Shown here: positions 1 to 64,000 of the stretch, one piece after another
Layout: each line of letters starts with the position of its first letter
How positions within the stretch are numbered: the stretch's first letter is position 1
Assembly (NCBI GenBank): GCA_050273025.1
Contig: CP158635.1
Span: 15,004,001 to 15,068,000, forward strand
Source: Cenococcum geophilum
Lineage: Eukaryota
Direction: 5' to 3'
DNA: 64,000 nt
Notes under the pieces: generated by a model
What the model saw: the letters and a program-made list of their open reading frames with translations, nothing else
The model's database searches: none
What the model was told of the DNA's origin: nothing
Position numbers and translations under genes: made by a program

Positions 1-810
1 TAGAGCTTTTAGTAGAGCTTTTGTAGAGGTTCGTACGGAGGTTCGTGCAGAGCTTTTGTAGAGCTTTGATAGAGCTTTGAGTAGAGCTTTGGTAGAGCTT
101 CGAGTAGAGCTTTAAGTACGGCTTTAATAGAGCTTTAAGTAGAGCCTTAATAAAGCTTTAAGCAGAGCCTTAATAAAGCTTTAAGCAGAGCCTCTTGTTT
201 TTGAAGGCCTTATAAACGACTTTATAGAGGTTTAAGTAGAGGTTTGTATAGGCGTTCGTGTAGGTGTTCGTGCAGGCATTCGTGCAGGCATTTGTACAGA
301 CGTTTGTATGGACGATTGTATGGGCGATTATAGACGTTTGTAGAGACGTTTATAGACGTTTGTAGAGACGTTTATAGACGCTCGTAGAGACGTTTATACA
401 GGCGTCTAATTAATTGTATGGGCGTTCGTACGGGCGATCTTGTAGACGTATTGTAGAGCCGTTTGCAGAGCCGTTTATACGGACGATCATATAGGCAATT
501 GTAGAGACGTTCGTAGAGATAATTGTGAGACTTCCTAGTATATTGGTGCTGCGTATTAGTAGAGCTTTAGAGCTCCGTATAGGGCTTCGAGCAGAGCTTC
601 GAGCAGAGCTTTAAGGGGGAGACCCCCTTGGACCCCCCTGCGTACTGCGTGGTCTATTTCACTGCGTGGCTAGTACACTGGGTGGGTAGAGGTGTTGTAA
701 AGTCTTTTAGTAGAGCTTTTGTAGAGCTTTGTGTAGAGCTTCGTGTAGAGCTTTTGCAGGGCTTTGGTAGAGCTTGGTGCAGAGCTTGTAGAACTTTGGT
801 AGAGCTCGAT
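1..810. repeat. Degenerate 12-bp minisatellite arrays (GTAGAGCTTTxx / GCAGAGCTTCGA and GTAGAGACGTTT types), part of a non-autonomous element running off the left edge
   Basis: Periodic 12-mers are visible. 520-570 (aattgtgagacttcctagtatattggtgctgcgtattagtagagc) matches the reverse complement of ~17011-17057 inside the 16216-17737 element. Confidence 0.8.
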
Positions 811-1199
811 GTTTTGAAGTTCGTTACGAGGATTCTGCCACAACTTACCGCGCGCACTTTTTTTCTAACCAATGAGAAGCCGGCTTGGCGGGAGTTTGAA
901 ATCCAGAACCCGAAAATATAGACCACTCGTACCTCGGGTCAATAAAAGATGCCCAAAAAATCAATCGCCTCTACAACGGCAGCAACATCGATCCGGCTAT
1001 ATAGCCAATCCTCCCTATATATTATTATATGTATATAAAACAGCTCCTAAAGTAGGAGATCGCGGCTCGCAATAGCACCAAAGTTAGAGGCTAAATTAAA
1101 AATTTAGGTAGGACTTATCGCTCTATTTAAAAGTCAGCAAACCAAATTAAATAGCGCAATCTCCGGTTAAGTCCGAACTAGTATACAATTTCCTTATTA

Positions 1200-1912
1200 G
1201 GAAAGGTTATTTTCTGCGTTTAATAAAGCCGTTATGGTTTTAGCTTCGTATACACTATAAGGCTGCGATAATATTAGGCCGCATTTATAAGCAATAAGGC
1301 TTAAGCATATCACCTAGCTTACTAAATAATTATTCGCAGTTATAGCTTAATGGTAGTATACTTAGTATATTAAGCGCCATTTAACTAAGGTTAGGAAACT
1401 CTATTACTATTATCCTCTAATATAAGAATAGATTATAAGCTAATAGGCAATCTTCTATTAGTAGATTAAGTTTCTTTTACTACTTATACTCATCTTCTTA
1501 ATTATTAGATAAGGAGGGTGCTATAGTAAAGGCGGTGCCTATAAAGCTTCTAATAAAGTTATTAATATTAGATTGCAAAGGCTAATTTTTCTTAGAGGCT
1601 TACCTTGCCAACTATAGCTTCTTTTCTTTATACTTAAGCCAGAGCTTTTAAAAGGAAGCGTTATAGCTAGTTATCTAATTAAGCCTCTTTTTCTAGTTAT
1701 TTTAACAGAATTACTTAAGGTTAGGGTATAGTAGGCAAGCTATATAATAGATAGGCGTCTAATTAAGCGCTATATAGTATTTTTAAAGCTTCGCCTACTC
1801 GCGATTAATATTAATTTTATAGTAATTCTTAATTACCTCTTAATTAGGATAATCTTCCGTCGTTACCTTAGTTAATCGAGCTTTAGCTTCTTTATAGTGC
1901 CTTATTAAAAAC
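1200..1912 (-). pseudogene. hAT transposase relic, C-terminal part (dimerisation domain)
   Basis: Minus strand ~1280-1410 reads EFPNLS*MALNILSILPLSYNCE*LFS, a RIP-degraded form of the hAT motif FPxLSxMALDILSIPxxSxxCERLFS. Confidence 0.8.
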
Positions 1913-2393
1913 TCTATCTATTATTTACACGCTTGCGGAGAAGAGGATTAAGAATTAATCTGATTGGTGGGTACGGGCTTAAAGGCATTAATTGAGAATG
2001 GGTATATTCGCAAGGCCATTTACAGGGGATTACCCTGCCTTAACTAAACGTGATGCCCATGGACCCATACGCAAGTATATTACTGCAGTATCTATTTATA
2101 AAGCCCAAAATATATAACTAAAGAAAAGGTGTAGGTGGGAGGGAAAGCAAGTAAGCAAGGCTTAATTTTGTGAATGTTGATGATATTAGTGTTGCTAAGA
2201 TGTAGGGGTGCTGTAGTACTTGCTTAGCCATATAGATATATCTATCTATTATTTACACGCTTGCGGAGAAGAGGATTAAGAATTAATCTAATTGGTAGGT
2301 ACAGGCTTAAAGGTATTAATTAAGAATGGGTATATTCGCAAGGCTATTTACAAGGGATTGCCCTGCCTTAACTAAACGTAATGCCCATAGACC
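1913..2393 (-). repeat. Ngaro 3' split repeats B2 / A2 / B1
   Basis: The 153-bp B copies at 1913-2065 and 2241-2393 are near-identical. The ~100-bp A2 at 2143-2242 matches 8410-8509. Confidence 0.92.
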
Positions 2394-2519
2394 TAGAAGC
2401 GCAGCGCCCGTACTATATAAGGTAGAGTAGGGGAAAAAAAAAAAAGAAAAAAGGGGGGGAAGGAGAGATTTAAGTTAATATATTAGCGTGCCAAAATAGG
2501 CACTCCTACACGCTATTAT

Positions 2520-3560
2520 GCCTAAATACCTTCGCCCATTATATCTAGGGCGAGTAATAATAAGAACGGTATTAGCGTTTCACGTTAGAAGTTTATACTT
2601 AGCTAAAATAGGTCTTTTAGGGATAATAAATAGTAAAGCTAGAACGCTTGTGAGGACCACCGGCTTAGTTACTATATTTGGCCGTCTATAAAACCGTTAT
2701 CTTAAGCGTATTAAGCAGCGCCTTTCTAAAATAAGTGTCCGTTATAGAGCTTAGAGTAAAGGCCAAGAGCGGTAACTCTATACTTTAGCTTATTCCTAAC
2801 CGCGTAGCTTATAAAGGCCAATCTCTTAAAGCGAAAGAGAGGGGCGTTTCTAGGTTGGGGGTTGTTTTAAAATAGGTGTTTTATAGCTTGAACTGCGCAT
2901 TTAGGTTACCCTAAAGCGGCAATTATAATTAAGACTCCTTAGTAATTAATATCCGTTTTACTACGCTTTAGACGTAATATTATATAGTCCTCTACTAACG
3001 TTATGTCGTTTCTAGTATATTTTATAGTAGAGAAGGCATAGCTATCTTTCTAAGCCTTAGTATAGGTAATCTCGCCTAAATAAAGGAATCCTGTAAAGGC
3101 CGTAGTAACGGCAGTGTTAAAGTTAAGATCCTTAATGGATTGGGCATTTAGGGTAACTAATTAGGCGAGGATATCTTTAGTAATTAGCAATCTTTTAGCC
3201 GTAGTAGAGGGATTTATAGATGTTGCACCGTCTAGGATCCTCTTAATAATAGGATTATTAAAGACGGAGGTGTTATAATTAGCGTTAATATAGTGGGATT
3301 AAATTATAGAGACATAGGCTTAAATTATAGTAGGCTTAATACGGCTTATTCCTAGACTAGTATTACTAAAGATCCGTTAGGTAATCTATTCTCCTAGGTA
3401 GTAAAGGGGCGCTAGGTACTTTACCGCTTTATAAAAGTCATAGTAGCCCTCCCAACTCTTAATTACGGGATAGTATAAATCTCTCGTTCTATCGGAGAGG
3501 CCGTGCCATAATAGTTAGCCGAAGTATTCTAAGGGGGCTTTTACCTTAATCCAGAAATTA
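2520..3560 (-). pseudogene. Ngaro tyrosine recombinase relic
   Basis: Minus strand reads GHLF*KGAA*YA*DNG (~2695-2745, the GHSFRxGAA motif) and SRWSSQAF*LY (~2630-2668, the GRWxSxAxxxY motif containing the catalytic Tyr). Confidence 0.85.
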
Positions 3561-4940
3561 GGTAGGGGGTCTTTAAGAGGGACTAGGTCTCCTATTTCGG
3601 CGTTAGATTAAATATAATAAAGAAGCATATAGTAATAGTAAATTAGAAGTATCCTAATGCGGGTATAGTAATAATACCCTATTACGATTAAAATAAGATA
3701 GAGCATTAGCTAGCCTATTTTTTATAGAGGAAACCTACTCTATATAGAGCGTAATATTATAGGCTGCGGCTAGTTAGAGGATCTTACGGAGCGGGTAATT
3801 ACCCGGTTTTTTTACCACTATATTTTAGAATCCTAAGAGTGCTATTATATTATCTATATAGATATAAACTAAGCTATACTCCTACTGCGTTATCTAGAGC
3901 TAGAATAAGGTTATAATTGCTTAAACCTCCTACTTATTAATTAGGGTAAGGCGGTATTCTACATTAGGGTAGCAGCTTAAAGAATTGTCTTAGGGTAGAG
4001 ATACCGAATAGGGCGGCCATATTGTCCCTTAAGAATCCTTAAGGAAGAAGAAGGCCCTATAACTAAGAATCCTGGATATATTTAAGAAGAGATAGAATTA
4101 TTTTTAATCTGTATTGTTAAAGAAGAGGATACTATTTAAAAGGGTAAGAGTATTCCTCTACCATAATAAGTCTTGGCGAAGTTCAGCTATTAGCCGTTAG
4201 CGAGGATAACTACTTACCTTTATAAAAGTGGAGATAAACTCCTAAATAGAGTGGTTATATAAACGCCTAAGCCTAATTACCTAGGCGCTCTAAGCGAGTT
4301 TATTAGCCAGTTTTTAACTCTAAACTAGCGTTAGGGATCTACCACTTAACGCTTTATTAATCTCCTTAATTATAGTGGCCTGTTTTAAAGGAGAAAGACG
4401 TAGCTTAGACTTTAGAGTATCTATAATATAACCTAGAACTTTAGCTATAGTGCTTTCAATATTCTTTAATTCGTTTTATAGGATGCCTAATTTATCGCTT
4501 AATTAGTTATATATACTAAGCAATTAAGGGAGGATAGAAGTATTAGAGAGTATAAAGATAAAGTTATCTAAATAGTGCCTTAAGGCGGCGTTTGGGATAT
4601 ATTAAATAAGTATCTAGTAGAATCCCTCTATAAAAAGATTAAATAAAAAGGATGCAGTTCGAAGGCCGAATAAGAGGCAACATTTAAAATACACTATACC
4701 CTTCTAGGAGAACCCTATAAGGCGTTAAGCTTTAATAGAAAGTAGGATATTCTAAAAGGCGTCCTTAATATCCCTCTTAACAATTATATAACTATGGCCT
4801 ATATATATAACGTGTTAGAGAACCTAATCAACTATTAAATATTATAGTGTGGCGAATACTATAGGGATTAAGTCGTTAATAGATCGGCTAGATAGTAAGG
4901 ATAAGTTATAAATACGGCGCTATCCCCTATCTACTTTAGG

Positions 4941-6791
4941 CGGACAGGATCCGGACAGTAACTCTTGGCAGTAACTTTACTGTCCGAATCTTTTGCCAAG
5001 TTTCATTCTGCCGGTGCAAAATTAGTGGCTTAGAGCTTATTTATTAGAGTCGTAGCTTAATTTAGTACGGCTTACCCCAGAGGCGCCTCCCCCTGCGCCT
5101 CTACGCCTCTGCGCCTCTGCACCTTTATATCTCTACGTGTCTCTACACCTCTCTACCTGACACCCCATAAGACGTGCAAAGAGACGCATAAAGAGACGTA
5201 TAAAGAGACGCAAGGAGACACCGACAGAGACACCGACAGGGACACGAGTAGACGCACGAGCAGAGCCACAAGCAGAGCTACAGGCAGAGCCACGAGCAGA
5301 GCCATAAGTGGAGCCATAAGCAGAGCCACAAGTAAGACGTAGAGAGGTGTAGAGGTATAGAGGTATAAGGCGTGGAGGTAGAAAGGGGTGTTTGGAAAGG
5401 GAATATCAAAGCTGAGCCTTAATTTACCCCTGTAGATCAACTAAGCACTGTTCATCTAGACCCACTTCCTATCCCCACCGACCCACCTTCCTATCTAGGC
5501 TGCTCCCTTTACTTCTCCCTTTGCCCCCTCTGTTCCCTCTGCTTGTGGCCCTGCTCGTGGCCCTGCTCGTAGCTGTACTCGTGGCTCTACTCGTGGCTCT
5601 ACTTGTGGCTCTGCTTGTGGCTCTGCTCGTACCTCTCTCTGCTCGCGTCTCTGCCTGTGCCTTGCCCGTGCCTCTCTTACAAAGGGAGACGCGTAGCGAG
5701 AGACGCATAGAAAGAGACGCGTAGAAAGAGACGCGTAAGGAGAGACGCGTAAGGGGAGAGAGGCCCTCCTCCTGCGCCTCTACACCTCTACACCTTTACA
5801 CCTCTACGCCTCTGCACCTTATATCTCTACGTCTGTCTCTACACCTCTCTGCCTAACCCCCCATAAGACGTGCAAAGAGACGCATAAGGAGACGCAAGGA
5901 GACACGGGTAGAGACACGGGCAGAGACATAAGTAGACGCACGAGCAGAGCCACAAGCAGAGCCATGGGCAGAGCCACAGGCAGAGCCACAGGCAGAGCCA
6001 CAGGCAGAGCCACAAGCAGAGCCACAAGCAGAGCCACAAGCAGAGACACGAGCAGAGACACGAGTGGAGCCACGAGCAGAGACACGAGTGGAGCCACGAG
6101 CAGAGCCACAAGCAGAGATGTAGAGAAGTGTAGAGGTATAGAGGTGCGAGGTGTAGAGGTAGAAAGGGGTGTCTAGAAAGGGAATATCAAAGCTCAGCCT
6201 TAATTTACCCTTGTAGATCAACTAATTAAGCACTGTTCATCTAGACCTACCTCCCATCCCTACCGACCCACCTTCCTATCTAGGCTGCCCTTTTACTTCT
6301 CCCTTTGCCCCCCTCTGCTCCTCTCTCTGCTCGTGGCCCTGCTCATGGCCCTGCTCGTGGCTCTGCTCGTGGCTCTGCTCGTGGCTCTGCTTATAGCTCT
6401 GCTCGTGGCTCTGCTTGTAGCCCTGCCTGTGGCTCTGCTTGTGTCTGCTTGGACTCTGCTTGTGGCTTTGCTCGTACCTCTGCTCGCGTCTCTGCCCGTG
6501 CCTTGCCCGTGCCTCTCTTACAAAGGGAGACGCGTAGAGAGACACGTAGAAGGAGACGCGTAGAGAGACACGTGGAAGGAGATGCGTAGAGAGACGCGTA
6601 GAGAGACGCGTAGAAGGAGACGCGTAAGGGGAGATATGTACAGCACAAGAAAGAGTAAAAATAGATGACGGGAAGGCTAAAATAGGCCCTGAGTAGTGTC
6701 TTGGCTTCCTTTACCGCCTGCTGAGCCGCCGTCGATCAAAAGATTCGGACAGTAAAGTTACTGCCAAGAGTTACTGTCCAGATCCTGTCCG
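4941..6791. mobile_element. Non-autonomous TIR element, Mutator-like (9-bp TSD)
   Basis: ~55-bp TIRs (cggacaggatc[c/t]ggacagtaactcttggcagtaactttactgtccgaatcttttg) with one mismatch. Exact TSD TACTTTAGG at 4932-4940 and 6792-6800. No transposase inside. Confidence 0.88.
5085..6635. repeat. Internal tandem duplication (~5085-5765 and ~5766-6635), each copy with opposed 12-bp arrays (GCAGAGCCACAA ... TTGTGGCTCTGC)
   Basis: The unique spacer (ggaatatcaaagct...gcactgttcatctagacc) occurs at ~5400 and ~6180. The arrays on either side of it are reverse complements. Confidence 0.88.
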
Positions 6792-7099
6792 TACTTTAGG
6801 TACTAAACCTAGTAGTAAGGATATAACGGGAGACGTTACTATTATAATCCTGCCTATATCTAGATCGGCGCTAATCTTCTCTAAGATTAGGACTGTATTT
6901 GCGGCTATTAAGGCTTAGTTCTTTTAGGAGAGGAGCTTAATTTCTAGGTCTGCCCTAATTTAGTATCCGAACTTTAAGATACTAATAATATTGCGTTAGA
7001 GGTTACTAGGGTATAGGGATAGATAACGCCCCTATGCTTAAATAATTAAGGGGGAGGGAGAGTCCTGTAGAGGAGAGGAGGGTAGGAAAACTAGAAATA

Positions 7100-8340
7100 A
7101 TGGTATAGTATTTAGCCTACCTGTACTATAAGGGTGGAGCACGGTTTTAGTGGAGTATAGGTATAGCTTAATAAAATCCTCTTCCTCCTCTTCCTTTTCC
7201 TTATTAATACTTTCCTCTAGTAATTGCTATTTATAATTCCTCGCAGTATACGGGCCTCCGCACTTACTATAGGTATATAGGAACTTGTAATCCTTACCTA
7301 GGTCACACTTCCCTTTATTAAAGCTATAATAGGTCCTTAAGATATTAGTACTTACTTACGCACGTTTTAAGATAGATATAGATTTATAAGTACTGGGATT
7401 GCAATAAATATCTAGGAAGTTACTGGAGATCTTCTAGTTAGCTAGCTCTAACTAGTTCTTTTAAATAACTATAAAGTGGTGCTCTAAGGCCATAGTTATT
7501 AAGGGAGCAATTTAGTAGGTAGTAGATAGCTAGATAACTTAATTATAGAAGGTAAGTATTTAGGGAATAAGATTTACCGAAAGATTCTTATATATAATAA
7601 TTAAAATTATTATATAGTTAAGGAAGCCCTTTACCCACACTTTAACTAACGGGTAGTCCTTTATCGTCCCTTCTTTTAGTCTTATAAAAAGGACGCTGTT
7701 AATAATAAGGATATTATTTTAAGGCTTAAACTAGAGCTAGTGTATCCGGAGGCGAGAGAGGTTATTAGGCAAAAAAGTACCCTAAAATACCTTAAGTATC
7801 TCTTTATTTAGGACGCTAGGGAGAAGGGTATTTAGGATATTAGCTATATAGGGGAGCAACTTACCTAGTTTATTAATTGGGGTTAAGGATAACACTACCG
7901 TAGCTAATCTCGCTATTACTATAGTAAGGCTTAATATATAGAGTTTAGTCACCTAATCTTCCTATTCTTTTCGGATATGTAGCATTTTAGTACGGTCCTT
8001 TTGTTCCTAAAGGAGTCTTATTTTCTAGTCGGTTGCCTAGTCCTTAACCTCCTTTACCTAAGCTCTTCTAATTCTTAGGTCCTCCTTATATAGTTATTAG
8101 AGCCGTTCTTTAGCTTTTTTAGCGGCTAAAGTCTTACGTTAAGCCGTGGAGAGAGGCGCTATTATAGAGGATGGAGACTATAATGCCGGCGTATCGCCTA
8201 AAGGTGTAGGGGAAGGTAAGGGAGACTAGTAGGTAACCTCTGAGGAGTTTAGCTCGTCGAGTGTGTTATTATTGGTTAAGTTTTTAAGGGTTTTACGGAT
8301 AATTCGCGAAGGTTTAGACGAGCGTATAGGTTGTTAAGTC
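7100..8340 (-). pseudogene. Probable Ngaro gag-like ORF1 relic
   Basis: Assigned by position between repeat A1 and the RT. No diagnostic motif recognised with confidence. Confidence 0.5.
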
Positions 8341-8409
8341 ATCAACAGCAATAATTAATTATTAGAAATTAAGTAAATAAGGCATTAGCTCTTAAATAAG
8401 ACTAATATA

Positions 8410-8509
8410 GAAAGCAAGCAAGCAAGGCTCAATTTTGTAAATGTTGATGATGTTGGTGTTGCTAAGATGCAGGGGTGCTGTAGTGCTCGCTTGGCTATAT
8501 AGACATGTC
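8410..8509 (-). repeat. Ngaro 5' terminal repeat A1
   Basis: Matches 2143-2242 apart from transition differences. Confidence 0.9.
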
Positions 8510-10180
8510 CATATAAGGAATAACTTCCTATATTACGCTATTGCGCCTAGCCTTACCTCTTCCTTTAAGCTTAAGTATAGCCTGCTAAAGCGGCTTAAGA
8601 AGCTAAATATATTGTTTAATAACGTCCCAATTATAGGAAGTAAGGCCGCCGACTTATATATAAAGAGGTTAATTAAGAGGCTTTTAATATAGCTTTGGAT
8701 TTTTTCTATATTATTAACTAGACTTAATTATTACGAGCTTTCTATTTTATTTATTAATATTGTGCTATGTTATTAAGGAAATAGGGCCTTAAAGCTTAAT
8801 GGCCCGTTTAAATATTATTAAATAACTATTCTACCTAGCCTTAATAGGCTTAATAAGCTTAAGGACTTTAAAATCGGCGCGTAGTAGTATAGCGTTTTCC
8901 TCTCACTAGAAGGTATAGAACTATTTATACTTTTATAGTAAACAAATTAAATAAATAAAATTAATAAGAGTTTTAAGCGGGCCTTCCTTTTACTACTTCT
9001 CTAGAAACTGCTGCTCTTTCTATAAAAGCCTTAGTTTTAATTAAATTAATAGTAAGAGAACGCCTACCTACTGTTAAGTTCTTATTACTATTCTTAAACG
9101 TATCTTTATTAGTTCTAAATAGACTTAATTAAGCCACTAGATTAAATATATAAGTAATACACCGCACTTAATATTGCTCTTTATTAAATCTAAGCTTTAC
9201 TGCAAGGAAGTTAATACAGGTATTATTATTATAGGCGTTATCTATAATAAATTAGCCAATTTAACTACTAAGATTATATTTAGTAATAGTACTACCAATA
9301 ACATCGTGGTAGTTATAGCCGCTATATAGGCTAAGCTGCTTTAGTAGAGTAAGCATAAAATCTTAAATCTAGCCTTAATGGTTTAAATAGTAAACGTAGA
9401 TACTAGTAAGAGCCTTCTTCTTATCGCGCGTTGTCTAGCTATTAGATGATATATAAAATCTTATTATTAATCGCGCCAGTTCTTCCGTTACTACACCTTT
9501 ATTACTATTATATTTAGTAAGAACTTAACTATAAATTAACTCGTGGTTTTAGTAGAGATTAAGCTTAGCGTCTTTATTTGCGGCCGTAATTAGGGCTTAA
9601 AATTTAGGTCGCTCGACTTCTTATAGAGGGTAGTTTCCGGCGGCAATTTATAGTATAACTGCTTATTTAAAGATATTGGAGTTATAGGACTTAATAAGCT
9701 TATTAGCAACTGCTTATAATATATAATAGGTTCGTTAAATTTACTCTAAAATAGTTAAAGCCTTCTACTTTTAAGATATTGTATAATTAATAGGACCACA
9801 AGAATTAACCTAGTAGCTATTTATATCCTTAGTAAGATATTCTACTGCAGAAGTAGTAGCTCTACTAGTTTTATATAGGGTTACCTTAATCTTATATAGA
9901 TGGCAATATTTATATAAAAAAACGGTTATTTTCTTACTAAATCTTTACTAGAGCCGCTAGCTATAGTCCTATATAAAGCTTAAAGTTCTAAGGAGGTCTT
10001 AATAAGGCCGTTAATATCTCTTTATACGGTCCTAATTAAGGCCTTTATATTCGTCCTAGAGGGGGGTTAATTTTAATAAGGTATCGGAACCTTTGTAGGC
10101 TTTACTAGGCGCGATTATAGGCGTATTCTCTGCTAAATTAATAGGGCTAGCCTTAGTAGGTTGGGAAAATATAATATAGG
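8510..10180 (-). pseudogene. hAT transposase relic, N-terminal and catalytic part
   Basis: Minus strand shows a BED-finger-like YKYCH...ATTSAVEYL (~9835-9925), a degraded first catalytic DGWT block (~9430-9460), and DNAYNNN...VRCITYIFNLVA (~9130-9245), equivalent to DNAxNND...RCxxHxxNL. Confidence 0.85.
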
Positions 10181-10724
10181 CAGTATAGCGATAGGAATTA
10201 GTAAGTAAAAGAGGAGATTTTAGAGGGTTAAGTTAGAAAGACGCGTTTGGATGTTTATTTTCAGCGCGTATATTATATCACGATCATGGTATATTTTAGA
10301 ACTGTCTAAAACTTAACCACTAAGAACCTCCCCTTGACCAAAAATAATACCTATATCTTATATATCAAACGAGCAAACCAACTCAATCAAACGGGACGAT
10401 ATAGGGCTTGATTGACTACTAAAATTAGACCTTTAGGCTTGATTGGTTGTTTGATTACAAAGCAAACAAGTAAACAAACTGGCAAACGGGGTTTGTTTAT
10501 TAGCAAGTCTGGCATGGGATGTCTTCTCACGACCAGCCTTCCTCCCTCATCTTCCACCGCTTGCATGTCGTAAGCCCTCGTCGTCCTCATCGCTGGTGGC
10601 ATAAATACAACCTTCGTCCCCGGGATTGTGAAGGACGAGGATGACTGCATCACAGAGCAGATGCCCTGGGAAAGGGAAGCGAAGAGTGGTTGAACTATTT
10701 CTCCGTCCACCTGCAGGAAGAAGC

Positions 10725-13110
10725 CTACTCGCCTCTGGGCCGTATCATGTTCCAGCGCGTGTGTACTAACGGCGGAGTCCTACCTGGGAACTTCTGGAAG
10801 ATGCACGGCTAAGACTTGTCCTCTTTCTTGTATGCTAGCAAGCGCTGCTCATCTATAGCGTCCCATGGGGTATTCTTCCTTATACTTAAATGCCCCTACT
10901 TATCTTCCGTTATTATCGCTGCTGGAGTCAGGATCGCTATCGCTTAAACCACCATCATCATCGCTGCTTGGTGGATCACTCCCTCCCGATACAATAACCC
11001 CGGTATCGACAACTCTGCTATGCTAGCGTAGGGTTAAAGGCGTATCGTCGTGGAGAGGGTCTGCCTCCTCGGTAGTTGATAGAGTCGTTCCACTAGACGA
11101 GACCCGGGATAAGGTATGCCCGCTAACCAATTAAGAGGAACGAATATTGTTGCAGCAGCTTAACCGTAAAGTCGTTAATCTTCCCAACATGGCCAATACT
11201 CTCGATGAGTCGGGTAAGCTGGTTAAAAGAGATTTTCGCCCGTTATAACTATTCCATACCACCGCTGTAAAGGAGCAGCAGCGTTGGGGGTAAGGACGGA
11301 ACGTGACCTCGATCAGCGTCAGTAAGAAGTCACGGATGATCCGCGCAGGTTGCTGCAGTCGGATGGCGTCTCTGTATCCATGGTTTGTGTCGTCGAAGGT
11401 GCCGGCGAAAGCAATTGACTCTCTCCACCGGAGGCTGCGGCGACTCGAAGCCTGATCAAGAGGGGATTGTGATTTCGGATAGTGCCGATGGGGCTTGGAG
11501 TTTAGTTGATGCTGGCGGGTAGATTTCCGCTCAAGACGGTGCTTGCGCTTCTTTTTCGTTGGGCCATTGTTTGATGAGGATTGTCGTTTCCGCTTAGCAG
11601 GATTTGGCCTTCTATCATCCTCATCCAACTCGGGATTGTAGTTAAGCTCGTCATTGCTATGACTATCGCTATGGCTCCCCCATTTGTCTTGACTTGGCTT
11701 TGGAGATAGATCGTAGGACGGAAGTAGCCTCTGTCGCTTGGCTGGCCTTGCACTTTCATCCTCCTTGCTAGAGAGATTGTATCACCGCTTCTTCCTGAAG
11801 CACCAGAAAGAGCCACGAGTGACAGTGCATTTTCGGCGCGAAGACTACTTGTAAGTCGTGGGTCTTTGCCGTCCTCGTCGTTCGTGTCATCGCTATCATG
11901 GCTACTCTCGGAATAGCCCACGCCGCTGATCTTTTTCGCCTCGTGCCTCAGTTTCTCTTCGTGTTGGTCCCGCTCCTCACTGTCATCTTCGTTACCCTTT
12001 TCTTCTTCCCTAATTTCCTCTGCTGCAACCTCCTGTTGTTCCTGTTGCTCTGGCGGCTTCTTCTCACCAAGAGCTTGATCGCGAAGCTTAGAGTCGTCTC
12101 GTAGCCCTCTAATCTGCCTTGACTAGTTGCACCTTGTTCATGATCCTGACTAACCCGAGTGTGCGATAGCTCAGTAAAGCACTGAGGAAGACAGAGAGCT
12201 AGGAGCGGGCCGACAACAACTTCTCTTGCTCTTCAGAAGCAAGAAACAAGTCCCTTTCAAGTTCAGAGAAGTCATCCTTACTGCCCTCTCTACCGTTCTC
12301 GTTCAATGTTTCAGGCAGGAGAGAGGTGAGTGGCTCCTCGGACATCCGTCGGGCATTTGCATTATTGTCATGCTGGTCGATCTGGTCGCGTGACGGCCGA
12401 GGGGAGTGGTGGAGAGGTGTGGTTCCTCGCCAATGAAGCAGCCGGCCTCAGTGTCATACCATCCCTCGCTACCAGGCGGATTATTGAACTTGCTCAGACT
12501 GGAGGTATCTTGCTTCGCGATCGGACAGTCACGATCGCATCTCGGCCAGCACTGCAGGTATCTCCTTGGCCCGAAGCCGCTTCGTCTTCGTCGTCCGTAC
12601 TATCCAGCTCGTCATCTTCAATGGTCAAGGGACCGGCCGCGGATCATTAGCTGTTGGGGTTTATAGCAAAGAAGAGCGATGAAATTACCGGGATCACCCC
12701 CTCAACGTCCAGCTCCTAATCTTGGTTGTGCTTCGCCAATTGGCATACTACTCGCATTGGTGACCGACTTGTCGAGCTAGGGCTTGCGCTTAAGGCTTGG
12801 AGACTCTGCCTTTGAGTCTTCCCTGCCCAAAGGACGCCGCGCCAACTGCGTCAGAGTTAGGAGGTCGTCATCTGACTCACCGTCACTAGAACGGTCGATG
12901 GCGTACTTGGTGCCTGCTATGTCATGAACAGATTAGATACGAGTTTCCATGAGGTTTTTGAATCTTCAGCATACCATGAGATCCAGCCGGTTTGCCTGCT
13001 AGGCTCAGAGATATATTACCGTGTTTTCTCTGGTACAGTGTAATCAAAGATTTGGGGTGGTTCACAAAGATGGAACTCCTGAAAATGGAGCGGCTGCCCA
13101 TGGCAACCAT
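10725..13110 (-). pseudogene. Disrupted gene for an acidic/low-complexity protein with a C-terminal Myb/SANT-like repeat
   Basis: ATG at 13110 in acaATGG context after a pyrimidine-rich leader. ORF fragments 12922-13110, 11502-11921 and 11131-11628 are in different frames. The C-terminus reads PWDAIDEQRLLAYKKEDKS*PCIFQKFPGRTPPLVHTRWNMIRPRGE*, ending at 10725. The internal TAG (10809-10811) falls where the second Myb Trp is expected. Confidence 0.65.
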
Positions 13111-13332
13111 TGTAGACGAATTTCAGGAGTAAAATAGGAGAAGCGGCTCAAGGAATGCTGATTTTTGCAAGAGGGAAACGGCGAGGTTTAAAGGGTAGTT
13201 TGAGAGAAGCTTCCTGCGGGAATTGGTCTAATCTTACCTCACACAATTAGCCGTCCATTTGCCGTTCCTAACTGCCACCAACCAAAACGATACAGTGCAT
13301 GAATTCTCAGTTCCGAGTCCCACTCCAAGTTT

Positions 13333-14399
13333 TCAGTCCAATACGACTCTGCCAAAGGGCCCATGCCGTGTCCGACAGCCAGCACAGTCCGTTATCCTCG
13401 GTCTCCCCGAAGATCGAGAAACAGTGCTGTGATTGCCCAATCCTGCACCTAGCCATGCCGCCGAACCAGGCATCAGTGTTGGCGGCCGTTTCCCCCAGGC
13501 TAGGCTCTGTCGACCTTCCCCGTTCAGCAGGAAAAGACGTGGTAGGATATCATCCACCCAGTCTGCCATACATGCCGTGTGGACATGACGCGATGCTTTG
13601 CCCGGAAGGAAGCCATCCGTAAGAACTTGCAATCTGGGCGACCCACATGCAGCTCCAAAGGATCTACTCAGCCGTGTTGGCGTAGCGGATACCAACATAT
13701 CCGAGACCGCACAATCTGCCTGCCGTCCTTCTGTTCCCCTTCCCTCCCCTAACCGCCTAACCAGCCCAGTTTCACCACTGGCCCTGACGATATACCGTGA
13801 TCCGCAACCCAACCAAGCAGATCCTGCTCCTGAGAAACGCTCCTAACCAATGTAGCGCCTCCTTGAAGTGCTCCGGCCAAGGCAGATCGCCGTTGATTCG
13901 TGACAGAGAGGGTCGCATGACAGTCGTCGGCGTCGTAGGTCTCGTATTCGGCGTACAGGGCACCGAAGGAGGAGCTCCGGAGCACGCAGCCCCCAAGGAT
14001 ACGCAGGCAGATTCTAAGCTACTGTCTCAAGTCAGCCCAAATCAAGGCACGACTCTCCGTCACATGCCCTACTTCGCAGGGGAACTCGCCGACTCGCTGC
14101 TGACACGTAACCCGCCGGCGGCGCAGCTAGGCAGATCTCAGGCCACGTCGTTGTGAGGCATTTTCGCGACTGGCTGGGTGCTGCAACGAGTGCAAGCCTA
14201 AATCCGCGACATCTCAGTCTCTGAAGGTTTCTGGCATGAGGATCAGTGATGGTGCCACGGCGAGGCAGATCGAGAGCGCTCGGAGCTGGCTCAGCTCGTA
14301 TCTCGGCCAATGCGAGACTGGTCTGAGGTCATTGGCGTCGTAGAGGGGTCCACAGCATCGAAATTGGGAGGGGCGATTGGGGGATCCTGCTCGATGCAT
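13333..14399 (-). pseudogene. Possible degraded gene of unknown function
   Basis: GC-balanced sequence without RIP bias, with a chain of minus-strand ORF fragments and a TATAAG plus CT-rich leader upstream (~14450-14574). No motif recognised. Confidence 0.25.
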
Positions 14400-14958
14400 G
14401 AATCTGAGCTGCGGCGTGGCCGATTAGGTGAGCCTAGGCTAGGCAGAAGGGCTGAAAACGAGGCGCCTGTAGAAGTGAGAAGAAGTGGGCCAAGCGTTGC
14501 GAGAGGTGTCGTTGGGTTGTGTGAAAAGGAAGGAGGGAAAGGAGCGTGAAGTATGAAGGGACGCGGTTCTTATACCTCGCGAAAGCAGCAGCAGGCCCGT
14601 GCATGCGCCTTGCCCGATCCGGAGGTCGTGGTTTCCTGATGTGGATTTATCGTCTGGTATTTTACTATAGTAATCTACTAGTTAAACTACTATTAAGTAG
14701 TGCTACTAATATTAGGTAGTAACTTCTTTATTAGGACGTTAAGACTTATTTAGTATATATATTTACTACACGACTTATATTATTTACTTAAGAGATAATA
14801 GGAGGGCATTATTAAATTAATAATACTTTATAAGTTAGCTATTTTCTTAACTAGCTTATCTAGCTCCTTTAGGTTAGTATTATTTAATAAAACGCTAATA
14901 ACCTTACTAAGCTCTTATTAGGCCTAAGCGTATAAGTTAAACTATTCTCTAACACTTA

Positions 14959-15270
14959 TCCCTTCGTCTGGCAGCCAAAACCTCACGCTAGTAGGGGCCC
15001 CTTGCGCATACACGTAGTACTGTAATATTATTGGTCCTTATCTTATTATATAAGCATTCTAGAGAATACGAACGTGCTCTACAGTGTATTCTTTTATATT
15101 ATACTTTAAAAATGGATTATAATTCTAACTTTGATTTTAGCTCTAAACTAACTAATTAACCTGCAAAGCCTAATAAGTATAAATCTTATGTAATATGCAT
15201 TGAAGCGATGCCACTTGACCCCCGGAACCCCCCCTTGCTAGCGTGAGGTTTTGGCTGCCAGACGAAGGGA
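14959..15270. mobile_element. MITE with TA TSD (Tc1/mariner-like)
   Basis: Perfect ~33-bp TIRs tcccttcgtctggcagccaaaacctcacgctag / ctagcgtgaggttttggctgccagacgaaggga, flanked by TA on both sides. Confidence 0.85.
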
Positions 15271-15354
15271 TAATGTCACGGAACCCCACCGCAGGGGCCT
15301 CCATAGGAGAGCCCCGTGCTCTCGCGTACAGCTTATGTCAGCTACGCGTAGGTA

Positions 15355-15753
15355 ACGTAATCTATAAGCCAGTGCGCCAAATACCCTAGTGCGCCAGCCC
15401 TAACAAAAAATATATACATTTTAACAGCCACTTAATCCATTATAATAATATACATATTATATAGTTCTTTGACGCTCTGGACATGCCCTAGCACTATGCT
15501 CAAGCGACTGGCATATGCTGCACTTTAGTGGTGCTCGTTGCCGTGCTTAACTAGGCTTATTTACAATATCCTCTATACGTGTATTTCTATACGTGTATTC
15601 TACTCCATTTTAATTAAAGATTAAGCCTACCTTTTCGATGTAAGGCTTCTTATCGTTTTGGTAGTACTATCTAATGTGGTAATAGATAAACGCGTCGCGT
15701 TCAGATAGGGCTGGCGCACTTGGGTATTTGGCGCACTAGCTTATAGATTACGT
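15355..15753. mobile_element. pogo/Fot1-like MITE A inside the G1 5' LTR
   Basis: ~47-bp TIRs starting ACGTAATC with an internal direct repeat (agtgcgcca). TA TSD. Confidence 0.88.
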
Positions 15754-15757
15754 TATA

Positions 15758-16191
15758 ACGTATTCTATCAGTAAGCTGCGCACATCAGTAAGCTGCGCAC
15801 CAAAAATCACACCAAAAACCGGAAAATTCGAACCTTAATATCTTAACAACAACTGGGTAATAAATTCTAAAAATTTAATATATTATATGCAGTACCTAAA
15901 TCTAAAGGGTATTAAAAATTTAAATGTTAAAAGCTTATAGTTTTTAAAATAGTAGTTTTTTGGCCCTAAATTTAAAATATTTTACCTTTTTCCTTAATAT
16001 ATAAATTTTTTTAAAAGTTTCGCTCTTAGAAATTTAATAGCCTCTATTTCTAAGTGCTATCTATTACCTATTAAATTTTTAGAATTTATTACCTAGTCGT
16101 TGTTAAGATATTAAGGTTCGAATTTTCCGGTTTTTGGTGTGATTTTTGGTGCGCAGCTTACTGATGTGCGTAGCTTACTGATAGAACACGT
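15758..16191. mobile_element. pogo/Fot1-like MITE B with long TIRs inside the G1 5' LTR
   Basis: ~120-bp TIRs starting ACGT with a tandem atcagtaagctgcgcac motif. TA TSD. Confidence 0.9.
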
Positions 16192-16215
16192 TATCACCTC
16201 CTTACGCCCTCGACC

Positions 16216-17737
16216 TTACCTCAGAAGCTCAGACCAAGAAATCGATTGTGCGGATATAGGAATATCCGCACCGTCCGCTAGGCTGATTTAGGACGGCAAT
16301 CGTTTTCTTGGTCTGAGAGACTTTGGCGAGATTCGTAGGAAAACCTAAACACGGTTTATATGAGAAGACCTCATCAACTTTAACGAAATTGATCTACCCT
16401 CCTATAACACCTATCAATATAAAAACTACACCAAATTATAGAGAAAAGCCTACTCTATAAGTTATGAGATCTTTAGCTCCTTATACGCGCGCGACGTTAA
16501 GAGGAATTCGTCGCCGTAGACGCCCCAATTCTACCTCTGCACCGCCGAGCCGCTCGTAAACACCGGTGCTGAACGCTTACGCCCACGCCCACGCCCACGC
16601 CGCCAGCCCTCTGCGTAGAGCTGTGGAGCTTTGCGAGAGCTGTGGAGCTTTGCGAGAGCTGTGGAGCTTTGCGAGAGCTCTGCGGAACGAAGCTCAGGGA
16701 GAGACCTGCACGGAGCTCTGCACGGAGCTCTGCACGGAGCTCTACCAAAGCTCTGCAAAAGCTCTGCACGAGGCTCCGCACGAAGCTCCGCCCGAAGCTC
16801 CGCACGAAGCTCTGCTCGAAGCTCTGCTCGAAGCCCTGCTCGAAGCTCTGCTCGAAGCCCTGCTCGAAGCTCTGCTCGAAGCCCTGCTCGAAGCTCTGCT
16901 CGAAGCTCTGCTCGAAGCCCTGCTCGAAGCTCTGCTTGAAGCTCTGCTCGAAGCTCTGCTTGAAGCTCTGCTCGAATCTCTGCACGAAGCTCTGCACGAG
17001 GCTCTGTAAAAGCTCTACTAACACGCAGCACTAATATACTAGGAAGGTTCTACAATTGCCCGTACGAACGCCCGTCTCTATAAACGTCTCTGCAATCGAT
17101 CGCCCGTACGAACGTCTGCACGTCTGCACATCTACACGTCTGCACGCTTGCATGTGGCTCTGCACGAGGCTCTGCACAAAGCTCTGCACGAAGCTCTGCA
17201 CGAAGCTCTGCACAAAGCTCTGCACGAAGCTCTACTAAGGCTCTGCACAAGGCTCTGCTCAAAGCTTACCCCTAGTAGTAGTAGAGGCACTCCGGGCCAA
17301 GGGAGGATATTTTCAAGAAAGGACCCAACTATAGCACCTACTAAATGGTGCAATGGCTTTGAGTAGTAGATGTCTATATATCTGTATAGTTTTATCTATA
17401 TTAGCAGACTATTCAATAAGATATAATATATGCTTATGCTTTTAACAACGCGTTTTTTAACTTTGACGAAATTAATGTCAGGACTAAGCAATAGCCGTAT
17501 TATAAAATTTGTACTATTTAGAAGCCCTAGGTCTTAAAAATATTGTATTAACTTTTGGTAATAATAACGCGTTATATGAATGAATGAATTAGATATCCGC
17601 AATATCCATTTTGTGGATTTTGCTTATGCTTTTAACAAAACTCGCCAAACCCTCTCAGACGTGATTTTGCAATTCGGAAGACGGCGTAGGTTATTCCGAT
17701 GCTAGCTAAAAAATCGCGTCTGAGCTCGCTGAGGTAA
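16216..17737. mobile_element. Non-autonomous element with 9-bp TSD, hairpin termini and a 12-bp minisatellite core (Mutator-like)
   Basis: TSD CCCTCGACC at 16207-16215 and 17738-17746. Ends are ttacctcagaagctcagac / gtctgagctcgctgaggtaa. The LTR sequence continues on both sides. Confidence 0.85.
16610..17265. repeat. Minisatellites: 20-bp GAGAGCTGTGGAGCTTTGC-type x3 and 12-bp GAAGCTCTGCTC / GAAGCTCTGCAC arrays
   Basis: Direct periodicity. It explains the LLEA/FEQS/RAEL repeat ORFs seen in all frames. Confidence 0.92.
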
Positions 17738-17859
17738 CCCTCGACCATTACGATCGATCGCGCAACGTCTTATAGACTCCTCGAATACATACGCTCTATA
17801 GCCACTGCCCTCGTTCTATAACATTACGTTGCGCCTTTTTACTACCAACGCTTAGCCTA

Positions 17860-20800
17860 TAACTAATTCTACGTCTTTATAATACTATAGGCGCTGCTAA
17901 AAGTAGCGTATCTATAAATTACCTTACTTTATACTTTTAAAGAACCTATAATAGTAAGACAATATTTCTTACTAGCTACTATATTAAACCTAAAGAATAA
18001 TCTAATACCTATACTTAACCTATAACGCCAATTAATCCTAGAAGAATTTAATTTATTAGCCTTAGCCTTAACCCCTAAGGAAATAGATACTAATAATATC
18101 TTATCTTTTATTAACTATATAATTACGGATAAGTAAATAAAAGGGCTATTACCTATTAAAATTAAAATATAAGACGCCGAGATGTTTATAAAAATGGTAG
18201 TATAAGACCCTAATAAATACTACCGCCTTTTATAGAACTACTACCTAAAGCTTATATAAGCTAAAATGCGTACTACTTAAGATTATAATATTATCTAAGA
18301 CCTATAAGCTTATAAGGCGCTCGCTAATAATATATATTAAAAAACTAAAGATAACCTTTATATATTTAAACGCGACGTTTAATAGTTAAAAAAGAATAAG
18401 ATTATACTAATTGCTACAGTTATTAAAAAAGAAAGTATAATTAAATACCTATAATCTTAGCTTAATAAGTATATTTATAATAACGCTAGATACCTTTTTA
18501 CTATATATAACACTACCTAAGTCTTTACGCCCCTAGTAACTTTACTTACTTAATGCTTAATAGAGGGTTAGCGTTAAGCAGCTTTACCTAATAGAAACCC
18601 CTACTAAAGCAGTAATAATAAAAACTATAATAATTAGACCTAAACTATTACTATAAGGTCTAATATATATTACCCTAATCCCCTAGTCTTTTAAAGAGAC
18701 TATAAGAAATATAGCTATTAGAAGATATAAATCCGCAAGAAATTAACTTAGAGTGCCTACTTTTTTCCTATAAAAGACACTAAGATTAGCTATATTATTA
18801 GGCGAATAAAGGGTATATTATTTAACAGACTCTTCGCCTAATAGAAGACTAGTAGCCCCTAAAAGTAGTAGTCTTATTAAAAAGTCCTTAATAATCTTAA
18901 CCTAATATACTATAACTATAACCTACTAGCTACTAACTAAGCTAAACTATATACCCTAAAGATAAGCCCTATTAAATTATTTAATAAGTTTTATATTAAA
19001 TTCTAGGAATATACTAAAGCCCTTACTTAAGATAATACTAAAGACTAAGAGGATCTCCTTAAAAAAGTTACTTATCGCCTTAGTTACGCAGCCGCTAGCT
19101 ATAACTATAACAATATTTATAAAATAGTAGCAGCCCTATAGAAGATTAAATAACAACTAAATTAGATTACTACTATTAATCCTTACTTAAAGACCTCTTT
19201 ATAGAAGCTCTTTAGGCCTATTAAACCTATATATACTAAGCTACTAACGCCTACTACCTTAAGTACCACTAGAGCCAATATTAACCTCTCTATACTAACC
19301 TTTCTATAAAAACTCCTAAATAGAGAGTATAAGCTACTTTAAAAACTAGAATACTACTATAGATGCCGTTAAAAAGGCTATTATTATAATAACCTAAACT
19401 GCCTAATAGCTAGGTTTAGTATTTACTACTTAATACCTAACCTAATACCCTAAACACTAAATACGTTACTATACGCCACTACTATATAAGATAAAGATAT
19501 AGTAATAGTAGTAAATTTAGATATAGAAGCGGAAAACGCTAAGTTTTAGCCCTAAGTTATAGGTTAGGACACCCTAATAATAAAGGGATCTATATATTGG
19601 CCTATTTAATAAATAACTTAGTAAAAATAAACGGATGGAAATAGATAGTTTTACTTATAATAGGAACTACTACTATAAAATAATATAAAAGCCGTTCTAT
19701 AATTAACTATAGAGCTATTAACTAATTTATAAATATTTAACTTATATATACTTATAACCTACCTACCTTACCCCTTACTAAAGCCTATACCCTATAACTT
19801 ACTAATAGTAGTTATACTGCATAGAAGATTACCTATATAGTATAACTTTACTTAGATATAAACGGGCACTAGAAAGAACTTTAGGCCTATATTATACTAC
19901 TTACTAACTACCCTATTATTCTTAGAATAAGCTAGCTTAAATAATATAACCATACTATTAACTAGAAAAAGAGAAAAGTAATTTTTAACTCTAAATACTA
20001 TAGAGAGACTTACCTAGGATATAGCCTAGCCGCTTTTATTTACTTACTAAAATATTAACCTAAGAAACCCCTTATTATTCTACCTATAATTAACTACTAC
20101 TATATAAATGCTGCGGTCTTCTACTATATAGTATATAGAAAAGGCTAGACCATTATTATAGCTTTCTAATTATAACTATATAAGCTTAATAAAAAAAATA
20201 AAACTATATCCTTTATAGTAATAGGATAGATATAATTAACCTTCTAAAAGATAACGCCTCTACGAAACTATATAGACTTTTACCTTTAGACTTTAAAAGG
20301 TTTATAAAACTTAAAAAAGGATTTACTAATAAAGAACTCTATAAGCTTCTCCCTAAGAGGTACTATAACTTTATTAATATATACTTATAAAAGGGCGTAG
20401 ATATACTCCCCCTATATTAACCTAATAACTATACTATTAATATTAAATAAGGAAAAATACTACTTTATAAGAGACCCTACTTAATATTAAAAGATAAACT
20501 TCTAGTTATAAGAAAGTATATTAACAAGCACCTTAATAAAGGGTTTATTTATCCTAGTATATTACTAGCAGCTGCCCCTATCCTTCTTACTAAGAAGCTA
20601 AAAGGAGGTATTTAATTCTACGTTAACTATAAAGGATTTAACGCTATTATAATTAAAAACTAATACCTAGTACTGCTTATATAGGAGACCCTTAAGCGGC
20701 TTAGCTAAGCTAAAATCTATACTAAGCTTAATATTATTGCCGCCTTTAACTATCTCTAAATATAGAGAGGTAATAAATAGAAAACCGTATTTATATCGCG

Positions 20801-22625
20801 CTTTAGCTAATTTAAATATATTATTATACCCTTTAGCGTATATAACGGCCTAGGCGCCTTTTAAAGCTATATTAATAACGCCTTATAGGACTATCTTAAT
20901 AACTTTTACTTTACGTACCTAGATAATATACTTATTTATAGTAATAACCCTTTTAAGTATACTAAATACGTTTAAAAGGTCCTATAGCGCCTTAGAGACA
21001 TAAAACTTTATATTAATTTAAAGAAATGCGAATTTTTAGTTATAGAAGTAAAATACCTTAAACTAATTATTACTACTAAGGGTGTCTATATAGACCCTAA
21101 GAAGGTACGTATAATTACTAAATAGTAAGCCCTTAATTACATTAAGGACGTATAAGCCTTCCTTAATTTTATTAACTTCTATTAGAAATTTATATATAAC
21201 TTTTTAAGTATAGTAGCACTACTTATAGCAATAATATAAATAAAGGGCCTCTTTATAAAAGGAAGAAAAACATATCTATGCTTTACCTAAACGCCTAAAT
21301 ATAAGAAGGCGTTCTAAACCCTTAAAAATGCCTTTACTAAAGTACCTATCCTAGCTTACTTTATACTAGGATAATAACTCTATCTTAAAACTAACTCCTT
21401 AGACTATATTAACGCAGGCGTTTTTTCCTAAATAGGTAATAACGGCCTTCTTTACCTAGTTATATTCTACTTATCTAAGCTTATATTATAGGGGTATAGC
21501 TATAAGATCTATAGTAAAGAACTCCTTATAATTATATAAGTGTTAAATTTTTTTAACTAGAACTTTCCTTAGTAGAGCTTAACTAGCTAATTAAAGTCCT
21601 TATAAACTATTATAACCTTAAGTACTTTATAACTATAAAGTAGCTAAACTAATGCTAAGTATATTAAAATAAGTTCCTCTTTAGTTTTAACTTTAAAATT
21701 ATATATAGACTAGGAGTATAAAGTACTAAACCTAATAGCCTAATACGCTGCTTATAAGACCTTCCTTAGTTTAAAAATAACCCCTATAATTAGTTCTAAT
21801 AATAGATAATCCTAAAAGTATAAAATTTAGCCTTAGGTATATTACCTATAATAAAGCTAATTATACCTTAGCTTTATACTATAGAACTAAAGTTACCTCC
21901 TAAAATTAATAAGCTTATTACCACGGTATATAACACCTTTATTAACCTATTACTATATAAACTTATTACTGTAAAGACTGCTAGCGCCCGTATACTACCT
22001 ACTAACCTTTAAAGCTTAGGCTAGATTAATATAGCAGCCTTAGAAGTAAAAGAGAATAGGCTCTATTATAAAGGTCGCCTATTTATCCCTAATTTAGAAA
22101 TTTTATAATAGCAACTAATTTAAATAGCCTATAACCTTTAATTAAGCGGCTATTTAGGTAGAGAAGAAACCTATAAGCTTTTTAGCCGATATTACTTCTA
22201 GCTAAAAATAATAAACTTAGTTAAACGCTTTATAGGCGCCTACTATAGTTATAAGCGCGCTAAGGCCTTTAATATAAAGTATTAAGGACTACTATACCCT
22301 CTATTAGTACCTATATAATAATAGGCAGATATTGCTATAGATTTTATTATTAACCTACTACCCTATAAACGATATAGCCATACCTATAAGAATATTCTTA
22401 TAATAATATACCAACTTATAAAAGAGCGCCACTATGTCCTAACTAAAGGTATAGTTGTTAGCAACGTTACTAACGCCTTTTTTTTTACGGAGTTTACTAA
22501 CTATATAGGTTACCTAACTTAATTATGTCTAACTAAGGTATATAATTTAACTCTAATATATAGAGACAAATCTACTAACGCCTTAGCATCTCCGTTAAGA
22601 TATCTATATCCTTTTACTATAAAAC
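17860..22625 (+). pseudogene. G1 gag-pol relic (5' part)
   Basis: RT YLDNILI (~20915-20936, i.e. YLDDILI), degraded RFCVDYxGLN (~20615-20642), integrase GYLGREET (~22148-22172). Many RIP stop codons. Start approximate. Confidence 0.88.
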
Positions 22626-25600
22626 TATTATAAAACGAGGGTAGTGGCTATAGAGCGTATGTATTTAAGGAGTCTATAAAATATTACGTAATCAATTATA
22701 AGGGCCGAGGGCGTAAGGAGGTAATATACCTACGCGTAGCTAATATAAGCTATACGCGAGGTATATATAAAAGCACGGGGCTCTCCTATAAAGGCCCTAC
22801 GGTAGGGTTCCGTAACACTACCCCCCCCTTCTATAAAGGTAGAGCTCCGGCGACGTTATGGTTACTATATATATATAAAAGGGACACTTAAGGTATAGAA
22901 AAGAAGAAAGGGGAGTATCACTAAAGGTTTAAAACAACGTTATATAATAAGGCTTAGCATCTAAGAATCTAACTAATTAAATAACTTTAACTGCCAGTTA
23001 AAGTTCCTAAATATTTTAACGATATTTTAGTTACGTAATTATACTTTACTACAATTTAACGGTAATTTGCCCTTATATAGTAATATATAACGGTTTAACT
23101 CTATAAGGGCTCCTATAGAGGATTAGGTATAAAATCTCTACTTAAACCCGGTTTCTGTAGGTTTATATAGTAAAAGTTACTAATTAGATCCTTTATATTT
23201 TTAAAGTTTTCTTATAATTACTATTCTGGCTAATTTATATTAAATCCTATATATATAGCTCTGTAGTAGAGTTATTATCCTTTACCTTTACTAAAGTATT
23301 TAGAGTTAATAATTTATTTAATAGTCCACTCCTTATAGTTCTCGTCTTCGTTCTTATCTTAGATTAATACTAGTAGAGGTTTAGGCTATATCTGCCATAG
23401 TAAGGGGTTTAGCTAATAGAGGTATAGTAGCTATAGGTAAAATATAGGCTATATCCCACAGGTAGTTAGGGTAGGTAGGAGTTCTAGCTTATATACGGCT
23501 CCCCTATTAATAACTTATTTAATTAAATAGGGGCTAAGGTTTTTATAATTAAGTGACTTTATAGGCCTCTATATAGAGATATTATGTGTATTTAGCTATA
23601 CCTAGTCGCTAACACGTATCTCCGGTGGTGGCGTTTTATAGTAGTTAGCGAAGTAGGCTTACTTTGCTTAAGCCTAGGCCATTTCTTCCTTATAGTAGTC
23701 GAGTAGATTTTTTATATAGTCTATATGCTAGTCGGCAAGTAGCATTTTAAGGCGTTTTCTATATAGTAGTTTCTTATTAATAGGTTCTGGTGGCTCTATA
23801 CTAGATTAGGGGTAATAACCCTTATTTACAAAGAATGGGGTAAGTCCTATAGTAGTTAAGATATAGTTATTTACTGCAAATTCACCTAATAGGAGGTAAT
23901 TTACCTAGTTATCTTAACTATAGGCGACTACCTATTGTAGGTACGCTTTTATACTAGCATTAGCGTTTTCTAGTTGCCTAGTAGTTTTATAGTAGAAGGA
24001 TATAGATATCTTAATAGAGATACTAAGGCGTTGGCAGATTCGTCTCTATATATTAGAGTTAAATTATATACCTTAGTTAGACGTAATTAAATTAGGTAAC
24101 CTATATAGTCGGTAAACTTCGTAAAGGAAGGCGTTAGTAATGTTGCTAACGGCTATACCTTTAGTTAGGACGTAGTGGCGCTCTTTTATAAGTTAGTATA
24201 TTATTATAAGGATGTTCTTATAGGTACGGCCGTATTGTTTATAGGGTAGTAGGTTAATAATAAAATCTATAGCAATATCTGCCTATTATTATATAGGCAC
24301 TAGTAGAGGGTATAGTAGTCCTTAATACTTTATATTAAAGGCCTTAGCGCGCTTATAACTATAGTAAATACCTATAAAGTATTTAACTAAGTTTATTATT
24401 TTTAGCTAGAAATAATATTGGCTAAGAAGCTTATAGGTTTCTCTTTTACCTAGATAGCCGCTTAATTAGAGGTTATAGGCTATTTAGATTAGTTGCCGTT
24501 ATAAAATTTCTAAATTAGGGATAAATAGGCGACCTTTATAGTAGAGCCTATTTTCTTTTACTTCTAAGGCTGCTATATTAATCTAGCCTAAGCTTTAGAG
24601 GTTAGTAGGTAGTGTATAGACGCTAGCAGTCTTTATGGTAATAAGTTAATATAGTAATAAGTTAATAGAGGTGTTTTATACCGTAGTAATAAGCTTATTA
24701 ATTTTAAGAGGTAACTTTAGTTCTATAGTATAAAGCTAAGATATAGTTAGCTTTATTATAGGTAGTATACCTAAGGCTAAATTTTATACTTTTAGGATTA
24801 TTTATTATTAGAACTAATTATAGGGGTTATTTTTAAACTAAGGAAGGTCTTATAAGCAGCGTATTAGGTTATTAGGTTTAATACCTTATACTTTTAGTCT
24901 ATATATAATTTTAAAGTTAAAACTAGAAAGGAACTTATTTTAATATACTTAGCGTTAGTTTAGCTATTTTATAGTTATAAAGTACTTAAAGTTATAATAG
25001 TCTATAAGGACTTTAGTTAGCTAGTTAGGCTTTACTAAAAAAAGTTCTAATTAGAATTTTTTAAACGCTTATATAATTATAAGGAGTTCTTTATTATAGA
25101 TTTTATAGTTATACTCTTATAGTATAAGCTTAGATAAGTAGAATATAACTAGGTAAAAAAAACTATTATTATCTATTTAGGAAAGGATGCCTATATTAAC
25201 ATAGTTTAAGGAGTTAGTTTTAAGATAGAGTTATTATCCTAGTATAAAGTAGGCTAGGATAGGTACTTTAGTAAAGGCATTTTTAAGGTTTTAGAACGCC
25301 TTCTTATATTTAGGTGTCTAGGTAAAGCGTAAATATATTTTTCTTCCTTTTATAAAGAGGCCCTTTATTTATATTATTGCTATAAATAGTGCTATTACGC
25401 CTAAGAAGTTATATATAAATTTTTAATAGAAGTTAGTAAAACTAAGGAAGGCTTATATATATCCTTAATATAGTTAGGGGCTTGCTATTTAGTAATTATA
25501 TATATCTTCTTAGGGTCTATATAAACACTCTTAATAGTAATAATTAGTTTAAGGTATTTTACTTCTATAACTAAGAATTTATATTTCTTTAAATTAATAT

Positions 25601-28600
25601 AAAGTCCTACATCCCTAAGGCGCTATAGGACCTTTTAAACGTGTTTAGTATACTTAAAAGGGTTATTATTATAAATAAGTATATCGTCTAGGTACGCGGA
25701 GTAGAAGTTATTAAGGTAGTCCTATAAGGCGTTATTAATATAGCTTATAAGGTACCTGGGCTATTATATATACTAAAGGGTATAATAATATATTTAAATT
25801 AGCTAAAGCGCAATATAAATATAGTTTTCTATTTATTACCTTTCTGTATTTAAAGATAGTTAAAGGCGGCGATAATATTAAGCTTAGTTAAGCTGCTTAA
25901 GGGTCTCCCGTATAAGCGGTACTAGGTATTAGTTTTTAATTATAATAGCGTTAAGTCCTTTATAGTTAACGTAGAATTAAATACCTCCTTTTAGCTTCTT
26001 AGTAAGAAGGATAGGGGCGGCTGCTAGTAATATACTAGGATAAATAAACCCTTTATTAAGGTGCTTATTAATATACTTTCTTATAACTAAAAGTTTATCT
26101 TTTAATATTAAGTAGGGTTTCTTATAAAGTAGTATTTTTCCTTATTTAATATTAATAGTATAGTTATTAGGTTAATGTGGGGGGAGTATATCTGCGCCCT
26201 TTTATAAGCATATATTAATAAAGTTATAGTATCTCTTAGGAAGGAGCTTACGGAGTTCTTTATTAGTAAATCATTTTTTAAGTTTTATAAACTTCTTAAA
26301 GTCTAAAGGTAAAAGTCTATAAAGTTTTATAGAGGCGTTATTTTCTAAAAGGTTAACTATATCTATTCTATTACTATAGAGGACGTAGTCCTATTCTTTA
26401 TTAAGCTTATATAGTTATAATTAAAAAGCTATAGCAACGGTCTAGCCTTTCCTACGTACTATACAGTAGAAGGCTGCGGTACTTATATAGTAGTAGTTAA
26501 TTATAGGTAGGGTAATAAGGGGTTTCTTAGGTTAATATCCTGGTAAGTAAATAAAGGCGGCTAGGCTATATCCTAGGTAAGTCTCTCTATAGTATTTAGA
26601 GTTAAAAGTTGCTTCTTTCTTTTTCCAGTTAATAGCGGGGTTATATTATTTAAGCTAGCTCATTCTAAGAATAATAGGGTAGTTGGTAAGTAGTATAATA
26701 TAGGCCTAAAGCTCTTTCTGGTGCCTGTTTATATCTAAGTAAAGTTATACTATATAGGTAATCTTTTATACGGTATAACTACTATTAGCGAGTTATAGGG
26801 CGCGGGCTTTAGTAAGGGGTAAGGTAGATAGGTTATAAGTATATATAAGTTAAGTATCTATAAATTAGTTAATAGCTCTATAGTTAATTATAAAACGGCT
26901 TTTATATTACTTTATGGCAGTAGTTCCTATTATAGGTAAAGCTATCTATTTCCGTCCGTTTATTTTTACTAAGTTATCTATTAAGTAGGCCGATATATAG
27001 ATCCCTCTATTATTAGGGCGTCTTAACCTATAACTTAGGGCTAGGATTTAGCGTTTTCCATCTCCACATCTAATTCTACTACTATTACTATATCTTTATC
27101 TTATATGGTAGTAGCGCGTAGCGATATATTTAGTATTTAGGGTATTAGGTTAGGTATTAGGCGGTAGGTACTAAACCTAGCTATTAGGCAGTTTAGGTTA
27201 TTATAATAACAGCCTTTTTAACGGCATCTATAGCAGCGTCCTAATTTCTAAAGTAGCTCGCGCTCTCCATCTAGGAGTTTTTACAGAAAAGTTAGTATAG
27301 AGAGGTTAATATTAGCTCCAGTAGCACCTAAAGTAGTAGGTGTCGGTGGCTTAGTATATATAGGTTTAGTAGGCCTAGAGAGCTTCTATAGAAAGGTCTT
27401 TAAGCAAGAGTTAGCAGTAGTAATCTAATTTAGTTATCGTTTAATCTTCTATAGGGCTGCTACTATCTTATAAACATCGTTATAGTTATAGCTAGCGGCT
27501 ACGTAACTAAGGCAATAAGTAACTTTTTTAAGGAGATCCTTTTAGTTTTTAGTATCGTCTTAGGCAAGGGCTTCGGTATATTCCTAGAATTTAATATAAA
27601 ACTTATTAAATAATTTAGTAGGGCTTATCTTTAGGGTATATAGTTTAGCTTAGTTGGTGGCTAGTAGGTTATAGTTATAGTACATTAGGTTAAGATTATT
27701 AAGGACTTCTTAGTAAGACTGCCACTTTTATAGGCTACTAGTCTCCTATTAGGCGAAGAGTCTATTAAATAGTATACCCTTTATTCGCCCGATAATATAG
27801 CTAATCTTAATATCTTCTATAGGAAAAAGGTAGGCACTCTAAGTTAGTTTCTTACGGATTTATATCTTCTAGTAGCTATATTCCTTATAATCTCCTTAAA
27901 AAACTAGGGGATTAGGATAGCGTATATTAGATCCTACGGTAGCAGTTTAAGTCTAATTATTATAGCTTTTATTATTGCTGCTTTAGTAGGGATTCCTATT
28001 AGGTAAAGCTGCTTAGCGCTGACCCTCTATTAAGCGTTAAGTAGGTGAAGTTACCAGGGGCGTAAAGACTTAGGTGGCGTTATATATAGTAAAAAGGTAT
28101 CTAGTATTATTACAAATATACTTATTAAGCTAAGATTATAGATATTTAATTATGCCTTTTTTTAGTAACTATAGCAATTAGTGCAATCTTATTCTTCTTT
28201 AACTATTAGATGTCGCGTTTAGACATACAAAGGTTATCTTTAGTTTCTTAACGTATATTATCAGCGAGCGCCTTATAAGCTTATAGGTCTTAGATAATAT
28301 TACAATCTTAGGTAGTATACATCTTAGCTTATATAAGCTTTAGGTAGTAGTTCTATAGAAGGCGGTAGTATTTATTAGGGTTTTATGCTACTATTTTTAT
28401 AAACGTCTCGGCGTCTTGTATTTTAATTTTAATAGGTAATAGCCCTTCTATTTACTTGTCCGTAGTTATATAGTTAATAAAAGATAAGACATTATTAGTG
28501 TCTATCTCCTTAGGGGTTAGGGCTAATAAATTAAATTCTCCTAGGATTAATTGGCGTCGTAGGTTAAGTATAGGTATTAGATTATTCTTTAGGTTTAATA

Positions 28601-28951
28601 TAGTAGCTAATAAGGAATATTATCTTACTATTATGGGTTCCTTAGAAGTATAAAGTAAGGTAATTTATAGATACGCTACTTCTAGTAGCGTCTATAGTAT
28701 TATAAAGACGTAGAATTAGTTATAGGCTAAGCGTTAGTAGTAAAAAGGCATAATGTAATGTTATAAAACGAGGGCAGTAGCTATAGAGCGTATGTATTTA
28801 AGGAGTCTATAAAACGTTACGCGATTAATCGTAAGGGTTAAGGGCGTAAGGAGGTAATATACCTACGCGTAGCTGACATAAGCTGTACGTAAGGTGTACG
28901 TAAGAGCATGGGGCTCTCCTATGGAGGCCCCTATGGTGGGGTTCTGTAACA
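22626..28951 (-). mobile_element. Second copy of the G1 family in reverse orientation (G2), apparently full length
   Basis: Reverse-complement LTRs at 22626-22817 and 28759-28951, polypurine tract next to 22818. The internal region is collinear with G1 on the opposite strand. Confidence 0.9.
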
Positions 28952-31900
28952 CCTTTAATATATAGCAAATTAATATATTACGCTCTTATAAAGATATGGA
29001 TAGGCGAATACCTTAAATATATTTCCCTATTTATAACACCCTTAAAGTATTATAAGGTAATACTTAGATACGGATAGCTAAAATAATATAACCCTTTAAT
29101 TAGCTAGGTTAAAGAAACACTAAAATTCCGTATAACTTACTACTGAAGTTATTACTTAAAACACTACTTGCCCTATAAATATATATATAACTATTTAAAT
29201 TTAATATAATATAAATTGCCCTTACTATAAACCTTAAACTAATATAATAAAGTTATAACTGCTAATTATAGTAAAGAATGCGAAGATAATATATTAAAAC
29301 CCCTTAAAATATATATGGTATAAGCCGCACCCTTTTACTTATTAGTAAGAAAATAAAACTATAAGATCTTTGCTATAACACTAGAAGATATTAAAAAAGC
29401 GTTAAAACCGAAGCAATATATTAACCCCCAACCTTTTATATTTAAAGAATATTATAATCTAATTAATACATTTAAGAAACAATTTATAAACTAACTACCC
29501 CCGTATTAAGACGAGTATAATTTTAAGATAGAACTTAAACCTAGTATAATGTTAAAGTTCGGCCCGTTATACGGTATGTTATAAGAAGAGCTGCTTATAA
29601 TGTAATAATACCTTAAAGAGCACCTAGAAAAAGGATTTATTCGCCCTAGTTAATTACTATTTACCTTATTTATACTATTTATTAAGAAACCTAAAGGAGG
29701 CTTAAGGTTCTATATTAATTATTAAGCCCTAAATGCAATTACGATTTAAAACCAATATCTAATTCCTCTACTTTAAGAAACGTTTAACTACTTAGTAAAA
29801 GTATAATACTTTATAAAGCTTAACGTAGTTACTGCCTTTAATTAAATCCGTATTTATAAAGGAGATAAGAAATATACGGCTTTCTGTATATAATGGGGAC
29901 TTTTTAAATACCTAGTAATGCCGTTTAGTGTAAAAAACGGTCCTAGTACGTTTTAGTAATACGTTAATAATACGCTTCGCGAATTCCTTAATGTATTTAT
30001 TACCGCGTATATTAATAATATCTTAATTTACTCGTCTTTGCTTTTTAAGTATTAAAAGCACATTTAAATAGTCCTTAAACGCCTGTAAGACGCGGGCTTA
30101 TAATACGATATTAAGAAATACAAGTTCCATGCGTCTAAAGTTACGTACTTAGGCCTAATTATATCTCGCGATGGAATTAAAATAGACCTTAAGAAAATCG
30201 CTATAATTATAAACTAGGAAAGTCCTAGTAGTATATAAGATATCTAAGGATTTCTACTATTAATTTATTAATTACTTCTTAAAAATTATTTAGCTATTAG
30301 TAAACTTAATAAGGAAGAATATAAGATTTAAATAGACTACTAAATGCGAATAAGCTTTTAACGACCTAAAATATTATTTTACAACTGCTCTAATTCTCGC
30401 CTACTTTAATCCGGATCTTAAATATATTATTAAAACAGACTTATCTAATTATGCACTAGAAGGAGGATTATCGCAATATAATAAGAACGGCAAGCTATAC
30501 CTAGTAGCCTTTCTCTCCCAGAAACTTACCCCTGCTAAATTAAACTATAAGATATATAATAAGGAACTACTTATAATTATTAGATGCTTTAAATAATAGC
30601 GTTCAGAATTTAAAGGATTATTATTCCTAATACGCGTATTAACAGACTATAAAAACCTATAGTACTTTATAACTATAAAGCAATTAATATAGCGCCAAAT
30701 TTGTTAGGCTAAAAACCTCTTATAATTTAACTTTAAGATTATATACTAACCTAGCAAACTTAATTAGAAGCCTAACTTATTAATATAATAATTATAGGAC
30801 TTACCTATAAACGCCTTTAATAAACGGATTATAAATTAATCGCGAATTTTACTGCCCCCTAAACGCTTTAAGAAACTACGCCCTATATTTTTAGACGCGG
30901 AGCTTAATAGGAATAAATTAGAAATTAATAAATTAATAGAACACGAATATAAGAATAACCCCTAAATAGTAAATATAATAAAAGCGATTTAAATAGGGAA
31001 ACGGCAATATAAGGACATTACACTCGCTAAATGTAAAATTTGTAATAATTAGGTATACTATTAATAGAAGATAGTAGTCCCAAATTCTAAACCCTTATAA
31101 TTTAAGATACTCGAATTTGTATATAATTCCCCTATAATAGGGCATCCTAGCTATATAAAGACCTATAAGATTATCTAATAAGTATATTACTGGCCTATAA
31201 TGTATAACTATATACGAAAATATGTTTAAGTATATAAAATGTGCGTGTATGGAAAGACCTCTTATATAAAGAAGTAAGGAGTACTTTAACCGTTGCTAAT
31301 TCTAATACAAAGATAGCGAGATATCTTAATTAACTTTATAGTCGACCTGCCTAATAGTAATAGGTTTACAAATATTATAGTAGTTATTAACCGTCTTATA
31401 AAAATGCGATATACAATTCCTATAGACTTAATTAATATAATATTAGTAGCCGAATGTTTTATTAAGTACGTCTTTAAGCTATATAGACTTTTTAATTTAA
31501 TAATATCTAACTACGGAAGCTAGTTTATTTTAGACTTCTGGTAAGCCCTATATAAACAATTAAGTATATAAATATAACTCTTAACTGTATTTTATTTAGA
31601 GATAGATAGTTAAACTAAAATTGCGAACGTAATTATAGAATAATACCTATAAATATACTGCTCCTACCTATAAGACAACTAGGAAAAGTGGCTACCGTTA
31701 GCTAAGTTTACTATAAATAATACGAGAAACGAATTAATAGGCGTAACGCCGTTCTACGCAACCTACGGATAAGACCCTTAACTTAGATTTAAACTATAAC
31801 CCGAAATTAATATAATAGGACCTATAATTAAGAGGATTTAACTAATTAACGTATATAACTTTGCTAATTAAATAAAGCAGTTAACGGAACTATTATAAAG

Positions 31901-33115
31901 TAAATTAGAATACGCTTAAACGGTATAGGAATAGCATATAAATAAAGGATAAGCTCCCGCGTGGGACTTTAAGGAAGGTAATATAGTTTACCTAAATATA
32001 TAAAACCTAAAGACTTAATAACCCTTAAAGAAACTAGACTGGAAGTTTATGGGTTTATACTAAGTTAAGAAGAAACTAAGCCTGTACGCTTATAAACTTA
32101 AACTGCTAACTAAGATAAAAATACATCTAATATTTTACGTAAACTTACTATAACCTTTAAAGGGTAAACCTATAACTTGCGAAGTACTACCGCTATCTCC
32201 TGTAATTATTAATAATGGTAATAGTTTTTACTTTATTAACTTAATTAATAATATGCGATAGAAGATATAATTTAAATAATTTAAACTTCTTATTAAATAG
32301 AAAGGATATAAAATATAAACTTAGGAAACCTATAATTAGATTAAGACTAACGCGCCTTCCCTAGTAAAAGAATTCTATAAAGACCATTCTTCGCGGCCTA
32401 CTCTGGCTAAATAGATATAATATAAAAGTAAATAATTACTACCTGATATAAATACACAAAATATAATAGTAGGAAGCTTAAAATTAAAAAAAACTTAAAA
32501 TATATTATAACGTTTATGATATAATTATGTAATACGTAAGATATTAAGGAACTTTAACCGCTGGTTAAAGTTGTCTAATTAGTTAGATTTGCCTTGCTAA
32601 GACCTACTATAAAGATATTAGTTCTACTTACCGCCCTAACTAAGCTAATAGCGATTTTTTATACCGGGTATAGAAAATCCTAATTAGTCTATTTACGATT
32701 AGAACTAGTAAAACTCTATACCGCCACTTAACGCGAAAATATAATACGCGATAAGTTATAAGTCTTAATTAAAATTAAATTATTTGGACCTTTAGCTAAA
32801 AGGGGGGTACTATAATGGGACTAGCCTAGTTATAGTAGGAATGTCTTAGTGAAACACTTAATAGATAAATTCCGACGCTTTAACCAAATTCTACTAAATT
32901 AATTAAATTTTACTAAAGTCCGTCAAAGACCGCGTGCGTATATACGCACGCATTGACCACTAAGCCCCTAACTATTTAATTATATAATTCTCTTATTATT
33001 CCCTTCTCTTCTTTACGCAACGTCTTGTTCTTAGCGAGAGCTATATACCCTTAGATTTAGATAGAATTTATATTATTCCTTTAAATCTTCCCTAAAGTCT
33101 TTCCGCGCCCTTATA
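28952..33115 (+). mobile_element. 5'-truncated Ty3/gypsy element of a different family (G3): RT-RH-IN-chromo relic plus probable 3' LTR (~32811-33115)
   Basis: AYINNILIY (~30005-30031, i.e. YIDDILIY), integrase GHP motif (~31140), polypurine tract aaaagggggg before 32811. No gag or 5' LTR present. Confidence 0.85.
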
Positions 33116-33602
33116 CTATAGTTATATAGTTAATAAAAGATAAGATATTATTAGTGTCTATCTCTTTAAGGGTTAAGGCTAGGGCTAATAATTTAAATTC
33201 TTCTAGGATTAATTAGCGTTATAGGTTAAGTATAGGTATTAGATTATTCTTTAGGTTTAATATAGTAGCTAGTAAGGAATATTATCTTACTATTATAGAT
33301 TCCTTAGAAGTATAAAGTAAGGTAATTTATAGATACGCTACTTTTAGTAGCGCCTATAGTATTATAGAGATATAAAATTGGTTATAGGCTAAGCGTTAGT
33401 AGTAAAAAGGCGTAACGTAATGTTATAGAATAAGGGTAATAGCTATAAAGCGTATGTATTTAAGGAGTCTATAAGACGTTACGCGATTAATTATAAAGGT
33501 TAAGGGCGTAAGGAGGTAATATACCTACGCGTAGCTAATATAAGGTATATATAAGAGCACGGGGCTCTCCTATAGAGGCCCCTATAGTAGGGTTCTATAA
33601 TA
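33116..33602 (-). mobile_element. Third G1-family fragment: 5' LTR (33421-33602) plus ~300 bp of leader/gag, reverse orientation
   Basis: Matches 28460-28951. Followed by AAAAC (33603-33607), which duplicates 22621-22625. Confidence 0.88.
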
Positions 33603-34500
33603 AAAACTGCTAGGTAACTAAAAAACGCTAATACCAGTATAAAAGCATACCTATAATAGGTAGTCGCCTATAGTTAAGATAACTAGGTAGATTACCTTTT
33701 ATTAAGCAAATTCGCAGTAAATAACTATGTCTTAACTACTATAAGACTTACTCTATTCTTTATAAATAAGAGTTATTACCCCTAATTTAGTATAGAGCTA
33801 CTAAAACCTATTAATAAGAAACTTCTATATAAAAAACGCCTTAAGATACTACTTACTAACTAGTATATAGACCGTATAAAAAATCTACTTAACTACTATA
33901 AGGGAGAAATAGCCTAGGCTTAAGTAAAGTAGGCTTACTTTACTAACTGCTATAAAACGCTACCACTAGAGATATATATTAGCGACTAGGTATAGCTAAA
34001 TATATATAATATCTCTATATAGAGGCCTATAAAGTCACTTAATTATAAGAACCTTAGCCCCTATTTAATTAAATAAGTTATTAATAGGGGAGCTGTATAT
34101 AAGCTAGAACTTTTACTTATTCCAGCCACCTATAGAATATAGCCTGTATTTTACCTATAGCTACTATACCTCTATTAGCTTAACCCCTTACTAAAGTAGA
34201 TATAGCCTAAACCCCTACTAGTACTAATTTAAGATAAGAATAAAGATAAAAACTATAAGAAGTAGACCATTAAATAAATTATTAACTTTAAATACTTTAG
34301 TAAAGGTAAAGAATAATGGCTTTACTACAGAGTTATATATATAGGATTTAATATAAATTAGCTAGAATAGCAACTATAGGAATACTTTAAAAATATAAAG
34401 GATTTAATTAGCAACTTTTATTATATAAACCTATAGAAACTAGGTTTAAGTAAAGATTTTATACTTAATTCTCTATAGGAGCCCTTATAAAGTTAAACCG
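33603..34500 (+). pseudogene. G1 integrase C-terminus and chromodomain relic
   Basis: Continues the reading interrupted at 22625. It is the reverse-complement counterpart of ~23090-23990 in G2. Confidence 0.8.
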
Positions 34501-35022
34501 TTATATATTATTACGTAAGGGTAAATTACCGTTAGATTATAGTAAAGTGCAATTATATAATTAGAATATTATTAAGATATCTAGGAACTTTAACTAGCGG
34601 TTAAAGTTATTTAATTAGTTAGATTTTTAGATACTAAGCCTTATTATATAATATTATTTTAAACCTTTAGTAATACCCCCCTTTCTTCTTTTCTATACCT
34701 TAAGTGTCCTTTTTATATATATATAGTAACTATAGCGTCGCCAGAGCTCCGCCTCTATAGGAGGGGGAGTAGTGTTATAAAACCCCACCGTAGGGGCCTC
34801 TATAGGAGAGCCCCGTGCTTTTACATACACCTCGCGTATAGCTTATGTTAGCTACGCGTAGGTATATTACCTCCTTACGCCCTTAACCCTTACAATCGAT
34901 CGCGCAACATCTTGTAAACTCCTCAAATATATACGCTCTATAGCCACTGCCCTTGTTCCGTGATATATAAATATCTAATTATCTTAAGATTTAGAAAATA
35001 GCTTAAATTCTACTAGTATAGT

Positions 35023-35513
35023 AATGTGCACGACCAGCTTTTACCTCCCCCCCCTTTAGCGAGTGCTCCAAAATTTTAAATTCGGTACGCGCATCTAATC
35101 TCGCTAGTAATTGTAGCGAACGGTTATAGCTACACGCAAGGACCATTTTGGTTGCCATGGAGAATTATTCTAGTTGGCCAGGAAAATCAAATTTAGAACT
35201 TACTTGACGACGCTCCCCTAATATATATTTCCTTAACGTACGCTTCCTCTTTTGCTTATGCCTCCGCCAAAACGCGAATATAAAGCCGTCTCCGCAATTG
35301 CCGATGAAATTTGGCAATGTTGTATGGGTGGAAACCTACGGTATTGACGAAGATCACGACACTACAAAACCAAAGTTCTTGCAGCCAAGCATGCGGCTTC
35401 GCTACAATTACTATATACAGTTGGTGGCGACCAGACGAGATTAGATGCGCGTACCGAATTTAAAATTTTGGAGCCCTCGCCGAAGGGGGGGGTGGAAGCT
35501 GGTCGTATACATC
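35023..35513. mobile_element. ~490-bp non-coding TIR element (M1)
   Basis: ~80-bp TIRs (atgtgcacgaccagctt...catctaatctcg) plus an inner inverted pair tagtaattgtagcgaa / ttcgctacaattacta. TSD not resolved. Confidence 0.8.
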
Positions 35514-35784
35514 AATAGTATGTCTACAGTTCGATTTATATAGCTGAATCAGCCGCTAAGTCACGATTTGGCAGGCAGGAGGCCCGTGCGCTTAGCGCTA
35601 TATGGATGTTACCCCTATCCACAGTCGATCTTCGATCGCCAGCAACGCCGCAGCAACGTCGCGCTCTTGATACCCGTTAAGCGGTATGCGTAGAGCTGTC
35701 CGAGGGCTCTTTACTCGCACTAAGATGGTAAAAATTAGCTATAGATTAATAGAGATATTTGTGTTTTAGATTAGGCGCCGCTAT
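35514..35784 (-). repeat. ~270-bp 'tail' segment, inverted copy upstream of Crypton 1
   Basis: Reverse complement of 44043-44314, 46983-47254 and 52976-53229. Same orientation as the copies at 53718, 59710 and 62632. Confidence 0.9.
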
Positions 35785-35790
35785 TATATA

Positions 35791-38453
35791 GTGGTGTTCA
35801 CGGCTCGGCTGAGCGCCCGATTAGTCGCTGAGCCGCACATAATATATACAACCCCCGTCGACATTCGCGGATATCCACGGCCGAGCCTATAGCCAAGCCG
35901 TGGACATCTTCGAATGTCTTTACCCCTACTAATCGAGTTGCTAATGCGCGCGTACTATTGGCCTATTGGCCTAGCCGTGCGCCTGTTTATTTACCCTATG
36001 CGGTAAGATCACTTATCTAGTAGGTATGCTTTCTCTACCTCTCCTCCCTAGTTTATGTCTGCGTATATAGGAAAATAAAAACCCCCCCTTAGGGCGCAGC
36101 TTCTCTAGCAGCGTCCTATATATCTTAAAAATGCCGTTAATTAGTCGCGTAAAGATTAACATTATAAATAATGCCGAACTACGCGCTAACGTGTAGAGTA
36201 TCCTTACCCTTATGTATTTTAAGAGACCTAAAAATACGTCTCTAAATTATAAGCTAAAGTAGAAAGAGTTTAAGGTAAGTAGGTAGGTGCTTTATGGAGT
36301 AGTATACTTATAACTAACGCGCGTCTTCCTAGGCCTTTTATAAGTGGAAGTAGTACTATAATAATAATACTGTTACAGAAGAGAAGCTACTTCTTTTCCT
36401 TATTAAGGAGGTTATAGGCCGGCTACTAAAAGTAAAAAGCTGTAAGGCTAGTAATAATATACCCTAGGATAAGACGCGGCTCTCCTAGCGCTTAGTTTAT
36501 AATTATATTACTACCCTAATAGACCTCTACTAGACGTAGAAGGGTATAGGGATAAATAGCTACTAGTCCCCGCGGGAGGATAACGTTAGGGATTACCTAA
36601 AGGTTCTATAACGGAGAGACGCGTAGTAGGAAAAGGAGTAGTTTATAGATAAGGGTAGAGATATACTACTTAACGGATATATAGAGGACGAGTTTAAGAG
36701 CGTTTACTACAAGCTATAGGCCTACGGAGACTCCTTACTAGAATGCTACCTTTATACGCTTATAGATATTCTATTAGGCCACTATATGCTTACCTACGGC
36801 AGTAATAGGTGCTCCGCCAAGATCTTAAACCTATTTACCTTTAAGTTTAAGGGGGAAGGTCCTACGCGCTATATACCCTAATATTTACTATACGCGCTAG
36901 TAAGTAGAACTAGTATAGCCGCCTTACGACTATTAGAGCTCTATATAATAAGAAGCCGCTTATCTATATACTTAGTAGGCTAGTTTTTTACCTCCTATAT
37001 TACTAGGACCTTAGTAATAAGCCGTTCCTAAACTTTGGTAAATAGTTAGCGTAGTATAATATCCGCCTAATTAGGAGTAGCGCTAGGGACTATAAAACGG
37101 CCTTCTTATATAACTTATAGCGGGAGTAGGTTACTAAGGTATTTTAGGCCGTTAGCGTCTTCTTATAAAAGAAGACCTATATTAGGCAAAGCGCTAGCGC
37201 TAAAATAGTAGAGCTAAAAGGGGTTAGTAAGGACTAGATTAGACGCGCTAGTAGGTAGAACTAAAAGTAGATAGTTAGCTATTACTTAAACTTACTACCG
37301 TGGGAGTTTATACAGATAATAGCTGGCTATTTACCGTAGATAGGCTGCTTTAAGATTTGTAGGGTAAGTATTACCCCCCTTAATATACTACTGTTGATAA
37401 TCTAGCTAGAGCTAGACATTTAAAAGGGTTAGTTTAGCCCTTAGGTTGGCTAGGTTAATAACCTTATGGCTATAAGCGCTATAAACCTCCTATTTTATCT
37501 CTAGAAGGTTATTTTATAGAACTTAGTAGTCCTCCGCGAGATATTCCTAAGTAGCCCTATATAGAACCACCCGGTCTTTTAGTATAAAGCCTATCTACCC
37601 TTTATATGGAAGGTTAAAGCCTACCTATAATAGGAGGAAGAAGGCCCTAGCTAGCTATTAATACTCTACTAGGCCGTACTAGCTATTATAGACTGCCTAA
37701 AAACTATAGACGCCTAAGTACGTAAGCTATAGGCATTATTTAACTATATAGCTAAGTCCTAGTAGGCGTAGTCTTTATAGCTTTAATTACTTATATTTAG
37801 TAGCCTTACCTTTCAGCTTAAGGTCCCTTTAGTATCCGTATATTTACGTCTAATAGCACACCTATTAATAGTATGTTTACTAATAGCACGTTTATTAGCG
37901 CCTCTATTTATTACGGAATTAAGCTAAAATATATTAGCCTAGGTAAGTACTATAGCTTCCTCTTTATTAGCGCCGCCGCAGCTATAGCTATAGCTATAGC
38001 TATAGTAAGGGCCTAAGCCCAAGCAGCTGCCTAAGTAGCCGCCTATATATTATATATACTATACGGTAAAGTCCGTATAGGCCCTTTAGCGTAAGTAGAC
38101 TAAAGGGCTTAGAGGTAATCCTTTTATAGTAGCGCTAGATTCTAAATAGGGCAGTAAATAATAGGCTGGCTAGTAGAACAAGCTCTAATAGTACTCCCTA
38201 TAGCTTAAGGTTATTAAGGAAATTAAGTAGGTTATATAGGCCTAGAGGGTTAGCGAGAAAGCGGCTATATAATAGGTTAATTAACAGTAGGAGCGGATAT
38301 AGTGCTTATTAAATTAGCTTTATAAACGGCTTTAAATAGATAAAAAAGCTTTAAAATAGTATATATATCTAACTTCTAAGGAGTCCTCTTAAAGCCTTTA
38401 TCTATAGCCCCTTAGGGGCTTATTTTAGTGCGGTATAAGTTTAATAGGGTACT
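35791..38453 (+). mobile_element. Crypton (CryptonF-like) copy 1
   Basis: ~2.66-kb core gtggtgttc...gggtact flanked on both sides by TATATA. No TIR or LTR. Encodes a YR plus GCR1_C-like relic. Confidence 0.88.
36131..38360 (+). pseudogene. Crypton tyrosine recombinase (NDC10_II-like) with GCR1_C-like domain, one intron at ~36274-36332
   Basis: Reverting RIP transitions by eye across copies gives HYMLTRGGDRR...EGEGPTRCMPLIFT...GKQNQHGR...KKTHIGRSAGA...IRRAGRWNQEQMVGCYLNSLP and a C-terminal ALWREWTEGLGGNPSVAALDSKWGSRWR. The intron has GTAAGT..CTAAC..CTAG. Confidence 0.85.
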
Positions 38454-38471
38454 TATATAATAGCGGCGCCT

Positions 38472-41400
38472 TAATAACCTTAATCTAACCTAAATAAAAT
38501 TCGGAAATAGCGGAGCTCTTACTGCACCTAGCCTAAAAAGACTAAAACCAACTAAAAGAACCCTAAAAAACACCTAGAGAATCCCCCTAAGATATATATA
38601 TTGTAGGGGAGGCATATATTAAATAACGGTAGTTTATACTTATACGCGTCCACCAAAACCACGTCTAGTAATAGCCCTCTATAATAAAAACGGGCGAATA
38701 CCATACTATAAAGCAGAAAGACCTCTATTAAGAAGGCATTTAATAAAATATAAAGCCTATTAGACGCGGTTAGTATCTATAGTTATAGAGGAGTAACTAT
38801 TAGCTATAACAAACTAATGCAGCTAGTAGAATGGCTCCGCTAGTTTAGCGAACCCTAGGCGCCCCTCTAGTAAACCCTTAATTAAATCCTCTAACGGCTA
38901 AGCAAAATTAAAAATAAATAAAACCCCTCTTTACCGGCGAACCGTACCTAGGCCGCCATAGCTATATATCTATAGTATAGGGAACCTACCCCCCTAAAGA
39001 CAATATCTAGGTATATAATTATAATATAACTAAATATAGAAAAAGTAGAAGAGCTTAGAGGATAATTAGAAATAGAAGTCCTTATGGAGATTTATAAAGA
39101 GGTTTATAACAGTATTATAGTCTAATACCTTAGGAGTAGAGATATTAGAGTTACCCTAAGGGACTAATAGGTAAAGGAACGAGCTATTAGGGTAGGGAAT
39201 AAGCTAGGAGAACGTATTAGTATAAAAGTGCTTTATAAAGATTACCTAGTTAAAGTCCTAGTGGTTCCCCTAAGCCTTAGGGTAGAAAAGGGACGCTAGG
39301 CGGATAATATAGTAACTATATATAAGATAGTAAAACAAACGGAACGCCTTATACTAGGACTTAAGATTACCTAAATTTAATAGCTTTAATAGGAAAATAT
39401 AAACTAAGTATATAATAAGAATAATAAAAGAATACAAGGGTCGCTAGAGACTCGCTAGGGAAACGCCGGTTAAATATATAGCTCCCTTATTATTAGCATA
39501 TATATACTAGAAATACAAAAACTCCTTATTTAAAAAGGTATTATTATAAATAGCCTTATATATAACGTAAGGCTCTATAACTATAAACTCCGCCTAAAAT
39601 AATACTATTGCTATGTATAATAGGGACACACCTAATCTATATACGCAGTATAGGTGTGCTACGGCTACTATATAGGCCCCTATAATATAAGACACTGCTT
39701 AAATTAAAACTAAATAAAATACGTAAACTGCCACTAAAGCATATATAAGGCGTAGAAGAGAGTAGATTATATTAAATATAGGAGATAGAAGGTAAGGGCT
39801 TAACAGCTATAGAAATAACTATATACTAGGTTATATAAATAGAAATAATAGGTAATAAGCTAGGGGGGCGCGGGTGCCTTTCTAGCGTTTCCTACCTTTA
39901 ATACTAGGGGGCTAGGCCAGCCATCCCAAGCCTTAATGGGCTAGAAGCGACGCCACGTAATATTACTAGACTGTATAGGGATATAAGGGTTACAGGGGAT
40001 ATAAGGGAGAGGATACCCTATAGGAAGACCCTTATAGACAGCTATAGCAAGCTTAAGACTAGGATAATTAAGAATTAGACTTAACGCGGTAAATATAACA
40101 TTTATAGCTAACTCTTAAAGGGTATATAGCTAACTAGTAAGAATAGGGGAAGAACTGGAGATAATAACAGATTTAGATATAGAAGCGCTAGTAGAAATAT
40201 AAGATATGGAAATAGAAAGCTCTATATAAAATAAGTAGTAACTAGGGTATAGATATAAGAGATAGAAGTTCTAAATATCCTAAAGAAAGTAGAAATAGAA
40301 GAAGTAAGGAATAAAGGAGAGGCGAAGGACCCTCGCTGGGGGTTTACTACCTATCTATTATATAGTATAACTGCGGTAATACAAACTACCGTCTCGCAAG
40401 GCCTTTACTAGATAGCCTAGACCTAGAGAAATACTATATCCTTACTATACAAGAGCCGTATTATAATGCCTATATATAATTAATATACTACCCCTAAGGA
40501 TTCTAGCTTCTATATGAACTAAAAGTAGCTATACGCGTATACTTTATAATTAGTAAGGCTATTAGCCTATCCTTATAGTTATAGCAGGCAGTTAACCTAG
40601 ATATTATAGTTATAACAATCCAGATATATAAGGGACTAGTATAGATTATTAATATGTATAACCCTAGGGTTAAAGGGGTCCTATAAACAGAGAATATTAT
40701 ATTAATAATAAGCTTACTAAAAACCGAAGGTATAGAGTCTATTTTATTAGGAGATATAAACCTCCACTACCCGTAGTAGGAGGGTATCTATATTACTACT
40801 AAATAATAAGTAGAGTACCTACTAAGAGCTATAAATACCTAGGGCCTTAAGCTGGCCACCCCCTTAGGAGTAATTATATAGCAATAAGACACCGCCAGAA
40901 GTATAATTAACCTTATATTTATAGACGAAGGCCTATACTAGAGACTTAAAAGGTACAACCCTAAAGAAGAATAGGTACTCGCTCTAGACCATATCCCTAT
41001 CTAAATATAGCTAGATCTAAATATTAAGGCGTAACCTAATAGTAAAAGATATATAATAAGAAAGCTTAAGACAAACAGCTTCCTTAATATAGTTAAATAA
41101 CAACTTTAAGGCCTAGAAGAAATCCACCCAATACTAAATAAGCGAGGCTTATTAGCTACCCCTAAGGAAATCGACCAAAGACTAGAAAGGATTTAGATAG
41201 CAATTAAAAATAGGCTAAAAAAGTACTGCCCGGTCTTAAAACTAGGCCCCTATACGCGATATATATGGTCTATATAATGCGCGGTTCTTATTACTAGCTA
41301 ATAATAAGTAAAAAGAAAATATATAAGTAGCTATAATCCTAAAGATAAGAGATAATATAAAGATATAAGAAACCAGCTAAAGAATACCCTAAAAAAAGAA

Positions 41401-44040
41401 GTAAGGAATAGCTGAAGATGGTTTATAAATAAGTATACTACTAACCTAAGCCTCCCCTATAATAAAGGTCTCTAGAGAATAGTAAAATAGGTAAAGAAAA
41501 AGGCGGGACGCCTAGTAGAAGACCTATACCTTCCGCCCCTACGAAGACTAGGTAAATTACTGGCTATAAGCAACAATAATAAGAAGGTAAAGATCCTTAT
41601 AGAAAGATTTTCCCCTTAACCAGCTTTAGTAGACCTTAGTAATATTATAGGTAAAGCACCGGTAACTTGCTTAAGGGTTAATAGTAATATAATAATTAAA
41701 GAAATGGCCAGAACTATTAGCCGCCTTTTAAATAATATAATACTAGGACTAGATAGGATCTTAAATAAAGCCCTAAAGACCTATGGACTACTAATAGCAC
41801 TTTGGCTTATAAATATAGCTAGAGTATACTTTGTAATAGGCTACTACCCAAGACTTAGAAGAGCTATAACAACGTTTATCCTATATAAAGAAGGTAAAGT
41901 AGACTACTTACTTCTAGGGAGCTACCGCCCTATTGCCTTACGGTAATAGCGAATTATATAGTAGATACGGCTAAGGAATATGCCTTACTACTACAAAGCT
42001 AAATAGGGGTAAGAAAGAACCGCTTAACACTATTAGCACTTACGCTACTTGCTACCACTATTAAATCTATATAGGCGATGTGAAAGGACTTTATAGTATT
42101 AATACTTAGCCTAGATATTAGTAGCGCCTATAATAACGTACCCTATAAGCGTCTCCTATATATTCTTAGGGTAAAAGGCTTCCTAGAATAGATTATATAA
42201 TTTATTTAAGGGTTTATAGGTTAAAAAGAAATATTATTAGTCTTTAGCGGATATTAAAGCCCCCTTATTATAGTTGCAACAGGAATACTATAAGGATTAC
42301 CCCTCTTACCTATACTCTTCCTTTTCTTTATAAGCAACCTACTTAACTTCTTTAAGGAAGGGGTGACCTAGGGGATAGGCTTTATTAACGACACAAACCT
42401 AATTATATATGGGCTAATAGCCGTAGAAAATTATAGAACACTAAAAAAAGCTTATAATACCTATATAAAATAGGCAAGACAATATAAAGTCTAATTCTTA
42501 CTAGAGAAATACTAGCTAATCTATTTTATAAGAAAACGCAACTAATCTATAGATCTTTAGCATATAATTTATATTTAAGGCTTTAGGGGTTAACTAGTTT
42601 AGGGCCTAAGAGTATTAGGAGTATAGGTAGATAGTAAGCTCTAATAGAGCGTATATACGGCGTAAGCGGCCTATAAGGGCTAAGTATAGTATATTATATT
42701 ATCTAGGATTGTTAACTCTATATAAGGTCTATACTTTTAAAGGTCACGCCTACTATATATAGTAGTTGTCCGGCTAACCATAATATATAGGTCCAGTATT
42801 TGGGCCATTAGAGAATCTAAGAAAGGCCCCCCTAAATCGCTCCTTAAACCACTCTAAAAGGTCTAAATAGCCTGCCTCTAGAGTATAATAGGCGGATATA
42901 AGCAAATGGCTATAGTACTACTTAAGAAGGAAGCTAATATTCCCCCCCTATAACTATATATTAAAGCCGCTGCAATATAAAGGGCGTAAAAGAAACGTAA
43001 CTCTAATATTATAAAGTATATTAAGATACGCCTAAATAAACTATAGAGGGACCCTAGGGCGCCTTATAGGAGAATAAACTAATAACCCTAAAGTAGGGAA
43101 GATATATTGGAGAAATAGGTAAAAAAAGTAGAAGAAAAATAGTGCTGCTTTAGGGCCTAGGCCTATATAGAGGAGAAAAGGAAACGTATAAGAGGCCAGT
43201 AAGGATAATAGTAAGAAAGAGAAAGGAGCTAAAGTAGAGTATAAAAGAACGCTAGGAAACCATCTACTATAATATAATACTGGCTGGACTAACGCTAGAG
43301 AGGTATATAGGAGTTAAAGGTATAGAGGCTAACTAAGGTAAGAGAAACCTAGGCTGTAGCATAGTTAACGCTATAAGGGGTAAACACCCTAGGGCTTTAA
43401 AAAGGCCTAATAAAGGTAGAAAATATAATAGTAATACTCTTAAGAATAGGAATAATAGGACTAAAAGACTAGCTCTACTAGGTGGGTATCCTAGTAAATA
43501 GCCTAAAATATAAATATAGCTAGCTAAAATAGACACTAAAATACGTAATACTGTTATGCCCCTTATACACTAACTAAGAAGTAATACTCTTAGTAGCTAG
43601 TATAGAGAACTATAAGACACTACTCTTAATATAAAAAGGCCTTAAGGCGGTTACCTAGTGGCTTATTAGCTAAAATATACTAAACTAGTTTTAGGTTATA
43701 AAGGAAATAATAATAGAGGGTAGGGGGGCGAGTAATGGGCGCCCCCTAATAACTCTATAGTAGTAGAGTAAAGTATACAATACTAGCGCGTCCGTAGGCT
43801 TATTACGGCAGTAGTGGTTCCTAAAGAGGTTAAAAAGTAAGGTAGTAGGAGCACTATAGGTGACTTATAGGCGCCTTATAGGCGCCTTATAGGCGAGTCC
43901 TAAAAGGTAAAAAGATAGATTACGGGGTTTTCTTAAGTTAAGTCTTTCTTAAGTTGAGTTTTCTCCCTATATATAAATAAGGAGTAGTCCGCGTAGGCCC
44001 AATAGGGATCTAAATTAAACGTTAAGTAATAAATTATTAT
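38472..44040 (+). mobile_element. LINE (Tad1-like) non-LTR retrotransposon, apparently full length, RIP-inactivated
   Basis: 14-bp TSD TAATAGCGGCGCCT (38458-38471 and 44041-44054) and a short (ATT)n tail. ORF1 has degraded Cys/His knuckles (~39600-39740). ORF2 carries endonuclease and RT motifs. Confidence 0.9.
40350..43750 (+). pseudogene. LINE ORF2 relic (apurinic endonuclease + RT)
   Basis: ILTIQEP (~40438), GDINLH (~40750), LDHIPI (~40984), GSYRPIAL (supplied ORF 41704-41946), GIL*GLPLLPILFLF (~42282), GFINDT (~42378). Confidence 0.85.
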
Positions 44041-44314
44041 TAATAGCGGCGCCTAATCTAAAATGTAAATATCTCTATTAACCTATAGCTAATTCTTACC
44101 ATCCTAGTGCGAGTAAAGAGCCTTTAGATAGCTTTACGCATACTATTTAACAGGTATTAAAAGCGTAATATTACTACGGCGTTACTGGCGATTAAAGATC
44201 AACTGTAGATATAGGGTAATATCTATATAGCGCTAAGCGTACGGGCCTTCTACCTACTAAATCGTGACTTAATAGCTAATTTAGCTATATAAATTAAACC
44301 GTAAATATACTATT

Positions 44315-46976
44315 AGTGTTTATAGCTTAGCTAAGCGCCCGCTTAGTCGCTAAGCCGCATATAATATATATAACCCCTATTAATATTTACAGATGTTTAT
44401 AGCTAAGCCTACAGCTAAGCCGTGGATATCTTTAAATATCTTTACCCCTACTAATTAAGTCGCTAATACGCGTATACTATTAGCCTATTAGCCCAGCTGT
44501 GCGCCCGTTTATTTACCCTATGCGGTAAAATTACTTATCTAGTAGGTATGCTTTCTCTACCTCTTCTCCCTAGTCTATATCTGCGTATATAGGAAAATAG
44601 GAACCCCCCCTTAGGGCGCAGCTTCTTTAGCAGCGTCCTATATATCTTAAAAATGCTATTAATTAGTCGCGTAAAGATTAACGTTATAAATAATGCTAAA
44701 CTACGCGCTAATACGCAGAGTATTCTTACCTTTATATATTCTAAGAGACCTAAAAATACGTCTCTAAATTATAAGCTAAAGTAGAAAGAGTTTAAGGTAA
44801 GTAGGTAGGTGCTTTATAGAGTAGTATATTTATAACTAACGCGTGTCTTTCTAGGCCTTTTATAAGCAAAAGTAGTATTATAATAGAAATACCGTTATAG
44901 AAAAGAAGCTACTTTTTTTTCTTATTAAGGAGGTTATAGGCCGGCCACTAAAAGTAAAAAGCCGTAAGGCTAGTAATAATATGCCCTAGGATAAGACACG
45001 GCTCTCCTAGCGCTTAGTTTATAGCTATATTACTACCCTAACGGACCTTTATTAGACGTAGAAGGGTATAGGGATAAATAACTACTAGTCCCTACGGGAG
45101 GATAATATTAGGGATTACCTAAAGGTTCTATAATAGAGGGACGCGTAGTAGGAAAAAGAGTAGTTTATAGATAAGGGTAGGGATATACTACTTAACGAAT
45201 ATATAGAGGATAAGTTTAAGAGCGTCTACCGCGAGCTATAGGCCTATAGAGACTTCTTACTAAAATACTACCTTTATACGCTTATAGATATCCTACTAAG
45301 CCACTATATACTTACCTATAGCGGCAATAGGCGCTCCGCCAAGATCTTAAACCTATTTACCTTTAAGTTTAAAGGGGAAGGTCCTACGCGCTATATGCCC
45401 CTAATATTTACTATACGCGCTAGTAAGTAGAACTGGTATAGTCGCCTTAAGACTATTAGAGCTCTATATAATAAAAAGCCGCTTATTTATATGCTTAGTA
45501 GGCTAGCTTTCTACCTCCTATATTACTAGGACTTTAGTAATAAGCTATTTCTAAACTTTAGTAAGCGGTTAGAGTAGTATAATATCCGCCTAATTAAGAG
45601 CAGTGCTGGGGACTATAAGACGGCCTTTTTATATAACTTATAGTGGAAGTAGGTTACTAAGGTATTCTAAGCCGTTGGCGTCTTCTTATAGAAGAAAACC
45701 TATATTAGGTAAAGCGCTAGCGCTAAAACAGCGGAGCTAAAAGGGTTTAGTAAGGACTAGATTAGACACGCTAGTAGGTAAAACTAGAAGTAGATAGTTA
45801 GCTACTATTTAAACTTGCTACCGCGGGAGTTTATATAGATAATAGCCGGCTATTTACTGTAAATAGGCTGCTTTAAGATTTATAGGGTAAGCGTCGCCCC
45901 CCCTAATATACTACTGTTAACGATCTAGCCAGAGCTAGATATCTAGAAGGGTTAGTTTAGCCCTTAAGTTAGTTAAGTTAACAACCTCGCGGCTATAGGC
46001 GCTATAAACCTCCTATTTTATCTCTAGAAGGTTATCCTATAGGACTTAGTAGTCCTCCGCAAGATATTCCTAAGTAGCCCTATATAGAACCACCCGGTCT
46101 TTTAGTATAAGGCCTATCTACCCTTTACGCGGAAGGTTAAAGCCTACCTATAATAGGAGGAAGAAGGCCTTAGCTAGCTATTAATACTTTACTAAGCTAT
46201 ACTAGCTATTATAAACCGCCTAAAGACTATAGACGCCTAAGTATGTAAGCTATAAGTATTATTTAACCGTATAGCCGAGTCCTAGTAGGCGCAGTCTTTA
46301 TAGCTTTAATTGCTTATATCTAGCAGCCTTACCTTTTAGCTTAAGGTCCCTTTAGCATTTATATATTCGCGTCTAATAGTATACTTACTAATAGTATATC
46401 TATTAATAGTATATCTACTAGCGCCTTTATCTATTACGGAATTAAGCTAGGATATATTAGCCCGGGTAAGTACTATAGCTTCCCCTTTACTAGCGCCGCC
46501 GTAGCTATAGCTATAGCTATAGCCGTAGTAAGGGCCTAAGCCCAAGTAGCTGCCTAAGTAGCCGCCTATATATTATATATGCCGTATAATAAAGTCCGTA
46601 TAGGCCCTTTGGCGCAAGTAAACTAAAGGGCTTAAAGGTAATCCTTCTATAGTAGCGTTAGATTCTAAATAGGGTAGTAGATAGTAGGCTAGCTAGTAGA
46701 ATAAACTCTAATAGTACTCCCTACGGCTTAAGGTTATTAAGGAGATTAGGCAGATTATATAGGCCTAGAGGGTTAGCGAGGAAGCGGCTATATAGTAGGT
46801 TAATTAATAGTAGGAGTAAATGCAGTGCTTATTAGATTAGCTTTATAAACGGCTTTAAGTAGGTAGAAAAGCTTTAAAATAGTATATATATCTAACTTCT
46901 AAGAAGTCCTCTTAAAGCCTTTATCTATAGCCCCTTAGGGGCTTATTTTAGTGCGGTATAAGTTTAGTAGGGTACT
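44315..46976 (+). mobile_element. Crypton copy 2 (ORF relic ~44653-46880)
   Basis: Collinear with copy 1. Followed by TATATA and the tail. Period to copy 3 is 2940 bp. Confidence 0.9.
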
Positions 46977-47254
46977 TATATAATAGCGGCGCCTAATCTA
47001 AAATATAAATATCTCTATTAATCTATAGCTAATTTTTACTATCCTAGTTCGAGTAAAGAGCCCTTAGATAGCTCTATGTATACTACTTAATAGGTATTAA
47101 GAGCGCGACATTACTACGGCGTTGCTAGCGATTAAAGATCGACTATAGATATAGGGTAATATCTATATAGCGCTAAGCGTACGGGCCTTCTACCTACCAA
47201 ATTGTAACTTAGCGGCTGATTTAGCTATATAAATTAAACTATAGATATACTATT

Positions 47255-49916
47255 AGTGTTTATAGCTTAGATAAGCGCCTACTTAGTTACTAAGCCGCAT
47301 ATAATATATATAACCCCTATTAATATTTGCGGATATCTACAGCTAAGCCTATAGCTAAGCCGTGGACATCTTTAAATGTCTTTACCCCTACTAATCGAGT
47401 TGCTAATACGCGCGTACTATTAGCCTATTGGCCTAGCCGTGCGCCCGTTTATTTACCCTATACGGTAAAATTACTTATTTAATAGGTATATTTTCTCTAC
47501 CTCTCCTCCCTAGTTTATATCTGCGTATATAGGAAAATAAAAACCCCCCCTTAGGGCGCAGCTTCTCTAGCAGCGTCCTATATATCTTAAAAATGCCATT
47601 AATTAGTCGCGTAAAAATTAACGTTATAAATAATACCGAACTACGCGCTAACGCGTAGAGTATCTTTTTCCTTATATATTCTAAGAGACCTAAAAATACG
47701 TCTCTAAATTAGAAGCTAAAGTAAAAAGAGTTTAAGGTAAGTAGGTAGGTGCTTTACGGAGTAGTATACTTATAACTAACGCGTGTCTTCCTAGGCCTTT
47801 TATAAGCGGAAGTAGTACTATAACAGTAATACTATTACGGAAGAGAAGCTACTTCTTTTCCTTATTAAGGAGGTTATAGGCCGGCTACTAAAAGTAAAAA
47901 GCTATAAGGCTAGTAATAATATGCCCTAGGATAAAACGCGGCTCTTCTAGCGCTTAGTTTATAATTATATTACTACCTTAATAGACCTCTACCGGACGTA
48001 GAAGGGTATAGGGATAAATAGCCACTAGTCCCCGCGGGAGGATAACATTAGGAATTACCTAAAGGTTTTATAATAGAGAGACGCGTAGTAGGAAAAGGAG
48101 TAGTTTATAGATAAGGGTAGGGATATACTGCTTAACGGATATATAAAGGACGAGTTTAAGAGCGTTTACTGCGAGCTATAGGCCTATAGAGACTCCTTAT
48201 TAAAATACTACCTTTATACGCTTATAGATATTCTACTAGGCCACTATATACTTACCCGCGGCGGTAATAGGCGCTCCGCTAAGATCTTAAACCTATTTAC
48301 CTTTAAGTTTAAGGGGGAAGGTCCTACGCGCTATATGCCCCTAATATTTACTATACGCGCCAGTAAGTAGAACTAGTATAGCCGCCTTTAGACTATTAGA
48401 GCTCTATATAATAAAAAGCCGCTTATTTATATATTTAGCGGGCTAGCTTTTTACCTCCTATATTACTAGGACTTTAGCGACAAGCTATTCCTAAACTTTA
48501 GTAAGCGGTTAGTGTAGTATAATATCCGCCTAATTAAGAGCAGTGCTGGGGACTATAAGACGGCCTTTTTATACAACTTATAGTGGAAGTAGATTACTAA
48601 GGTATTCTAAGCTATTGGCGTCTTCTTATAGAAGAAAACCTATATTAGGTAAAGCGCTAGCGCTAAAATAGCGGAGCTAAAAGGGGTTAGTAAGGATTAT
48701 ATTAAACGCGCTAGCAGGTAAAACTAGAAGTAGATAGTTAGCTATTATTTAAACTTACTACCGCGGGAGTTTATACGGATAATAGCCGGCTATTTACTAT
48801 AAATAGGCTGCTTTAAGATTTATAGGGTAAGCGTCGCCCCCCCTAATATACTACTATTGACGATCTAGCCAGAGCTAGACATCTAAAAGGGTTAGTTTAG
48901 CCCTTAAGTTAGCTAAGTTAATAACCTTGCGGCTATAGGCGCCATAAACCTCCTGTTTTATCTCTAGGAGGTTATCCTATAGGACTTAGTAGTCCTCCGC
49001 AAGATATCCCTAAGTAGCCCTATATAGAACTACCCGGTCTTTTAGTATAAGGCCTATCTACCCTTTACGTAGAAGGTTAAAGCCTATCTATAATAGGAGG
49101 AAGAAGGCCTTAGCTAGTTATTAATACTTTACTAGGCTATACTAGCTATTATAAACCGCCTAAAGACTATAGACGCCCGAGCACGTAAGCTATAGGTATT
49201 ATTTAACCGTATAGCTAAGTCCTAGTAGGCGCAGTCTTTATAGCTTTAATTACTTACATCTAGCAGCCTTACCTTTTAGCTTAAGGTCCCTTTAGTATTT
49301 ATATATTCGCGTCTAATAGTATACTTACTAATAGTATGTCTATTAACGGCATACCTACTAGCGCCTTTATCTATTACGGAATTAAGCTAGGATATATTAG
49401 CCTAGGTAAGTACTATAACTTCCCCTTTACTAGCGCCGCTATAGCTATAGCTATAGCTATAGCCGTAGTAAAGGCCTAAGCCTAAGTAGCCGCCTAAGTA
49501 GCCGCCCGTATATTATATATGCTATATAGTAAAGTCTATATAGGCCCTTTGGCGCAAGTAGACTAAAAGGCTTAAAAGTAATCCTTCTATAGTAGCGTTA
49601 GATTCTAAATAGGGTAGTAAATAGCGGGCTGGCTAGTAGAATAAGCTCTAATAGTACTCCCTATGGCTTAAGGTTATTAAGGAGATTAGGCAGGTTATAT
49701 AGGCCTAAAGGGTTAGCGAGGAAGCGGCTATATAGTAGGTTAATTAATAGTAGGAGCGGATATAGTACTTATTAGATTAGCTTTGTAAACGGCTTTAAGT
49801 AGGTAAAAAAGCTTTAAAATAGTATATATATCTAACTTCTAAGAAGTCCTCTTAAAGCCTTTATCTATAGCCCCTTAGGGGCTTATTTTAGTATAGTATA
49901 AGTTTAGTAGGGTACT
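47255..49916 (+). mobile_element. Crypton copy 3 (ORF relic ~47593-49820)
   Basis: Collinear with copies 1 and 2. Ends at TATATA and joins a truncated M element instead of the tail. Confidence 0.9.
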
Positions 49917-49924
49917 TATATAGT

Positions 49925-50303
49925 AATATATACAACTAGCTTCTACCCCCCCCTTAGTAAAAGCTCTAAAATTTTATATTTGGTACGCGTATTTAATCTC
50001 GCCTAATTGCTACTAACTATATATAGTAATTATAGCGAAGCTGTATACCTTAGCTGCAAGAACCTTACTTCTATAGTATTATAATCTTTATTAATATTAT
50101 AAGGTTTCCACCCCTATAATATTGCTAAATTTTATTAATAAGTGCAGAGATATCGTTATATTTGCGTTTTAGTAGGGGTATAGGCAAAAGAGAAAGCGTA
50201 TATTAAGGAAGCGTGCGTTAAGCAAGCTCTAAATTGCTTTAATTTAATTCCCCTAGCTAACTAGGGCGATTCCCTAGGGCAACTAAAAAGGTCCTTATGT
50301 ATA
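49925..50303. mobile_element. Truncated, diverged M-family TIR element (one TIR)
   Basis: Homologous to 53230-53610. Cut off where Crypton copy 4 begins. Confidence 0.8.
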
Positions 50304-50305
50304 TA

Positions 50306-52969
50306 GTGGTGTTTACGGCTTAGCTAAGCGCCTGCTTAGTTACTAAGCTATATATAATATATATAACCCCCGTTAACATTTACGGATATTTATAGCTAAG
50401 CCTATAGCCAAGCCGTAGACATCTTTAAATATCTTTACCCCTACTAATTAAGTCGCTAATACGCGCGTACTATTAGCCTATTAGCCCAGCTATGCGCCCG
50501 TTTATTTACCCTATACAGTAAGGTCACTTATCTAGTAAATATGCTTTCTCTACCTCTCCTCCCTAGTCTATATCTGCGTATATAGGAAAATAGGAACCCC
50601 CCCTTATAGCGCAGCTTCTCTAGCAGCGTCCTATATATCTTAAAAATGCCATTAATTAGTCGCGTAAAGATTAACGTCGTAAATAATACCGAACTATATA
50701 CTAACGCGCAGAGTATTCTTACCCTTATACGTTTTAAGAGACCTAAAAATATATCTTTAAATTATAAGCTAAAGCAGAAAGAGTTTAAGGTAAATAGGTA
50801 GGTGCTTTATAAAGTAGTATACTTATAACTAACACGCGTCTTCCTAGGCCTTTTATAAGCGGAAGCAGTACTATAACAGTAATACTATTACAGAAGAGAA
50901 GCTACTTTTTTTCTTTATTAAGGAGGTTATAGGCTAGCCATTAAAAGGAAAAAGCTGTAAGGCCAGTAATAACGTACCCTAAGATGAGACGCGGCTCTCC
51001 TAGCGCTTAATTCGCGGCTACGTTACTACTTTAATAGACCTCTACCGGACGTAGAAGGGTATAGGGATAAATAGCCACTAGTTCCCGCGGGAGAATAATA
51101 TTAGGAATTACTTAAAGGTTTTATAACAGAGGGATGCGCAGTAAAAAAAGAAGCAGTTTATAGATAAGGGTAGAGATATACTACTTAATAGATATACAGA
51201 GGATAAGTTTAAGAGCGTCTGCCGCGAGCTATAGGCCCACAAAGACTCCTTACTAAAATACTACCTCCGCACGCTTATAGATATCCTACTAGGCTACTAT
51301 ATACTTACCTACGGCGGCAATAGGCGCTCCGCTAAGATCTTAGACCTATTTACCTTTAAGTTTAAGGGGGAAGGTCCTATACGCTATATACCCCTAATAT
51401 TTACTATACGCGCCAGTAAGTAAAACCAGTATAGCCGCCTTAAGACTATTAGAGCTCTACGTAATAAGAAGCCGCTCGTCTATATACTTAGTAGGCTAGC
51501 TTTCTACCTCTTATACCGCTAGGACTTTAGTAATAAGCTATTCCCAGACTTTAGTAAGCGGTTAGTATAGTATAATATCCGCCTAATTAAGAGCAGCGCT
51601 AGGGACCGTAAGACGGCCTTCTCGTATAACTTACAGCGGGAGTAGGTTACTAAGGCATTCTAGGCCGTCAGCGTCTTTTTATAAAAGAAGACCCATATTA
51701 GGCGAAGCGCTAGCGCTAAAACAGCGGAGCTAAAAAGGGTTAGTGAGGACTAGATTAAATACGCTAGCAGGTAAAACTAAAAGCAGATAGTTGGCTGCTA
51801 CTTAAACTTGCTGCTGCGGGAGTTTATACGGACAATGGCCGGCTATTCGCCGTAAATAGGCTGCTTTAAGATTTATAGGGTAAGCGTTGTCCCCCCTAAC
51901 GTACTACTATTAACGATCTAGCTAGAGCTGGACGTCTAAAAGGGTTAGTTTAGCCCTTAGGTTAGTTAGGTTAATAACCTCGCAGCTATAGGCGCTATAA
52001 ACCTCCTATTTTATCTTCGGGAGGTTATCCTATAGGACTTAGTAGTCCTCCGTAAGATATTCCTAAGCAGCCCTATATAGAACCACCCGGTCTTCTAGTA
52101 TAAGGCCTATCTACCCTTTATACGGAAGGTCGAAGCCTACCTATAGTAGGAGGAAGAAGGCCCTAGCTAGCTATTAATACTCTACTAGGCCGTGCTAGCT
52201 ATTATAGACCGCTTAAAAACTATAAATACCTAAGTACGCGAGCTATAGGCGTTATTTAACCGTATAGCTGAGTCCTAATAGGCGCAGTCTTTATAGCTTT
52301 AATTACTTATATCTAGCAGCCTTACCTTTTAGCTTAAGGTCCCTTTAGCATCTATATATTTACGTCTAATAATATACCTACTAATAGTATATCTACTAAT
52401 AGTATGTCTACTAGCGCCTCTATTTATTACGGAATTAAGCTAGAATATATTAGCCTAGGTAAGCGCTATAGCTTCCCCTTTGCTAGCGCCGCCGTAGCTA
52501 TAGCTATAGCTATAGCTATAGTAAGGGCCTAAGCCTAAGCAGCCGTCTAAGTAGCCGCCCGTATATTATATATGCTATATAGTAAAGTCTATATAGGCCC
52601 TTTAGCGCAAGTAGACTAAAGGGCTTAGAGGTAATCCTTTTATAGTAGCGCTAGATTCTAAATAGGGTAGTAGATAGCGGGCTAGCTAATAAAATAAGCT
52701 CTAATAGTACTTCCTATAGCTTAAGGTTATTAAGGAAATTAGGTAGGTTACGTAGGCCTAAAGGGTTAGTAAGGAAGCGGCTATATAGTAGGTTAATTAA
52801 TAGCAGGAGCGGATATAGTGCTTACTAGATTAGCTTTATAAACGGCTTTAAGTAGATAAAAAAGCTTTAAAATAGTATATATATCTAACTTTTAAGGAGT
52901 CCTCTTAAAGCCTTTATCTATAGCCCCTTAGGGGCTTATTTTAGTGCGGTATAAGTTTAATAGGGTACT
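50306..52969 (+). mobile_element. Crypton copy 4 (ORF relic ~50646-52875)
   Basis: Collinear and somewhat less RIP-eroded (e.g. cggacaatggccggctattcgccg). Tail at 52976-53229. Confidence 0.9.
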
Positions 52970-53229
52970 TATATAATAGCGGTGCCTAATCTAAAACGCA
53001 AATATCTCTATTAACCTATGGCTAATTCTTACTATCCTAGTACGAGTAAAGAGCCCCTAGATAGCTCTACGTATAGCGCTTAACGGGTATTAAGAGCGCG
53101 ATATTACTATAGTATTGCTGGCGATTAAAGATCAACCGTAGATATAGGGTAATATTTATATGCTATTAAGCGTACGGGCCTCCTACCTACTAAATCGTGA
53201 CTTAGCGGCTAATTTAGCTATATACTATT

Positions 53230-53717
53230 AATATGCATAACCAGCTTCTACCCCCCCCTTTAGTAAGGGCTCTAAAATTTTAAATTCGGTACGCGTATCC
53301 AATCTCGCCTGGTTGCCACCAACTATATATAATAATTATAGCGAAGCCGCATACTTGGCTATAAGAACTTTAGTTCTACAATATTATAATCTTCGTTAAT
53401 ATTATAGGTTTCCACCCGTATAACATTGCCAAATTTTATTAGCAATTACGGAGACGGCTTTATATTCGCGTTTTGGCGGAGGTATAAGTAAAAGAGAAAG
53501 CGTACGTTAAGGAAATATATATTAGGGGAGCGTTATTAAGTAAGTTCTAAATTTAATTCTCCTAGCTAACTAGAATAATTCTCTATAGTAACCAAAATGG
53601 TCCTTATATATAGCTATAACCGTTTACTACAATTACTAGCGAGATTAGATACGCGTACCGAATTTAAAATTTTAGAGCACTTGCTAAAGGGGGGGGTGGA
53701 AGCTAGTTGTGTACATT
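53230..53717. mobile_element. M-family TIR element (M2) at the palindrome centre, inverted relative to M1
   Basis: Reverse complement of 35023-35513. Flanks are symmetric: tatactatt | M2 | aatagtata. Confidence 0.85.
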
Positions 53718-53995
53718 AATAGTATATTTACGGTTTAATTTATATAGCTAAATTAGCCGCTAAGTTATAATTTAGCAGGTAAGAGGCCCGTGCGCTTAGT
53801 AGTATATAGATATTACCCTATATTTATAGTCAATCTTTAATCGCCAGTAACGCCGCAGTAACGTTGCACTTTTAATACCCGTTAAGCGCTATGCGTAGAG
53901 CTATCTGGGGGCTCTCTACTCGCACTAGAATAGTAAGAATTAGCCGTAGGTTAATAGAGATATTTGCGTTTTAGATTAGGCGCCGCTATTATATA

Positions 53996-56659
53996 AGTAC
54001 CCTACTAAACTTATACCGCACTAAAATAAGCCCCTAAGAGGCTATAGATAAAGGCTTTAAGAGGACTTTTTAGAAGTTAGATATATATACTATTTTAAAG
54101 CTTTTTTACCCACTTAAAGCTGTTTATAAAGCTAATTTAGTAAGTATTATATCCGCTCTTACTGTTAATTAACCTACTATATAGCCGCTTCCTTACTAAT
54201 TCTTTAGGCCTATATAACCCACCTAATCTCCTTAATAACCTTAAGCTATAGGGAGTATTATTAGAGCTTATTTTGCTAGCTAGCCCGCTATCTACTGCCC
54301 TATTTAGAATCTAACGCTACTATAAAAGGATTACCTCTAAGCCCTTTAGTCTACTTGCGCTAAAGGGCCTATATAGACTTTATTATACGGCATATATAAT
54401 ATGCGGGCGGCTACTTAGGCAGCTACTTAGGCTTAGGCCCTTACTATAGCTATAACTATAGCTATAGCTACGGCGGCGCTAGTAAAGGGGAAGCTATAGC
54501 GCTTACCCGGGCTAATATATCCTAGCTTAATTTTATAATAGATAGAGGCGCTAGTGGACGTACTATTAGTAAACATGCCGTTAGTAAGTATATTATTAAA
54601 CGCAAATATATAAATGCCGAAGGGACCTTAAGCTAAAAGGTAAGGCTGCTAAATATAAGCAATTAAAGCTATAAAGACTGCGCCTACTGGGACTCGGCTA
54701 TACGGTTAAACAACGCCTATAGCTCGCGTACTTAGGTATCTATAGTCTTTAGGCGGTTTATAATAGCCGGCATGGCCTAGTAGAGTATTAATAGCTAGCT
54801 AGGGCCTTCTTCCTCCTACTATAGGTAGGCTTTAACCTTCTGCGTAAAGGGTAAATAGGCCTTATACTAGAAGACCGGGTGGTTCTATATAGGGCTGCTT
54901 AGGAATATCTCGCGGAGGACTACTAAGTCCTATAGAATAACCTTTTGGAGATAAAATAAGAGGTTTATAATGCCTATAGCCGTAAGGTTATTAACCTAGC
55001 TAACCTAAGGGCTAAACTAACCCTTTTAGATGTCTAGCTCTGGCTAGATTGTTAATAGTAGTATATTAGAGGGGGCGATGCTTGCCCTATAAATCTTAAA
55101 GCAGTCTATTTACGGCGAATAGCCGGCTATTATCTATATAAACTCCCGCGGTAGCAAGTTTAAGTAGTAGCTAACTATTTACTCCTGGTTTTACCTACTA
55201 GCGCGTCTAATCTAGTCCTTACTAACCTCTTTTAGCTTTACTATCTTAGCGCTAGCGCTTTACCTAATATAGGTCTTCTTCTATAAGAAGACGCTAACGG
55301 CCTAAAATACCTTAGTAACCTACTCCCGCTGCGAGTTATATAAGAAGGCCGTCTTATAGTCCCTAGCGCTACTTTTAATTAGGCGGATATTATACTACGC
55401 TACCCGCTTGCTAAAGTCTAGGAATGGCTTATTACTAAGGTCCTAGTAGTATAGAAGGTAGAAAGCTAGCCCGCTAAGTATATAGATGAGCGGCTTCTTA
55501 TTACGTAGAGCTTTAATAGTCTTAAGGCGGCTATACTAGTTCTGCTTACTAGCGTATATAGTAAATATTAGGGGTATATAGCGTATAGGACCTTTCTCCT
55601 TAAACTTAAAGATAAATAGGTCTAAGATCTTAGCGGAGCGCCTATTACCGCCGCGGGTAAGTATATAGTGGCCTAGTAGAATATCTATAAGCATACGGAG
55701 GTAGTATTCTAGTAAGGAGTCTCCGTGGGCCTATAGCTCGCGGTAGATGCTCTTAAACTTGTCCTTTATATATCTATTAAGTAGTATATCTTTACCCTTA
55801 TTTATAAACTGCTCCTTTTCCCGCTATATATCCCTCCGTTATAGAACCTTTAGGTAATTCCTAATATTATCCTCCTATAGGGACTAGTGGCTATTTATCC
55901 CTATACCCTTCTGCGTTTGGTAGAGGTCCGTTAGGGTAGTAATATAGCCGCAAACTAAGCGCTAGGAGAGCCGCGTCTCGTCCTAAAGTACGTTATTACT
56001 AGCCTTACAGCTTTTTTCTTTTAGTGGCCGGCCTATAACCTCCTTAACGAGGAAAAGAAGTAGCTTCTCTTCTATAACGGTATCGCCGTTATAGTACTGC
56101 TTCCGCTTATAAAAGGCCTAGGAAGACGCGCGTTAGTTATAAGTATACTACTTTATAAAGCACCTACCTACTTACCTTAAACTCTTTCTACTTTGGCTTA
56201 TAATTTAAAGACGTATTTTTAGGTCTCTTAGAACGCGTAAGGGTAAGGATACTCTACGCGTTAGCGCGTAGTTTGGCATTATTTGTAACGTTAATCTTTA
56301 CGCGACTAATTAATAGCATTTTTAAGATATATAGGACGCTGCTAGAGAAGCTGCGCTATAAGGGGGGGTTCCTATGTTCCTATATACGCAGATATAGACT
56401 AGGGAGAAGAGGTAGAGAAAGTATACCTACTAGATAAGTAATTTTACCGCATAGGGTAAATAAACGGGCGTACGGCTGGGCCAATAAGCTAATAGTACGC
56501 GCGTATTAGCGACTTAATTAGTAGGGGTAAAGACATTTAAAGATATCTACAGCTTAGCTATAAGCTTGGCTATAGACATCCGCGAATATTAATGGGGGTT
56601 ATATATATTATATATGGCTTAGCGACTAAGCGGGCGCTTAGCTAAGCTATAAACACCAC
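53996..56659 (-). mobile_element. Crypton copy 5 (mirror of copy 4; ORF relic ~56319-54090)
   Basis: Reverse complement of copy 4 with the same junction to a truncated M element. Confidence 0.9.
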
Positions 56660-56661
56660 TA

Positions 56662-57040
56662 TACACGTAAGGACCTTTTTAGTTACCCTAGGGAATCGCC
56701 CTAGTTAGCTAGGGGAATTAAATTAAAGCGACTTAAAGCTTACCTAACGCACGCTTCCTTAATATACGCTTCCTCTTTTATCTATACCCCTACTAAAACG
56801 CGAATATAATAATGTTTCTATAATTATTAATGAAATTTGGCAATATTATAGGGGTAGAAACCTTATAATATTAACGAAGATTATAATACTATAGAAGCAA
56901 GGTTCTTGCAGCTAAGGTATATAGCTTCGCTATAATTACTATATACAGTTGGTGGCAATTAGGCGAGATTAAATGCGCGTACTAAATGTAAAATTTTAGA
57001 GCTCTTACTAAGGGGGGGGTAGAAGCTGGTTGTACACATC
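56662..57040. mobile_element. Truncated M-family element (mirror of 49925-50303)
   Basis: Reverse complement with matching breakpoints. Confidence 0.8.
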
Positions 57041-57048
57041 GCTATATA

Positions 57049-59709
57049 AGTACCCTACTAAACTTATACCACACTAAAATAAGCCCCTAAGGGGCTATAG
57101 ATAAAGGCTTTAAGAGGACTTCTTAGAAGTTAGATATATATACTATTTTAAAGCTTTTTTACCTACTTAAAGCCGTTTATAAAGCTAATCTAATAAGTAC
57201 TATATCCACTCCTACTATTAATTAACCTACTATATAGCCGCTTCCTTACTAACCCTTTAGGCCTATATAACCTGCCTAATCTCCTTAATAACCTTAAGCC
57301 GTAGGGAGTACTATTAGAGCTTATTCTACTGGCTAGCCCGCTATTTACTACCCTATTTAGAATCTAACGCTACTATAGAAGGATTACTTTTAAGCCTTTT
57401 AGTCTACTTACGCTAAAGGGCCTATATAGACTTTATTATATAGTATATATAATATGCGGGCGGCTACTTAGGCGGCTACTTAGGCTTAGGCCTTTGCTAC
57501 AGCTATAGCTATAGCTATAGCTATAGCGGCACTAGTAAAGGGGAAGCTATAGTACTTACCTAGGCTAATATATTCTAGCTTAATTCCATAATAGATAAAG
57601 GCGCTAGTAGATATGCCGTTAATAGATATGCTATTAGCAAGTATACTATTAGACGCGAATATATAAATGCTAAAGGGACCTTAAGCTAAAAGGTAAGGCT
57701 GCTAAATATAAGTAATTAAAGCTATAAAGACTGCGCCTACTAGGACTTAGCTATACGGTTAAATAATACCTATAGCTTACGTGCTCGGGCGTCTATAGTC
57801 TTTAGGCGGTTTATAATAGCTAGTATAGCCTAGTAAAGTATTAATAACTAGCTAGGGCCTTCTTCCTCCTATTATAGATAGGCTTTAACCTTCTGCGTAA
57901 AGGGTAGATAGGCCTTATACTAAAAGACCGGGTAGTTCTATATAGGGCTACTTAGGGACATCTTACGGAGGACTACTAAGTCCTATAGGATAACCTCCTA
58001 GAGATAAAATAGGAGGTTTATAGCGCCTATAGCTGCAAGGTTATTAACTTAGCTAACTTAAGGGCTAAACTAACCCTTTTAGATGTCTAGCTCTGGCTAG
58101 ATCGTTAACAGTAGTATATTAGGGGGGGCGACGCTTACCCTATAAATCTTAAAGCAGCCTATTTATAGTAAATAGCCAGCCATTGTCTGTATAAACTCCC
58201 ACGGTAATAAGTTTAAATAATAGCTAACTATCTACTTTTAGTTTTACCTACTAGCGCGTTTAATCTAGTCCTTACTAACCCCTTTTAGCTCCGCTATCTT
58301 AGCGCTAGCGCTTTACCTAATATAGGTTTTCTTCTATAAGAAGACGCCGATAGCTTAGAATACCTTAGCAATTTACTTCCACTATAAGTTGTATAAAAAG
58401 GCCGTCTTATAGTCCCCAGCACTGCTCTTAATTAGGCGGATATTATACTACACTAACCGCTTACTAAAGTTTAGGAATAGCTTGTTGCTAAAGTCCTAGT
58501 AATATAGAAGGTAGAAAGCTAGCCCGCTAAGTATATAAATAAGCGGCTTTTTATTATATAGAGCTCTAATAGTCTTAAGGCGGCTATACTAGTTCTACTT
58601 ACTAGCGCGTATAGTAAATATTAGGGGTATATAGCGCGTAGAACCTTCCCCTTTAAACTTAAAGGTAAATAGGTTTAAGATCTCAGCGGAGCGCCTATCG
58701 CCGCTATAGGTAAGTATATAGTGGCTTAGTAGGATATCTATAAGCGTATAAAAGTAGTATTTTAGTAAGAAGTCTCTATAGGCCTATAGCTCGCGGTAAA
58801 CGCTTTTAAACTTGTCCTCTATATATCCGTTAAGTAGTATATCCCTACCCTTATCTATAAACTACTCTTTTTCCTACTACGCGTCCCTCTATTATAGAAC
58901 CTTTAGGTAATCCCTAATATTATCCTCCTATAGGGACTAGTAGTTATTTATCCCTATACCCTTTTACGTCTAGTAAAGGTCCGTTAGGGTAGTAATATAG
59001 CCGTAAACTAAGCGCTAGGAGAGCCGTGTCTTATCCTAGGGCATATTATTACTAGCCTTACGGCTTTTTACTTTTAGTGGCCGGCCTATAACCTCCTTAA
59101 TAAGAAAAAAAAGTAGCTTCTTTTCTATAACGGTATTACTATTATAATACTGCTTTCGCTTATAAAAGGCCTAGAAAGACGCACGTTAGTTATAAATATA
59201 CTACTTTATAAAGCACCTACTTACTTACCTTAAACTCTTTCTACTTTAGCTTATAATTTAGAGACGTATTTTTAGGTCTTTTAGAATATATAAGGGTAAA
59301 AATACTCTACGTATTAGCGCGTAGTTTAGCATTATTTACAACGTTAATCTTTACGCGACTAATTAATAGCATTTTTAAGATATATAGGACGCTGCTAGAG
59401 AAGCTGCGCCCTAAGGGGGGTTCCTATTTTCCTATATACGCAGATATAGACTAGGGAGAAGAGGTAGAGAAAGCATACCTACTAAATAAGTAATTTTACC
59501 GTATAGGGTAAATAAACGGGCGCATGGCTGGGCTAATAGGCTAATAGTACGCGCGTATTAGCGACTTAATTAGTAGGGGTAAAGATATTTAAAGATATCT
59601 ACGGCTTAGCTGTAGGCTTAGCTATAAATATCCGTAAATATTAATAGGGGTTATATATATTATATATGGCTTAGCGACTAAGCGGGCGCTTAGCTAAGCT
59701 ATAAACACT
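57049..59709 (-). mobile_element. Crypton copy 6 (ORF relic ~59372-57145)
   Basis: Reverse-complement Crypton core at the mirror position of copy 3. Confidence 0.9.
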
Positions 59710-59987
59710 AATAGTATGTCCACGGTTTGATTTATATAGCTAAATTAGCTATTAAGTTATAATTTAGCAGGCAGGAGGCCTATACGCTTAGCGCTATATA
59801 GATATTACCCTATATCTACGGTTAATCTTTAATTACTAGTAACGCCGCAGTAACGTTACGCTCTTAATACCTATTAAGTAGTATATATAAAGCTATCTAA
59901 GGGCTCTTTACTCGCACTAGGATAGTAAGAATTGGCTATAGGTTAATAGAGATATTTACGTTTTAGATTAGGCGCCGCTATTATATA

Positions 59988-62631
59988 AGTACCCTATTAA
60001 ACTTATACCGCACTAAAATAAGCCCCTAAGGGGCTATAGATAAAGGCTTTAAGAGGACTCCTTAGAAGTTAGATATATATACTATTTTAAAGCTTTTTTA
60101 CCTACTTAAAGCTGTTTATAAAGCTAATCTAATAAGTACTATATCCGCTCCTACTATTAATTAACCTACTATATAGCCGCTTCCTCGCTAACCCTTTAGG
60201 CCTATATAACCTACCTAATTTCCTTAATAACCTTAAGCTATAGGGAGTACTATTAGAGCTTATTCTACTGGCCGGCCTATTATTTACTACCCTATTTAGA
60301 ATCTAGCGCTACTATAAAAGGATTACCTCTAAGCCCTTTAGTCCACTTATGCTAAAGGGCCCGTATGGACTTTATTATATAGTATATATAATATATAGGC
60401 GGCTACTTAGGCAGCTGCTTAGGCTTAGGCCCTTACTATAGCTATAGCGGCGCTAATAAAGAGGAAGCTATAGCACTTACCCAGGCCGATATATTTTAGC
60501 TTAATTCCGTAATAAATAGAGGCGTTAGTAAATATGCTATTGGTAAATATACCGTTAGTAGGTATGCTATTAGATATAAATATACGGATACTAAAGGGAC
60601 CTTAAGCTAAAAGGTAAGGCTGCTAAATATAAGTAATTAAAGCTATAAAGACTACGCCTACTAGGACTTAGCTATATAGTTAAATAATGCCTATAGCTTA
60701 CGTACTTAGGCGTCTATAGTTTTTAGGCAGTCCGTAATAGCTAGTACGGCTTAGTAGAGTATTAATAGCTAGCTAGGGCCTTCTTCCTCCTATTATAGGT
60801 AGGCTTCGACCTTCTACGCAAAGGGTAGATAGGCCTTATACTAGAAGACCGGGTAGTTCTATATAGGGCTACTTAGGAATATCTTACGGAGGACTATTAA
60901 GTTCTATAAAATAACCTCCCGGAGATAAAATAGGAGGTTTATAGCGCTTATAGCCGTAAGGTTATTAACCTAGCTAACCTAAAGGCTAAACTAACCCTTC
61001 TAAACATCTAGCTCTAGCTAGATTGTCAACAGTAGTATGTTAAGGGGGGTAATGCTTACCCTATAAATCTTAAAGTAGCCTATCTACGGTAAATAGCTAG
61101 TTATTATCTGTATAAACTCCCGCGGTAGTAAGTTTAAGTAATAGCTAACTATCTACTTTTAGTTTTACCTACTAGCGTGTCTAATCTGGTCCTTACTAAC
61201 CCCTTTTAGCTCTACTATTTTAGCGCTAGCGCTTCGCCTAATATAGGTCTTCTTCTATAAGAAGACGCCAACGGCCTAGAATACCTTAGTAACCTACTCC
61301 CGCTATAAGTTATATAAGAAGGCCGTCTTATAGTCCCTAGCGCTGCTCTTAATTAGGCGGATATTATACTACGCTAACTATTTATTAAAGTCTAGGAACG
61401 GCTTATTACTAAGGTCCCAGTAGTATAGGAGGTAAAAAACTAGCCCGCTAAGCATATAGATAAGCGGCTTCTTATTATATAGAGCTCTAATAGTCTTAAG
61501 GCAGCTATACTAGTTCTACTTACTAGCGCGTATAGTAAATATTAGGGGCATATAGCGCGTAGGACCTTCCCCCTTAAACTTAAAGGTAAATAGGTTTAAG
61601 ATCTTAGCGGAGCGCCTATTGCCGCCGCGGGTAAGTATATAGTGGCCTAGTAGAATATCTATAAGCGTATAAAGGTAGTATTTTAATAAGGAGTCTCCAT
61701 AGGCCTATAGCTTGTAGTAAACGCTCTTAAACTCGTCCTTTATATATCCGTTAAGCAGTATATCCCTACCCTTATCTATAAACTACTCCTTTTCCTACTA
61801 CGCGTCTCTCTATTATAAAACCTTTAGGTAATTCCTAATGTTATCCTCCCGCGGGGACTAGTGGCTATTTATCCCTATACCCTTCTGCGTCCGGTAGAGG
61901 TCTATTAAGGTAGTAATATAATTATAAACTAAGCGCTAGGAGAGCCGCGTTTTATCCTAGGGCATATTATTACTAGCCTTATAGCTTTTTACTTTTAGTA
62001 GCCGGCCTATAACCTCCTTAATAAGGAAAAGAAGTAGCTTCTCTTCCGTAATAGTATTACTATTATAGTACTACTTCCGCTTATAAAAGGCCTAGGAAGA
62101 CACGCGTTAGTTATAAGTATACTACTCCGTAAAGCACCTACCTACTTACCTTAAACTCTTTTTACTTTAGCTTCTAATTTAGAGACGTATTTTTAGGTCT
62201 CTTAGAATATATAAGGGAAAAGATACTCTACGCGTTAGCGCGTAGTTCGGTATTATTTATAACGTTAATTTTTACGCGACTAATTAATGGCATTTTTAAG
62301 ATATATAGGACGCTGCTAGAGAAGCTGCGCCCTAAGGGGGGGTTTTTATTTTCCTATATACGCAGATATAAACTAGGGAGGAGAGGTAGAGAAAATATAC
62401 CTATTAAATAAGTAATTTTACCGTATAGGGTAAATAAATGGGCGTACGGCTAGGCCAATAGGCTAATAGTACGCGCGTATTAGCAACTCGATTAGTAGGG
62501 GTAAAGATATTTAAAGATGTCCACGGCTTAGCTATAGGCTTAGCTGTAGATATCCGTAAATATTAATAGGGGTTATATATATTATATGCGGCTTAGTAAC
62601 TAAGTAGGCGCTTATCTAAGCTATAAACACT
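59988..62631 (-). mobile_element. Crypton copy 7 (ORF relic ~62293-60083)
   Basis: Reverse-complement core with a shorter (GCTATA)n tract. Tail at 59710-59981. Confidence 0.9.
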
Positions 62632-62909
62632 AATAGTATATCTATAGTTTAATTTATATAGCTAAATCAGCCGCTAAGTTACGATTTGGTAGGTAGAAGG
62701 CCTGTACGCTTAGCGCTATATAGATATTACCCTATATCTATAGTCGATCTTTAATCGCTAGCAACGCCGTAGTAATGTTGCGCTCTTAATACCTATTAAG
62801 TAGTATACGTAGAGCTGTCTAAGGGCTCTTTACTCGCACTAGGATAGTAAAAATTAGCTATAGATTAATAGAGATATTTATATTTTAGATTAGGCGCCGC
62901 TATTATATA

Positions 62910-64000
62910 AGTACCCTACTAAACTTATACCGCACTAAAATAAGCCCCTAAGGGGCTATAGATAAAGGCTTTAAGAGGACTTCTTAGAAGTTAGATATAT
63001 ATACTATTTTAAAGCTTTTCTACCTACTTAAAGCCGTTTATAAAGCTAATCTAATAAGCACTGCATTTACTTCTACTATTAATTAACCTACTATATAGCC
63101 GCTTCCTCGCTAACCCTCTAGGCCTATATAATCTGCCTAATCTCCTTAATAACCTTAAGCCGTAGGGAGTACTATTAGAGTTTATTCTGCTAGCTAGCCC
63201 ACTATCTACTACCCTATTTAGAATTTAACGCTACTATAAAAGGATTACCTTTAAGCCCTTTAGTCTACTTACGCCAAAGGGCCTATACGGACTTTATTAT
63301 ACGGCATATATAATATATAGGCGGCTACTTAGGCAGCTACTCGGGCTTAGGCCCTTACTATAGCTATAGCTATAGCTATAGCTACGGCGGCGCTAGTAAA
63401 GGGGAAGCTATAGTACTTACCCGGGCCAATATATCCTAGCTTAATTCCGTAATAGATAAAGGCGCTAGTAGATATACCATTAATAGATATACTATTAGTA
63501 AGTATACTATTAAACGCGAATATATAAATGCTAAAGGGACCTTAAGCTAAAAGGTAAGGCTGCTAGATATAAGCAATTAAAGCTATAAAAACTGCGCCTA
63601 CTAGAACTCGGCTATACGGTTAAATAATACTTATAGCTTACGTACTTAGGCGTCTATAGTTTTTAGGCGGTTTATAATAGCTAGTATAGCCTAGTAAAGT
63701 ATTAATAGCTAGCTAGGGCCTTCTTCCTCCTACTATAGGTAGGCTTTAACCTTCCGCGTAAAGGGTAGATAGGCCTTATACTAAAAAACCGGGTGGTTCT
63801 ATATAGGGCTACTTAGGAATATCTTGCGGAGGACTACTAAGTCCTATAGGATAACCTCCTAGAGATAAAATAGGAGGTTTATAGCGCCTATAGCCGCGAG
63901 GTTGTTAACTTAGCTAACTTAAGGGCCAAACTAACCCTTCTAGACGTCTAGCTCTGGCTAGATTGTTAACAGTAGTATATTAGGGGGGGCGACGCTTACC
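62910..64000 (-). mobile_element. Crypton copy 8, 3' part (runs off the window)
   Basis: Reverse-complement 3' portion of the core. Tail at 62632-62903 has no LINE insertion. Confidence 0.88.

What the first reader, a model, noticed from the sequence alone, without database searches (positions are those of the whole stretch)
35514..44314. Crypton core flanked by the same 270-bp segment in opposite orientations, joined through a symmetric TATATA hexamer
Seen: the left junction is ...ggcgccgctat-TATATA-gtggtgttc and the right is gggtact-TATATA-atagcggcgcc..., so one flank sequence is attached to both ends of copy 1, inverted. Every full core also ends in gggtact-TATATA. Known: YR crossover cores are 6-8 bp and their asymmetry sets direction, and Cryptons are bounded by short direct repeats. 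Inference: TATATA is the crossover core, and its self-complementarity let either element end recombine with the same flank in either orientation, generating inversions and tandem copies. RIP may have changed the original hexamer.
Basis: partly seen in the sequence, partly recalled or inferred. Interest (0 to 1): 0.75.

Follow-up and report, generated by a model that had tools for sequence, protein, structure and literature searches.

The report
Dead Crypton array with palindromic ends
A mutated, inactive fungal Crypton transposon sits here as a tandem and mirror-image array whose copies all end in the palindromic hexamer TATATA, and one joint suggests, without proving it, that this symmetry let the element's ends recombine in the wrong orientation.

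Summary
The core (C, about 2.67 kb) is a CryptonF element: it has the NDC10_II recombinase-like domain plus GCR1_C and 53 fungal homologues. It is heavily RIP-mutated, with 65-75 in-frame stops per full copy.

- **Ends of C:** all 8 of 8 3' ends read gggtact-TATATA. Of 7 5' ends, 3 read T[A/G]TATA-gtggtg and 4 read CTATTA-gtg, which is 3 nt shorter.
- **The 270-bp segment (T):** it lies inverted at 35518-35784 and forward to the right of copy 1.
  - "Copy 1" includes an unrelated 5.57-kb retroelement-like insertion (38471-44040, 13-bp target duplication) inside T. The quoted right junction is therefore at 38447-38470, not near 44040.
  - T follows most cores, so it is a co-amplified module.
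  - The inverted copy is 772 bp: T plus M, a 497-bp element with terminal inverted repeats. It mirrors the T-M pair at 52970-53721.

The left joint fuses two exact Crypton end sites in inverted alignment through TATATA. This fits orientation-blind recombination at a symmetric core. Fold-back repair on the same 6-bp palindrome, or insertion into an older palindrome, fits as well.

The tandem copies come from one imprecise joint that was later amplified. The large inversion folds on M's 83-bp inverted repeats. Neither needs the hexamer.

The parts
35019..35517 (-). M': left copy of a 497-bp non-coding element with about 83-bp terminal inverted repeats. It is the reverse complement of the central copy.
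   Evidence: It is 86.6% identical to 53240-53721 on the opposite strand, with internal inverted repeats at 35024-35103 and 35436-35512. Aligned. No Pfam or Rfam family matched. The DNA to its left is not T: alignment score 83 against a shuffle mean of 76.7, sd 7.9.
35518..35784 (-). T': inverted copy of the 270-bp segment. It is the least RIP-mutated T copy.
   Evidence: It carries the derived allele at 16 of 93 variable transition columns, against 40-57 in the other six copies. Together with M' it aligns colinearly with 52970-53721.
35785..35790 (.). TATATA at the left joint: inverted T start, then the hexamer, then the core 5' end.
35791..38453 (+). Core 1 (C1), a CryptonF core. It carries a frameshift near position 36870-36900 that the other copies lack.
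   Evidence: NDC10_II matches are split over two frames (8.3e-23 and 1.1e-07), and GCR1_C is weak. RIP load rises from 1 of 33 derived alleles in columns 1-100 to about half beyond column 700.
38454..38470 (+). The 3' hexamer of core 1 (38454-38459) and the first 11 bp of T. 38458-38470 is the left copy of the 13-bp target duplication.
38471..44040 (+). A unique 5570-bp insertion inside T, probably a non-LTR retrotransposon. It is not part of the Crypton.
   Evidence: It matches only itself in the window, so it has no long terminal repeats. RVT_1 scores 21.8 bits, E 1.7e-4, below the 29.6 cut-off. The + strand is A-rich. It has a 13-bp duplication and a taa/tta-rich 3' tail.
44041..44310 (+). 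Right copy of the target duplication (44041-44053) and the rest of T of unit 1.
44311..47250 (+). Unit 2: imprecise T-to-core joint CTATTA-gtg (44310-44318), core 2, hexamer at 46977-46982, then T. The 58-nt intron GTAAGT...CTAAC...TAG lies at 44797-44854.
   Evidence: NDC10_II scores 5.9e-41 and GCR1_C 32.6 bits, above the 23-bit cut-off.
47251..50305 (+). Unit 3: core 3, hexamer at 49917-49922, Mp (positions about 7-388 of M) in place of T, then hexamer at 50300-50305.
50306..53224 (+). Core 4 (the best-preserved reading frame), hexamer at 52970-52975, then T with an 18-bp deletion near its end.
   Evidence: NDC10_II scores 2.6e-48, 165 bits. This copy was the query. The T deletion is seen.
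53225..53721 (+). Central M copy. It forms the centre of the large palindrome, and its inverted repeats form the fold.
   Evidence: 516 nt lie between arms 47545-53224 and 53741-59420. The terminal inverted repeats are at 53226-53308 and 53639-53721. Aligned.
53722..64000 (-). The block on the - strand: T', core 5', hexamer (reads TGTATA in element orientation) at 56660-56665, Mp' (56666-57042), core 6', T', core 7', T', and core 8', which is cut by the window end.
   Evidence: The arms are 88-95% identical. The differences among the eight aligned core copies are almost all transitions, so the arms are real copies and not an assembly duplicate.

Best explanation
**What it is (shown).** The stretch 35.0-64.0 kb is a RIP-inactivated array of one CryptonF family.
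- The mobile unit is the 2.67-kb core C. It holds a single gene with one 58-nt intron, encoding a recombinase-like NDC10_II domain plus a GCR1_C DNA-binding domain. C is bounded by the hexamer TATATA.
- T (270 bp) and M (a 497-bp non-coding element with inverted ends) match no Pfam or Rfam family. They are taken here to be neighbouring DNA that became locked between cores.
- The layout is M' T' | C1 (with a retroelement inside its T) T C2 T C3 Mp C4 T | M | T' C5' Mp' C6' T' C7' T' C8'...
- The inverted 270 bp to the left of copy 1 is the inner part of a 772-bp inverted copy (M'T') of the T-M pair that closes the + block.

**How the left joint arose (inferred).** The joint fuses the flank side of a core 3'-end site (TATATA-T) to the element side of a core 5'-end site (TATATA-C) in inverted alignment. 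Both partners are exact Crypton end sites, even though 17 other TATATA lie inside the core alone. The most likely agent is therefore the Crypton recombinase itself, or a break it made at an element end. The self-complementary hexamer is what permits inverted alignment.

**What does not need the hexamer (largely shown).**
- The tandem copies descend from a single imprecise T-to-core joint, amplified by host homologous recombination.
- The large inversion is a fold-back on M's 83-bp inverted repeats.
- At least one duplication or conversion between the two arms happened after most of the RIP, when the element was already dead.

**Confidence.** The stated confidence applies to the whole statement including the inferred recombinase step. 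The architecture alone I hold at about 0.9.
For: **Crypton identity**
- NDC10_II matches in 6 of 6 other full cores (E 1.4e-37 to 2.6e-48). GCR1_C reaches 32.6 bits, above its 23-bit cut-off, in copy 2 and is weaker in 4 others.
- 53 homologues were found at E up to 1e-5. The best is 64% identical and 628 aa long, and most carry both domains.
- In the alignment, the window's stop codons fall where homologues have Q, W or R.

**Discrete ends**
- 8 of 8 3' ends read gggtact-TATATA, followed by the T start (6 times) or the M start (2 times).
- 3 of 7 5' ends read T[A/G]TATA-gtggtg, preceded by inverted T (once) or Mp (twice).
- Six-bp terminal direct repeats are the published rule for fungal CryptonF.

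**Mirror copy includes M:** it aligns in one stretch, 83% over 773 columns.

**The hexamer at the left joint is probably original to the array**
- Its flanks are the least mutated DNA of the array: 16 of 93 derived alleles in T', and 1 of 33 in core columns 1-100, against 20-26 in the other copies.
- Neighbouring TpG and CpA sites are intact there.

**Precedents**
- A symmetric-spacer lox site loses directionality.
- An active Chlamydomonas CryptonF made inversions and translocations with its target motif at each breakpoint (passages of PMC9977147).

**Tandem copies and late events**
- The 4 T-to-core joints are identical in their odd form.
- Core 2 versus core 8 is 97.6% identical and T2 versus T8 is 98%, although each core copy carries 46-75 stop codons (46 in the partial core 8).
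Against: - No reciprocal product (T end joined to an inverted core 3' end), no core-to-core joint and no empty site exists in the window (0 matches each). An intramolecular recombinase inversion is therefore not directly seen.
- No inverted recombinase-binding arms are visible around the hexamer at any junction. This was judged by eye, not by a formal test.
- The T-to-core joint is imprecise, so non-recombinase joining has operated in this array.
- The second inversion demonstrably used a different inverted repeat, in M. This shows the locus undergoes fold-back events without the hexamer.
- RIP is close to saturation in the coding part: 45 of 674 codons are stops in every copy present, and the mutation spectrum rises again to 120 columns at 6 of 7 copies. 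A hexamer changed before the array expanded therefore cannot be excluded.
- Only one window was available, and no other genomic copy could be examined.
Confidence: 0.45

Rival explanations
1. Fold-back or template-switch repair without recombinase catalysis. A break at the core's 5' end was resected. The terminal TATATA then paired with the TATATA at a core 3' end; being a palindrome, the two hexamers are also inverted repeats of each other. Synthesis copied T, M and beyond in reverse. The core (or the whole + block) is the spacer of an inverted duplication.
For: The architecture matches published fold-back inverted duplications. In those, a single-copy spacer of 766-70,466 bp (median 3,428 bp) lies between inverted arms, with 2-8 bp of inverted microhomology at the joint (passages of PMC3907307). 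The same locus holds a second fold-back centred on M's 83-bp inverted repeats. The T-to-core joint is imprecise.
Against: Both breakpoints coincide exactly with Crypton termini, although 17 other TATATA lie inside core 1 and 84 lie in the + block without the insertion. Random breaks with microhomology search would rarely choose these two. This model also implies loss of the original left flank and an unstable intermediate, neither of which can be seen here.
Confidence: 0.25
2. The inverted arms came first. Either the core inserted at the central TATATA of an older palindrome (M' T' TATATA T M), or T plus M are the long inverted ends of a composite element that carries the Crypton.
For: Removing core 1 on paper leaves a perfect palindrome, ggcgccgctat-TATATA-atagcggcgcc. 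Both junctions then fall at core termini by construction. A CryptonF with 602-bp inverted ends (CryptonF-2_PI) and a Crypton fused to a Mariner with TA duplications (MarCry-1_FO) are on record. M's ends are flanked by TA.
Against: Only 1 of 7 core 5' ends has inverted T. No empty palindrome is present in the window. TATATA occurs 7.6 times per kb, so hitting the exact centre by chance is unlikely. The model only moves the origin of the inverted arms back in time.
Confidence: 0.15
3. One reading: recombinase exchange at TATATA produced the inverted flank, the other inversions and the tandem copies alike.
For: Hexamers sit at both core ends. The Mp module lies between two cores with both joints exactly at core termini, which suggests capture of flanking DNA and re-integration. 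Crypton-linked inversions are documented.
Against: 4 of 4 T-to-core joints share one imprecise form. The large palindrome centres on M. The 97.6-98% identical copies in opposite arms arose after RIP had destroyed the gene.
Confidence: 0.08
4. The inverted structure is an assembly artefact, such as chimeric fold-back reads.
For: Palindromic repeat arrays are hard to assemble. No read data were available here.
Against: The arms differ by 5-12%, and the differences among the aligned core copies are almost all transitions (635 of 650 variable columns in the core alignment). The retroelement insertion and the 18-bp T deletion are each present in one arm only. An artefactual duplicate would be near-identical.
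Confidence: 0.03

Closest known systems
CryptonF elements of fungi (Kojima and Jurka 2011, PMC3212892; first described by Goodwin et al. 2003, cited there and not read here)
   Same: Both encode a tyrosine-recombinase-like domain plus GCR1_C. The size is comparable: 2.67 kb against 2.5-4.6 kb in Additional file 1. Both lack inverted or long terminal repeats of their own and have 6-bp terminal direct repeats containing TA. A Chaetomium globosum protein is among the homologues, and that species hosts CryptonF-1 and CryptonF-2_CGlo.
   Different: None of the terminal repeats in Additional file 1 is self-complementary (TTGRTA, ATAACT, TAACTA, AGGTAG, CAGTAT, GATAAT, ATTATC, TACTTA, TATGG, TTACTG and others). 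Here the repeat reads TATATA. This family is seen only as a RIP-mutated tandem and palindromic array with co-amplified foreign modules.
CryptonF-1_cRei of Chlamydomonas reinhardtii (PMC9977147)
   Same: A Crypton whose end motif (CACCG) matches its target (CAYCG). It was seen to cause inversions and translocations with the motif at each breakpoint. This is the same kind of event proposed for the left joint here.
   Different: That element is active, its motif is asymmetric, and the events were observed directly in mutation-accumulation lines. Here the element is dead and the event is inferred from a single joint.
loxPsym / symmetric-spacer recombinase sites (PMC9227491)
   Same: A palindromic crossover region removes directionality, so deletion and inversion both occur. 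This is the principle invoked for TATATA.
   Different: loxPsym is an engineered site with defined 13-bp binding arms. No binding arms are recognisable around the hexamer here.
Fold-back inverted duplications with a spacer (PMC3907307)
   Same: Both have inverted arms, a single-copy spacer of kilobase size, and short inverted homology at the joint. This fits both the M-centred palindrome and, formally, the left joint.
   Different: Those are human constitutional rearrangements at chromosome ends. Here both breakpoints of the left joint are transposon termini.
CryptonF-2_PI (602-bp inverted ends) and MarCry-1_FO (Crypton fused to a Mariner)
   Same: These are Cryptons associated with inverted terminal sequences or with a TA-targeting inverted-repeat element.
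   Different: In those families the inverted ends bound every copy. Here inverted T occurs at 1 of 7 core 5' ends.

Membership tests
Crypton (CryptonF group) | Encodes a tyrosine-recombinase-type protein (Pfam sees it as NDC10_II) | tested here: met
   NDC10_II covers profile positions 2/4-316 of 317 in 6 of 6 other full cores, E 1.4e-37 to 2.6e-48. In core 1 the match is split by a frameshift.
Crypton (CryptonF group) | C-terminal GCR1_C DNA-binding domain | tested here: met
   Copy 2 scores 32.6 bits, above the 23-bit cut-off. Four other of these six copies score 16.8-22.1 bits, and one of the six has no match. Core 1 gave 13.5 bits. Most homologues carry both domains.
Crypton (CryptonF group) | Catalytic R-H-R-Y residues present | tested here: inconclusive
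   Conserved blocks (GG.RRSA, KKTH..RS, GRWN....GCYLN) align with intact homologues. Assigning them to the tetrad rests on recall, not on a reference alignment. Every full copy carries 65-75 in-frame stops, so no copy is functional.
Crypton (CryptonF group) | No inverted or long terminal repeats of its own; short (4-6 bp) direct repeats at both ends | tested here: met
   TATATA is at 8 of 8 3' ends, and T[A/G]TATA at 3 of 7 5' ends. The other 4 5' ends carry CTATTA.
Crypton (CryptonF group) | Target (empty) site holds one copy of the repeat | not testable with these tools
   No empty site was found in the window. No fungal genome collection was available.
Crypton (CryptonF group) | Dispersed copies with unrelated flanks | tested here: inconclusive
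   There are three kinds of 5' neighbour and two kinds of 3' neighbour, but all lie within one array. No copy was found elsewhere in the window.
Crypton with long terminal inverted repeats (CryptonF-2_PI type) | The same long inverted sequence bounds both ends of the copies | tested here: not met
   Inverted T is present at 1 of 7 core 5' ends. The mirrored stretch also runs on into M.
Symmetric-core recombination site (loxPsym-like) | Self-complementary crossover region flanked by inverted recombinase-binding arms; products in both orientations | tested here: inconclusive
   The hexamer is self-complementary. No inverted arms could be seen at any joint (by eye). There is one inverted-orientation product and no reciprocal product.
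Fold-back inverted duplication | Inverted arms, single-copy spacer, inverted homology at the joint | tested here: met
   For the centre: arms 47545-53224 and 53741-59420, with M's interior as the spacer and M's 83-bp inverted ends as the homology. For the left joint: arms of at least 772 bp with the 6-bp palindrome as the homology. The mechanism itself is not shown.
RIP (repeat-induced point mutation) | Transition-only divergence among repeats, excess TpA, depleted CpA and TpG | tested here: met
   635 of 650 variable columns are C/T or A/G. TpA/ApT is about 2.0 and (CpA+TpG)/(ApC+GpT) about 0.27 in the array, against 0.87 and 1.18 in 10001-14500. The index thresholds are recalled.

The most novel reading that the evidence does not exclude
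This CryptonF family may truly use a palindromic crossover core, which would make its recombinase orientation-blind, a natural counterpart of loxPsym. It could then insert either way round, invert as readily as excise, and shuffle flanking modules (T, Mp) as cassettes between core-end sites. On this reading the scrambled array is a fossil record of that activity.
Probability: 0.2. Interest if true: 0.7.

Novelty: new variant of a known kind. Interest (0 to 1): 0.38.

Why it matters
Crypton transposition has been observed directly in only one system, and how these elements set direction at their short crossover sites is unknown. A family with a symmetric core would be a natural test of whether core asymmetry alone fixes the outcome (excision or inversion) for eukaryotic tyrosine-recombinase transposons. 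It would also explain how such elements scramble their surroundings. If the hexamer is only a convenient microhomology, the locus is an ordinary example of repeat-driven rearrangement in RIP-affected fungal DNA.

Tried and rejected
- **De-RIP consensus (kept inside the script).** Built from the eight core copies to recover the reading frame and the ancestral hexamer. The longest open frame was only 111 aa. 45 of 674 codons are stops in every copy present. The window therefore cannot give the pre-RIP state.
- **Is the DNA left of M' a decayed T?** If so, T-M-T' would be a unit. The alignment score was 83 against a shuffle mean of 76.7, sd 7.9. Rejected.
- **Do T or M encode or match anything known?** No credible Pfam family matched (one noise-level match, E 0.029) and there were no Rfam matches.
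- **Hypothetical junctions.** I searched for an empty site, a core-to-core head-to-head or tail-to-tail joint, and the reciprocal of the left joint. There were no true matches. The direct core-core pattern matched only the known core-to-Mp joint and 26478.
- **The 15-nt match at 26478.** It lies inside another repeat. Shuffles give 0.14 such matches, and the upstream sequence does not resemble the core end. Treated as chance.
- **One-to-one mirror correspondence of units between the arms.** Identities are mosaic: core 2 is closest to cores 8 and 6, and core 3 to cores 6 and 7. No simple history was derived.
- **Genes at 1-17 kb.** Only sub-threshold Zip and ECM29 matches. The host was not identified.
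- **Not searched.** Dispersed copies of this family therefore stayed unchecked.
- **Literature.** Searches for Crypton with tandem arrays or RIP gave no report of a palindromic Crypton terminal repeat or of a Crypton tandem/palindromic array among the papers I opened (PMC3212892, PMC9977147, PMC4522978). This is not a claim that none is in print.
Full report
**1. What is at the coordinates**

The window is AT-rich from about 17 kb onwards. From 35.0 kb to its end it consists of repeats with periods of about 2.92-3.05 kb, in both orientations. Mapping one unit back onto the window, and mapping the leftover pieces, gives four building blocks:

- **C:** the core, about 2.67 kb.
- **M:** a 497-bp element with about 83-bp terminal inverted repeats. 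Mp is a 383-bp piece of it, positions about 7-388.
- **A unique 5570-bp insertion.**

The order of the blocks is:

| Coordinates | Block |
|---|---|
| 35019-35517 | M' |
| 35518-35784 | T' |
| 35785-35790 | TATATA |
| 35791-38453 | C1 |
| 38454-38459 | TATATA |
| 38460-38470 | first 11 bp of T |
| 38471-44040 | insertion |
| 44041-44310 | rest of T |
| 44311-50305 | C2, T, C3, Mp |
| 50306-53224 | C4, T |
| 53225-53721 | M |
| 53722-64000 | on the - strand: T', C5', Mp', C6', T', C7', T', C8' (cut at 64000) |

**2. Checking the observation**

- The left junction is as quoted.
- The quoted right junction exists, but at 38447-38470. That insertion is flanked by a 13-bp duplication, TAATAGCGGCGCC, at 38458-38470 and 44041-44053.
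- The insertion matches nothing else in the window. It has an A-rich + strand, a sub-threshold reverse-transcriptase match (RVT_1, 21.8 bits against a 29.6 cut-off) and a taa/tta-rich tail. I read it as a non-LTR retrotransposon that landed in T. It is not part of the Crypton.
- "Every full core ends in gggtact-TATATA" holds for 8 of 8 3' ends.
- At the 5' ends the picture is mixed. 3 of 7 read T[A/G]TATA-gtggtg, and 4 of 7 read CTATTA-gtg with the core 3 nt shorter.
- TATATA is frequent in this DNA: 7.6 per kb in the array, and 17 inside core 1. The hexamer alone means little. The signal is its recurrence exactly at both core ends beside different neighbours.

**3. The core is a CryptonF**

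- With stops read as X, 6 of 6 other full cores give a full-length NDC10_II match in a single frame (E 1.4e-37 to 2.6e-48). Five of those six also give GCR1_C, reaching 32.6 bits in copy 2, above the 23-bit cut-off.
- Core 1 has the same domains but split by a frameshift.
- A search with core 4 found 53 proteins at E up to 1e-5. The best is 64% identical and 628 aa long, and most carry both domains. Named hits come from Chaetomium, Purpureocillium, Corynascus, Zopfia and Hirsutella.
- In the alignment, the window's X positions fall where the intact proteins have Q, W or R. That is what C-to-T and G-to-A mutation of CAG/CAA, TGG and CGA would produce.
- A 58-nt intron with GTAAGT, CTAAC and TAG signals (44797-44854 in copy 2, read) joins an N-terminal exon, whose AELRAN...RPKNTSL motif is visible in the frame-1 translation, to the main exon.
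- The recombinase-like domain plus GCR1_C is the published hallmark of CryptonF (passages of PMC3212892).

**4. The array is RIP-mutated**

- Of 650 variable columns among the eight cores, 635 are C/T or A/G.
- TpA/ApT is about 2.0 and (CpA+TpG)/(ApC+GpT) about 0.27 in the array, against 0.87 and 1.18 in a gene-like stretch.
- Each full copy has 65-75 in-frame stops, and 45 of 674 codons are stops in every copy present.
- The mutation spectrum is U-shaped, with 120 columns mutated in 6 of 7 copies. Sites mutated in all copies must therefore be common.
- A transition-corrected consensus still has no open frame longer than 111 aa. The pre-RIP sequence cannot be rebuilt from this window.

**5. 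Is TATATA original?**

There is evidence on both sides.

- **For:** the left joint lies in the least mutated DNA of the array. T' carries 16 of 93 derived alleles. Core 1 carries 1 of 33 in its first 100 columns, against 20-26 in the other copies. TpG and CpA sites next to the hexamer are intact there, and yet the hexamer reads TATATA.
- **Against a simple answer:** the Mp-to-core hexamer is TGTATA in one mirror copy and TATATA in the other. Its first four bases are M's own sequence: M reads ...gcgtgtagc... at that point. RIP has therefore demonstrably turned an asymmetric hexamer into TATATA at least once.
- That joint also looks like an exchange with a non-identical target, of the kind seen in the variant repeat pairs in Additional file 1 of PMC3212892.

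**6. What T is**

- T has sharp ends in several contexts. Its start always follows TATATA. Its end abuts either M or a core.
- T follows cores 1, 2 and 4 and, on the other strand, cores 5, 7 and 8. Mp takes its place after cores 3 and 6.
- T and M match no Pfam or Rfam family.
The reverse complement of 35019-35790 aligns in a single stretch with 52970-53721, that is T plus M, at 83% over 773 columns.
- The DNA further left is unrelated to T.
- The + block (C1...C4) is therefore bracketed by M'T' on the left and TM on the right, in mirror image.

**7. The other rearrangements**

- **Large palindrome.** Its arms are 47545-53224 and 53741-59420, 91% complementary, with 516 nt between them. M sits at its centre, and M's inverted ends lie exactly at the fold. 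This is the form expected of a fold-back on a short inverted repeat, with M's interior as the loop.
- **Tandem repeats.** All four T-to-core joints share the same odd form. They are copies of one event, amplified afterwards.
- **Late exchange.** Core 2 and core 8 lie in opposite arms and are 97.6% identical. Their T segments are 98% identical. Both are full of stops. At least one duplication or conversion between the arms therefore happened after the gene was dead, and was done by host recombination.
- **Mosaic identities.** Unit-to-unit identities do not follow simple mirror order.
- **Real copies.** The arms differ by 5-12%, and the differences among the aligned cores are almost all transitions. 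The retroelement and an 18-bp T deletion are each present in one arm only. The structure is therefore not an assembly duplicate.

**8. The left joint**

- It joins inverted T (the flank side of a core 3'-end site) to the core 5' end (the element side of a 5'-end site). The 6-bp hexamer is shared by both, and homology to each partner ends exactly at its edges.
- I weighed three routes: recombinase exchange between two end sites aligned in inverted sense, fold-back repair on the palindromic hexamer, and insertion into a pre-existing palindrome (or T plus M acting as inverted ends of a composite element). Their evidence and my confidence in each are set out under the best and rival explanations.
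- **For the recombinase route.** A symmetric core makes inverted alignment possible, as loxPsym shows. Crypton-linked inversions at target motifs have been seen in Chlamydomonas. I favour this route because both breakpoints are exact element termini although many other TATATA were available. The Mp module is likewise bounded exactly by core termini on both sides.
- **For fold-back repair.** The palindromic hexamers at the two core ends would serve as 6-bp inverted microhomology. The architecture matches published cases with kilobase spacers and 2-8 bp of inverted homology.
- **For a pre-existing palindrome or composite element.** Records of a CryptonF with 602-bp inverted ends and of a Crypton-Mariner fusion show that such forms exist.
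- **Limit.** The absence of a reciprocal joint or an empty site, and of visible binding arms, keeps this an inference.

**9. Comparison and novelty**

- The element is a member of the known CryptonF group by domain content, size and 6-bp terminal repeats.
- What differs is the self-complementary repeat. None of the repeats in Additional file 1 of PMC3212892 is a palindrome, and the Chlamydomonas motif is not one either.
- The preserved context also differs: a tandem and mirror array with foreign modules locked between cores.
- My literature searches turned up no description of either feature in the papers I opened.
- I rate it a new variant of a known kind, of moderate interest. The architecture is firmly established. 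The role of the symmetry is plausible but untested, and a single window of dead copies cannot settle it.

Noticed in passing
window 35019-36100: A stretch of about 1.1 kb spanning M', T' and the first 300 bp of core 1 has largely escaped RIP. Its (CpA+TpG)/(ApC+GpT) index is 1.00 and 0.84, against 0.21 in the rest of core 1. The mutation load in core 1 rises gradually from the left joint inwards (1 of 33, 4 of 23, 4 of 16 ... 14 of 30 derived alleles per 100 columns). This looks like an edge effect at the end of the direct-repeat array, or weaker RIP on inverted copies.
   Followed up: partly
window 38471-44040: A single-copy 5.57-kb insertion with a 13-bp target duplication, a weak reverse-transcriptase match and a taa/tta-rich tail. 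It is probably a non-LTR retrotransposon. It is also RIP-like in composition although unique in this window, so other copies probably exist elsewhere.
   Followed up: partly
window 35019-35517, 53225-53721, 49923-50299, 56666-57042: M is a 497-bp non-coding element with about 83-bp terminal inverted repeats and TA at its borders, resembling a miniature inverted-repeat element. There are two full and two truncated copies. The truncated copies are only 73-79% identical to the full ones.
   Followed up: partly
window 44311-64000: Unit identities between the two palindrome arms are mosaic and offset by one unit. Core 2 with its T is 97.6-98% identical to core 8 with its T, while the innermost pair, core 4 and core 5, is only 89% identical. 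This suggests later conversion or a second inverted duplication.
   Followed up: partly
window 26478-26492: A 15-nt exact match (ggtacttatatagta) to the core-to-Mp joint lies inside another repeat. Shuffles give 0.14 such matches, and the upstream sequence is unlike the core end. Probably chance.
   Followed up: yes
window 18427-28163 and 22824-34767: Other RIP-affected repeats form long inverted pairs: 18427-20714 with 25878-28163, 21543-22484 with 24123-25064, and 22824-23988 with 33603-34767. The whole 17-64 kb region is a nest of repeats in mirror arrangements.
   Followed up: no
window 5255-6626 and 16612-17266: GC-rich arrays of 12-bp tandem repeats (units such as CTCTGCTCGTGG and CTGCTCGAAGCT, up to 25 copies) lie on both strands next to open frames. 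Only sub-threshold Zip and ECM29 matches were found nearby.
   Followed up: no
core alignment, variable columns: Among sites still variable between copies, the commonest context is CpG (276 columns) rather than CpA/TpG (74 and 55). Shared stops are all TAG or TAA. Either the classic CpA sites are saturated, or this host's RIP has a CpG preference.
   Followed up: no

Follow-up and report, generated by a model that had tools for sequence, protein, structure and literature searches.

The circle-and-integrate model of Crypton movement is two decades old, CryptonF transposons having reportedly been described by Goodwin et al. in 2003, and the means by which Cryptons transpose and increase in number are poorly understood. 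Bacterial prophages and integrative elements can accumulate in tandem at a single att site, where integration regenerates the core at both ends. Nearby inverted repeats are known to seed palindromic duplications, as in the inverted-repeat fusion and fold-back models of yeast and in human DUP-TRP/INV-DUP rearrangements. The yeast 2-micron plasmid, with its Flp/FRT system, carries two fixed 599-bp inverted repeats, and recombination there is linked to amplification.

The first active Cryptons were reported in 2023, and in Chlamydomonas CryptonF-1_cRei mediates inversions and translocations (Lopez-Cortegano et al. 2023, PMC9977147). Like the locus studied here, CryptonF-1_cRei has oppositely oriented copies and rearrangement breakpoints that lie at target-like sites, and its copy number rises despite the excision model. 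Its events are conservative and were seen in real time, whereas the event at our locus is old, duplicative and reconstructed from its products; the sections of that report drawn on here mention neither tandem strings nor palindromic duplications (PMC9977147). Cryptons have otherwise been described as dispersed and generally low-copy (PMC8969392). By comparison with that description, the family examined here forms concatemers of two to four units at 12 of 74 loci, and the window (the whole 64,000-nucleotide stretch of Cenococcum geophilum DNA that we analyzed) holds a mirror pair of strings in which all copies are RIP-dead. Literature searches turned up no account of Crypton arrays in tandem or palindromic form, in agreement with an earlier note on this DNA, which knew of none.

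Identity of the repeat unit

The repeat unit measures 2,940 bp, consisting of a 2,675-bp body (K) and a 265-bp tail (a), and its protein matches support the assignment, made in the earlier note, of the array units to the Cryptons; they are of CryptonF type. The open reading frame listing for 44–64 kb holds no frame of 80 or more amino acids, and protein analyses were run on frames in which stops were read as X. One of the six frames of K, so treated in copy B, matches NDC10_II (E 1.5e-40, amino acids 253–602), which corresponds to the Crypton recombinase domain (PMC3212892); a GCR1_C match in the same frame (1.2e-3, 19.5 bits) falls under the 23-bit cut-off. The frame has 53 homologues, the best of which is 59% identical (E 2.5e-228, 628 amino acids) and carries both domains, and its alignment to intact 628-amino acid relatives is collinear, without frameshift. 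In the intact relative P0004, NDC10_II and GCR1_C are matched at 5.8e-90 and 1.1e-19, respectively. Chaetomium is among the named homologues. Residues R113, R117, R118, H241 and Y276 (P0004 numbering) are invariant in 10 intact relatives, most of which also have the R of HxxR (Q or H in two); from their spacing, these positions are candidates for the catalytic R-H-R-Y tetrad. The corresponding motif in the window copies reads TYIR*, TYIRQ, THIRR or TYIRR.

The ends of the element were read from a comparison set of 74 related metagenome loci, in 28 of which tail a directly follows K. Behind unrelated flanks, the 5′ end is T(G/A)GT(G/A)TT in 23 of 24 outer left junctions, and in the array right ends observed the 3′ end is ...ACTATTGATGTT. 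No TIR was found at the K/a boundaries. Long terminal inverted repeats (a in minus and plus orientation around the element called D below) were considered and dropped, the 28 loci showing a to be a plain 3′ tail; a 3′ end at position 246 of a was also rejected, the 18-bp gap in the tail of element C being a deletion according to array ends elsewhere. CryptonF elements likewise encode a single protein that combines a tyrosine-recombinase domain with a GCR1_C DNA-binding domain, have no terminal inverted repeats and occupy fungal hosts including Chaetomium, and the terminal direct repeats reported for them are 6 bp, versus about 7 bp here (PMC3212892).

Layout of the mirror arms

A repeat search of the window returned an inverted pair, 47545–53224 and 53741–59420, of 5,680 nt at 91% complementarity, with 516 nt between the ungapped arms. 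Both coordinate sums of the arm ends (47545 + 59420 and 53224 + 53741) equal 106965, the figure to which mirror landmarks had been summed previously. The inverted arms proposed in the earlier note were recovered; its centre of about 490 bp was not, since with gaps allowed the arms extend to 53308 and 53639 and leave 330 bp unpaired. Also as proposed there, four plus-strand copies face four minus-strand copies. Blastn of one unit against the window placed the former at 35794–38462, 44311–46985, 47251–49925 and 50309–52978 and the latter at 53987–56656, 56660/57043–59713, 59979–62635 and 62901–64000, the last cut by the window end. Direct-repeat spacings are 2940 and 3053 on the plus side and 3053, 2921–2939 and 2922–2940 on the minus side. 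The first plus copy is set apart from the other plus copies by a 5.6-kb insertion. Arms of kilobase length that are about 90% identical are not a matter of chance.

Reading from the left, the array begins with a second copy of the central hairpin module (Hp′, 35019–35517), whose loop is flipped relative to the centre and whose outer end (35019) offers a target that no element has filled. Next comes an inverted, minus-strand remnant of an element 3′ end (35518–35790, comprising tail a at 35518–35781 and about 9 bp of body), which adjoins the 5′ end of the first plus element. This element, D, has its body at 35792–38470 and its tail at 44046–44310, beyond the insertion (38471–44045, plus strand), which is flanked by repeated TAATAGCGGCGCC and absent from the right arm. 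Element A (44311–47250; K 44311–46985, a 46986–47250) is followed by element B (47251–49925), a body whose tail is missing and which retains an ORF remnant at about 47921–49826 in the frame of 47252. Between B and element C lies b (49926–50303), a partial, older copy of the hairpin module (positions 1–378); C itself (50304–53230) comprises K at 50304–52978 and a tail with an 18-bp deletion. All of these elements and b are on the plus strand.

The centre is the complete hairpin module Hp (53220–53727), with inverted ends at 53220–53308 and 53639–53727, to each of which an element 3′ end is joined. Beyond it, on the minus strand, follow C′ (53722–56661; a 53722–53986, K 53987–56661), the mirror copy b′ of the partial module (56660–57042), B′ (57043–59713), which lacks its tail at the same junction as B, A′ (59714–62635; a 59714–59978, K 59979–62635), with a private 18-bp deletion, and D′ (62636–64000; a 62636–62900, K 62901–64000), cut by the window end. 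The marker order is D, A, B (no a), b, C, Hp, C′, b′, B′ (no a), A′, D′, and the special junctions are identical on both sides. Two apparent spacers were reassigned, the one of 265 bp to the 3′ tail of the element itself and the one of 378 bp to a partially copied central hairpin module.

Head-to-tail concatemers in related loci

In 12 of the 74 related loci, two to four complete elements are joined through one common 7-bp core, TGGTGTT. A tblastn period of 2883–2989 bp was found in 11 loci and exactly abutting copies by blastn in nine, the union being 12; in 46 of the 74 loci the sequence next to a copy extends over more than 1 kb. The arrays are whole numbers of elements, and 15 of 15 inner junctions read ...ACTATT(G/A)GT(G/A)TT. 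Array copies in these loci are likewise dead, with 40–73 stops each, and no concatemer was caught active; among 48 full-length relatives, 10 are free of stops. Head-to-tail strings are thus a habit of this CryptonF family, a finding new here, and are not peculiar to the window locus, and the exact core-sharing junctions point to recombinase-made concatemers. The tandem amplification claimed in the earlier note was upheld and extended, strings recurring at 12 of 74 loci. Array growth is also in part host-made, as in locus L049, where RIP-site sharing reaches 0.79 between copies 1 and 3 and 0.78 between copies 2 and 4.

We consider a four-step history of the window probable, although by no means assured: concatemer growth, a hairpin module acting as a two-ended target, one mirror duplication, and then RIP and exchange. 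In the first step, suggested by comparative anatomy, the tyrosine recombinase would integrate a circle through the 7-bp core TGGTGTT/TGATGTT, flanking the resident copy with a core on either side at which more circles, or multimeric circles, could enter. The result would be strings with exactly one core per junction, here beside Hp. Exact one-core strings at a dozen loci are the footprint that the circle model predicts if the ends of resident elements act as targets. As in bacterial tandem accretion, later copies would enter head-to-tail with one core per junction; that system is prokaryotic, with well-defined att sites and integrases, and is offered as an analogy only, not as a class to which the family belongs.

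A hairpin module with two targets

Hp is 0.5 kb long and has 89-nt inverted ends, 91% complementary, around a 330-nt loop; the DNA of the centre folds at −104 kcal/mol (z −12.3). A core lies 5 bp inside each of the two inverted ends. Empty ends read CTACAG-TGATGTG-CAC in locus L062 and GTATAG-TAATGTG-CAC at window position 35019 (hyphens mark junctions), and filled ends read ...ACTATTGATGT-(G/A)(C/T)AC. Both ends of the central Hp are occupied, with a canonical junction of element 3′ end to Hp at each, and an Hp of the same structure as the centre occurs in L062. Movement via an excised circle would be consistent with the single core per concatemer junction and with the empty versus filled Hp ends.

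Since Hp pre-exists with a Crypton target at each inverted end, a head-to-head pair is possible without fold-back. The second step follows from this anatomy: elements entering either end of Hp would point their 3′ ends at it and form a head-to-head pair. Of the origin put forward in the earlier note, local amplification stands; a fold-back or break-fusion event was not demonstrated, and fold-back is not needed for the head-to-head pair, Hp having two inverted targets. As with Flp/FRT, a tyrosine recombinase is found with sites in inverted orientation; this resemblance is conceptual only, and unlike the Flp/FRT plasmid the window holds no evidence of replication-coupled amplification. The 7-bp core and the two-ended hairpin target provide concrete substrates for recombinase tests.

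Another locus, L063, holds an independent head-to-head element pair about 260 bp apart. It was rejected as an instance of the central structure, since in L063 the minus-strand element adjoins sequence inside the Hp loop. Hp′ and the central Hp differ by 0 transversions and 53 transitions over 375 bp, the former count dating them only weakly, as about 0.6–1.8 transversions are expected in 375 bp at the A-type/C-type distance.

Origin of the mirror copy

Both arms contain a junction of K to b without a and a junction of b, at position 378, to K. Between b and b′ there is one transversion, versus 14–15 between either and the central Hp, and C and C′ have transversions in common at columns 308 and 649 of K and at two further positions in tail a. 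Because the arms share non-canonical junctions, the mirror copy required one duplicative step. RIP-site sharing between C and C′ (Jaccard 0.614) is barely above background, the maximum between the window and unrelated loci being 0.571, and the kinship of C and C′ therefore rests on few transversions and the common junctions; outer unit pairs share RIP sites at 0.73–0.81.

These shared features bear on a different reading, in which each end of Hp acquired its own array by separate insertions and gene conversion between the arms then produced the mirror look. The target at each end of Hp, the separate pair in L063, the demonstrably frequent exchange between arms in the window and the near-background sharing of RIP sites by C and C′ are all compatible with it. 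Nevertheless, the innermost units, which are the least homogenised, already share the non-canonical junctions on both sides of b; the 14–15 b-specific transversions and the C-type transversions are common to both arms, and conversion would need to have copied more than 3 kb, two heterologous junctions included. We give independent growth little chance.

In the third step of the history that we prefer, one duplicative rearrangement would have copied an irregular string, made up of an element without tail, a partial Hp and a further element, in mirror order across Hp, before or early in the RIP of these copies. We favour a host replication or repair error at the close inverted repeats of Hp, such as a template switch or fold-back, over a recombinase route. 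As in models of palindromic duplication, the kilobase mirror arms are centred on a short inverted repeat whose loop spans a few hundred bp, and an extra inverted, junction-proximal copy (35019–35790) lies at the far end of one arm. Unlike in those models, the triplicated copies of tail a are not equivalent and the centre module pre-exists as a natural element, as in L062; the second junction that the models include would fall past the window end. Tail a is present three times beside two copies of Hp whose loops are oppositely oriented. A template-switch model (forward, inverted, forward) accounts for the extra inverted Hp with flipped loop at 35019–35781; it predicts three equal copies of tail a, and the one at 35518–35781 lacks the two transversions common to the a copies of C and C′.

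The recombinase itself may instead have made the mirror copy, although we think this unlikely. A composite circle of several elements and a partial Hp would have been excised between direct cores, for example from a sister chromatid, and inserted again into the inverted core still empty on the far side of Hp; or else a break made by the recombinase at a core would have been aberrantly repaired. This route would explain the canonical junctions of element 3′ end to Hp at both Hp ends, and C and D start TATAG-TGGTGTT, the signature of 5 of 24 solitary insertions. The few RIP sites common to C and C′ suggest that the event may predate the loss of intact copies, and the active CryptonF of Chlamydomonas gains copies and brings about inversions and translocations at target-like sites (PMC9977147). 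On the other side, neither the circle nor a composite junction was observed, the junctions of b to K and of K to b within the copied block are not canonical core junctions, and conservative recombination alone does not duplicate DNA; a canonical left junction is predicted for the far end of the right arm, which lies outside the window. The left ends of C and D fit a recombinase-made or a microhomology junction equally well.

Reads and assembly

Some words of the locus occur in 20 of the 24 read runs listed, and four runs from two samples were assembled into pieces. In three runs of one sample, arm-specific pieces (17/115/30 at 50112–50265 and 22/107/28 at 56700–56886) and a centre piece (19/116/27 at 53294–53416) have equal, single-copy-like depth, and the locus is neither a collapsed nor a doubled assembly. 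Arm-specific and centre pieces recur with 1–4 differences in a run of the second sample. Summed word depth is 10–60 times that of single-copy pieces and is not a copy number. Read joints such as 50035 to 56662 carry extra letters and probably derive from other copies.

An assembly artefact, either a false central join of two real arrays from separate places or an assembled fold-back chimera, would be in line with the repetitive family, the small read runs (dated 2010–2015) and the pieces obtained from them, the longest of which are 100–250 bp; no read or contig spans the centre, and the long-range arrangement is that of the assembly alone. Against this, RIP-type transitions separate the arms at about 9% of positions, which excludes a one-molecule fold-back, as the earlier note had argued from the RIP differences. 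The depth of arm-specific and centre pieces is equal in all three runs, the centre consists of a full Hp, canonically joined at either end and with a counterpart of the same structure in L062, and the loop piece 53281–53478 was found in the second sample with 3 differences. We regard an artefact as very improbable, and the data support a genuine inverted duplication of a tandem Crypton array with arm-specific RIP differences.

RIP and later exchange between the arms

All window copies are dead, with 65–74 stops in 637 codons. Full-length copy pairs differ by 141–318 transitions and 2–15 transversions, a ratio of about 30–100:1, and the context preference is 148/163 (91%) for CpA, 254/332 (77%) for CpG, 159/530 (30%) for CpT and 63/275 (23%) for CpC. 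With TpA/ApT at 2.07–2.19 and (CpA+TpG)/(ApC+GpT) at 0.22–0.31, the copies bear a RIP footprint of dominant C:G to T:A transitions, CpA bias and skewed dinucleotide indices. We read the locus as real and the host as a RIP-competent filamentous ascomycete. Being all dead, the window copies could not have supplied the enzyme after RIP.

The arms match better when shifted by one unit than in register: 45886–49480 is 95% identical to 60406–64000. Within this match lies an exchange tract (45886–48300 on the left side, paired with the reverse complement of 61586–64000) that is 98.1% identical over its first 2,414 bp, with 45 differences, 44 of them transitions. Cut by the window end, it is at least 2.4 kb long. 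Units in the right arm are mosaics: A′ combines B (0–1050) with D (1100–2680), B′ combines A (0–1050) with B (1100–2680), and the 3′ part of D′ matches A; the innermost units, at 89%, are the least homogenised. These comparisons, with the RIP-site sharing of C and C′, indicate that the mirror duplication was early relative to RIP and that the arms exchanged later. The fourth step comprises the killing of every copy by RIP, the landing of a LINE-like element in the left arm, and unequal exchange and gene conversion that shuffled units between and within the arms, all of which have left traces in the window. One extra unit is predicted in the right arm beyond those visible. Transversion-only distances, tried as a way to tell local duplication from independent insertion, were uninformative, many copies at different loci being 0 apart.

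The mirror array suggests that a small transposon can seed a 30-kb palindrome that is later reshaped by RIP, unequal exchange and inter-arm conversion. For annotation, such "spacers" belong to the element and its target, and Cryptons are not always dispersed and low-copy. It is conceivable, if speculative, that this family multiplies as concatemers, its recombinase integrating circles, multi-element composites included, at regenerated cores, with two-ended modules giving mirror arrays. If true, this would be a eukaryotic transposon counterpart of the tandem accretion of bacterial integrative elements and a conceptual counterpart of Flp-type inverted-site amplification, and would help to explain rising Crypton copy number despite an excision-based model.

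Surroundings of the array

An Rfam scan of the window gave 0 matches. Among 10 ORFs examined in 1–35 kb, the sole match is a weak one to a ZIP transporter. The 5.6-kb insertion in the left arm is LINE-like, with a weak RVT_1 match (E 1.7e-4, 21.8 bits) below the 29.6-bit cut-off, and a related copy of it is present in locus L050.

Inverted geometry of the array

A repeat search of the window bore out the claim of the earlier note that tandem Crypton elements form a giant inverted duplication. Arms of 5,680 nt (47545–53224 and 53741–59420) are 91% complementary and separated by 516 nt, and blastn with one unit returned four plus-strand copies (D, A, B, C) and four minus-strand copies (C′, B′, A′, D′), the last of them truncated where the window ends. 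The short centre was confirmed, but not its proposed length of ~490 bp: with gaps allowed, the arms extend to 53308 and 53639 around a loop of 330 nt. On the plus side, direct repeats are spaced 2940 and 3053 bp apart; the minus-side spacings are 3053, 2921–2939, and 2922–2940 bp. An Rfam scan of the window gave no match, and no open frame of at least 80 aa lies within 44–64 kb. The locus thus genuinely holds two CryptonF concatemers in mirror arrangement, old and killed by RIP, on either side of a hairpin target with two ends. The element adds a member to an established family, and its concatemer formation and palindrome are a novel form of behaviour already known.

Cryptons have been described as "generally low copy number" (PMC8969392), and in Chlamydomonas target-like sites are reported to undergo inversions and translocations associated with Cryptons (PMC9977147). 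In line with the earlier note, no tandem or palindromic Crypton array is described in the accessible portions of the full-text literature found, including PMC3212892, PMC9977147, PMC8969392, PMC4522978, and PMC7175516.

The repeated unit is a CryptonF element

The element body K (2,675 bp) was translated in six frames with every stop read as X. One of the six matched the Pfam family NDC10_II (E 1.5e-40) and also GCR1_C, under the curated cut-off (E 1.2e-3). This read-through has 53 homologous proteins with source names from Sordariomycetes and Dothideomycetes; the best (59% identity, E 2.5e-228, 628 aa) contains both domains. The K translation is collinear with its relatives without a frameshift, and its X positions correspond to Q, W, or R in those proteins. 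Intact relatives match NDC10_II at 5.8e-90 and GCR1_C at 1.1e-19 (Pfam), and their profile matches solved Ndc10/Cbf3a chains at 7.3e-5. According to Kojima & Jurka 2011, CryptonF elements combine a recombinase with GCR1_C and have short terminal direct repeats but no TIRs (PMC3212892). The Crypton assignment thus held, the architecture being that of CryptonF. Each of the seven full window copies has 65–74 in-frame stops in 637 codons, and most of the seven have a damaged HxxR motif.

A profile of the intact relatives retrieved 74 related metagenome loci. In 28 of these the 265-bp sequence a directly follows K; a is therefore the element's own 3′ tail, and the element measures 2,940 bp. Of the unit spacing in the earlier note, the tandem copies stand, but the 265-bp spacer is this tail and the 378-bp spacer is a partial copy of the central hairpin module, Hp.

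RIP footprint

Full-length copy pairs differ by 141–318 transitions versus 2–15 transversions. In window copies TpA/ApT is ~2.1 and (CpA+TpG)/(ApC+GpT) is 0.22–0.31; cytosines mutated in at least one copy number 148/163 at CpA, 254/332 at CpG, 159/530 at CpT, and 63/275 at CpC. Textbook RIP prefers CpA, whereas hypermutation of the window K copies is broader, CpG being mutated nearly as often as CpA (77% versus 91% of sites). Transversion-only distance is zero for many copy pairs from different loci, so the family burst is recent and divergence is due to RIP. Window 18000–34000 has a GC content of 27–32% with strong skews and presumably holds more RIP-degraded repeats.

Concatemers in related loci

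The earlier note had proposed local amplification. Tandem strings are real but not peculiar to this locus: by tblastn, 11/74 loci have between two and four copies with a period of 2883–2989 bp, and by blastn 9/74 have exactly abutting copies, a union of 12 loci that stem from three data sets as judged by contig-name prefix. More than 1 kb of room lies beside a copy in 46/74 loci. Arrays begin and finish at identical element coordinates and thus comprise whole numbers of elements. Inner junctions read ...ACTATT(G/A)GT(G/A)TT... in 15/15 cases, outer left ends start T(G/A)GT(G/A)TT behind unrelated flanks in 23/24, and right ends read ...ACTATTGATGTT before unrelated flank. Junctions with a single core, and units that have no flank between them, are what would be expected if elements integrated site-specifically, serially or as multimers, at a core that each integration regenerates. 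Unequal crossing-over was rejected as the sole source, since the first dimer cannot arise that way.

Host recombination also adds to array growth. In L049:391–12270, copies 1 and 3 (Jaccard 0.79) and 2 and 4 (0.78) share more RIP sites than neighbours do (0.58–0.62); duplication of a block of two units must therefore have followed RIP onset. Every metagenome array copy is dead (40–73 stops), which counts against an active-state reading of concatemers. Stop-free full-length matches (10/48; L003, L005, L006–L011, L018, and L025) are all solitary and are candidates for still-active elements.

A hairpin target with two ends

Hp (53220–53727) has 89-nt inverted ends around the 330-nt loop and, as single-stranded DNA, a predicted fold of −104 kcal/mol (z −12.3). 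Three further loci (L015, L062, and L063) have Hp beside the 3′ end of an element. Unoccupied ends read CTACAG-TGATGTG-CAC in L062 and, RIP-altered, GTATAG-TAATGTG-CAC at window 35019. At occupied ends the sequence is ...ACTATTGATGT-(G/A)(C/T)AC. From these empty and filled sequences, each inverted end carries one Crypton core. Elements entering either end would point their 3′ ends at Hp, forming a head-to-head pair, which with two inverted target ends requires no fold-back. L063:8991–11805 contains another head-to-head pair, with ~260 bp between the elements. Of the second element only the last ~440 bp or so remain, and because these are inserted within the Hp loop the pair counts as independent.

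The fold-back claim of the earlier note is thus dispensable for the head-to-head pair, but one duplication is still needed for the mirrored junctions. Both arms show, in mirror order, an element that has lost tail a at one shared junction (K...TTATATAGCG-ATGTGTAC), next to it a partial Hp (positions 1–378), and a following element joined to that at CGTGTA-TAGTGGTGTT. The partial Hp copies are one transversion apart, and each differs from full Hp by 14–15 transversions and 4–6 indels. Transversions at K columns 308 and 649 are common to C and C′, as are a further two in tail a. Independent insertion was rejected as the origin of both arms, since it cannot yield common non-canonical junctions, partial Hp, and transversions.

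Origin and timing of the mirror step

A host template switch or fold-back may well have made the mirror copy, at somewhat less than even chances. The block at 35019–35790, which abuts element D, consists of a second Hp with flipped loop and then, in inverted orientation, tail a and ~9 bp of K; a forward–inverted–forward switch accounts for this flipped loop and extra copy. Such a switch predicts three equivalent tails, however, and the tail here lacks the two transversions common to C and C′. This Hp differs from the central one by 53 transitions and 0 transversions over 375 bp, a weak dating. A recombinase route to the mirror copy is rather improbable.

A mis-join at the centre or other assembly artefact is very unlikely. 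None of the contigs spans the centre, and the right arm runs on past the window end, but the 9% arm divergence rules out fold-back of one molecule, in line with the earlier note's argument from arm differences. Depths in three runs of one sample are equal and single-copy-like: 17/115/30 at 50112–50265 and 22/107/28 at 56700–56886 (both arm-specific), and 19/116/27 at 53294–53416 (loop). One run of a second sample contains these pieces too, with 1–4 differences.

RIP-site Jaccard values are 0.583–0.806 among window copies, 0.519–0.794 between mates within metagenome arrays, 0.44 on average between loci, and at most 0.571 between a window copy and other loci. C versus C′ (0.614) is barely over background; the mirror step therefore preceded, or came early in, RIP of these copies.

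The outer units bear marks of later exchange, scored by nearest neighbour in 200-column steps. A′ is nearest B over columns 0–1050 and D over 1100–2680, B′ is nearest A and then B over the same columns, and the 3′ part of D′ is nearest A. Read in a mid-element phase, the units run P-Q-R in the left arm and Q-P-R in the right, an order that suggests unequal exchange, possibly with an extra unit past the window end. The clearest tract, 45886–48300 versus 64000–61586, shows 45 differences (44 transitions) over 2,414 bp, one unit off the mirror register; beyond it identity drops to ~87%. Independent growth of the arms with later conversion has only a slim chance of being the origin of the mirror arrangement.

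Later changes and flanks

The tail of C has an 18-bp deletion, and another, in the A′ body, explains the 2921/2939 spacings. A RIP-degraded 5.6-kb insertion (38471–44045) with repeated TAATAGCGGCGCC at both ends, a weak, sub-cut-off RVT_1 match (E 1.7e-4; LINE-like), and a relative in L050 is missing from the right arm and thus arrived later. Nine other ORFs of at least 100 aa in 0.5–17 kb had no Pfam match; one at 6276–6710 (−) weakly matched a ZIP zinc transporter (E 2e-5, 24.4 bits versus a 35.1-bit cut-off). Window 33500–35018 is part of a different repeat family that also adjoins Crypton copies in L050, L064, L061, and L014, and insertions may therefore favour this family as their host. 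The 5.6-kb insertion falls exactly on the body/tail boundary of D; with the B/B′ tail deletion and the 35790 junction (9 bp off), this boundary has seen three events in ~12 bp.
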